Both the position numbers and the translations under genes were made by a program. Of a DNA stretch of 31,603 nucleotides, positions 1 through 31,603 are shown piece after piece. The DNA is taken from the IMG/VR virus record IMGVR_UViG_3300037067_004979, positions 74,733-106,335 of that record; one strand, 5' to 3'. Under the pieces are notes generated by a model. The model saw nothing but the letters and a program-made list of their open reading frames with translations. It was not told where the DNA came from and made no database searches. The DNA comes from a virus (lineage: Duplodnaviria > Heunggongvirae > Uroviricota > Caudoviricetes). Position 1 is the stretch's first letter. Each line of letters opens with the position of its first letter.

Positions 1-1
1 T

Positions 2-112
2 TCAGTTGAGGTTTATTGGGGTGCAATAAAGGGATGTACTTTTAGAAGATCTGGTGGTATTGAGAATAGATGGGACTACTCACTGGATTTTATAGTAATT
101 GGTAGGGTATAA
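2..112 (+). CDS. 3' end of upstream gene, probably a tail component (partial)
   Basis: Open frame SVEVYWGAIKGCTFRRSGGIENRWDYSLDFIVIGRV* ends at TAA 110-112, overlapping the ATG of the tail gene (TAATG). Confidence 0.6.
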   Translation, partial: SVEVYWGAIKGCTFRRSGGIENRWDYSLDFIVIGRV

Positions 113-2916
113 TGACTGCATATACTAAATCTCTAACTACATCAGTATCAGTGATAAAAAAGTTTACATTTCCTGGTGTTTATGCCGGTACAAAGGTATT
201 CTATAGTAATGGTTCTTCTCCTGAGTTATGGACAGAGGAGAATGCCAAGATAAAGACAATTATTACAGATACTATAACAGGTAGATCTAGAAAGGCTGAG
301 ATTCACATATCAAATCAACGTAATGTTAAGGAACCAAATTATCCTTCATATCGTAGGATAAAGATAAGAGATGGTAAGTCAGGAATAATTATATTTAGAG
401 GAAGAGTTGAGGTATCAGAGCCATATTATGATAATAGCTATGGACAGGTTCTCAAGGTTGTTGCAAGAGATTACTCTGCTGAGTTATTTGAGCGTAAGAT
501 AAATTCAGACTATACAGTAACACCTGGTGCAGTAAAAAGAAGTGCTCTAGTAAAGCAGATTGTGGATGATTATACCAGTAATGTTAGTCCACATGCAATA
601 GACACGTCAACATACGTTGAGACGTCTGGATCATCTAGTACAGTATCAAAGAATTACACTAATTCTGGTAGGACAGCTATAGACATAATTGAGGAATTAG
701 CTAAGGAAGATCCTTGGACAGATGAGACATGGTCTGGTTCTGGTAGTGTAATTTTATATTCAGCACCAATGACATATACAGAGAAGAAAACAGAGGCAGA
801 TGGTGGAACTGGTGATTTTGTACCATTTACGTCTACCTCAGGACACATATATCTAGGTCAGAATAATCCATTTCTGGGTGCTATATTTGATCTAACAACT
901 AATGGTACATACTCAGGAGTTACCTGGCAATACTACAATGGTGCTACCTGGGTAGCTTTAACAATGAATACAAATTACTCTTTTGCATCAGATGGTAGTG
1001 TTAAGTGGGTAATACCGACTGACTGGGGTACATATACAATTCCTTTCACATCCACAACAAAATACTTTGTTAGGGCGGTGTGTACTACAATAACATCAAA
1101 TGCACAGATACATACAATAGCATGTATACCGGGATACGGTTATGATTACTATGTAGATGATAATCAAAAATTTCACTACTTTAGAAGAGGATCTAGTCCA
1201 TCTGGTGGTGCTCTTGCTTCTGGTTTAATAATCTCTCTTACAGATTCTGCTGGTAACTATACCAGGAAAATGCAGTATGACTACTCTCTTTCAGAGCAAC
1301 CAAAAGAGATAGTTACCAGAGTAACAAGTAAGGGCACATCCTCTGATGGTACAACTGTAAGTTATACAGCAACAAACACAACACTTGAAACAACCTATGG
1401 CATAACAAAGGAAAAGGTTGATTATGTGTGGGGCAGTAATTTAAGTTCAGTAGATCTAACTACATATTGTACAAGTAGAGCAAAAGCCCTGTTAACTCAG
1501 ACATCTACAGATATATACAGAGGCACAGTAAAAATAAATAAGTATCCATACTTTAACAGATCCACCAACACATTAGTTAGAGCAGGTGATGTTGTGAGAT
1601 TAAAGATATCACCAAAGAGTGTTGATGCTGATTATGTTATTCTTGAGGTTAGATATGAGGAGCCAGATGGATTTTCAATAATAGAGGTTGTTTCTGATGT
1701 ATATGGTAGATCTCTATCACCAATGGATGCTGTCTCTCAGCTGAAATCAATGAAGCTTGGAGAGGATTCTATCATACCCAGCGCCAGAATAATAGATCTT
1801 GTTGTAGATAATGCTAAGATAGGATCCTGTTCAATTGATAAGCTTACAGTAGGTACACTGGATGTTGTTGGTACAATTGGTAGTGGCGAGTGGACAACTG
1901 GTACAGGTAGTAGAGTTGTTTTTGATACTGATGGAATATCTGGTGTTAGTCAGTATACTCTTTTGTTTGGGTGGTATGGTGCTTTGTCTGCAGTTGGTTC
2001 TCTTGGCACAACAAATGTGTGGTTACAGAGATTTACATGTACTAAATCAGGCACCTTAGATATAGTTAAGGCTCAGTGTGGAGGAGCAGGACACATTAAG
2101 TTGTGTCTGTATTCAGATTCTGGTTCTTTACCAAGTAGTCTATTAGCTAGTCAAGCAGAACAGGATATCGTTACTGGATGGAATAATCTTACATTTACTG
2201 GATATTCTGTTGTTGAGGGTACTACGTATTGGCTTGGATTCCAGTCACAAACTGCTGGTGTGGGATATATGACAGTTGGTTCTGGTACATACTCAGTGAG
2301 ATACAAAGCACACACATATGCAGATGCATTTGATAATCCAATATCTAGTACATCTGCTGATCTAACTCATGCACCACTTCTAGGTGCCTATGAAGATACA
2401 GAAGAAATACAATTCCAACTGGATTCTTTGGATGGTTCTGTACTAGCTTCTGCAGGAAAAATAACAATAGATGGGAATGGATTAACTATATATGATAGCA
2501 CAGATGATTTTAGTTATTTAAAATTTATTTCTCCCAGTGAAGATAGGAGTGCTAGATTTCTATGGATAGATAATGATGAATTTAATATTGTAACTGATCA
2601 TGATTTGGATATAAATTCATATGGTACCTTTGTGCTGGCTTCATCTGAATTATTGTGTTTATATGGGGGCACAAATATACAGATAGAAAGTAATATGTTA
2701 CCAGTTACAGATACAGCATATCCTAATGCTGGTTATGACATTGGTAGTAGTTCCTATGCTTTTAAGAGTGTTTATGCAAGAAATCATGTTATAGTAGATC
2801 CAGGATTTTCTGATGCCATAACTGGTGTACTATTCTGTGTGATGGATTCCCCACCAAAGTTGGGTGTCTATACTGGTAGTCAATGGAAATATGTTGAATT
2901 GAGTAATACACTATGA
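112..2916 (+). CDS. Phage tail protein (baseplate hub/late-control-D-like N-terminus with beta-rich receptor-binding-type domains)
   Basis: 934 aa, Thr/Ser/Gly/Tyr-rich. N-terminal IFRGRVE...LKVVARDY typical of tail hub proteins; NAKIGSCSIDKLTVG typical of tail fibre/host-specificity proteins; beta-sandwich-like inserts. Confidence 0.75.
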   Translation: MTAYTKSLTTSVSVIKKFTFPGVYAGTKVFYSNGSSPELWTEENAKIKTIITDTITGRSRKAEIHISNQRNVKEPNYPSYRRIKIRDGKSGIIIFRGRVEVSEPYYDNSYGQVLKVVARDYSAELFERKINSDYTVTPGAVKRSALVKQIVDDYTSNVSPHAIDTSTYVETSGSSSTVSKNYTNSGRTAIDIIEELAKEDPWTDETWSGSGSVILYSAPMTYTEKKTEADGGTGDFVPFTSTSGHIYLGQNNPFLGAIFDLTTNGTYSGVTWQYYNGATWVALTMNTNYSFASDGSVKWVIPTDWGTYTIPFTSTTKYFVRAVCTTITSNAQIHTIACIPGYGYDYYVDDNQKFHYFRRGSSPSGGALASGLIISLTDSAGNYTRKMQYDYSLSEQPKEIVTRVTSKGTSSDGTTVSYTATNTTLETTYGITKEKVDYVWGSNLSSVDLTTYCTSRAKALLTQTSTDIYRGTVKINKYPYFNRSTNTLVRAGDVVRLKISPKSVDADYVILEVRYEEPDGFSIIEVVSDVYGRSLSPMDAVSQLKSMKLGEDSIIPSARIIDLVVDNAKIGSCSIDKLTVGTLDVVGTIGSGEWTTGTGSRVVFDTDGISGVSQYTLLFGWYGALSAVGSLGTTNVWLQRFTCTKSGTLDIVKAQCGGAGHIKLCLYSDSGSLPSSLLASQAEQDIVTGWNNLTFTGYSVVEGTTYWLGFQSQTAGVGYMTVGSGTYSVRYKAHTYADAFDNPISSTSADLTHAPLLGAYEDTEEIQFQLDSLDGSVLASAGKITIDGNGLTIYDSTDDFSYLKFISPSEDRSARFLWIDNDEFNIVTDHDLDINSYGTFVLASSELLCLYGGTNIQIESNMLPVTDTAYPNAGYDIGSSSYAFKSVYARNHVIVDPGFSDAITGVLFCVMDSPPKLGVYTGSQWKYVELSNTL

Positions 2917-3395
2917 AGAATATATCTATACTTATTTTACTTTTAATCCTAGTAATACTATCTGGGGTTATGCTAAATATACTCGATATGAAAAATAAGC
3001 AGATTACTCTATTAGAAAGAGATATATTAACCCTAAATACTGATAATCGAGATCTAACCAGTAGTATTAATAAGATATCAGGACTATACACTGTGGAAAA
3101 GACTCTAACAAAGTGGGAAAATCTGAAGGATTTTGATTCTATGACAGAATTAAGGAAGTTCTTAGATCAGGATAAAACCAATGAACTCAAGTATATAGAT
3201 GGTTTACGGGAGTGTGTTGAATTTTCTATAATATTACAGAATAGTGCTGCTAGGGCTGGGTATAGAATGTCACTACAGACAAATATAGAGGATAGACACA
3301 TGATTAATTCAGTTATAGTAAATACACCAAAACCAGTGGTTGTGTTTATAGAACCACAGACAGATGAGTTTGAGCCTGTAATTTTGGTGAGATAA
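2913..3395 (+). CDS. Membrane-anchored protein with coiled coil and putative transglutaminase/papain-like Cys protease domain
   Basis: N-terminal hydrophobic helix ISILILLLILVILSGVML, heptad segment, then FLDQDKTN..Y....ECVEFS..L...A..AGY......HMIN......FIEPQTD with a candidate Cys/His/Asn triad. Confidence 0.55.
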   Translation: MKNISILILLLILVILSGVMLNILDMKNKQITLLERDILTLNTDNRDLTSSINKISGLYTVEKTLTKWENLKDFDSMTELRKFLDQDKTNELKYIDGLRECVEFSIILQNSAARAGYRMSLQTNIEDRHMINSVIVNTPKPVVVFIEPQTDEFEPVILVR

Positions 3396-4085
3396 ATGAG
3401 AATACTAAAAAATATCATACTAGCTCTAATCATATCCACCATACTATCGTTACCAATTGGATATATTGTGATAACATCAGATATACAACCAGTAAAGAAT
3501 ACAACTATTGTGGATAATGTATCTGTAGTTAAACCAAGTGAAAATTTTACACCAACAAAAAATAATGATACAATAAATGTGTCCATATCCAAGCTAAAAT
3601 ATATATATAAGTACCAATTTGTTGATATAGAAAAAACATATGTAAGAGTAGGATATCCTTCACCAAATATAACATTTAGGGTATTTAGTGAAGAGAATGA
3701 AGAAACACCATTAGATAATATGAAAACATATTCACTCATTGATTTTAGGGGTAAGGATGTAGTCTTAAATTTCTGGGCCTCATGGTGTGATCCATGTAGA
3801 GAGGAATTTCCAGTATTTCAAGAATTCCATAGTTCAAATCCAGATGTTGTTGTTTTGATGATTGATGTAGATAATTCAGATTATAGGGATGCTAGAAACT
3901 TCATTAATAGAAATGCATATACTCTGCCAGTTGTTTATGATGGTAAGCTAACATCTGACGTATATGGACTGTATGGCATACCTAGATCAATATATATAGA
4001 TAAGACTGGATTAGTTAAGAGAATTAAGATAGGTTATTTTATAGATGTTAATGAATTGAGCATTTTTGTTAGGGGTATTAAATGA
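3396..4085 (+). CDS. Membrane-anchored TlpA/ResA-like thiol-disulfide oxidoreductase (redoxin)
   Basis: N-terminal TM/signal; SLIDFRGKDVVLNFWASWCDPCREEFP (CxxC); YGLYGIPRSIYIDKTG cis-Pro loop. Confidence 0.9.
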   Translation: MRILKNIILALIISTILSLPIGYIVITSDIQPVKNTTIVDNVSVVKPSENFTPTKNNDTINVSISKLKYIYKYQFVDIEKTYVRVGYPSPNITFRVFSEENEETPLDNMKTYSLIDFRGKDVVLNFWASWCDPCREEFPVFQEFHSSNPDVVVLMIDVDNSDYRDARNFINRNAYTLPVVYDGKLTSDVYGLYGIPRSIYIDKTGLVKRIKIGYFIDVNELSIFVRGIK

Positions 4086-4327
4086 ATATCAAGGTATTTA
4101 CAATAGTGTTATCAGAGGATGACAGTGGTAAGAAATATCTTTCTTGGTATGGTAATATGAATATAAGAGAGGCCATTGGTGCTTGCCAAGAGATATTTTC
4201 CAAGGAAGAAAAAATAAAGGCTGTAGAGGAGTATAAGAGAGGTACTCAAAATGGAAGTGATTTGCCCAAGTTGTCACAGTTCGAACATAATCAGTCAGAA
4301 AAAGTGGACGAACAAGAGACTAATTAG
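4082..4327 (+). CDS. Hypothetical protein
   Basis: 81-aa ORF with ATGA overlap on the upstream gene. Confidence 0.6.
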   Translation: MNIKVFTIVLSEDDSGKKYLSWYGNMNIREAIGACQEIFSKEEKIKAVEEYKRGTQNGSDLPKLSQFEHNQSEKVDEQETN

Positions 4328-4412
4328 AAAGAGTCAGGCATTCATTCGATGTGAATCCTGTGGTAAACAGGTATTCTATACAATATTATCAAAATACACA
4401 GACAAAAAATAA
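4251..4412 (+). CDS. Small zinc-ribbon protein (53 aa, not in ORF track)
   Basis: MEVICPSCHSSNIISQKKWTNKRLIRKSQAFIRCESCGKQVFYTILSKYTDKK*; two CxxC pairs; GAGAGG upstream; overlaps previous ORF by 77 nt. Confidence 0.6.
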   Translation: MEVICPSCHSSNIISQKKWTNKRLIRKSQAFIRCESCGKQVFYTILSKYTDKK

Positions 4413-4440
4413 CTAAATTTTAATGTTTTTATAGTATAAT
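4405..4440 (+). promoter_or_regulatory. Putative sigma70-type promoter (A-tract plus TATAAT)
   Basis: TATAAT at 4435-4440 in an AT-rich intergenic gap, 30 nt before ATG 4471; no clear -35. Confidence 0.4.
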
Positions 4441-4470
4441 TAAACAAATAAAAAGTGGGGTAAAAACAAA

Positions 4471-4737
4471 ATGAAAATTGCAGATGCACTACTTCTTCAG
4501 AAGGATATCTCTGAGGAAATCAATCGACTTCGATCTATGGCAAAGGCTGAGGGGTGGGAATACAGATCAACTGATCCAAATGCTAAGTGGGTTCAGACAT
4601 TTGATCTAGAGGAAAATCACAAGAGAGTTAAGACTCTCATGAGGCTACAGAGAAAGATCAGCCGATCCATATCAATTGCTAATAACACTCTTGAAGTACC
4701 TGGTCTTAATGATCAGGATTTCTCTGAGTGGTTATAG
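4471..4737 (+). CDS. DIP1984/DUF6847-like small helical protein
   Basis: MKIADALLLQKDISEEINRLR...ISRSISIANNTLEV resembles the MKLAEAL..R.D...I..L / I...N pattern of that family (recalled, not searched). Confidence 0.5.
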   Translation: MKIADALLLQKDISEEINRLRSMAKAEGWEYRSTDPNAKWVQTFDLEENHKRVKTLMRLQRKISRSISIANNTLEVPGLNDQDFSEWL

Positions 4738-4744
4738 ACTAATT

Positions 4745-4942
4745 CTCTGGTGTTCTAGGCTTAAATGGTAAATCCTTCACATCCTAGAGTGATCAGCCAG
4801 GGTGGAGAATAGAGATTATTATATCTGGTAAAAACAGAATACTTATCCCAAAAGTTAACCCTAAAATTTGTGTAAAGGGGTCCAGGGATGGAGTAAAGTT
4901 TTGATTATCTATTTTAGAGAGTGTTTTTATTTCTATTCTCCA
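4745..4942 (+). ncRNA. Candidate structured non-coding RNA upstream of tRNA
   Basis: No credible ORF. Helix CTCTGG(4745-50)/CCAGGG(4797-4802) with inner TTCTAGG/CCTAGAG; abutting 14-bp helix 4803-4816/4929-4942 (13 WC + 1 GU) enclosing AAAAC/GTTTT, TACT/AGTA and ATCCC/GGGAT stems. Confidence 0.45.
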
Positions 4943-4947
4943 GTTAT

Positions 4948-5022
4948 CGCGAGGAGGGAAAGGTGGTAATCCGTGGGTCTCATAAACCTGAGAAGGAGGT
5001 TCAACTCCTCCCCTCGCTACCA
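4948..5022 (+). tRNA. tRNA-Met(CAT), initiator-like
   Basis: Cloverleaf: acceptor GCGAGG/CCTCGC with C1:U72 mismatch, D stem GGA/TCC with GG loop, anticodon loop CT-CAT-AA, T arm GGAGG-TTCAACT-CCTCC, discriminator A, encoded CCA. Confidence 0.9.
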
Positions 5023-5153
5023 AAGAATTCTATCATTACTCTTAAAAATACCTTAGATAGGTTGAAAAAAGAAGCAGTAGTTAATCCTGATGAGGAGTGG
5101 TATGAGTTTATTCAAGATATAAAAAGAGATCTCATGCTAAAAATATTGAGTGA

Positions 5154-5405
5154 ATGAAACTAGATTATGAATTGATACATCTATATTTTGTAAAAGTACA
5201 TCAGGGTTATATTAAAGGTATCTGTCCAGCCTGTGATAAACTGCAGGATGATGGTTTGTTTTGCTGGAGTTGTTACTTTAAGGCTTTTGGTAAGGGTAGT
5301 GATAGTGAAGGATATTATCGAAGAATCTACAATGAAGAACTATCACCAACTTATGAGAGATTCAAGGCTCTTTGTATGTTGAGGGAATTAAGGAATGAAT
5401 GCTAA
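5154..5405 (+). CDS. Zinc-finger hypothetical protein
   Basis: CPAC...CWSC; ends MLRELRNEC. Confidence 0.7.
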   Translation: MKLDYELIHLYFVKVHQGYIKGICPACDKLQDDGLFCWSCYFKAFGKGSDSEGYYRRIYNEELSPTYERFKALCMLRELRNEC

Positions 5406-5808
5406 GGATATAAGAAGATACTGGGTTAACAAGTGTAGGGATAAGAATAAGGATTTTCAATCTGATAAGTATGTGGTAGAGGTGATCCTGTTAAAGAAAC
5501 TAATAGATAGATATAGTGAATATGTGGTACTAGAAGCAATGGATCACTTTCTTGATGGCCCAGCAAAACCACTATCAATAATGTATTTTGCAAAATCAAG
5601 TGTTTTTGATTCTAAATTTAGTGATATAATAAAACTACAACCAATACTTAAGTATAAGAGATCACTAATGTCTGTATCAATGAGTATCAGAGATAGAATG
5701 CATGAGTTGATAGAAGAGTATTTATTGTATTCTAGGGCCTATACCCTATCAGATGAGGAAAAGCTTAGGAAACAATTTATAATAAAGGAATTAGAATCAC
5801 TGTGTTAG
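5395..5808 (+). CDS. Hypothetical protein (possible replication accessory)
   Basis: 137-aa helical ORF coupled to neighbours, two genes upstream of the helicase. Confidence 0.7.
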   Translation: MNAKDIRRYWVNKCRDKNKDFQSDKYVVEVILLKKLIDRYSEYVVLEAMDHFLDGPAKPLSIMYFAKSSVFDSKFSDIIKLQPILKYKRSLMSVSMSIRDRMHELIEEYLLYSRAYTLSDEEKLRKQFIIKELESLC

Positions 5809-5827
5809 ACTTAATTGGGAAAAATAG

Positions 5828-6154
5828 ATGAATTTATTTAAGAAAAATGGTTATAGAATAAGAGTATACCTAAAGGGAGAAATTAAGGTTTGTGGTTTTA
5901 AGAGTGACTGGTTTGATGTGGGGGATTATGGGGATTTAAAATTACAGCAGGACCTAGCTGAGAGATGGATTATGAGTGGTTGCATATTCATAAATAAGTC
6001 AGATACTGATGAGCATGCAGTTATACCCATTTCTAATGTGGAAAGAATAGAATTTATTGGCTATAAGAAAGCCAATGAACACCTGGAGAATAGAGATACT
6101 GATTTGGATACTAGATTTAAGAAGTTTTTGAGAGATACAAAATTAGAACAGTAA
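5828..6154 (+). CDS. Hypothetical protein
   Basis: 108-aa ORF, GGGA upstream, coding-like composition. Confidence 0.7.
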   Translation: MNLFKKNGYRIRVYLKGEIKVCGFKSDWFDVGDYGDLKLQQDLAERWIMSGCIFINKSDTDEHAVIPISNVERIEFIGYKKANEHLENRDTDLDTRFKKFLRDTKLEQ

Positions 6155-6176
6155 TATAGAGGAATTTTATAATAGT

Positions 6177-7391
6177 ATGTACCCTAAGGAATATGAAGAT
6201 AAATTAATCTCTTTTATAAGAGAACCAGATAACCTAGCACAGATACTTATTAGTGGTGTTACGTCTGATACATTTAATATCAGAAGGGATGTATTTGATT
6301 TTATTATAAAGTATAAGAATAAGTATAGTAATGTGCCATCTAAGTCTGTTATAGAGGCAAACTTCCAAGATTTTAAGGTTGTGGATAATGTTAAGCCAGA
6401 GGAAACAAAATTCTATATTGATGAGTTAAAGAAGTTTGAGATAAAGAGAAAAGCGCGTAAAATTCTAGACAAGAGTGTTGATATGATGGAGAGTGATCCA
6501 TATGGATGTTTGGATTATCTCATTGCAAAACTTCCAGCACTGAGAAAAACATCTGATTATACAAGGAGTTATACTGATAGGGAAGCAGAATCTAGATATG
6601 AGGATTATATAAACAGATCCACACTGAATGCACAGGGATTAACTGTTGGTATCAGGACTGGATTCTCCATACTTGATGATAAGTTAATGGGTTGGCAAAG
6701 AGGTAATTTAATAACCATAGTAGCATCATCTGGTAAGGGCAAGACTTGGTTAGCCCAGTATTTAGCAGCATTTCCATATGTTATGGAAGAACAGAGAGTA
6801 CTATTTCTTGAGCCAGAAATGTCTATATCTGAATCTGAACTAAGATGGGACACCATTGTTGGTAAGTTGATGGGTTATAAGTTTTCTAACAAGGGTCTCA
6901 GTGTAGGTACTGGTGTCAACAAGCATGAGTACAAGGAATTTCTAGATAAGGTTTCTAAGAATGAGCGATGGTTAACACTTACATCAGATAATAGAAAGAG
7001 ATTTACAATACAATCAATAGAGGCTGAGGTGGAGAAGTTTTCACCAGACATAGTAGTTCTTGATGGTTTTCTTTTACTGGATATAGGAGTAAAGGATTGG
7101 ACTACCATGGAAGATGCTGCTGCAGGAATCAAGAACATAGCACAAAATTATAACTTAATATTTATAGTTACTGCACAAGCCTCTAGATCAGCTAAGGATG
7201 AGATGCCTGAAATTCATGAGGTATTTGGTGGGGAGGCTCTAAGACATCAGTCAGACTGTATGATAATGATGTCTGATACAGATGAACCAAAGGTTAGAAA
7301 GATAGTCATACCAAAGAGAAGAAATGGTGAGCCCATAAATAAGCCAATTAAGATATCATTTGATGTAGACATAGGTGCAATAGGTATTTGA
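6177..7391 (+). CDS. dnaB: DnaB-like (SF4) replicative helicase
   Basis: Walker A ASSGKGKT; FLEPEMS; Walker B IVVLDG; VTAQASR; D..IMM...KRRNG arginine-finger region. Confidence 0.9.
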   Translation: MYPKEYEDKLISFIREPDNLAQILISGVTSDTFNIRRDVFDFIIKYKNKYSNVPSKSVIEANFQDFKVVDNVKPEETKFYIDELKKFEIKRKARKILDKSVDMMESDPYGCLDYLIAKLPALRKTSDYTRSYTDREAESRYEDYINRSTLNAQGLTVGIRTGFSILDDKLMGWQRGNLITIVASSGKGKTWLAQYLAAFPYVMEEQRVLFLEPEMSISESELRWDTIVGKLMGYKFSNKGLSVGTGVNKHEYKEFLDKVSKNERWLTLTSDNRKRFTIQSIEAEVEKFSPDIVVLDGFLLLDIGVKDWTTMEDAAAGIKNIAQNYNLIFIVTAQASRSAKDEMPEIHEVFGGEALRHQSDCMIMMSDTDEPKVRKIVIPKRRNGEPINKPIKISFDVDIGAIGI

Positions 7392-7675
7392 TGAGTAGAG
7401 AGTGGATATTTTATAATGACTGTAGTGATTGTGGTAGATGCAATAGTGATATATATAAAATGTGTACAGTGAGGGATCCTAACTATGCAAGTTATAAATT
7501 AAATTAGAGATATTCTAAATCATACTCAATTCTCATTAATAAGGGCTATGAAAAATATCAAATACATTATTGTAAGGTCTATGAGATTCATTGTGTAATA
7601 GATCTAGACAGATGTGATCCTGTAGATTGTTCATGGGAAAAGGAATGTCAAATGTTGAGGGCTCTAGGTGATTAA
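7391..7675 (+). pseudogene. Cys-rich 94-codon ORF interrupted by one in-frame TAG (7505-7507)
   Basis: MSREWIFYNDCSDCGRC...YKLN*RYSKSY...HYCKVYEIHC..DLDRCDPVDC...ECQMLRALGD*; coupled starts and stops at both ends. Confidence 0.4.
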
Positions 7676-7829
7676 GGGTTTAATTGATGTAAAGAAGAGT
7701 ATTATAAATGACTTCAAGAAGGAATTGATGATAATGAAGTTAGATGAAAATAATAAAAAACAAGAGCGAAAACTAAAAATAATAAGAAAGTATTTACCAT
7801 GTAGCATAAAAAAAGAACTTCATGAATAG
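7668..7829 (+). CDS. Small basic hypothetical protein (53 aa, GTG start)
   Basis: Open frame VIKGLIDVKKS...IKKELHE* bridging the gap to primase; GAGG 7 nt upstream. Confidence 0.45.
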   Translation: MIKGLIDVKKSIINDFKKELMIMKLDENNKKQERKLKIIRKYLPCSIKKELHE

Positions 7830-8682
7830 AACAGATAAAATAAACCTAATTAAAAAAATAGGTATTAAGATAGATAAGGAAAGCTCATCTGGTGAGATAC
7901 AGTGTTTCTGCCCACTACATGATGACCATGAGCCATCACTAATGATTAACATAAATACTGGTAAGTATCAGTGTTTTTCTGGTTGCATTAGAGGAAGATC
8001 TCTAGAGGATCTAGTGAAAAAAATTACTGGAAGGGATATATACATTAACTCTGATGAAAGTTGGGGTGATTCATTTAAGGAAAAATTATATCCTAAGACT
8101 AAGAGCAGTATATTACCATCAATCCCATTACTACCATTAGCCGTGGGAAATCCAGGAGAGGAATACTTGATATCTAACAAGAGAAAGCTGGATCTAAATA
8201 TCATAAGTGAATTTAAGATAATGTATTGGGAACAGAGAAATGCTGTTGTGGTACCAATAGAGAATGTGGGTTACATGATTCGTGATATTGATGGTAAGAA
8301 GTTTAAATATGTTAATGGCACGAGAATCAATGATACACTATTTGGTTTAGAGAAAATTAATTTAAAGTCTAATGTTTTTATAATATTAGTTGAGGGTTGT
8401 TTTGATAAACTATGGTTACACAAGATAGGTTACAAAAATTCATTAGCTATAATGCATGGTGGTATATCAGATAGACAAGTGGAAATACTTAACTGGTTTC
8501 AGGTACCAATCTATATCATGATGGATAATGATGAGAATGGAGAGGGTAATAAGATCAGAGATCGTATATCTAACAGGTTAAGAGGTAAATTTAGGGTAAA
8601 GATTTGTGAATTACCAAGATTTAAGGATCCAAATGAATCAACAGAAATTGAAATTGCTGAATCAATTGAGAGCGCACATTAA
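7822..8682 (+). CDS. DNA primase (CHC2 zinc-binding plus TOPRIM)
   Basis: CFCPLHDDHEPS...CFSGC zinc domain; LVEGCFD and MDND TOPRIM acidic motifs; KDPNE. Confidence 0.9.
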   Translation: MNRTDKINLIKKIGIKIDKESSSGEIQCFCPLHDDHEPSLMININTGKYQCFSGCIRGRSLEDLVKKITGRDIYINSDESWGDSFKEKLYPKTKSSILPSIPLLPLAVGNPGEEYLISNKRKLDLNIISEFKIMYWEQRNAVVVPIENVGYMIRDIDGKKFKYVNGTRINDTLFGLEKINLKSNVFIILVEGCFDKLWLHKIGYKNSLAIMHGGISDRQVEILNWFQVPIYIMMDNDENGEGNKIRDRISNRLRGKFRVKICELPRFKDPNESTEIEIAESIESAH

Positions 8683-8902
8683 GGGTGAATCAGGATTAGA
8701 TCCAATTTCACTACATCAGTTAAGGATCTTATGTGATATGTCTCAATGTGATTCAAAAATATTTAATGATAGATGTGAGAGCACAACTTCTATATATAGA
8801 CATATAACCCACTGTATGTATTGGAATACCATTAATGATTTTCAATTATATTTATATATATTAAAAGAGGAAAGAGAATGCAAGAAGAAAAAGAAGATCT
8901 AA
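8606..8902 (+). CDS. Hypothetical protein (likely start ATG 8633)
   Basis: Open frame overlapping the primase end. Confidence 0.5.
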   Translation: MNYQDLRIQMNQQKLKLLNQLRAHIKGESGLDPISLHQLRILCDMSQCDSKIFNDRCESTTSIYRHITHCMYWNTINDFQLYLYILKEERECKKKKKI

Positions 8903-9225
8903 CTAGATACGTAACACTGGACGTAGTTCGTGATGAGATAAATAACTATCTCAAGAAAATGTTTAGAACAGAGTTTTGTCCTAACTGTAATGAGTTACAG
9001 AGTATGGCTATTATATATCATCTTGGTGAAATGAAGCTTGGTCTAATGCCTAAGATAAGTGAATCATACCGATGTCTTGGGTGTTTACATTTATATGAGT
9101 CAAAATTAGAGGAGGTTACAGAGAGAGACAATATACATAAAGTGAAGATGGGTTTTGCAAATACACCAAATAAGGAAGAGTCATCAAACAATAAAATAAA
9201 ACCAGTAAAAAGGGAGGAAAATTAA
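8878..9225 (+). CDS. Zinc-ribbon hypothetical protein
   Basis: CPNC...CLGC. Confidence 0.7.
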   Translation: MQEEKEDLTRYVTLDVVRDEINNYLKKMFRTEFCPNCNELQSMAIIYHLGEMKLGLMPKISESYRCLGCLHLYESKLEEVTERDNIHKVKMGFANTPNKEESSNNKIKPVKREEN

Positions 9226-9228
9226 AAA

Positions 9229-9945
9229 TTGTTAAAGGGATTAGGAGAATTAAAAGCAAAAGCTGAACAGGCTAGATCATTTTCTAATGAGGATAGAATA
9301 CTTCTTCTAAAGATAAAGGATGGTGAACACGCCAGAATAAGGATTCTAACTGATACAGAAGATATCATTAAGGCTGGGATCCATGAGGTTACAAAAACAA
9401 CACCAAAGGGTCCTGTTTACCCAAAGATATACTGTACAAAAGAGGATGGTGGTGTGTGTGAGGAGTGTAATAGGGGAGATATACCTAAATCAACACTGTT
9501 TTTCTGGGTGTATGTGTATGAGATCATGCATAAGCGTCAGAATCCACAACTTGAGCAGGATCCAAATGCCACAAGGTGGACACAGGTAAAGCTATCAGGC
9601 ACGGTTTACTATAGGGAAGATGTAAATGGGCCTAGAATTCTTAGAACAAAGCGTGGAAATAACAAGTACATTGAGAAGATGTTTGTTGATTATGCTGATG
9701 AGTATGGTACCTGGTGTGATCGTGATTATCGCTGGTCTAGAACAGGATCATCAATGGATGATACCTCATACTCGCTTGTACCTAAAGATCCGTCCAAGAT
9801 GACAAAGGAAATCACTGAGGTAGTTAAGTCTCTACCAAAACTTACTGATTATGTTATGGGAAAGACTTTTGTGCTTCATCCTGAGTCTGAGGATTCAAAT
9901 ATTAGTAAGAACAAATCAGACGAATCTGATGATGGTATTTTTTAA
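9229..9945 (+). CDS. Single-stranded DNA-binding protein (T4 gp32-like)
   Basis: H...YCTKEDGGVCEEC zinc site, aromatic-rich OB-like core, acidic tail DESDDGIF ending in Phe; sits with helicase and primase. Confidence 0.7.
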   Translation: MLKGLGELKAKAEQARSFSNEDRILLLKIKDGEHARIRILTDTEDIIKAGIHEVTKTTPKGPVYPKIYCTKEDGGVCEECNRGDIPKSTLFFWVYVYEIMHKRQNPQLEQDPNATRWTQVKLSGTVYYREDVNGPRILRTKRGNNKYIEKMFVDYADEYGTWCDRDYRWSRTGSSMDDTSYSLVPKDPSKMTKEITEVVKSLPKLTDYVMGKTFVLHPESEDSNISKNKSDESDDGIF

Positions 9946-9964
9946 TTAAGGAGGAAAGAAAGGA

Positions 9965-10183
9965 ATGTCACAATCTCATGAGTTCATAGTTAAGAACTCA
10001 AAGAAAATTACAGCAGAATCTGAGAAAAGGGGTATCACAGCTACAGCAGATAAATTTGGTGTTTCAAATTGGTCTGTATATGTAGCAAGAGCTCTTGAGG
10101 GTGAGTATGTACCAGTTGCAACTCTTGCTCTTATCAGGAAACGTATATCGTCAATGAAACCACGTTCATCTAAGAGGAGCTAA
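9965..10183 (+). CDS. Small HTH-like DNA-binding protein
   Basis: GITATADKFGVSNWSVY helix-turn-helix pattern; AAGGA RBS. Confidence 0.55.
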   Translation: MSQSHEFIVKNSKKITAESEKRGITATADKFGVSNWSVYVARALEGEYVPVATLALIRKRISSMKPRSSKRS

Positions 10184-10278
10184 ACACAGGTGTTCCCTCT
10201 ATCTGTTAATCAGTTAAGGGATATATAGAGAATATGAAGATGGGAATATCTATTAATAAAATAAAAGGAGAGAAAGAA

Positions 10279-10731
10279 ATGATTGACATTAAAAAGATGA
10301 GAGTTGAGGCTGGCTTAACACAGAGTGAGTTTGCCAGTGAGGTTGGGTGTAGTACCTGGTCAATATGCATGTGGGAAACAAAACAGGTTTATCCCAGTAG
10401 GTCTTCAGTACTTGCAATAAAAAAGTGGCTGAAGGCTCGTAGAGATCCAGAATTAACTGGATCCACATCAAATAGGTCAAAAACCACAAATATTCCTGCC
10501 TATGTTATTAGGCGTGTACAGGGTCATGAGATGGCACTATTCAAAGCCAGTGATAAGATTAATAGTCTTTTTTGGCAAGAAATAGATGCCGCACCTCAGA
10601 TCCAAAGGAACATAGAACGGGGTATACCAATCAAGGCCCAGTGTGAGTTAGCCCTAAGCCAGGTCAGTGGTAGGTTGGATCCAACTCTAGTTAAGGGCTA
10701 TTTCAGCCGGATATCAAATATAAAAAAATAA
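10279..10731 (+). CDS. XRE-family HTH regulator with C-terminal extension
   Basis: IKKMRVEAGLTQSEFASEVGCSTWSICMWETKQVYPS; GGAG RBS favours start 10279 over 10234. Confidence 0.85.
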   Translation: MIDIKKMRVEAGLTQSEFASEVGCSTWSICMWETKQVYPSRSSVLAIKKWLKARRDPELTGSTSNRSKTTNIPAYVIRRVQGHEMALFKASDKINSLFWQEIDAAPQIQRNIERGIPIKAQCELALSQVSGRLDPTLVKGYFSRISNIKK

Positions 10732-10742
10732 ATAGATTTATG

Positions 10743-10771
10743 TTTGGGGGTGTTATAAAAGCACCCCCAAA
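10743..10771. terminator. Strong stem-loop, possible intrinsic terminator or processing site
   Basis: TTTGGGGGTG(10743-52) / CACCCCCAAA(10762-71) perfect 10-bp inverted repeat right after the XRE stop; no classical U-tract on the + strand. Confidence 0.55.
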
Positions 10772-10793
10772 TAAATTAAATAGGAGAGAAAAG

Positions 10794-11099
10794 ATGAATA
10801 AGAATGATGGTAAGTTATTAGCTATGAATCTTCACACCAGGTATGAATATCATCGATATGATGATAATTCAGTTCTCACTGTGTGTAATTTAGAGAGAAC
10901 TGATAGAGGTATTATTGCTAGGGGACTGGCAATATGTTCAACTAGGGATGTATTTAATAAGGCTGAGGGTAGATCAAAATCTCTTGGTAGAGCTATTGCA
11001 GCTGTTGAGCATAGATCCGCATTGTGGCCTGTACAGAGAACAGATAACAAGGCCTCTATAGAGTGTAGGGGACTATATAAGGCTGAGTTTTGGGGATAG
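10794..11099 (+). CDS. Conserved-type phage hypothetical protein
   Basis: GLAICSTRDVFNKAEGRSKSLGRA pattern common in phage small proteins; AGGAG RBS supports start 10794. Confidence 0.7.
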   Translation: MNKNDGKLLAMNLHTRYEYHRYDDNSVLTVCNLERTDRGIIARGLAICSTRDVFNKAEGRSKSLGRAIAAVEHRSALWPVQRTDNKASIECRGLYKAEFWG

Positions 11100-11128
11100 C
11101 AACAATAAAAAATTAGGAGATAGTAATA

Positions 11129-11443
11129 ATGTCAGAAGTAAGTGCAAAGATAGGTTTAACACTGAAGTTATTTAAGGATTCCAGTTATGAGTTTATTCGT
11201 CCTGAGATATCAATTGATAAGATAGATACCTCTAGACCAATTAAACCACAGATAGATGAGGCTGTTAAAGCTATACGTGAGGTTTGGGATGCTACAACAG
11301 AGGAAATGAATAAGATTCTGGCAGATGAGATGCCACAGGTAAATGCTGCAATGGAGGTACAGATAGCCAAAAAAATGAAGCGCATGGAGGAGACAATAAA
11401 ATCTCTTGATGAGCGCATAGCAAAGCTAACGGAGCCTGCATAA
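11129..11443 (+). CDS. Hypothetical coiled-coil protein
   Basis: 104 aa, AGGAG RBS, heptad C-terminus. Confidence 0.75.
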   Translation: MSEVSAKIGLTLKLFKDSSYEFIRPEISIDKIDTSRPIKPQIDEAVKAIREVWDATTEEMNKILADEMPQVNAAMEVQIAKKMKRMEETIKSLDERIAKLTEPA

Positions 11444-11796
11444 TGGATAAGATATCTACCCAGGGTGAGTATCAAAAGCAGGTGTTTGGTAAGGACCTAT
11501 CATCACTATCTGATAAACAAAGGATATCTGAATCTAATACAATGATATTAGCTGTGATAGAGGAACTGATGGAGCTAATGTCAGAGTATAAAGCCTTTGA
11601 GTGGAAAAAAGACAAGACACCTGATATTGATTTAATACATGAAGAAATTGTGGACATATATCACTTTTTTATGAACCTGTGTTTAATCTGGGGTTTAAAT
11701 AGTGATTCTAAATTAGAAGAATTTTATATCAGAAAGCTATCAAAGAATTATGAAAGAGGAGGTTTACATAATGATTCCTCTCACACTCATAAGTGA
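11443..11796 (+). CDS. All-alpha NTP pyrophosphatase (dimeric dUTPase/dCTPase/MazG-like)
   Basis: EELMELMSE..AFEWKK....IHEEIVDIYHFFMN acidic EExxE / EExxD motifs. Confidence 0.8.
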   Translation: MDKISTQGEYQKQVFGKDLSSLSDKQRISESNTMILAVIEELMELMSEYKAFEWKKDKTPDIDLIHEEIVDIYHFFMNLCLIWGLNSDSKLEEFYIRKLSKNYERGGLHNDSSHTHK

Positions 11797-12637
11797 TAAC
11801 ATAGATGATTTATATAAAAAATCTATAGTTGAGATTTTGAGTCAGTACTCTATTGTAGAAGCTAGAGGGTTAAAATTTAAAGAAGTTCTTTTTCCGCATT
11901 TAATTTTAACAAATCCTAGAGCAAGAATTATTCAAAACTCAGCTAGAAAGATTTCTAAAAAATTTATGATGGCTGAGTTTATTTGGATAATGAGTGGAAG
12001 TGAAGATGTCGAAATGATTTCACATTATAATAAGAATATTGTACAATTTTCAGATGATGAAAAGGTTTTCCATGGAGCATATGGCCCAAGATTAAGAATG
12101 TGGGAATATACTGAAAATTACGACCATAAATATTATGATCAATTAAGTGGTTGTTTAGAAAAATTGAAGAATGATCATGGAACACGTCAAGCGGTTATGA
12201 TTATTTTGAACCCTGGAATAGATTTTACAGTAAAAACAAAAGACATACCATGTAATGATTTATTACAATTCTTTATAAGGGATAATAAACTACATATGAG
12301 CTGTTATGTACGTTCCAATGACTTGAACTGGGGTTTTCCGTATGATGTATTTCACTGGACAATGCTACAAGAACTTTATGCTGGTATACTTGGTGTAGAA
12401 CTTGGTGAATACCACCATATTGCTGGTAGTTTTCATATTTATGACAAAGACTTAGAAAAAATGGATTTAATAAGTAGATGTCAAGTTAATCAAATAGAGA
12501 TGCCAAAAATGCCAAAATATACTGATTTACATATATTGACTACATTAAATAACTTTGAAAAAGAAATAAGAATATACCAGAAGCCTATTATTAAAGTTTT
12601 TGATTCATACTGGACTGAATTATTGAGTTGGTTATGA
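11771..12637 (+). CDS. Thymidylate-synthase-family enzyme, predicted dCMP hydroxymethylase
   Basis: TRQAV, DIPCN catalytic Cys, RSNDLNWGFPYD (Asp at the E. coli ThyA N177 position, as in T4 gp42), GSFHIY. Confidence 0.85.
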   Translation: MIPLTLISDNIDDLYKKSIVEILSQYSIVEARGLKFKEVLFPHLILTNPRARIIQNSARKISKKFMMAEFIWIMSGSEDVEMISHYNKNIVQFSDDEKVFHGAYGPRLRMWEYTENYDHKYYDQLSGCLEKLKNDHGTRQAVMIILNPGIDFTVKTKDIPCNDLLQFFIRDNKLHMSCYVRSNDLNWGFPYDVFHWTMLQELYAGILGVELGEYHHIAGSFHIYDKDLEKMDLISRCQVNQIEMPKMPKYTDLHILTTLNNFEKEIRIYQKPIIKVFDSYWTELLSWL

Positions 12638-14307
12638 AAATATCTTTAATTGATGCTATGCAAGCACCCAAAGTGTGTGCTATTGACTTAGAAACCACAG
12701 GTTTATCTTATGTTAGTGATAAAGCTCTAAATATGGGAATATATGGAGATAGTTTTGAAGGTTACTTTAATTTTTGTGATTATTCAAAGTCTCAATTAAG
12801 TAGTTTTTTTAGAGACTTTCTTAAATCACATTCTGTCATATTACATAATGCTAAATTTGACTTTCATTTTATTAATAAATTTACCTCTGTTGAGGATGTT
12901 GAATTCTCAGATACAATGATATTATCCCAGATAATTGATGAAAGAAAACCATCACATAAATTGGATTATTTAGCAAAGTCTAATTTTGGTGATTCGTCTT
13001 GTATAGCAAAAAATAAAGTGGATAATATATGGAAAGAGATAAAGAGCAGAAAAAAAGTTAAACTTTATACAGAAGTACCAGAAAATCTTCTTGGTGACAG
13101 AGCTGTGGAAGATAGCAAGAATTCTTATAAGTTATACAAAATATTTAGGCCTCTTTTATATAATACTTCTGTGTATTCAATGGAAAAAGAACTATTAAAG
13201 AGATTACTTATTATTGAAGAAAATGGTGTCTTGATTGATATAGACTATCTAAAAACCTTGAGGGTAAAATTACAAGATAGTATGCTTGCTCTTGAAGAGA
13301 AATACAAAGATATTAATTTGAATTCTTCTGATCAAGTTGGCAAAATTCTATTTAATAAGATGAATATTAGTCCAACAAAATTTACCAAAGGAGGAAAACC
13401 TTCTGCTGATGAAAGTGTATTAAAATCTTTGAATACTGAATTTTCTAGAGATGTTCTTGAATATAGAAACATATCGCATATGCTGAGTACATATGTTGAA
13501 GCTTTTTTAGATAGAAAGGATGATAATAATAAATTACATTGTAACTTTAAGCAATTGGGTGCAAGAACTAGTAGACTGAGTTGTACAGAACCTAATTTAC
13601 AACAAATACCAAAAGGCGAAATGATACGTAAAGCATTTATTGGTAATAAAAGTCTTTCGACATTCGACTATTCACAAATGGAAGCTATATTATATGCTCT
13701 ATTTAGAAAGGAGAAAACTTTACTTAGTGCTTTAGACAGTGGTAATGATTTGTATAAGGCCATGGCCACACAAGTTTTTTCTAAGAAAATTACTGATATA
13801 ACAGCTGAGGAGCGTGATACGGCTAAAGATATTTTTTTGGGGACTATATATGGAATGGGGCAAAAAACATTAGAAAGTAGAGCGAAAGGCATAACTATAG
13901 GACAGATTAGGTCTGCTTTTAAATCATTAACTAAATTTAATAAAGAAGTTTGTGAAAAAGTAGAATCTGATGGATACGTTGAAACTATTTTTGGTTACAG
14001 AAGACATCTGTTTGAAGATGAGGCTTACAAAGGAATAAATGCTATTATTCAAGGGTCTGCGGCTGGTATCCTTAAAAAATCTATAATAGCTTTTCCTAGT
14101 TATTTATTAAATAAATTTAGAATAACTGTACATGATGAAAATATTTTTGAGGATCTAGAAAAAGATGAATTTTATGAGGTAGAAAAAATAATGACTGAAT
14201 TTAGTGATTATCTTAAAGTAAAGATACGAACTGGTCAGACTTGGTGGGACTGTTGTAAAGATAAGGAACCTTCTTATACTGAAGAATTTTATAAGGTTGG
14301 TATGTAA
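12634..14307 (+). CDS. polA: Family A DNA polymerase with 3'-5' exonuclease, no 5'-3' exonuclease
   Basis: Exo I DLETTG, Exo II HNAKFD; TSRLSCTEPNLQQIP; motif A FDYSQME; motif B RDTAKDIFLGTIYG; motif C VHDE. Confidence 0.93.
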   Translation: MKISLIDAMQAPKVCAIDLETTGLSYVSDKALNMGIYGDSFEGYFNFCDYSKSQLSSFFRDFLKSHSVILHNAKFDFHFINKFTSVEDVEFSDTMILSQIIDERKPSHKLDYLAKSNFGDSSCIAKNKVDNIWKEIKSRKKVKLYTEVPENLLGDRAVEDSKNSYKLYKIFRPLLYNTSVYSMEKELLKRLLIIEENGVLIDIDYLKTLRVKLQDSMLALEEKYKDINLNSSDQVGKILFNKMNISPTKFTKGGKPSADESVLKSLNTEFSRDVLEYRNISHMLSTYVEAFLDRKDDNNKLHCNFKQLGARTSRLSCTEPNLQQIPKGEMIRKAFIGNKSLSTFDYSQMEAILYALFRKEKTLLSALDSGNDLYKAMATQVFSKKITDITAEERDTAKDIFLGTIYGMGQKTLESRAKGITIGQIRSAFKSLTKFNKEVCEKVESDGYVETIFGYRRHLFEDEAYKGINAIIQGSAAGILKKSIIAFPSYLLNKFRITVHDENIFEDLEKDEFYEVEKIMTEFSDYLKVKIRTGQTWWDCCKDKEPSYTEEFYKVGM

Positions 14308-15929
14308 TGCTAATTTCATTAGGGCATAACTCATCTGCTATAAGAACAGGTGATGAAGTAGTTGGCTATGAAGAAGAAAGATTAACAAGAATAAAATCTG
14401 ATTCCACTTTTCCTGTTAATTCATTAAAAAAACTTAATTTTTCAAAGTCAGATGTAACTTATATATCACATTGGTATGATAATTTTGACTTTTACAAAGA
14501 AAGTATACCTGATATAGGAAACCATCAGTATAATTATCTATACATGGGTATGACAAATCCTGAAATAGTGACACTAAGTAAAAATTTTACTCATCATGAT
14601 GCGCATGCCTACTCTTCTCTAGCTTTTTTGAGAGAATTTAGCAATAAAAATGAGCCATTCTATCTAATTGTAGCAGACGGTTTTGGTAACAAACAAGAAG
14701 TTATTTCTATATATAAAACCATAGGAACAGACATTTCTCTAATAGATAGAATTTTTGATTATAAACATTCTTTGGGGTTGCTTTATCAATATGCAACATC
14801 TTTTGTTGGCATGAAGGAAAATCAAGATGAGTATAAATTTTTAGGTTATGAATCACATGTTGATGATTATCTATCAAAAAAAGAAATGGAAGATCTTGAT
14901 AAAGAAGCTTATAAATACATAAGTCACTGGATACAAACTATTGGTAAACATAGTGTATTACCAGATGAAAAATACATAAATATAGAAGAATTAAGAGACA
15001 GCAAAAAGTATTTCTATGATGTTTTTAATGAAATAAATAAGATTTTTAAGTGTAAATCTAAAGATAGCCTTAGGTCTATTATAGGTTACTTTGTACAGAA
15101 AGTAATAGAAGAGATAAATATATACTTTATTCAAAAATATGGGATGGAAAATGTAGCCCTTTCTGGTGGTTTGTATTATAATGTTAAGTTGAATAATAAA
15201 ATATTAAAAACTATTCCTGGTAAACTTAGTGTTATACCACTCGCAGGAGATCAAGGTGCTGCTATAGGCTTGTATTATAAGTATAACTATAGCTTCAAAT
15301 TTAAAGACTTACTCTGGGGCAAAAGAGAAATAGAAAATATTAGCAATTACAACATTAGCCATATAGTTAATAAGCTAAAAAATGATGAAATCGTCCAAAT
15401 TGTTTGTGGTAATATGGAGTTTGGGCCAAGAGCTTTATGTAATACTAGTACTTTATGTATACCAAATAAAGAAAATGTTGGTCTAATTAATTATATCAAT
15501 GGCAGAAATACAGTAATGCCAATGGCACCTGTTATATTAGAGAAAAATCTTGCTGAATTCTTTGAGAAAGACCAATTTTCTAGAGTAATTGGGTCTGATA
15601 GATTTATGATTATAACGTATGATTATAAGAATAATCCTGGTGATTTTTATGGTGGTGCTGCTCATAAATATCCCATGATTGATAGATACAGTGGCAGGCC
15701 ACAAGTAATAACGGATAGAAATTCATACATCTATAAAGTTCTTTTAGAATTGGACAAATCTAATATAAAGATGCTTATAAATACAAGTTTCAATGTGCAC
15801 GGAAAGCCTATTGTTTATTCTGAAATTGATGCTATAAATGATTTTGATTATCAAAAGCAACGTTCAAAGGACAGAAATAACAAGCCTATTCATTTGCTTA
15901 TTGGTAATATATGGAGATCAAATGAATAG
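14307..15929 (+). CDS. O-carbamoyltransferase (CmcH/NodU/TobZ family)
   Basis: GHNSSA, EEERLTRIK, HHDAHAYS, DGFG, LSGGLYYNVKLN, GDQGAAIG, EFGPRAL, INTSFNVHGKPIV; Kae1-like plus YrdC-like domains. Confidence 0.93.
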   Translation: MLISLGHNSSAIRTGDEVVGYEEERLTRIKSDSTFPVNSLKKLNFSKSDVTYISHWYDNFDFYKESIPDIGNHQYNYLYMGMTNPEIVTLSKNFTHHDAHAYSSLAFLREFSNKNEPFYLIVADGFGNKQEVISIYKTIGTDISLIDRIFDYKHSLGLLYQYATSFVGMKENQDEYKFLGYESHVDDYLSKKEMEDLDKEAYKYISHWIQTIGKHSVLPDEKYINIEELRDSKKYFYDVFNEINKIFKCKSKDSLRSIIGYFVQKVIEEINIYFIQKYGMENVALSGGLYYNVKLNNKILKTIPGKLSVIPLAGDQGAAIGLYYKYNYSFKFKDLLWGKREIENISNYNISHIVNKLKNDEIVQIVCGNMEFGPRALCNTSTLCIPNKENVGLINYINGRNTVMPMAPVILEKNLAEFFEKDQFSRVIGSDRFMIITYDYKNNPGDFYGGAAHKYPMIDRYSGRPQVITDRNSYIYKVLLELDKSNIKMLINTSFNVHGKPIVYSEIDAINDFDYQKQRSKDRNNKPIHLLIGNIWRSNE

Positions 15930-17172
15930 TTTTAAGATAGCTTGTTCTGGAGCGTGTCATTCAGGTAAAACTACATTTATAGAGTCAATAAAGGAGAAAC
16001 TTGGGGATGATGTTGTCATTTTTAATGAGCATGCAAGAGATGAGTCTATTAGCAATATAGATGAGCTTCGTAATAATTCAGATGAATATTTTAAATTCCA
16101 GACTAGAGTGATATCAAACAAGATTAAAGATGAAAATTATTCCTTTAGTATAAAGGATAAAATTATTCTTTTTGATAGAAGTTTAGTAGATTCATTTTAT
16201 TATTTAACATTTTTTGTAGATAAATCAACTTTATCAAGAGAAAATCTAGCTGAGTACTTAGGCTTTGTTAATTCTTTATATGATAGAAATGTTAAACCAA
16301 TTTATGATAGAATTTTGTTCTTTAATAGTCTATCTATAAAAGATCAGACTGACAAATACAGACCAAAGAATTTGGATTTATACCAAGAACTTGAGGAAAA
16401 ATATATATCATTGCTTTTAAATGGATTCAACAACAAAGTTAGTCAGTTTTCTAGAAAAGAAGATGATATTTCTTCTTTGATTTTTTCTATAAAGGAAAAT
16501 ATGGTTATGGCGCAGCAAAAGGTACTCTCTTCATATATAAACTATGAAGAGAGTATTGTAAAGAAGTACTTAATTTTAGATAATATCATTTCTAATAGAT
16601 TTGGATCTGTTGTGTCAAGTTCTTTTGATATGGATTATATGTTATTATCTGGTTTGTTGTTTAGTGATAATGTAGAAAATAGTAATATGATTATTAACAA
16701 AATAAAAGATATAGAAATAGAGCCAGATTTTATGAATTCTAGGTGTCACCCAACTGGCTTATTTATAAAAGGTAATGACATGATAGTTGGTGAGGCTCCT
16801 GGGCAAAAAGGCAGATCTATAAAACCAGAATATTTAAAGCCATCTTTTATTTTTGAAAAGCCTTCTTTCATATTAAGGAATTCTATAAAAGAGTCATTCA
16901 ATAGAATGCCATATATAACAAATCTTCTTAAATATGCTAGATCTGATAATAAAGTGACCAAAAAAGATTTTGATAAAACATCACACATCTTTGATTTAGA
17001 AGTTGATTTATTAAGCCCAAAAAGAATATTTGTCTTAGGAAGAAATGCTTTTGAATATCTATCTGAAAAATATTCAAATGTTATTTATATTAAGCATCCA
17101 GCAGCTATATTGTATACAGGAGAAGACATTAACGAATATAAAGCCTCTTTCAAGGAGAAAATTAAATGCTAG
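15922..17172 (+). CDS. Fusion of P-loop nucleoside/nucleotide kinase (AAA_28/NadR-like) and uracil-DNA-glycosylase-like domain
   Basis: N-terminal GACHSGKTT and FDRSLVD; C-terminal IVGEAPG, YITNLLK, E..LLSPKRIFVLGRNA, KHPAAILY. Start ATG 15922 preferred over 15838. Confidence 0.8.
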   Translation: MNSFKIACSGACHSGKTTFIESIKEKLGDDVVIFNEHARDESISNIDELRNNSDEYFKFQTRVISNKIKDENYSFSIKDKIILFDRSLVDSFYYLTFFVDKSTLSRENLAEYLGFVNSLYDRNVKPIYDRILFFNSLSIKDQTDKYRPKNLDLYQELEEKYISLLLNGFNNKVSQFSRKEDDISSLIFSIKENMVMAQQKVLSSYINYEESIVKKYLILDNIISNRFGSVVSSSFDMDYMLLSGLLFSDNVENSNMIINKIKDIEIEPDFMNSRCHPTGLFIKGNDMIVGEAPGQKGRSIKPEYLKPSFIFEKPSFILRNSIKESFNRMPYITNLLKYARSDNKVTKKDFDKTSHIFDLEVDLLSPKRIFVLGRNAFEYLSEKYSNVIYIKHPAAILYTGEDINEYKASFKEKIKC

Positions 17173-17780
17173 TAAATGTATTTAAAGCACCATTTTCAGA
17201 AAATGATACATTTTTAATTAAATTAATTAAGTTTAATTTGGCAGAAGAAAAACTTAATATTTTATGTAGTAGTGATGAGTACTTAGATTTAAAAATTAAA
17301 AGATTCAGAGAAAAGAATACATCTACATCTGGATTTGAGAAGTTTGAGAAAAAAGCATCTTTAAGTAGGCCATTAGACTCTCTAGAAGGTTCTATATATA
17401 CTTATACATGTGAAATTAGAAATAATGATACATATAGTGAATCTATAGATCATATTAAAACTCTTGTTAGTAAGAATTCAAGGAGGGCTATTTTAAGATT
17501 TTTAAATTCTGGATGGTCTTACTATTCATCAGAAACTATAAATAAAAAACTTAATGTTACATGTCTAGCCTATATTCAATACTTTAAAGACAGAGTTTCT
17601 ATTGTATTCAGAGCTAGTGATTTACAAGAAGAGCTGTTTGTTGATATAATAACTATATATGAATTTTTTATAAAGCCAATTTATAATATTCCTATAAATA
17701 TAGAAATATATTCTACTTCAGTTCAGAATCATTTATATTTTGGTGATTTAATTAATAAGCTGGAACTATTGGAGGGATGA
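17166..17780 (+). CDS. Second, shortened and divergent thymidylate-synthase-fold protein
   Basis: SRRAI, NVTCLAYIQY (Cys at the PC position), FRASDLQEELFVD (same R-x-x-D...D spacing), NHLY. Confidence 0.6.
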   Translation: MLVNVFKAPFSENDTFLIKLIKFNLAEEKLNILCSSDEYLDLKIKRFREKNTSTSGFEKFEKKASLSRPLDSLEGSIYTYTCEIRNNDTYSESIDHIKTLVSKNSRRAILRFLNSGWSYYSSETINKKLNVTCLAYIQYFKDRVSIVFRASDLQEELFVDIITIYEFFIKPIYNIPINIEIYSTSVQNHLYFGDLINKLELLEG

Positions 17781-18796
17781 TGCCTAAGAAAAAGAAGGAT
17801 GAAATTTCAGAAGAGTTTGATATAGATAAGCTAGCTGATTTAGCTAGTAAGTCTTTTAAGTGTGATATTGGTATTGCAAATAAACCAGAGTTTGCATTAT
17901 CTCTTGTCCAAACTGGATTACCAGTACTGGATAGATTACTGGGTGGAGGCTATCCAAGAGGTAGATTAAATATAATTACAGGGCCATTTGGTACTGGTAA
18001 GACATATATCTGCCATAACATAACTTCTAATTTTCAAAAGAATGGTTTATCATGTATATGGATAGATGCTGAGAGAAGATATAATCCTCAATGGGCTGAA
18101 AAGATTGGTGTTGATACAAATAAACTCATACTCAATAGGCCAACATTTGGAGAGGAAGCCATTGATCTTGTTCTATTCTATCTCAGCAAGAGGGTGGATC
18201 TCATTGTTATAGATTCAATAGCTGCCCTATCACCACTTGCTGAGTATGAGGCTGGTATGGAGCAAAAGTTCATGGGTTTGCAGAGTAATATGTTATCTAC
18301 TGCGTTTAGAAAGATAATTCCTGAAAATAATAACACTGTGTTGATATGCATTAACCAACTCAGGCAATCAATAGGTTCTAGATTTAATCCTGGTGTATTG
18401 AAGAAGATGCCTGGTGGAGATGCGCAGTATTTCTATGCCACATCAATTATGGAGGTAACTCGTAAGGGATGGATAACTGAGAAGGATGGTGATAGTGGTG
18501 GAGAAGAGGAGAAGCTCAGTGCAAAGAGACGTAGTGTTGGTTTTAATATAAACTGTTTCCTTGAGAAGTGTGATTTTGCATTGCCGTATAAATCATGTGA
18601 TCTACCATTCAACTTTACAACTGGTAAGATAGATAACACGTCTTCAATTGTTGATCTTGCTGTTGATTTAGAGCTAATCAAACACAGCGGTGCTTGGTTT
18701 TACTATGGTGAAGAGAAGTTTATGGGTAAGCAGGCCATGTTGGATTGGTTTAATGAGGATATAGCTAGATTGGATAAACTAAGGAGCTCCATATGA
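17777..18796 (+). CDS. recA: RecA recombinase
   Basis: GPFGTGKT, WIDAE, VIDSIAAL, CINQLR, PGG.A..FYA, GAWFYYGEEKF.GK. Confidence 0.93.
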   Translation: MMPKKKKDEISEEFDIDKLADLASKSFKCDIGIANKPEFALSLVQTGLPVLDRLLGGGYPRGRLNIITGPFGTGKTYICHNITSNFQKNGLSCIWIDAERRYNPQWAEKIGVDTNKLILNRPTFGEEAIDLVLFYLSKRVDLIVIDSIAALSPLAEYEAGMEQKFMGLQSNMLSTAFRKIIPENNNTVLICINQLRQSIGSRFNPGVLKKMPGGDAQYFYATSIMEVTRKGWITEKDGDSGGEEEKLSAKRRSVGFNINCFLEKCDFALPYKSCDLPFNFTTGKIDNTSSIVDLAVDLELIKHSGAWFYYGEEKFMGKQAMLDWFNEDIARLDKLRSSI

Positions 18797-19041
18797 ACAG
18801 GAGAATAAAGTTAATTCTCATAAGAAGTAAGGTCTGTCCTGAAGGAGGCATAAATCACATGGCTTCTGTTAGGGATCTCGATTATGCTAGATACTGTCCA
18901 GTTTGTGGTAAGGCTCTCGTAGTCAGAAAATGTAATAAGTGTAACAGTGAAATGGATCTAGACTGGATCTACTGTACTAAGTGTGGAAAGGGGGATTCTG
19001 AAAGAATACAGAAAAAAATGTTGGAGAAATTAAATCAATGA
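18793..19041 (+). CDS. Double zinc-ribbon protein
   Basis: CPVC...CNKC...CTKC; ends KKMLEKLNQ. Confidence 0.8.
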   Translation: MNRRIKLILIRSKVCPEGGINHMASVRDLDYARYCPVCGKALVVRKCNKCNSEMDLDWIYCTKCGKGDSERIQKKMLEKLNQ

Positions 19042-19238
19042 GATGGAAGGTACATTTGAAGGGTAATGGTGAATTTTTCTTTTTAGGTGAGAGGAAGCTT
19101 TCTAAGTTTGGTAGTTCTGAGGATATCATTGGATTCTATTTGGTTAATGTAGAAGTTGACGGTCAGAGTGACCATAAATTAGATCATCCTGTCTATATAC
19201 CATGGAATTCTGTTTTGTATATTGAAGAAATACCATGA
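19038..19238 (+). CDS. Small beta-rich hypothetical protein (possibly Sm/Hfq-like fold)
   Basis: Ends VYIPWNSVLYIEEIP, an Sm2-like pattern; coupled ATGA overlaps. Confidence 0.6.
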   Translation: MRWKVHLKGNGEFFFLGERKLSKFGSSEDIIGFYLVNVEVDGQSDHKLDHPVYIPWNSVLYIEEIP

Positions 19239-19447
19239 TTAAATTAAGTGAAAAGCGTAGATGGTATAAGAAATATATACAAGCATGCATGCTGACTGAA
19301 TTTGGTGATTGTGACAAACCATTTATTGATTTTATAAATGAAGTAATTATTTATTTTAAGGATAATAGTGATGAAATATGGGGTTACATAAATCTAAGGG
19401 AATCACGGAGACATAAAGTAGCCCCATTTAAGAAGGTTAAATTTTGA
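19235..19447 (+). CDS. Hypothetical protein
   Basis: 70-aa coupled ORF. Confidence 0.55.
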   Translation: MIKLSEKRRWYKKYIQACMLTEFGDCDKPFIDFINEVIIYFKDNSDEIWGYINLRESRRHKVAPFKKVKF

Positions 19448-19770
19448 CAGATACACACTATACAGATAAACAAATAGAGGTAGCAGGATGGATAATGAAT
19501 CTTGGTTTTCAGGTAGAGTTAGAGCAGGTGCTCGGTAGATACTGTCTGGATATATACCTACCTGAGATACATGCTGCTGTGGAGATTGATGGTGATTCAC
19601 ACTATCAAAAGAAGGATGATAAGAGAGATCTGTGGCTTAAGGAAAACTATAAGTTGGATCACATACTACATCTTGATTTTAGTGTAAGGAAGAGTGAGTT
19701 TAAGAGAATATTCTTAACTTGGATAGAGAGGAATTTTAGTGGAGAAGAAACTGAAAAAGGGTCTAGCTAA
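19444..19770 (+). CDS. DUF559/Vsr-like endonuclease
   Basis: EQVLGRYCLDIYLP....VEIDGDSHY...DDKRDLWL. Confidence 0.85.
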   Translation: MTDTHYTDKQIEVAGWIMNLGFQVELEQVLGRYCLDIYLPEIHAAVEIDGDSHYQKKDDKRDLWLKENYKLDHILHLDFSVRKSEFKRIFLTWIERNFSGEETEKGSS

Positions 19771-20491
19771 TATACGAAATTTTGCCAGCTCCAAGAACTG
19801 GGTTGAGCAGCTGATTGATGATTTTCTTGATGGTAGAGTAGAGGAAAATAGGTCAGGGAGAGATTTTCATCCATCAGCTGCTGGGAAGTGCCCTAGATTA
19901 ATACAGCTGTCTATGATGGGGTTAATACAAGAGTATCATGAACCAAGAGTAAAGCGAATATTTGATGCTGGTCATGATATGCATAATAGATACAAGAGAT
20001 ACTTTGAGAGGGCTGGAAAACTCATTGCTGAGGAGGAGAGTGCCAGGGCAAAGATAGATGGTGTATCAATAGTTGGTAGAGCTGACTTGATTGTTAAGGA
20101 TTTCAAGGGTAACAAGCACCTACTTGAGCTCAAGACTGTAAATTCCAGGAGATTTGAGGAGATACTAAAGAAGGGTATATACTATGAGGATCACTTTATA
20201 CAGTGGAATCTATATTCTGGTATTCTTAAACTTTATGGTGGTGAAATACTCTATGAGAATAAGGATGACCAGCGTATGAAGATATTTCATGTAGAGTTTA
20301 ATGATGAAAAGTTTGTTAGAACAATCAACATGTTTAAGGCTGTTGACTATCACATAGAGAGAGGATTACTAATAAGAAAGCCTGACGTCTGTGATGCAAA
20401 GTTCTGTGTTGCAAAAAACTACTGTAAGGAAAACAAGGACACACAGAAGGTAGATGTTAATGTTAAAATAGGTGGTAATAAACAAAAATAA
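19739..20491 (+). CDS. Cas4-like PD-(D/E)XK exonuclease (non-CRISPR)
   Basis: FHPSAAGKCPR, GHDMH, GRADLIV, LELKT, QWNLY, C-terminal C..KFC..KNYC (four Cys, possible 4Fe-4S). Confidence 0.85.
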   Translation: MEKKLKKGLANIRNFASSKNWVEQLIDDFLDGRVEENRSGRDFHPSAAGKCPRLIQLSMMGLIQEYHEPRVKRIFDAGHDMHNRYKRYFERAGKLIAEEESARAKIDGVSIVGRADLIVKDFKGNKHLLELKTVNSRRFEEILKKGIYYEDHFIQWNLYSGILKLYGGEILYENKDDQRMKIFHVEFNDEKFVRTINMFKAVDYHIERGLLIRKPDVCDAKFCVAKNYCKENKDTQKVDVNVKIGGNKQK

Positions 20492-20534
20492 GGGGTAATA
20501 AAAATTAGATTAATTGATATTATGGGATTAACGA

Positions 20535-20750
20535 ATGAATAAACCTAAATGGATGCCAGAGAACATATACAGCAATCGAGGCGGTTATGATGATTCAGCC
20601 ATTTCGTTTGGCTATAACAAAGGTTCTCTTGATACAGCAAAAGCAATACTGGAATATCAAATCAAATATTGGTCTGGTTTCGAAGGGCAGGAATTTGTTG
20701 TAGCGCATTTCCAGTTCATGCTTAAAGAAATTGAGGAGGCACTAAAATGA
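20535..20750 (+). CDS. Hypothetical protein
   Basis: 71-aa ORF coupled to the next gene. Confidence 0.65.
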   Translation: MNKPKWMPENIYSNRGGYDDSAISFGYNKGSLDTAKAILEYQIKYWSGFEGQEFVVAHFQFMLKEIEEALK

Positions 20751-20998
20751 AGCTGATAAAAGAATCTGCACCTGCAGATAAAATAGCCTATCATGTACCT
20801 GATATAGAAGTCACACTGGATGACACTAAAGTCCATATAATCATGCCTGGGGGGATGCTTAAATCAGCTGATGCTTCAACTACAATCATCTACCATAAAG
20901 GCAAGGTCTATGAAGTACCAAAGGCAAAAGTACGCAAAGATGCCTACGGTGCATACTTTTCAATTATGGATTTCGAATCTCTGCCGGAGGTTAAATAA
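20747..20998 (+). CDS. Hypothetical protein
   Basis: 83 aa, GAGGAGG RBS. Confidence 0.7.
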   Translation: MKLIKESAPADKIAYHVPDIEVTLDDTKVHIIMPGGMLKSADASTTIIYHKGKVYEVPKAKVRKDAYGAYFSIMDFESLPEVK

Positions 20999-20999
20999 C

Positions 21000-21302
21000 A
21001 TGTCAGAATATGTAGTAATCATAGTTGATGATGAGAAGTTACCTGATCAAAGGTTTTGCAATGGGACTGGGTATTGGGCTTGTTCATTTAAACAAAAGCA
21101 GTGTGTGGAATGCCCTAAAGATTGCCCTGTAGCCAAGATATACAAGAAAGGTCAGCAATCCCTGATCTCTCAAGCAAAGCCGATAAGAGAATTTATTCGT
21201 ATTGTATTACAAGCCAGTAAAGCGTGGGAAGATGGGGCTAACAAAGATGTAAGTAATTATGAGTTTATCACCTCTCAATTTATACAGGAGGGAAAAGAAT
21301 GA
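21000..21302 (+). CDS. Cys-rich hypothetical protein
   Basis: Start ATG 21000 (in frame with track ORF 20871); C-x8-C-x6-CxxC-x3-C. Confidence 0.65.
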   Translation: MSEYVVIIVDDEKLPDQRFCNGTGYWACSFKQKQCVECPKDCPVAKIYKKGQQSLISQAKPIREFIRIVLQASKAWEDGANKDVSNYEFITSQFIQEGKE

Positions 21303-21625
21303 ACATAATAGATAAATTCCTAAAATCTTTCCAAGTTATTGAGGATGAACTGATTGATTCTGAACATATAACCCACATAAGGAATAATCAATACTGCGGG
21401 TATTGTTTGAATTATATAGTGACAGGTATTAAATACGACGGGACTAACCACCGTGCTGTGCATGATTGCAGTAAACATGCCAAAACATTCAATGGTATAC
21501 ATGAAGGAGATTGTGATAGTTTTTTACACAATAGAAATATAAATGACCATGAAGCATGGAAACAACTGCAACAACGAAAGAAAGAGTATTTGCTTTTACT
21601 GCAAGTCATACAGGAGGGGAAATAA
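21299..21625 (+). CDS. Hypothetical protein with Cys/His cluster
   Basis: YCGYC...HDC...GDC; GGAGGG RBS. Confidence 0.65.
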   Translation: MNIIDKFLKSFQVIEDELIDSEHITHIRNNQYCGYCLNYIVTGIKYDGTNHRAVHDCSKHAKTFNGIHEGDCDSFLHNRNINDHEAWKQLQQRKKEYLLLLQVIQEGK

Positions 21626-21703
21626 TGGGGCTATTTAACTATGTTGATTTTAAGGAGAATTGTCCTGTGTGCAATCAACCGGGGATTAAGTGTGAGGTAG
21701 CAC

Positions 21704-21937
21704 ATGGATAGTAACAAATTACATAATCATCCTGGCATGGAATCAAGACTATGCATTGATAAAGAGCATGTCATTATTGACCGTGAGGTTTATGACCGAT
21801 TATTTCAAGATGCTAAATCCGTCAAGGCTGTGATAGAGAAGATCGAGGAGTTCAAGGTTACAATATTTGGGTTAACCTTTACCTTAATACCTGAAAAGGA
21901 TTTGCTACAACTTAAATCTGAATTAGGAGTGGAATAA
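21704..21937 (+). CDS. Hypothetical protein
   Basis: 77 aa, GAGG RBS. Confidence 0.65.
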   Translation: MDSNKLHNHPGMESRLCIDKEHVIIDREVYDRLFQDAKSVKAVIEKIEEFKVTIFGLTFTLIPEKDLLQLKSELGVE

Positions 21938-22113
21938 TGATCCGCATAGTCAAAGAAGGTGCAAAACCTATTAAGCGTATACCTCCTGGTGCGCCTGAGA
22001 ATGTACCACAAAATTGTTATTGGGAGACTGATACTGTAGAGATTGATATAGATGAAGCACCACCAGAAGTTAAAAAGTGGCTTGCTGAAAAGCTGGGGGT
22101 TCACCATGAGTAA
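21937..22113 (+). CDS. Hypothetical protein (58 aa, not in ORF track)
   Basis: MIRIVKEGAKPIKRIPPGAPEN...WLAEKLGVHHE*; TAATG coupling, AGGAG RBS. Confidence 0.6.
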   Translation: MIRIVKEGAKPIKRIPPGAPENVPQNCYWETDTVEIDIDEAPPEVKKWLAEKLGVHHE

Positions 22114-22333
22114 AGTTATATTGGATTGCAAAAGAACATGTCCTAATAAGGCAAATGACCCATGTGATCCTGAAGATTGCCTTAAAGCCCAAGCTCGTCA
22201 CTTCTGGGAGTATCTCAATGAGACTTGCAATGAGCATGAAGCTACACAGAGAAATGGACACCGGCATCCCCATCGTTATCGTTGCCCCGAATGTCTGAAG
22301 CAAATTAACAAGGAGTTAGGTGTATATGAGTGA
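22106..22333 (+). CDS. Cys-rich hypothetical protein
   Basis: Start ATG 22106 (MSKVILDCKRTC); C-terminal CPEC. Confidence 0.65.
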   Translation: MSKVILDCKRTCPNKANDPCDPEDCLKAQARHFWEYLNETCNEHEATQRNGHRHPHRYRCPECLKQINKELGVYE

Positions 22334-22805
22334 AAATAACATAATAGAAAAGATAAATGAGAAGATAAAATCATACCCTCTCCCAAAAAAGCCAGTCTCA
22401 TTTGGTGGTGAGTACACATTTCCAGAGGATATATCCAATGTAACATCAATTGATCTGGGGCAGTGGATGTTTAAGTTAGCAGCCTGGAAGGGTTATGCAT
22501 TAAAGAGATTATCATTTGCTGAGACTGAGTTGTCAATTGTGGATGATTCATATGATGCTCTGTTAGCAAAGGCTCTTGCTACAATGAGTCCAGACAAGAT
22601 GTTAAAGAAGGAGGCCATGATAGGTAAGGCTCTCAACTCAGATGAGAGATTACAGAAGTTAAAGGAACGAGTTATATCTATGTCTGGTGAGGTTGCTGGA
22701 ATCAGAAGAGTGGTTGAGATCTATACCATGCAGCTGGAAATAGTATCTAGGGAGATATCTAGGAGGTCAATGGATGTGAGGAAGGGTATGTCTGTACATG
22801 AATAA
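22326..22805 (+). CDS. Coiled-coil protein, UvsY-like recombination mediator candidate
   Basis: Long heptad helices ending VSREISRR, a pattern seen in UvsY-like phage proteins. Confidence 0.5.
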   Translation: MSENNIIEKINEKIKSYPLPKKPVSFGGEYTFPEDISNVTSIDLGQWMFKLAAWKGYALKRLSFAETELSIVDDSYDALLAKALATMSPDKMLKKEAMIGKALNSDERLQKLKERVISMSGEVAGIRRVVEIYTMQLEIVSREISRRSMDVRKGMSVHE

Positions 22806-23241
22806 GGTTATATATACTGTGTTTATAAATAATATTGGTAAGATAATAATAGATGATGTAGTAAATGATGATATAGAGCATGCTAAGTTCTTGATGTCTC
22901 AGGCTAGATGTGGTTGGAGATCAGAATTTAATATTCCAGTACCTATTGAGATACTTGATTCTAATAAATCACCAGAATGGGACTGCTTTGTAAAAATAAA
23001 TGATACCTGTGATACTGATGTGGTTCACGATTTTTATGAATCTGATAGATCATTGATAGATAATAAGAGACTGAAAGATCTTGGTGATATCTATGTATCT
23101 GACTCAATATATCATATTTTTAAGATAAATCCACAAAAAATGAAGAAGTATTTTAAAGCAATACCCAAAAAAGATGCTGATACAATAAAGAGAGATTTTA
23201 TGCTGCGTAATTTAGAGGGAGAAAATAGTGATCAAGAATAA
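22798..23241 (+). CDS. Hypothetical protein
   Basis: 147 aa, coupled to the FtsZ-like gene; ends MLRNLEGENSDQE. Confidence 0.7.
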   Translation: MNKVIYTVFINNIGKIIIDDVVNDDIEHAKFLMSQARCGWRSEFNIPVPIEILDSNKSPEWDCFVKINDTCDTDVVHDFYESDRSLIDNKRLKDLGDIYVSDSIYHIFKINPQKMKKYFKAIPKKDADTIKRDFMLRNLEGENSDQE

Positions 23242-24223
23242 GCTATTTAATGCCCCAGTTATTCTATCATTTGGTAGTGGGGCCGGTAAGATAATATCAC
23301 AGTTAAGTATTCCCAGCGTGTATAAGATTGCAGTTAACTCATCAGAGAGAGATTTGATGCTAATTGATAAGAGAGTTGATTCAATTGTTATTTGTGGTAA
23401 GGGTAATGGGTCTGGGATGGATCCGGATCAAGGCCAGGCAGACTTCTCATCTAGGTCCAAGAGTGTTGGCAAGGAGATAGAGGAGGCTATAGAGGAATCT
23501 AGATCAAGAGATATAGATATGATACCATGCATATTTAGTCTAGGTCATGGATTTGGTAGTGGTAGTATATACCCAGCAATAGAGTTTCTTAGAGATAGGT
23601 ATAAGAATGCAGTTATACTGCCATTTGTTGTGACTCCATTTACCTGGGAGGGAAAGCCTGTTATTGATAGAGCATATCTAGCACTGTCAAGAGCTATCCA
23701 ACTCAGTACATGTGTTGTTATCTCTAATGAGGAGGTTGGATCACAGTATGGGGATATTGGGGTTGGTTATGACAGAATCAATGGTCTGATTGGTGATGCC
23801 ATATCAACAATACTGAGGTCATTCTCTGCTACAGATGGTATCATACAGACTGTTGATAAGAATGACTTTGGCAAGTTCTTTAGAGGAGATATGGCTACTG
23901 TCAGACACATGAAGATAAAGTCTGCAAAGGATCTCAGGTTTTCTGATATCAAGGATGGAATAGGACGTCGTTGGATTAAGGTTGATGCTAAGGTGTTTAA
24001 GCCAGCTCATAAGCTAAATATCTTCTACATCCTTGACGGGAAGGGCCCGTTTAATCCACAGGTTTTGGGGGATATAAGTGATAACATCAGTAAGAAGGAT
24101 TACATTAATATGGAGTACATAAAGCCACTCTTGATACAAAGGAAATCAAGTGGATGTGATTTTGTATGGATGGAATCTGGCTTTAAATTAAAGTTGGATA
24201 AAAACATATATGGAGAATATTGA
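23228..24223 (+). CDS. Divergent FtsZ/tubulin-superfamily GTPase
   Basis: T1 SFGSGAGKI, T2 AVNSSERDL, T3 GNGSGMDPDQG, T4 SLGHGFGSG, T5 TPFTWEG, T6 ISNE, T7 GIIQTVDKNDF in the correct order and spacing. Confidence 0.85.
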   Translation: MIKNKLFNAPVILSFGSGAGKIISQLSIPSVYKIAVNSSERDLMLIDKRVDSIVICGKGNGSGMDPDQGQADFSSRSKSVGKEIEEAIEESRSRDIDMIPCIFSLGHGFGSGSIYPAIEFLRDRYKNAVILPFVVTPFTWEGKPVIDRAYLALSRAIQLSTCVVISNEEVGSQYGDIGVGYDRINGLIGDAISTILRSFSATDGIIQTVDKNDFGKFFRGDMATVRHMKIKSAKDLRFSDIKDGIGRRWIKVDAKVFKPAHKLNIFYILDGKGPFNPQVLGDISDNISKKDYINMEYIKPLLIQRKSSGCDFVWMESGFKLKLDKNIYGEY

Positions 24224-24241
24224 TGAAAATAAGGAGAATGA

Positions 24242-24505
24242 ATGATTATGAAAGTAGGTTTATTTTTAGTATGTATTGTGTTTGTCCTGTTATTTTCTAG
24301 TTGTGCACCATCAGTTGTGTCACCTTTTAATTCTAGAGTAGACCTTGATAATTTTTGTTTAATACATTATTACTATGATTCTACACATGAGGTAGGAATA
24401 TGGCATGTAAAGAATGGGTATGGTGAGAGCCTATTTGTTCTTCCAGCATCACAGTTTAAGAACGCAGAAAAGATGACGGTGTTAGAGCCATTAAGAAATA
24501 GATAA
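24242..24505 (+). CDS. Putative lipoprotein
   Basis: K + hydrophobic stretch + LLFSS-C lipobox-like. Confidence 0.65.
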   Translation: MIMKVGLFLVCIVFVLLFSSCAPSVVSPFNSRVDLDNFCLIHYYYDSTHEVGIWHVKNGYGESLFVLPASQFKNAEKMTVLEPLRNR

Positions 24506-24655
24506 ATGATATTTATTAAAGTTTGTATGGCATTACTTACTATTTTGGGAGCAGGTTTGATTTTTATAGGAGAAAAAGCTGGTATAGTGGTTATTACTAT
24601 GGGATTTTTCGGTTTTATATTAGCATTTGCTCCAGTAGGAGGGGGACCACAATAA
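24506..24655 (+). CDS. Small two-TM membrane protein (49 aa, not in ORF track)
   Basis: MIFIKVCMALLTILGAGLIFIGEKAGIVVITMGFFGFILAFAPVGGGPQ*; TAATG coupling to the next gene. Confidence 0.6.
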   Translation: MIFIKVCMALLTILGAGLIFIGEKAGIVVITMGFFGFILAFAPVGGGPQ

Positions 24656-24780
24656 TGAATGATTTTTACGATAAGTTTAAAAAGTCTTTAGATGATGGAA
24701 GAAGAGAGGCTTTTATAATAATTTTAGTTATCATAATAGGAATACTTTTTGCTTGTTTTGGGTGGGCATTTATAAAATGA
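24655..24780 (+). CDS. Small single-TM protein (41 aa)
   Basis: MNDFYDKFKKSLDDGRREAFIIILVIIIGILFACFGWAFIK*; GGAGGGGG upstream. Confidence 0.6.
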   Translation: MNDFYDKFKKSLDDGRREAFIIILVIIIGILFACFGWAFIK

Positions 24781-25007
24781 ATGATATAGATAAACTAAGA
24801 GAAAAACACAGGTTAGAGATTGAATATCTTAGAAATACCTGCCCACACACAGAGTTTAGGATTCTTAAGTTTGGGCATATTATACATCCAATGAATTTCA
24901 GTCACTTCTCTAGGGTGTGTGATAACTGTGAGAAGGATATAGAGAGACTAGATCCACATGTTGTGGTTTATAATGTTAAGAAGAAGTGCTATGAGATAAG
25001 GGAATAA
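24777..25007 (+). CDS. Zinc-binding hypothetical protein
   Basis: CPH...CDNC; ATGA overlap. Confidence 0.65.
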   Translation: MNDIDKLREKHRLEIEYLRNTCPHTEFRILKFGHIIHPMNFSHFSRVCDNCEKDIERLDPHVVVYNVKKKCYEIRE

Positions 25008-25029
25008 AAAATAATAAGTAACTTGTTTG

Positions 25030-25038
25030 TGATATAAT
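25030..25038 (+). promoter_or_regulatory. Extended -10 promoter (TGnTATAAT)
   Basis: TGATATAAT in the intergenic gap, followed by GAAGGAG RBS and ATG 25068. Confidence 0.6.
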
Positions 25039-25067
25039 ATATATGGTATTTTGAAGGAGTGATGGTA

Positions 25068-25238
25068 ATGAGAGATCCCAAGAGAATAGATAGAATTCTA
25101 AAGCAGATCGAGAAAATTTGGATTGATAATCCTGATCTCAGGTTAATGCAGTTACTTGGCAATTGTTGGCCTGCTGGTGATCATTATTCTCGTGAAGATG
25201 ATGAACTTGAGAAGAGATTGAGTGAGTTATATAAGTGA
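25068..25238 (+). CDS. Conserved phage small protein (YihD/DUF1040-like, 56 aa, not in ORF track)
   Basis: MRDPKRIDRILKQIEKIWIDNPDLRLMQLL, a widely seen phage motif; strong RBS. Confidence 0.8.
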   Translation: MRDPKRIDRILKQIEKIWIDNPDLRLMQLLGNCWPAGDHYSREDDELEKRLSELYK

Positions 25239-25456
25239 GATACTATATCTCTAACATATCAGTGTCTCACTTTGTTAATACCTTGAATAAAGTAATGCAT
25301 GTGGATATGCAGGTATCTGATGCTGAATATTTAACTAATAGAGATAAATTTAACTTCATGGAATATCTAATTAATAAAGCTGTGGTAGATGGCTATATAG
25401 AGGATGAAGATATTGTCATGGCAGCAACAATAATAAAATTAAGGGGGGATGCTTAA
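25235..25456 (+). CDS. Hypothetical protein
   Basis: GTGA overlap, 73 aa. Confidence 0.6.
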   Translation: MRYYISNISVSHFVNTLNKVMHVDMQVSDAEYLTNRDKFNFMEYLINKAVVDGYIEDEDIVMAATIIKLRGDA

Positions 25457-25611
25457 TGAAGGCATTGAAAATCATCTGTGGGGTAATTCTATTCCCACTG
25501 GCTTTGGCTGGTTTTATTGTGGTTATGGTCTTACTGGGGCTATTGAAACTGTTTGAGTTTGCCTATGGTGATATACAGTTTGAATTAGAAGAAGACAAAC
25601 CCAAGAGTTAA
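25456..25611 (+). CDS. Small membrane protein (51 aa)
   Basis: MKALKIICGVILFPLALAGFIVVMVLLGLLKLFEF...; TAATG coupling. Confidence 0.6.
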   Translation: MKALKIICGVILFPLALAGFIVVMVLLGLLKLFEFAYGDIQFELEEDKPKS

Positions 25612-25617
25612 TGTATT

Positions 25618-25866
25618 ATGAGAAGTATAACCACAGTCATAGACGGGGCAGTAAACATAGAGATAATAGTACCATACTATGTGAGGGGATTCTATTGCCT
25701 CAACTGTGGTCACATGACAGAATTAAGGTTTATCTGTGATAAGTGTGGTTATACACATGGTTATGTAACACTACTAAAGAAGTTTCCAAGGGAATATGCT
25801 GAGAATGTAAATTATAGCATTCTTAGTAGAAGGAAGAAGAGAGTTGTTGTTCAAGAGACCGATTAA
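25618..25866 (+). CDS. Zinc-ribbon hypothetical protein
   Basis: CLNC...CDKC. Confidence 0.6.
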   Translation: MRSITTVIDGAVNIEIIVPYYVRGFYCLNCGHMTELRFICDKCGYTHGYVTLLKKFPREYAENVNYSILSRRKKRVVVQETD

Positions 25867-26107
25867 CCTAAAGAGTGATGAGACAATCATGGTTGGACAT
25901 ATGATAACCTTTGTTCTACATGATAATAGGCCAACAGCAACGAATTCTTATGATGATTCAAAATTTTGTTGTCTTGCTTGTGGAAAAAGTTTAACAGAAC
26001 CAATGTTACGTACAAAGGTCTCAGATACATACTATGCATATTGTGGTTCAAGTAAGTGTAGAAAACAACTAAGAAGAAAGAAAATGCTGGAGAAATTGAA
26101 TGCGTAG
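25844..26107 (+). CDS. Zinc-finger hypothetical protein
   Basis: CLAC...YC-x4-C; ends KKMLEKLNA; true start may be ATG downstream. Confidence 0.65.
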   Translation: MLFKRPINLKSDETIMVGHMITFVLHDNRPTATNSYDDSKFCCLACGKSLTEPMLRTKVSDTYYAYCGSSKCRKQLRRKKMLEKLNA

Positions 26108-26285
26108 AACAAAATCAGAGATAAGACAGGAATCAATCGAATTTGGTACCTGGTGTATGAAGCAGTGCACACCAGGTTTTAAGGGATGTCAGTTTAGGGG
26201 CAATGGAATAGGTTGGCTTGATCTAAAGAAAAAGTGTCTGATATTAAATAAGAAGATGAGGACTAAAAATGCCAAGAGTATATGA
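26100..26285 (+). CDS. Small Cys-rich protein
   Basis: C-x3-C-x6-C...C; GGAG RBS embedded upstream. Confidence 0.55.
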   Translation: MRRTKSEIRQESIEFGTWCMKQCTPGFKGCQFRGNGIGWLDLKKKCLILNKKMRTKNAKSI

Positions 26286-26448
26286 GATGTGTAGAGCTCC
26301 TGATTGCTCAGGTAAGGTCACTCAACAGGGTGAGAAGTTTGGTCTATGTAATCGCCACCTAGACATGTTAAAATTTGTACTCTGGGCTATAGATAATATT
26401 AAGATGAGGGGTGACAAGAAGACGGATTCTGGATTAATCTTGCCATGA
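26269..26448 (+). CDS. Small zinc-finger protein (59 aa, not in ORF track)
   Basis: MPRVYEMCRAPDC...GLCNRH...SGLILP*; C-x4-C / CxxH; ATGA coupling to the next gene. Confidence 0.65.
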   Translation: MPRVYEMCRAPDCSGKVTQQGEKFGLCNRHLDMLKFVLWAIDNIKMRGDKKTDSGLILP

Positions 26449-26831
26449 TTGGATTTTTCAAAAAGCGAAAGGAGAGGATTAATGCCCCCGTATTTAGAGT
26501 GGGGGTTACTGCAGTTGTGAGTAATTCAGATGATGTAAAAGAGATGGTGGATGATTGGAATTGGCTGGGTATTAAGAAGATACCTCATTTTTGTACAGGG
26601 GATACTACCACTCTTAAATTTGAATTTTTTAAGGGGTTATCTGAAGAAGAATTAGATAAAACAGATAAGTATGTTGAATATCTTAAGATGTGGGTAGCAC
26701 GTGAGAGTGGTAATATGAATTTTGATAATTATGATAGGTGGTTACGATTTAAAAGAATTGTAAATGATTTAGCTGGGATTATAATGATGGCAAAAATTGG
26801 TAATAAGATAGATGAAGATATTAGGAATTAA
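26445..26831 (+). CDS. Hypothetical protein
   Basis: 128-aa coupled ORF. Confidence 0.7.
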   Translation: MIGFFKKRKERINAPVFRVGVTAVVSNSDDVKEMVDDWNWLGIKKIPHFCTGDTTTLKFEFFKGLSEEELDKTDKYVEYLKMWVARESGNMNFDNYDRWLRFKRIVNDLAGIIMMAKIGNKIDEDIRN

Positions 26832-27060
26832 TACTGGCATGACAAGATCTGAAAAGAGACGGAGAATGCTCAGAAAACTGGGTGGTTGTGGGGAGGTCTA
26901 TTTTCACAAGGGTGAATTAATAGATGTTATTGGTGTACATACAGAGAATGGTAATAGGTTTTTTTCTCAAGCAATAACCATGTATGATGGGGATTCACTT
27001 CATATTAGCATATGTTCAGTTGGGTATGATATAGCACGTGAGGATCTCATAATTAAATGA
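26812..27060 (+). CDS. Hypothetical protein
   Basis: 82-aa ORF. Confidence 0.6.
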   Translation: MKILGINTGMTRSEKRRRMLRKLGGCGEVYFHKGELIDVIGVHTENGNRFFSQAITMYDGDSLHISICSVGYDIAREDLIIK

Positions 27061-27278
27061 ATATGAAACAACTAAGGATGCTGTGTTGTTTAGGTGGTGG
27101 TTCTTTTGAGCTACATACTAATACAATGATTGCAGAGATTATAGGTGTGGATAATAACTATTATAGTTGTTTTATTTGTGGTGATAATCTTTTAGTTGGT
27201 GATGAATATATATTTACTACAGGGGATGATCTCTGTGGTAGAATAAGAATTCACACCAGGTGTATTGAAGATGAATAA
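27057..27278 (+). CDS. Zinc-binding hypothetical protein
   Basis: CFIC...HTRC. Confidence 0.6.
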   Translation: MNMKQLRMLCCLGGGSFELHTNTMIAEIIGVDNNYYSCFICGDNLLVGDEYIFTTGDDLCGRIRIHTRCIEDE

Positions 27279-27519
27279 CTATAAGACAAAGATGGTTTTG
27301 GTCAATCTAACTGGTGGGAATTTTGTCTGGAGAGATAACATAGTTCAATATGACAACACATATCTTGGCAGGGATTTTTATAAGTGTGATCTATGTCAGG
27401 TACCATTTGAGACTGGTGATATGTATATGATATATATGGAAACATCATATAGGTATGAGGGTGGTGTGTTACCAAGGTTATGTATGAGGTGTTATAAAAA
27501 TGAGAATAGCGGGAATTGA
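27265..27519 (+). CDS. Zinc-binding hypothetical protein
   Basis: CDLC...CMRC. Confidence 0.65.
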   Translation: MKMNNYKTKMVLVNLTGGNFVWRDNIVQYDNTYLGRDFYKCDLCQVPFETGDMYMIYMETSYRYEGGVLPRLCMRCYKNENSGN

Positions 27520-27964
27520 TGCTGATTCAAAGAAATTAGCAGTTGTGGTTTTTGAGGATGATAAATTTGATTCAATGCACTTTTTTGAGTCAAAATCAAA
27601 GATAACACAGGAGAGGGTGTTTGATCTTTACTTTCACTTTGATTCATTCATAAAGTCTAGTAAGATAGATATGGTGGTTATGGAAGAATCCTTCTATACA
27701 AATAATTTTAAGACCAGCAAGGCAATTACAGAAGTGCTTGGTAATTGCAAAATGATATGTAGATTAAATAATATTCCATTTAAAATGGTTCAAAATAGGT
27801 CTTGGAAGAAGACTGTTATTGGTAGTGGTGATGCTACAAAGGATGGTATCAAGAGATTTGTGGTTGATAGGTATCCACAGTTTGAGAGAGAACCACAGGA
27901 TCTTAGTGATGCTCTATGTGTATGTTTGTACGGTGTTTTTACTAAGTTAAGAGGAGATGATTAA
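27500..27964 (+). CDS. ruvC: RuvC-like Holliday junction resolvase
   Basis: IAGID, VVMEE, WKK.VIGSGDATK, QDLSDALCV acidic tetrad. Confidence 0.85.
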   Translation: MRIAGIDADSKKLAVVVFEDDKFDSMHFFESKSKITQERVFDLYFHFDSFIKSSKIDMVVMEESFYTNNFKTSKAITEVLGNCKMICRLNNIPFKMVQNRSWKKTVIGSGDATKDGIKRFVVDRYPQFEREPQDLSDALCVCLYGVFTKLRGDD

Positions 27965-30591
27965 TGGCTAATTTTTCTGATGAGGCAGTGGAGATACTTA
28001 AGGCCAGGTATCTCAAAAAAGATAGAGAGGGTAATGTTATAGAGACTCCTGATGAGATGCTGGAGAGAGTGGCAGAACATATATCAAAAGCTGAGAAACC
28101 TGAGGATCAGAAGAAGTGGAAGAAGAGGTTTCTGGATATAATGAATACACTTGAGTTTCTCCCAAATAGCCCAACTCTTATGAATGCAGGTAAGGATATT
28201 GGCCAACTCAGTGCATGTTTCACATTACCTGTTGAAGATAATCTAGCTGCAATATTTGAGGTAGTGAAGGAGTCAGCCTTGATACATAAAACTGGGGGCG
28301 GTACTGGATTTAATTTCTCAAAGCTAAGACCTGCTGGATCAATAGTTGGTTCTACTAAGGGTGTTGCTAGTGGCCCAGTGTCTTTTTTGCAGGCCTTTGA
28401 TGCTGCAACTGAGACAGTCAAGCAGGGGGGAGTAAGACGTGGAGCTAACATGGGTATTTTAAATTGCACACACCCAAATATATTTGAATTTGTTGATTGT
28501 AAGAAAAACACATCCAGGTTTCAGAATTTTAATCTATCAGTTGGTATAAATGGTGATTTTTTAGATAGATCAAAAAGTGGTAAAAATCATATTTTAATAA
28601 ATCCATGTAATAAGAATGATAAGATAGTAGTTGATTCAAAAAAATTAATGAATAGAATATGTAGTAATATCTGGGAAACTGGTGAACCAGGAGTAATATT
28701 TTTAGACATTATAAATAAATACAATGTCATACCTTGGATGGGAAAAATAGATACAACGAATCCATGTGTTTCTGGTGATACATTAGTAATGATTGCTGGG
28801 GATTCTCCAAAGAAAATAAAAGATCTTGTTGGTAAGAAATTCCCGGTCTTTTGTGTAAATAAAAGAGGCAAACTTGTAGTAAGAAATGCTTATAATGTTA
28901 GAAAAACTAGAAATAATCAGAAATTATATAAAGTTTTATTAGATGATGGTTCATTCATAGACGCCACTGAAGACCATACTTTTATTCTATCAAATAACAA
29001 AAAAGTATTATTAAGAGATTTAAAAGCTGGGGATTCTCTTATGAGATTTGATAGAGAAACATATAATTGGCACGGAGTAAATTATTGGAAAGTATCTAAT
29101 GGTAATATTGGTAAACTAGAACATAGACATCTTGATGAATATTATTTTGGAAGAAAATGTAATGAAGATGAAATAATTCATCATAAAGATTTTAGTGGGT
29201 TAAATAATCTAAAAGAAAATCTTCAAATAATGACTAAGAAAGAACACAGGGATATTCATGATATATCAGGAGATAAAAATCCCATCTTTAAGTTAAAGAA
29301 AAATGGGAAATTTGAAGAATATAAAAAAAGAAATTCTTTTTATAATACTTCTGGAGAAAATAATCCTAGATATGGCGTGAAACTTAGTGATGAAACTAAA
29401 CATAAAATAGGTATTAAAACCATAGAAAGATTCACAAATGAAGAATTTAGACTTAAGCATTCTGAAGCTGTAAAAAAATCTATGGTGGTGGCAAAGGATA
29501 AATTAATCGGTGACAGAATAGAAAGAGAAGAAGTTAAATGTGAATTTTGTAATGGGACAATTACAAGGAAAATTAATTCAGAAAGAGTCTTTTGTGATGT
29601 ACTCTGTAGAAATAGAGGTTTAAACAAAAGAAGATCTGCAAGAGTAAATCATAAAGTAATATCTATAGAATTTTCTAGAGTAGAAGATGTTTATGATCTT
29701 ACGGTGGATGAATTTCTTAATTATGCAGTTGTGACTTCTCAAGATGAAGCAGGCCAACATGGTTTAGTTATCTGGGATTGTGGAGAACAACCACTATTGG
29801 CATGGGAATCATGTAATCTTGGTTCTATTGATGTATCAAAATTTTATAAAGATGAAGATATAGATTGGAATAGACTAATCAAGGTAGTTGAGATAGCCGT
29901 TAGATTTCTTGATGATGTTATTGATGTGAATAAGTACCCCCGAGTTAAGATAGAAAGAAAAACAAAAACAACTAGAAAAATTGGACTTGGTATAATGGGG
30001 TGGGCTGATTTATTGTTGGAAATGAAAATAAAGTATGATACTGATGATGCATTGGCATTGGCAGAGAAACTAATGTCTACCATAACTAATCATGCTCATA
30101 GGGTTTCAGAGCAGATTGGTAAGGAGAAGGGATACTTTCCTGCTGGTAATGGGAAATTGAATAGAAGAAATGCTACTTTGACCACAATAGCTCCTACTGG
30201 TACTTTATCTTTGCTAGCTAATTGTTCTAGTGGGATAGAACCTGTTTTCGCTAAAAATTTTACAAAGAAAGTTTTGGGTGATGTGAAAATAGATATTTCA
30301 AAGAAATATAAAGATCATGTAGATAGTTATTTTGTTACTGCACTAGAGATAAAGCCTGAATGGCATGTAAGAATGCAGGCGGCATTTCAAAAATATGTAG
30401 ATAATGCAGTGTCAAAGACCATAAATCTTCCATTTGAGACCACAATTGATGATATAAGAGATGCTATTTATCTAGCACATTCTCTTGGGTGTAAGGGTCT
30501 TACATTATATAGGCAGGGTACAAGAGAAGCCCCAATAGAGATAAGTACTGAGGGTCTTAGTGAGTGTGATAATGGAAAGTGCAGTATTTAA
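27964..30591 (+). CDS. nrdJ: Class II (adenosylcobalamin-dependent) ribonucleotide reductase containing an intein
   Basis: FLPNSPTLMNAG, QLSACF, GGGTG, RRGANMG, TNP[intein]CGEQPL, ESCNLGSID, TTIAPTGTLS, C-terminal CDNGKC; no ATP cone and no beta subunit nearby. Extein is about 537 aa. Confidence 0.9.
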   Translation: MANFSDEAVEILKARYLKKDREGNVIETPDEMLERVAEHISKAEKPEDQKKWKKRFLDIMNTLEFLPNSPTLMNAGKDIGQLSACFTLPVEDNLAAIFEVVKESALIHKTGGGTGFNFSKLRPAGSIVGSTKGVASGPVSFLQAFDAATETVKQGGVRRGANMGILNCTHPNIFEFVDCKKNTSRFQNFNLSVGINGDFLDRSKSGKNHILINPCNKNDKIVVDSKKLMNRICSNIWETGEPGVIFLDIINKYNVIPWMGKIDTTNPCVSGDTLVMIAGDSPKKIKDLVGKKFPVFCVNKRGKLVVRNAYNVRKTRNNQKLYKVLLDDGSFIDATEDHTFILSNNKKVLLRDLKAGDSLMRFDRETYNWHGVNYWKVSNGNIGKLEHRHLDEYYFGRKCNEDEIIHHKDFSGLNNLKENLQIMTKKEHRDIHDISGDKNPIFKLKKNGKFEEYKKRNSFYNTSGENNPRYGVKLSDETKHKIGIKTIERFTNEEFRLKHSEAVKKSMVVAKDKLIGDRIEREEVKCEFCNGTITRKINSERVFCDVLCRNRGLNKRRSARVNHKVISIEFSRVEDVYDLTVDEFLNYAVVTSQDEAGQHGLVIWDCGEQPLLAWESCNLGSIDVSKFYKDEDIDWNRLIKVVEIAVRFLDDVIDVNKYPRVKIERKTKTTRKIGLGIMGWADLLLEMKIKYDTDDALALAEKLMSTITNHAHRVSEQIGKEKGYFPAGNGKLNRRNATLTTIAPTGTLSLLANCSSGIEPVFAKNFTKKVLGDVKIDISKKYKDHVDSYFVTALEIKPEWHVRMQAAFQKYVDNAVSKTINLPFETTIDDIRDAIYLAHSLGCKGLTLYRQGTREAPIEISTEGLSECDNGKCSI
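28765..29778 (+). mobile_element. Intein (338 aa) with HNH homing endonuclease at the RNR thiyl-radical Cys
   Basis: Block A CVSGDTLV, block B ATEDH, HNH EHRH...IIHHKD..LNNLKENL...EH..IH, NUMOD3-like GENNPRYG.KLSDETKHKI, block F VYDLTV, C-terminus VIWD followed by +1 Cys (CGEQ). More AT-rich than the extein. Confidence 0.92.
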
Positions 30592-30763
30592 GTTAGGTAA
30601 ACCTGATAAGGTAATAAGTGGTCGTATCGTCTGTTATACATGTGAGAAGGTTCTTGTAAAAAATGAGTGGAAACATGTTTGGAAAAAGCAGATAGATGGA
30701 ACATACTCATATGTACAACTGTGTGACAGGTGTGCAATTCTGGAGAAATTGAGTGATGACTAG
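30560..30763 (+). CDS. Zinc-finger hypothetical protein
   Basis: CYTC...CDRC; ends ILEKLSDD. Confidence 0.65.
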   Translation: MSVIMESAVFKLGKPDKVISGRIVCYTCEKVLVKNEWKHVWKKQIDGTYSYVQLCDRCAILEKLSDD

Positions 30764-31064
30764 ACCTTGGACAAAAAAGAAGGAGACCAACCACAGGGTT
30801 GAGATTGAGTGGCATAGAGTATCTAGATATAGAGAGGCATCTCGCCAATGTGATGAGGAAGCAGATATGCTTAATGATTTATTTAAAGAACACAAGAATT
30901 TTGATGATTGCAGTGCTTTTACAAATTATGATGAGGTTGATGTATGTGTATTTTGTAATAATGAGTATGAGGAAATGATTGATGAGGATACAAATGAACC
31001 AGTTTGTGCTAACTGTGGCAAGGGCGCAAAGGAAGCAATGCTGGAGAAACTGAAAGATGGATAG
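30753..31064 (+). CDS. Zinc-ribbon hypothetical protein
   Basis: CVFC...CANC; ends AMLEKLKDG. Confidence 0.75.
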   Translation: MMTRPWTKKKETNHRVEIEWHRVSRYREASRQCDEEADMLNDLFKEHKNFDDCSAFTNYDEVDVCVFCNNEYEEMIDEDTNEPVCANCGKGAKEAMLEKLKDG

Positions 31065-31224
31065 ACTAGAATATATATATAAATGTTATGTATGTAATAA
31101 ACAGGTAATTGATCCAAAATATGTGTTTTATTGGCTTAAAGATTCTTATTTAATTCATGTGATGTATACCTGTAGTCCAGAACACTATAACACAGTAGCT
31201 ATGTTGAGGAAATTAGATGGGTAG
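31057..31224 (+). CDS. Small zinc-finger protein (55 aa, not in ORF track)
   Basis: MDRLEYIYKCYVC...TCSPEHYNTVAMLRKLDG*; CxxC / C-x3-H. Confidence 0.6.
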   Translation: MDRLEYIYKCYVCNKQVIDPKYVFYWLKDSYLIHVMYTCSPEHYNTVAMLRKLDG

Positions 31225-31603
31225 CCATATCCTTTCTTGTGGTCATGAAGAACCAGCCGATTTTACCTTAGAGAAAAATGTGGTAGAATACTACTCCGAG
31301 TTTGAAACAGATAGATCAGATATGGAGAATGGTGGTGGTCCCTGTTTTGTTTATAAGTCATTTTGTAATGAGTGTCTGAAAGAGAAGTGGTTAAAAAGGG
31401 CTATTAATAAGGCAAAGATACTGAGATCCCTAGAGCGTGGTTTAGCTGATGCAGAGGCTGGTAGGGTATCTAAGATAAAAATATATAAGTGTTCTGCATG
31501 TAGCTGTGGTGATTGCAGAGAGGGAAAAACTGGTAGAGAATACTGGTTTTGTCCTCATTTTAATGATGATATATGTTCAATATGTTGTATATATGATTCA
31601 ACA
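31217..31603 (+). CDS. Cys-rich protein, 3'-truncated by the window end
   Basis: Open frame MGSHILSCGH...FCNEC...LRSLERGLADAEAGRV...CSACSCGDC...FCPH...CSICC running off the end. Confidence 0.65.
   Translation, partial: MGSHILSCGHEEPADFTLEKNVVEYYSEFETDRSDMENGGGPCFVYKSFCNECLKEKWLKRAINKAKILRSLERGLADAEAGRVSKIKIYKCSACSCGDCREGKTGREYWFCPHFNDDICSICCIYDST

What the first reader, a model, noticed from the sequence alone, without database searches (positions are those of the whole stretch)
11443..17780. Self-contained cytosine hypermodification cassette with its own polymerase
Six tightly coupled genes reconstruct a pathway. An all-alpha dNTPase could supply dCMP and exclude dCTP/dUTP, as T4 gp56 does. 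The TS homolog has Asp at the N177 position, the known dCMP-versus-dUMP determinant of T4 dCMP hydroxymethylase. A P-loop kinase could re-phosphorylate hm-dCMP, PolA would incorporate it, and a CmcH/NodU carbamoyltransferase would decorate the hydroxymethyl group. Phage carbamoyltransferases making 5-carbamoyloxymethylcytosine are known (Yang et al. 2021, eLife). The architecture here (PolA between TS and carbamoyltransferase, a UDG-fused kinase, a second TS-fold gene) goes beyond that minimal pathway and may give a different or doubly modified base.
Basis: partly seen in the sequence, partly recalled or inferred. Interest (0 to 1): 0.85.

Follow-up and report, generated by a model that had tools for sequence, protein, structure and literature searches.

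The report
Phage carbamoyl-hydroxymethylcytosine cassette, extra TS-fold enzyme
An uncultured 106-kb phage carries the known gene set for replacing cytosine in its DNA with carbamoylated 5-hydroxymethylcytosine. It also carries two undescribed add-ons, a compact second thymidylate-synthase-fold enzyme and a kinase fused to a uracil-DNA-glycosylase domain, so the published pathway may be incomplete.

Summary
Positions 11443-17780 hold six overlapping + strand genes:
- a gp56-like all-alpha NTP pyrophosphatase
- a thymidylate-synthase (TS) homolog with the T4 dCMP-hydroxymethylase signature (Glu58, Asp143, Cys146, Asp169, Gly173, Asp177)
- PolA
- a carbamoyltransferase with the three clade-marking residues (Ile/Cys/Thr) of the characterised 5hmC carbamoyltransferase (Yang 2021)
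- a dNK/TMPK-fold kinase fused to a family-4-like UDG
- a 204-aa protein that folds confidently as a TS fold

The core is the known 5-carbamoyloxymethylcytosine pathway, so it is not a new system.

PolA is not cassette-specific. The closest relative has a DnaE-type polymerase in that slot, and most related loci have no polymerase there.

The 204-aa protein is the new part. It belongs to an unnamed family of about 100 clusters at 50% identity and is absent from 50,697 isolate phage records. In 18 of 18 viral loci it sits with a carbamoyltransferase and a canonical TS. It keeps Cys, Tyr94, the phosphate arginines and Asp177, but lacks Glu58 and has Glu for Gly173.

About 72% of 47 informative carbamoyltransferase loci carry some second TS-fold gene.

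Its reaction is unknown, and the final base may differ from 5cmC.

This scan noted the same extra TS-fold enzyme earlier on another genome (e1-5389345).

The parts
11443..11796 (+). All-alpha NTP pyrophosphatase (117 aa), in the same Pfam family as T4 gp56 dCTPase/dUTPase. Inferred role: hydrolyse dCTP (and dUTP) to the monophosphate. This feeds the hydroxymethylase and keeps plain dCTP out of DNA.
   Evidence: Pfam dUTPase_2 5.1e-9 and phrog_173 NTP pyrophosphohydrolase. T4 gp56 itself hits dUTPase_2 at 2e-5. The two share the E-(I/L)-VDI-(Y/F)-HF motif (BLASTP 1e-6). The metal-binding ExxE...ExxD motifs are intact. Substrate is not tested.
11771..12637 (+). TS homolog, predicted dCMP 5-hydroxymethylase (T4 gp42 / MilA type).
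   Evidence: PF00303 1e-26. Best solved relative is MilA CMP hydroxymethylase, 4e-27. Signature in E. coli numbering is E58, Y94, R126, D143, C146, R166, S167, D169, G173, D177, H207, Y209, matching T4-like gp42. D143 and D177 are the hydroxymethyl and cytosine markers named in PMC13326640. It is the only PF00303 match in the 106-kb genome.
12634..14307 (+). Family A DNA polymerase with 3'-5' exonuclease, the phage replicase. It must accept the modified dCTP but is not specific to the cassette.
   Evidence: DNA_pol_A 4e-68, DNA_pol_A_exo1 5e-9, phrog_17. Motifs DLET, DYSQME, RDTAKDIFLGTIYG and VHDE are present. Relative L066 has a DnaE-type polymerase at this slot.
14307..15929 (+). NodU/CmcH/TobZ-family O-carbamoyltransferase of the phage 5hmC-carbamoyltransferase clade.
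   Evidence: Carbam_trans_N 2e-20 and Carbam_trans_C 2e-28; phrog_1601 1e-65. Metal and active-site motifs are present: GHN, HHDAH, ADGFG, GDQG, EFGPRAL, NTSFN. At TobZ positions W408/G421/R423 it has I/C/T, identical to the enzyme assayed by Yang et al..
15922..17172 (+). Fusion protein (416 aa). N-terminal dNK/TMPK-fold P-loop nucleotide kinase (about 15922-16460), helical linker, C-terminal family-4-like UDG domain (about 16700-17169). Inferred roles: the kinase phosphorylates the modified dCMP, and the UDG domain removes uracil-type deamination products from phage DNA.
   Evidence: AAA_28 4.5e-8, UDG 7.8e-9, TIGR00758 UDG_fam4 2e-5. AlphaFold2 pLDDT 91, pTM 0.89. Foldseek finds family-4 UDGs 4zbx and 1ui0 (TMt 0.62-0.69) and dCK, dAK and TMPK. 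At least 20 homologous fusions exist, with invariant GEAPG, YITN and a near-invariant HPA motif (His at least 90%, Pro invariant). The start at 15922 has a GGAG site upstream.
17166..17780 (+). orf204, a compact (204 aa) TS-fold protein of an unnamed family. Predicted to be a catalytically competent, folate-independent cytidylate-binding enzyme. Its reaction is unknown.
   Evidence: - No Pfam, PHROG or NCBIfam hit.
- AlphaFold2 pLDDT 94.9.
- VIA-align Z 11.3-12.1 to T4 dCH, the flavin dCMP hydroxylase AfhB (9iqc, 9iqu) and MilA, against about 10 for ordinary TS.
- 101 proteins at E<=0.001 among 50%-identity representatives, nearly all about 200 aa.
- Conservation over 88 members: Y78 100%; C133, R149 and D160 97%; E156 95%.
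- E. coli-numbered signature: Y94, R126, R127, N/D143, C146, R166, D169, E173, D177, and no E58.
- Monophyletic at 100/100 on a long branch.
17777..18796 (+). RecA/UvsX recombinase, translationally coupled to orf204. It belongs to the replication and recombination module, not the modification chemistry.
   Evidence: RecA 3.7e-43, RecA_C, phrog_97.

Best explanation
This is a phage pathway that replaces cytosine with 5-hydroxymethylcytosine and O-carbamoylates it to 5-carbamoyloxymethylcytosine (5cmC), the system described by Yang et al. 2021. Every step is inferred from homology and signature residues. None was assayed.

Proposed steps:
1. The gp56-like all-alpha pyrophosphatase converts dCTP to dCMP.
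2. The TS homolog (11771-12637) hydroxymethylates dCMP using methylene-tetrahydrofolate.
3. The P-loop kinase domain converts the modified dCMP to the diphosphate, and host NDP kinase makes the triphosphate.
4. The phage PolA incorporates it.
5. The carbamoyltransferase makes carbamoyl-AMP from carbamoyl phosphate and ATP and transfers the carbamoyl group to the 5-CH2OH. This could happen on single-stranded or replicating DNA, or before incorporation. The carbamoyltransferase and kinase genes are tightly paired, which fits the second option.

The UDG domain fused to the kinase most likely removes uracil-type bases (U, 5hmU or its carbamoyl form) that arise by deamination.

The 204-aa TS-fold protein is a conserved accessory enzyme. 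It binds a cytidine 5'-monophosphate derivative and attacks C6 with Cys133, without folate. What it makes is unknown.
For: - Domain calls.
- TS signature identical in kind to T4 gp42 (E58/D143/C146/D169/G173/D177). The meaning of positions 143, 169 and 177 is taken from PMC13326640 and PMC8670742.
- Every TS-fold ORF that matched the core motif in the related loci has Asp177.
- The carbamoyltransferase has I408/C421/T423, as in the enzyme shown to carbamoylate 5hmC in DNA and 5hmdCTP but not 5hmdUTP or 5mdCTP. Of 27 distinct homologs that matched the motif, 26 have C421/T423.
- gp56 is in the same Pfam family.
- The module of carbamoyltransferase, kinase, (second TS-fold) and TS recurs in 57 IMG/VR loci and in Bacteroides, Xanthomonas and Acinetobacter phage isolates.
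- Among isolate phages, this kinase type occurs only next to the carbamoyltransferase of the Bacteroides phages.
- UDG motifs and fold are intact.
- orf204's fold, conservation and strict linkage (18 of 18 loci).
Against: - No chemistry was measured. 5cmC has been shown only in vitro with one enzyme that I could not align in full; I compared only motifs read from the paper.
- The kinase has no specific similarity to T4 gp1. Its fold does not separate nucleoside kinases from nucleotide kinases.
- A conserved, catalytic-looking second TS-fold enzyme implies at least one reaction the published pathway does not contain, so 5cmC may not be the end product.
- The UDG domain lacks the four Fe-S cysteines of family 4.
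- The genome has no dCMP deaminase, ThyX, MazG or second canonical TS, so the balance of nucleotide pools is unexplained.
Confidence: 0.7

Rival explanations
1. The end product is not, or not only, 5cmC. orf204 would be a folate-independent TS-fold enzyme that processes dCMP, 5hm-dCMP or 5cm-dCMP. One route: Cys133 adds at C6, the carbamate leaves as a leaving group, and another nucleophile adds to the exocyclic methylene. Another route: a C5 oxidation like that of AfhB or RB69 gp48. Either way the virion DNA would carry a further or second modified cytosine.
For: - orf204 keeps the nucleophile Cys, Tyr94, both phosphate arginines, Arg166, Asp169 and Asp177 across 88 diverse members. It replaces Gly173 with a 95%-conserved Glu and lacks Glu58.
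- It occurs only in carbamoyltransferase loci (18 of 18).
- It occupies the same slot (after carbamoyltransferase-kinase, before the canonical TS) as an independent second TS-fold clade. That clade lacks E58 and G173 and mostly carries D169N, the published 5hodCMP-synthase marker.
- 34 of 47 informative loci have some second TS-fold gene.
- Its structure ties with cytidylate-specific enzymes, including the flavin hydroxylase AfhB.
Against: - orf204 has Asp, not Asn, at position 169, so it fails the published hydroxylase marker.
- 13 of 47 loci manage with one TS-fold gene, and the assayed enzyme made 5cmC without any partner, so orf204 is not essential to carbamoylation.
- No cofactor site could be examined.
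- It might be a non-catalytic partner or regulator.
Confidence: 0.22
2. orf204 is a non-catalytic TS-fold subunit. It would form a heterodimer with the hydroxymethylase, or a scaffold with the carbamoyltransferase or kinase, to channel or regulate 5hm-dCMP. The final base would remain 5cmC.
For: TS enzymes are obligate dimers that share arginines across the interface, and orf204 keeps the SRR motif. In many loci orf204 abuts or overlaps the start of the canonical TS gene, for example L004, L010, L016, L020, L031, L061, L066 and L068.
Against: A mere scaffold would not be expected to keep the nucleophile Cys, Tyr94 and Asp177 at 97-100%. In this window orf204 lies 4.5 kb from the TS gene. No interaction was tested.
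Confidence: 0.06
3. The cassette modifies thymine or uracil (an SPO1 or ViI-type 5-hydroxymethyl-dU pathway), or merely methylates cytosine (XP12-type 5mC), and the carbamoyltransferase acts on something other than DNA.
For: The gene logic (dUTPase-family pyrophosphatase, TS homolog, kinase, UDG-like domain) resembles the logic of 5hmU pathways.
Against: - Both TS-fold proteins have Asp, not Asn, at position 177.
- The TS homolog has Asp143, the hydroxymethylase marker, not a hydrophobic residue.
- No 5-HMUDK or aGPT-Pplase family hit.
- The kinase finds no thymidine-hypermodifying phage.
- The carbamoyltransferase carries the residues of the clade shown to reject 5hmdUTP and 5mdCTP.
Confidence: 0.02

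Closest known systems
Phage 5-hydroxymethylcytosine carbamoyltransferase system giving 5-carbamoyloxymethylcytosine (Yang et al., eLife 2021, PMC8670742)
   Same: Two-domain NodU/TobZ-type carbamoyltransferase with the same residues (I/C/T) at the three clade-marking positions. It is co-located with an Asp177 TS homolog and an all-alpha NTP pyrophosphatase in a phage genome.
   Different: The paper does not mention a kinase, a glycosylase domain or a second TS-fold gene. It counted each Pfam domain once per contig, and orf204 has no Pfam hit. Here the pyrophosphatase is dUTPase_2 type rather than PRA-PH, and there is no dCMP deaminase in the genome. Identity to related carbamoyltransferases is only 35-48%.
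T4 pre-replicative 5hmC pathway: gp56 dCTPase, gp42 dCMP hydroxymethylase, gp1 dNMP kinase
   Same: Same logic and same enzyme families for gp56 (dUTPase_2) and gp42 (identical active-site signature).
   Different: The decoration is a carbamoyl group rather than glucose. The kinase is a different P-loop family, with only the P-loop aligning to gp1, and is fused to a UDG domain. The polymerase is family A, not family B.
Flavin-dependent 5-hydroxy-dCMP synthases (RB69 gp48, DLP3 gp80, HY126 AfhB; PMC13326640; PDB 9iqc, 9iqu)
   Same: orf204 is a short TS-fold protein with Asp177 and Cys146, without Glu58 and without Gly173, as in RB69 gp48. Structural similarity to AfhB ties for best (Z 12.0).
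   Different: orf204 keeps Asp169, whereas the diagnostic for these synthases is D169N. There is no significant sequence similarity. orf204 forms its own long-branch clade. No flavin evidence exists.
Family-4 uracil-DNA glycosylases (for example Sulfolobus tokodaii 4zbx, Thermus thermophilus 1ui0)
   Same: Whole-domain fold match (TMt 0.62-0.69). GEAPG and (Y)ITN are invariant in the fusion family, and the His of HPA is conserved in at least 90% of members.
   Different: It lacks the four Fe-S cluster cysteines; only one Cys is invariant. It is fused behind a nucleotide kinase through a helical linker. Its substrate is unknown.

Membership tests
Phage 5hmC carbamoyltransferase (Yang 2021) | Carbam_trans_N (Kae1/ASKHA-like) plus Carbam_trans_C (YrdC-like) domains with intact motifs | tested here: met
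   Pfam 2.1e-20 and 2.4e-28. Motifs HHDAH, ADGFG, GDQG, EFGPRAL and NTSFN are present.
Phage 5hmC carbamoyltransferase (Yang 2021) | Clade-specific residues at TobZ W408/G421/R423, the highest differential-conservation positions | tested here: met
   The window has I/C/T (IVCGNMEFGPRALCNT). The assayed enzyme reads INIVRGNMEFGPRALCNT, which is also I/C/T. The register was fixed by alignment to NovN, which has W, G and R at the same spacing. I compared motifs only, not a full-length alignment.
Phage 5hmC carbamoyltransferase (Yang 2021) | Co-located TS homolog with Asp at N177 | tested here: met
   All TS-fold ORFs that matched the core motif in the related loci end in Asp177.
Phage 5hmC carbamoyltransferase (Yang 2021) | Carbamoyl transfer to 5hmC in DNA or 5hmdCTP; 5cmdC in virion DNA | not testable with these tools
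   Needs an enzyme assay or LC-MS.
dCMP hydroxymethylase (T4 gp42 type), for 11771-12637 | TS fold with catalytic Cys146, Glu58, Tyr94 and Arg166 | tested here: met
   PF00303 1e-26; signature table.
dCMP hydroxymethylase (T4 gp42 type), for 11771-12637 | Asp177 (cytosine), acidic residue at 143 (hydroxymethyl rather than methyl), Asp169 (not the D169N hydroxylase form) | tested here: met
   D143, D169 and D177; criteria from PMC13326640.
5hodCMP synthase (RB69 gp48 / AfhB), for orf204 | D169N substitution | tested here: not met
   orf204 has Asp152 at the 169 position. It is Asp in 80 of 88 family members.
5hodCMP synthase (RB69 gp48 / AfhB), for orf204 | TS fold with Cys146 and Asp177, lacking the folate-chemistry residues Glu58 and Gly173 | tested here: met
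   RB69 gp48 reads F58/V173; orf204 reads K58(?)/E173. The alignment of the position-58 region is uncertain.
5hodCMP synthase (RB69 gp48 / AfhB), for orf204 | Bound flavin; O2-dependent hydroxylation | not testable with these tools
   Needs purified protein.
Family-4 UDG, for the C-terminal domain of 15922-17172 | Motif A GE(A/G)PG, TN, motif B HP(A/S), and the UDG fold | tested here: met
Family-4 UDG, for the C-terminal domain of 15922-17172 | Four cysteines ligating a 4Fe-4S cluster | tested here: not met
   Only Cys275 is invariant in the 17-member alignment, and KYA replaces the KCRPP segment.
T4 gp56 dCTPase/dUTPase family (Pfam dUTPase_2) | All-alpha NTP-PPase domain with ExxE...ExxD metal motifs | tested here: met
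   Substrate specificity is not testable here.
T4 gp1 dNMP kinase | Sequence homology beyond the P-loop | tested here: not met
   hhalign aligns only 21 P-loop residues, probability 1.3%. The fold is dNK/TMPK-like. 'Works like gp1' is an inference from pathway need.
Thymidine hypermodification (5-HMUDK / aGPT-Pplase systems) | dUMP-specific (Asn177) hydroxymethylase, 5-HMUDK kinase, aGPT-Pplase | tested here: not met
   Asp177 in both TS-fold proteins. No such Pfam families. The kinase finds no such phages.

The most novel reading that the evidence does not exclude
Carbamoyltransferase cassettes have recruited a second, folate-independent TS-fold enzyme at least twice independently: the orf204 family and a D169N/no-Glu58 clade. 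In this phage, orf204 would use Cys133, Asp160 and Glu156 to transform dCMP or a C5-substituted dCMP. The virion DNA would then carry a cytosine derivative that has not been described, or two different modified cytosines, rather than plain 5cmC.
Probability: 0.25. Interest if true: 0.8.

Novelty: new variant of a known kind. Interest (0 to 1): 0.55.

Why it matters
DNA hypermodifications decide whether phages escape restriction and CRISPR. They also supply enzymes for epigenetic sequencing chemistry. The 5cmC pathway rests on one in-vitro study, and the held literature reports no virion chemistry for it.

This analysis shows that most carbamoyltransferase cassettes carry a second TS-fold enzyme that the published Pfam-based survey could not see. 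It defines a compact family of about 100 clusters with an intact catalytic core but no folate-chemistry residues. That gives a concrete, cheap experiment: co-expression in E. coli with and without orf204, followed by nucleoside LC-MS. The experiment could reveal a new base or a new TS-fold reaction.

The cultured Bacteroides fragilis phages (BF486P2 group) carry the sister architecture and could be analysed directly.

Tried and rejected
- Megablast of the cassette against 50,697 phage records found no match.
- tblastn of orf204 against the same records found no match.
- A profile of orf204 against PDB sequences gave only MilA at E 1.4, which is not significant.
- hhalign of orf204 against the window's TS gave probability 11.7%, E 0.0025. 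The register was right, but this is weak on its own.
- orf204 as a substitute for dCMP deaminase is rejected. Zinc dCMP deaminases co-occur with orf204 in most loci.
- orf204 as a relative of the second TS-fold gene of Bacteroides phage BF486P2 is not supported by direct comparison (hhalign E 0.17). Iterated HMMs do join all TS-fold ORFs.
- Kinase as a T4 gp1 homolog: only the P-loop aligns.
- Kinase as a 5-HMUDK-type DNA kinase: nothing supports it.
- The genome has no dCMP deaminase, ThyX or MazG.
- PolA as a conserved cassette member is rejected.
- Complex prediction was not used. A TS-fold heterodimer would probably pass merely by likeness to solved TS homodimers, so it would not discriminate between readings.
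- The full-length sequence of the Yang et al. enzyme could not be aligned. It has no reference id, so only short motifs were compared.

Full report
**What is there**

The window is the last 31.6 kb of a 106,335-bp IMG/VR virus record that CheckV rates complete. All genes in the region run on the + strand. The surrounding genes form a bacterial-type replication and recombination module:
- DnaB-like helicase, 6177-7391
- DnaG-type primase, 7822-8682
- RecA/UvsX, 17777-18796
- RuvC, 27500-27964
- intein-containing class I RNR, 27964-30591

Between them sit the six genes of the finding. They are joined by overlapping stop and start codons, and most have Shine-Dalgarno sites. The gene starts I prefer are 11443, 11771, 12634, 14307, 15922 and 17166.

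The block 11771-17780 is a compositional island. It has 25-29.5% G+C, against 35.6% for the genome and 37-40% for the flanking genes.

**Gene by gene**

1. 11443-11796 is a 117-aa all-alpha NTP pyrophosphatase (Pfam dUTPase_2, 5e-9). T4 gp56 dCTPase/dUTPase falls in the same Pfam family and shares the EIVDIxHF motif. The gp56 analogy therefore rests on a test, although substrate specificity is only inferred.

2. 11771-12637 is a TS homolog.
   - Its best solved relative is the CMP hydroxymethylase MilA (4e-27).
   - I aligned it with E. coli ThyA, a T4-like gp42 and RB69 gp48, fetched. It reads E58, Y94, R126, D143, C146, R166, S167, D169, G173, D177, H207, Y209.
   - By the criteria in PMC13326640 and PMC8670742, Asp177 means dCMP, an acidic residue at 143 means hydroxymethyl rather than methyl, and Asp169 (not Asn) means the folate enzyme rather than the flavin hydroxylase.
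   - It is the genome's only PF00303 match.

3. 12634-14307 is an intact PolA with proofreading exonuclease.

4. 14307-15929 is a two-domain NodU/TobZ-type carbamoyltransferase. At the three positions that Yang et al. found to separate carbamoyltransferases of modified contigs from the rest (TobZ W408, G421, R423), it has Ile, Cys and Thr. The enzyme they assayed has the same three. Of 27 distinct homologs in related loci that matched the motif, 26 also have Cys and Thr.

5. 15922-17172 is a fusion of a dNK/TMPK-fold kinase with a family-4-like UDG.
   - The model is confident as a single body (pLDDT 91, pTM 0.89).
   - The C-terminal domain covers whole family-4 UDG structures. The N-terminal domain matches dCK, dAK and thymidylate kinases.
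   - The fusion is a family, with at least 20 clusters at 37-43% identity. In the fusion-family alignment GEAPG and YITN are invariant and the HPA motif is near-invariant (His at least 90%, Pro invariant). The four Fe-S cysteines are absent.

6. 17166-17780 (orf204) has no hit in Pfam, PHROGs or NCBIfam.
   - With 19 homologs it folds at pLDDT 94.9.
   - All structural matches are TS-fold proteins.
   - By VIA-align, the ten best matches (Z 11.3-12.1) are exactly the cytidylate-specific members: T4 dCMP hydroxymethylase, MilA and the flavin dCMP hydroxylase AfhB. Ordinary thymidylate synthases follow at Z about 10.

**Neighbourhood survey**

A carbamoyltransferase-first scan of IMG/VR returned 57 loci at 34-47% identity. 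tblastn and iterated HMM searches over all ORFs of these loci show a recurring module: carbamoyltransferase, kinase, (second TS-fold gene), canonical TS.

Every TS-fold ORF that matched the core motif has Asp at position 177.

The 47 informative loci split as follows:

| TS-fold content of the locus | Loci |
|---|---|
| One TS-fold gene | 13 |
| Canonical TS plus an orf204-type gene | 14 |
| Canonical TS plus a second clade lacking Glu58 and Gly173, mostly with D169N | 20 (two are truncated loci where only the second-clade gene is in range) |

D169N is the residue Lee et al. 2026 use to recognise 5-hydroxy-dCMP synthases. On a maximum-likelihood tree both extra clades are monophyletic (100/100) and unrelated to each other. 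The orf204 clade sits on a very long branch. Both extra genes occupy the same slot, directly after carbamoyltransferase-kinase.

An orf204-first scan found 18 viral loci. All 18 have a carbamoyltransferase upstream and a canonical TS downstream.

The orf204 family has 101 proteins at E<=0.001 among the 50%-identity representatives, nearly all about 200 aa, with no bridge to ordinary TS. It is absent from 50,697 isolate phage records.

Over 88 diverse members the catalytic-type residues are nearly invariant:
- Tyr78 (Tyr94 in E. coli numbering), 100%
- Cys133 (Cys146), 97%
- Arg149 (Arg166), 97%
- Asp160 (position 177), 97%
- Glu156 (at the Gly173 position), 95%
- the SRR phosphate arginines, 86-88%

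**The polymerase**

The closest relative of this phage is L066. Its identities are helicase 40%, primase 37%, carbamoyltransferase 48%, kinase-UDG 42%, orf204 41%, TS 55% and RecA 46%. Its gene order is pyrophosphatase, carbamoyltransferase, kinase-UDG, orf204, TS. That is followed by a DnaE-type Pol III alpha, a dCMP deaminase and a DUF1599 protein.

Only L047, L049 and L051 have a PolA near the carbamoyltransferase. The same chemistry is therefore served by unrelated polymerases. PolA is the replicase that happens to sit inside the cassette here. The shared low G+C of TS through orf204 hints that the block, PolA included, may have moved together. However, the kinase-UDG and orf204 genes are equally AT-rich in L066, so this evidence is weak.

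**Interpretation**

The core is the 5cmC pathway of Yang et al. 2021. The membership features that can be tested in silico are all met.

The kinase is needed because a TS-type enzyme makes a monophosphate. Lee et al. had to co-express cognate dNMP kinases to get 5hodC into DNA. Among isolates, this kinase type occurs only beside the carbamoyltransferase of Bacteroides fragilis phages. Yang et al. found activity on 5hmdCTP. Together these facts make carbamoylation before incorporation a live possibility.

The UDG domain keeps all base-recognition motifs of a uracil glycosylase. Repair of deaminated (hydroxymethyl or carbamoyloxymethyl) cytosine is the simplest role for it, but that is an inference.

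For orf204 I commit to the following: it is a folate-independent, Cys-dependent enzyme acting on a cytidine monophosphate derivative. I cannot name the reaction. The flavin-hydroxylase reading fails the D169N marker. The dCMP-deaminase reading fails on co-occurrence. The pure-scaffold reading fits poorly with 97-100% conservation of the catalytic residues.

**Relation to earlier work**

- Yang et al. mention no kinase, glycosylase or second TS-like gene. Their survey counted each Pfam domain once per contig.
- Lee et al. 2026 do not mention carbamoylation.
- No later paper on 5cmdC is in the held library.
- This scan has met the 5cmC cassette many times. At least once (e1-5389345, another genome) it noted a compact extra TS-fold enzyme. 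The lead is therefore not unique to this window.
- Earlier notes on this genome call it a probable archaeal virus. The replication genes seen here are bacterial in type (RecA with RecA_C, DnaB, DnaG-type primase, RuvC, PolA), and so are the Shine-Dalgarno sites. I leave the host open.

**Verdict**

The polymerase claim is not supported. The second TS-fold enzyme, and to a lesser degree the kinase-UDG fusion, are genuine undescribed variants that deserve a bench test.

Noticed in passing
window 11771-17780: The five genes from TS to orf204 form a low-G+C island: 25-29.5%, against 35.6% for the genome and 37-40% for the flanking genes. This may mean the block, PolA included, was acquired together. 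However, the kinase-UDG and orf204 genes are equally AT-rich in the relative L066.
   Followed up: partly
L066:9429-13606: The closest relative has the same cassette but carries a DnaE-type Pol III alpha (PHP, DNA_pol3_alpha, finger, HHH_6) where this phage has PolA. That is a non-homologous polymerase swap at one locus. L066 also has a dCMP deaminase and a DUF1599 'nucleotide modification associated' protein that this genome lacks.
   Followed up: partly
L021:10384-11145, L039:10413-11186, L015:10373-11206 and 14 more; isolate L077:8501-9262 (Bacteroides phage BF486P2): About 20 Bacteroides-phage-like carbamoyltransferase loci carry, right after carbamoyltransferase-kinase, a second TS-fold gene without Glu58 or Gly173. 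Most have D169N, the published marker of flavin 5-hydroxy-dCMP synthases. A canonical hydroxymethylase-type TS lies further downstream. A hydroxylase that needs O2 would be odd in phages of an anaerobe. The link between this marker and carbamoyltransferases is not in the papers I read.
   Followed up: partly
Bacillus phage G gp315 (NC_023719.1 231500-231844): The UDG-like domain of the fusion matches a Bacillus phage G gene annotated as thymidylate kinase (31% identity, 1e-8). A kinase-UDG fusion may therefore exist in a cultured jumbo phage.
   Followed up: no
whole genome (G000): No dCMP deaminase (PF00383), ThyX (PF02511), MazG (PF03819) or second PF00303 gene was found in the 106-kb genome. 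The phage seems to rely on the host for dTMP while diverting dCMP.
   Followed up: partly
window 19444-19770: A 108-aa ORF has weak hits to DUF559 (Vsr-like endonuclease fold, 1.4e-4) and to the N-terminal domain of PvuRts1I-like 5hmC-dependent restriction enzymes (5.5e-3). It may be a small nuclease that senses modification. The hits are too weak to call.
   Followed up: no
window 12634-14307: PolA motif B reads RDTAKDIFLGTIYG. It has Leu where E. coli Pol I has Phe762, the residue that contacts the sugar of the incoming nucleotide.
   Followed up: no
window 27964-30591: The class I ribonucleotide reductase large subunit is interrupted by an intein with an HNH endonuclease domain.
   Followed up: no
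window 23228-24223 and 4948-5022: A phage tubulin/FtsZ-family GTPase (Tubulin 2.8e-10) and a tRNA-Met (CAT) gene.
   Followed up: no

Follow-up and report, generated by a model that had tools for sequence, protein, structure and literature searches.

The open reading frame at 23228-24223 (plus strand) encodes a 331-aa GTPase of the tubulin/FtsZ superfamily, with two domains and no tail, as indicated by Pfam, PDB, structural modelling, fold searches and trees. It belongs to a real, selected and apparently unnamed lineage of the superfamily, designated here the GHGFG clade. The GTP-binding motif of this lineage is altered, yet to judge from the sequences the enzyme appears to stay functional.

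The gene, its fold and its locus

The window, i.e. the whole 31.6-kb stretch of DNA analysed here, is the end of a 106,335-bp virus record (G000; CheckV 100%). The gene is intact (331 codons), starts with GTG downstream of the ribosome site GAGGGAG, and its product begins at the same position as those of its homologues. A contig from a public groundwater run, perhaps from the same sample as the record, spans the gene with zero differences within it, and DNA near-identical to that of the phage was present in three metagenomes, two of landfill and one of groundwater; no RNA data set was among the matches listed. Pfam Tubulin (PF00091) matched the protein over the cut-off (E 2.8e-10) and gave a hit in all 30 clade members, and the best PDB sequence match was Methanosaeta CetZ (3zid, E 1.7e-13), followed by M. 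jannaschii FtsZ. The AlphaFold2 model (pLDDT 89.5, pTM 0.91) had the full two-domain FtsZ/tubulin fold with both the Rossmann-type GTPase domain and the C-terminal activation domain, and was near-tied in its similarity to FtsZ, CetZ, BtubA and tubulin (Z 28-31 over ~300 residues, 13-21% identity). An earlier sequence-only reading had called the product a viral FtsZ/tubulin homologue in which all seven GTPase loops could be placed and from which the FtsZ C-terminal FtsA/ZipA-binding peptide was absent. Pfam, the fold match and the trees bore out the homology, T1-T7 all aligned with the references, and the chain ended in a beta-hairpin, with neither a linker nor the FtsA/ZipA peptide. No match to the protein was found in PHROGs, INPHARED phages or PLSDB plasmids, nor in an IMG/VR scan with a single sequence.

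Among the products of the phage genome are a terminase, a portal, an SU10-type capsid protein and a tail tube protein, and its DnaB, DnaG, PolA and RecA are of bacterial type. The tubulin gene sits between a RecA/VSR/Cas4-like/UvsY-like block and RuvC/RNR, and the order RecA/Cas4-like/UvsY-like, tubulin, RuvC/RNR was seen in all phage loci of sufficient length. The candidate UvsY-like recombination mediator (22320-22805, plus strand) is a helical protein, conserved in the phage family, whose top Foldseek hits were all T4 UvsY (E 0.03, TM ~0.5); taken with RecA and an SSB, it is suggestive of recombination of the UvsX/UvsY type. Both this gene and a DUF1040-like 59-aa gene (25059-25238, plus strand), which often adjoins the tubulin gene, also occur in relatives without tubulin at the locus, and in related phage fragments the UvsY-like, DUF1040-like, RuvC and RNR genes are contiguous in its absence. 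The tubulin gene is therefore dispensable; at this locus it counts as a stand-alone accessory gene specific to the lineage, and the fragments without it could carry it elsewhere. Promoter-like sites were no commoner than in shuffles, and the repeats around the tubulin gene were chance or ribosome-site repeats. Neither the surroundings of the gene nor the rest of the genome contained an iteron array, and there was no conserved TubR-like neighbour, in agreement with the earlier remark that TubR and centromere repeats were not to be seen.

The neighbouring genes had been proposed as anchors or partners. A lipoprotein (lipobox F-S-S-C21) and two hydrophobic mini-ORFs (24506-24655 and 24655-24780) do follow the tubulin gene at 24242-24780 on the plus strand, as had been described, and a 147-aa ORF precedes it at 22798-23241 (plus strand). 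However, none of the four products had a match beside any homologue in the related loci or in the whole of the colinear record G003, although tblastn is weak for membrane peptides of 40-50 aa, and the lipoprotein had no match in IMG/VR. Some other small membrane ORF was nearby in two of the eight loci with downstream DNA, and the genes flanking the tubulin differed among loci. We therefore rejected the membrane-anchor hypothesis, since no anchor gene stood beside any homologue, and the proposal of the 147-aa product as a partner is unsupported; this is a tubulin without a fixed partner gene.

Several other features of the phage were recorded. The ribonucleotide reductase (27964-30591) carries an intein with an HNH endonuclease, and its relatives have no insert or other ones. 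A low-GC block (0.27-0.30) at PolA (11443-17780), unmatched in G003, contains a thymidylate-synthase-like gene, a carbamoyltransferase (Pfam E 2e-28), a nucleotide-kinase fusion and a second short synthase-like ORF, and looks like a DNA base-modification cassette. A membrane-anchored TlpA/redoxin-type thioredoxin is encoded between tail and replication genes (3396-4085). G000 also has four tRNA genes (L085:7350; L086:615-2322), including one for Ile with a TAT anticodon, an SPFH/Band-7 gene, a MoxR-like AAA gene, and PI3/4-kinase-like and ATLF-like metallopeptidase domains in the head region. A papain-family C1 peptidase (G000:56644-58146, i.e. L086:16644-18146) adjoins a membrane protein, and the two may serve to lyse a host that has no peptidoglycan; Amidase_2 and Amidase_3, the two lysin families searched, were absent from G000 and G003. 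The 'provirus' label of G003 was discarded as a host clue, as G003 is colinear with G000 and the 5.8 kb trimmed from it corresponds to the late-gene region of G000.

An altered GTP signature and its evolutionary position

The GGGTG(S/T)G loop is a hallmark of tubulins and FtsZ. In the phage protein the T4 loop (residues 106-112, 23543-23563, plus strand, as are all loops below) reads G106-H-G-F-G-S-G112, so that nothing survives of the canonical motif but the glycines at four positions and the closing S/T. This replacement, noticed in the sequence-only reading, was confirmed by alignment, with H107 and F109 in 19 of 19 close homologues. Position 2 of T4 is aromatic throughout the clade (H in 23, F in 5, Y in 2), position 4 is mostly F or C, and distant members (22-39% identical) retain the four-glycine frame. 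The T1 loop (residues 14-22, 23267-23293) has an invariant Ser17, where CetZ and tubulin have Gln and FtsZ has Gly. In the T3 loop (residues 57-66, 23396-23425), Ser62, found in 29 of 30 clade members, takes the place of the FtsZ alanine that lies next to the gamma-phosphate and touches it through its amide. The sole clade member with a T4 Thr is also the sole member with a T3 Ala; the corresponding T4/T3 covariation count (47/49) comes mostly from close relatives and not from independent cases. It is plausible that Ser62 and Ser17 stand in for the lost T4 threonine, as the one informative sequence hints. In E. coli FtsZ, the T108A substitution at the same T4 position markedly lowers GTPase activity (PMC3618327).

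T5 (P137-F138-x-x-E141-G142, 23636-23653) is FtsZ-like and keeps the longitudinal-interface Phe (F138 in 29 of 30 clade members), and in T7 (residues 204-214, 23837-23869) D210 and D213 are invariant in 30 of 30, so that the D-x-x-D noted earlier holds for the whole clade; the Asn of the FtsZ N-x-D-x-x-D is Thr208 here and Thr or Ser in the clade. The T7 loop becomes active only once inserted into the pocket of the neighbouring subunit. For PhuZ, this mode of catalysis is treated in PMC7950403. Across 19 homologues the conservation of T1-T7 was 0.81-0.96 versus 0.70 overall, and the guanine contacts (Y181/N185), the pocket loops and the interface Phe138 were all conserved.

The protein has 18 further homologous clusters with 51-82% identity. 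In the IQ-TREE analysis (LG+G4, 60 rows, 310 columns, with one named CetZ and without eukaryotic tubulin, artubulin or Borg tubulin), the whole GHGFG clade had a support of 99/96 and the phage subclade one of 100/99. The clade was placed on the CetZ/TubZ/PhuZ side (97/95), apart from FtsZ, and FastTree concurred. Phylogeny, as had been suggested, thus separated the family from FtsZ, CetZ, TubZ and PhuZ. Its sister group in the tree (P0056, P0061 and L060) may be a long-branch join. AU tests rejected the grouping of the phage subclade with bacterial FtsZ (p 3e-13), with PhuZ+TubZ (p 1e-4) and with CetZ (p 2e-82, three CetZ-like rows); these tests concern the phage proteins grouped without their GHGFG relatives and not the whole clade as a sister of CetZ. 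FtsZ_C and TubZ_C domains were found in none of the 30 clade members and the CetZ C-terminal domain (PF21011) faintly in one (E 0.007).

These data also bear on the possibility that the gene is a recently captured host ftsZ in decay, which the labelling of homologues as 'cell division GTPase FtsZ' in several databases could favour, but these labels are automatic. Against it, the TIGR00065 score was 28.7 bits versus a cut-off of 295.2, ten of ten compared reading frames were intact, dN/dS was 0.07-0.09 in the two unsaturated pairs where it could be measured, and GC and GC3 were as in the neighbouring genes. The AU test against bacterial FtsZ, the intact frames and the low dN/dS rule it out, leaving a negligible probability. 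The altered signature is an old, selected family trait and not decay, given its conservation in 19 of 19 homologues, the clade support, the AU tests, the dN/dS values and the open frames.

With CetZ (3zid; Haloferax CetZ1/2, 4b46/4b45; CetZ4 of pHV4) the phage protein shares a high fold similarity (Z 29-30), the T1 Lys-Ile, T2 Asp and H7 Tyr...Asn patterns and the side of the tree. However, the loop alignment showed that its T4 and T5 are not CetZ-like, it has Ser in T1, it is basic and not acidic, and it has neither the C-terminal helix nor the acidic tail of CetZ. FtsZ (M. jannaschii 2vap/1w5a and bacterial) ranked first in the fold comparison (Z 31), with the C-terminal hairpin matching as well, and shares the T5 P-F-x-x-E-G and T7 D-x-x-D patterns; by contrast, identity is 13-19%, the linker, the T7 Asn and the T5 Arg are missing, and the phage gene is not in a division cluster. 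The sequence-only reading was right in calling the loops FtsZ/CetZ-like, with T5 and the C-terminal hairpin on the FtsZ side and T1, T2 and H7 on the CetZ side.

PhuZ and TubZ are named in reviews as the characterised phage tubulins. Like PhuZ (phiKZ gp39 and relatives), the present protein is a GTPase of tubulin fold encoded by a phage, with neither TubR nor a centromere, but the genome here is 106 kb, the C-terminal H11/acidic knuckle tail, which PhuZ requires to polymerise, is missing, and TM scores were 0.55-0.59 to PhuZ-type models versus 0.73-0.77 to FtsZ. TubZ (c-st CST189, pBM400, phage G gp138) is likewise a tubulin of mobile elements on the same broad branch; however, the upstream small regulator gene that c-st has, the iterons and the long C-terminal tail have no counterpart here. 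The protein is thus neither PhuZ nor TubZ, in line with the earlier reading, and forms a separate clade.

A deep, uncharacterised FtsZ-like TACK clade from Culexarchaeia, lying between FtsZ2 and CetZ, was described by Kohtz (2022; PMC9723716), who also stated that close TACK relatives lack FtsZ. The GHGFG clade likewise has chromosomal TACK members (a Nezhaarchaeales-labelled bin and Caldarchaeales), and its archaeal branch may overlap the Culexarchaeia clade, as compared by description; viral members and an altered signature are unmentioned in that study (PMC9723716). Other non-canonical archaeal proteins of the superfamily have been reported (PMC9856176), and Borgs encode a tubulin-like protein. 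Viruses and phages go unmentioned in one superfamily phylogeny paper, and the GHGFG motif was not found in the literature searched, which covered few subscription papers.

Occurrence in phages, mobile elements and archaea

Most of the characterised contexts of the clade are mobile elements, namely phages, an integrase-TrwB element and an archaeal virus-like contig. The phage members belong to syntenic phages of ~100-106 kb from freshwater and subsurface (anoxic-water) samples. One lineage, 54-55% identical, was found in two samples directly after the tyrosine integrase of an integrative element with ThiF and a TrwB/DUF87 ATPase (L109:5858-11002 and L110). The 90% cluster of a neighbouring gene in this element includes a protein from a Dehalococcoidales bin, and its integrase is similar to clusters including Chloroflexota; this indirect link to Dehalococcoidales is the only host hint, and direct attempts to identify the host gave none. 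The archaeal virus-like contig, from a hot spring, encodes a primase large subunit and an ERCC4 nuclease in addition to its clade member.

Among 401 sampled Thermoproteota genomes, full-length members above 300 bits were present in seven and partial ones in two more; a pattern scan of the genome contigs missed members that this genome search found, and is no evidence of absence. The Caldarchaeales copies adjoin genes for large secreted proteins, and their genomes carry a true FtsZ as well. Other chromosomal copies (L025, L049, L051, L018 and L027) lie by a hydrogenase operon, in a locus conserved in the Nezhaarchaeales-labelled bin and its relatives, and canonical FtsZ was not found in three incomplete genomes with chromosomal clade copies; the five proteins are candidates for the sole tubulin-family cytoskeleton of those archaea. 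The C-terminus of the Nezhaarchaeales members forms a helix that is amphipathic and basic (hydrophobic moment 0.61-0.88), so that part of the family looks membrane-attached. A cluster of gas-vesicle genes precedes a further clade member (L031:1-11179). B12-radical-SAM genes, 27% identical, were observed near the tubulin there and in L033:7902-10491. Outside the clade, tandem arrays of four divergent FtsZ-like genes were observed in three Thermoproteota genomes (G195:C37, G343:C20 and G349:C25).

Proposed function and its significance

The conservation of the GTP pocket, together with that of the T7 face, makes a self-assembling GTPase filament quite probable. GTP would be bound in a rewired pocket, in which Phe replaces the T4 Thr and new serines are present in T1 and T3; the subunits would polymerise head to tail into FtsZ/CetZ-type protofilaments, with hydrolysis through D210/D213 of the adjoining subunit. 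The earlier suggestion of a dominant-negative inhibitor of host division, in which a GTPase-poor subunit would cap or co-polymerise with host FtsZ or compete for its partners, fits a stand-alone gene without partners, the replacement of a threonine whose loss cripples FtsZ, an FtsZ-like T5 Phe and T7 that could dock on FtsZ, and the lack of a membrane-tethering tail. However, the low identity to FtsZ structures speaks against it, and both polymer faces are conserved clade-wide, a better fit to self-assembly than to capping. The suggestion is further weakened because the signature is an ancient family trait that also occurs in archaeal chromosomes, including those of the three incomplete genomes where FtsZ was not found, and we consider it improbable.

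The use to which the phage would put the self-assembling filament is more tentative. Of the roles weighed here we favour, at slightly less than even odds, one in which the dynamic filament would organise replicating viral DNA, gathering or positioning it within the host cell as PhuZ and TubZ do; PhuZ and c-st TubZ are viral tubulins that move DNA (PMC7950403). In favour of this role are also the position of the gene in the replication/recombination block of one sub-lineage of ~106-kb tailed phages, the prevalence of mobile elements among the characterised contexts, and the branching of the clade on the CetZ/TubZ/PhuZ side. The pI of the phage-subclade proteins is 7.6-9.0 compared with 4.7-5.8 for FtsZ, CetZ, PhuZ and TubZ, and the charge resides mostly in the C-domain, whose net value is +7 to +10 for six of the seven rows from the phage subclade and negative or near-neutral in the other four families. 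By net charge and pI, the basic/aromatic S7-H9-S8 region (residues 228-263, 23909-24016, plus strand; net +4 to +8 among phage-subclade members) is a candidate DNA- or membrane-binding surface. As neither adaptor nor tail was found, contact with DNA would be made directly by the basic C-domain or through an unlinked factor, replacing the PhuZ/TubZ tail and the TubR-centromere complex. Several observations weigh against a DNA-organising filament: no DNA adaptor or centromere was found, the tail on which PhuZ polymerisation depends is missing, the gene is dispensable in related phages, T108A at the equivalent position cripples the GTPase of E. coli FtsZ (PMC3618327), the basic surface suits membranes equally, and the position in the replication block may merely mirror expression timing.

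The same surface could instead serve a CetZ-like membrane cytoskeleton, in which the basic/aromatic loop would bind the inner membrane and the filament would reshape or enlarge a peptidoglycan-free host (possibly Dehalococcoidia) or aid virion release. The closest solved sequence is the Methanosaeta CetZ, T1, T2 and H7 are CetZ-like, and the Nezhaarchaeales members have their terminal helix; in addition, the papain-type protease lies by a membrane gene in G000, Amidase_2 and Amidase_3 are absent from G000 and G003, and the 54%-identical element copy has its Dehalococcoidales-linked neighbour. However, the phage copies do not have the helix (moment 0.25-0.33), the proposed anchors are unconserved, and the host assignment is indirect, with two lysin families searched. 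We regard this role as unlikely, and the remaining probability falls to roles outside those weighed here.

By sequence comparison, one lineage spans bacterial phages and archaea, and its function is a prediction. A wider and rather speculative reading, which we hold to be less probable than not by a clear measure, is that an archaeal-type tubulin crossed into bacterial phages and integrative elements with a pocket built from T4 His/Phe and T1/T3 Ser, that its adaptor-free filaments bind viral DNA directly in small peptidoglycan-free hosts, and that the chromosomal relatives are the only tubulin-family cytoskeleton of Nezhaarchaeales. If true, it would represent a further independent lineage of viral cytoskeleton. 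A selected family with a natural His and Phe in T4 offers a direct test of which pocket contacts are needed for GTP hydrolysis and filament dynamics. The family takes the viral tubulins beyond PhuZ and TubZ, into phages of medium size (~106 kb), and connects them with as yet uncharacterised TACK-archaeal tubulins; one or more transfers between archaeal and bacterial hosts, in either direction, are implied.
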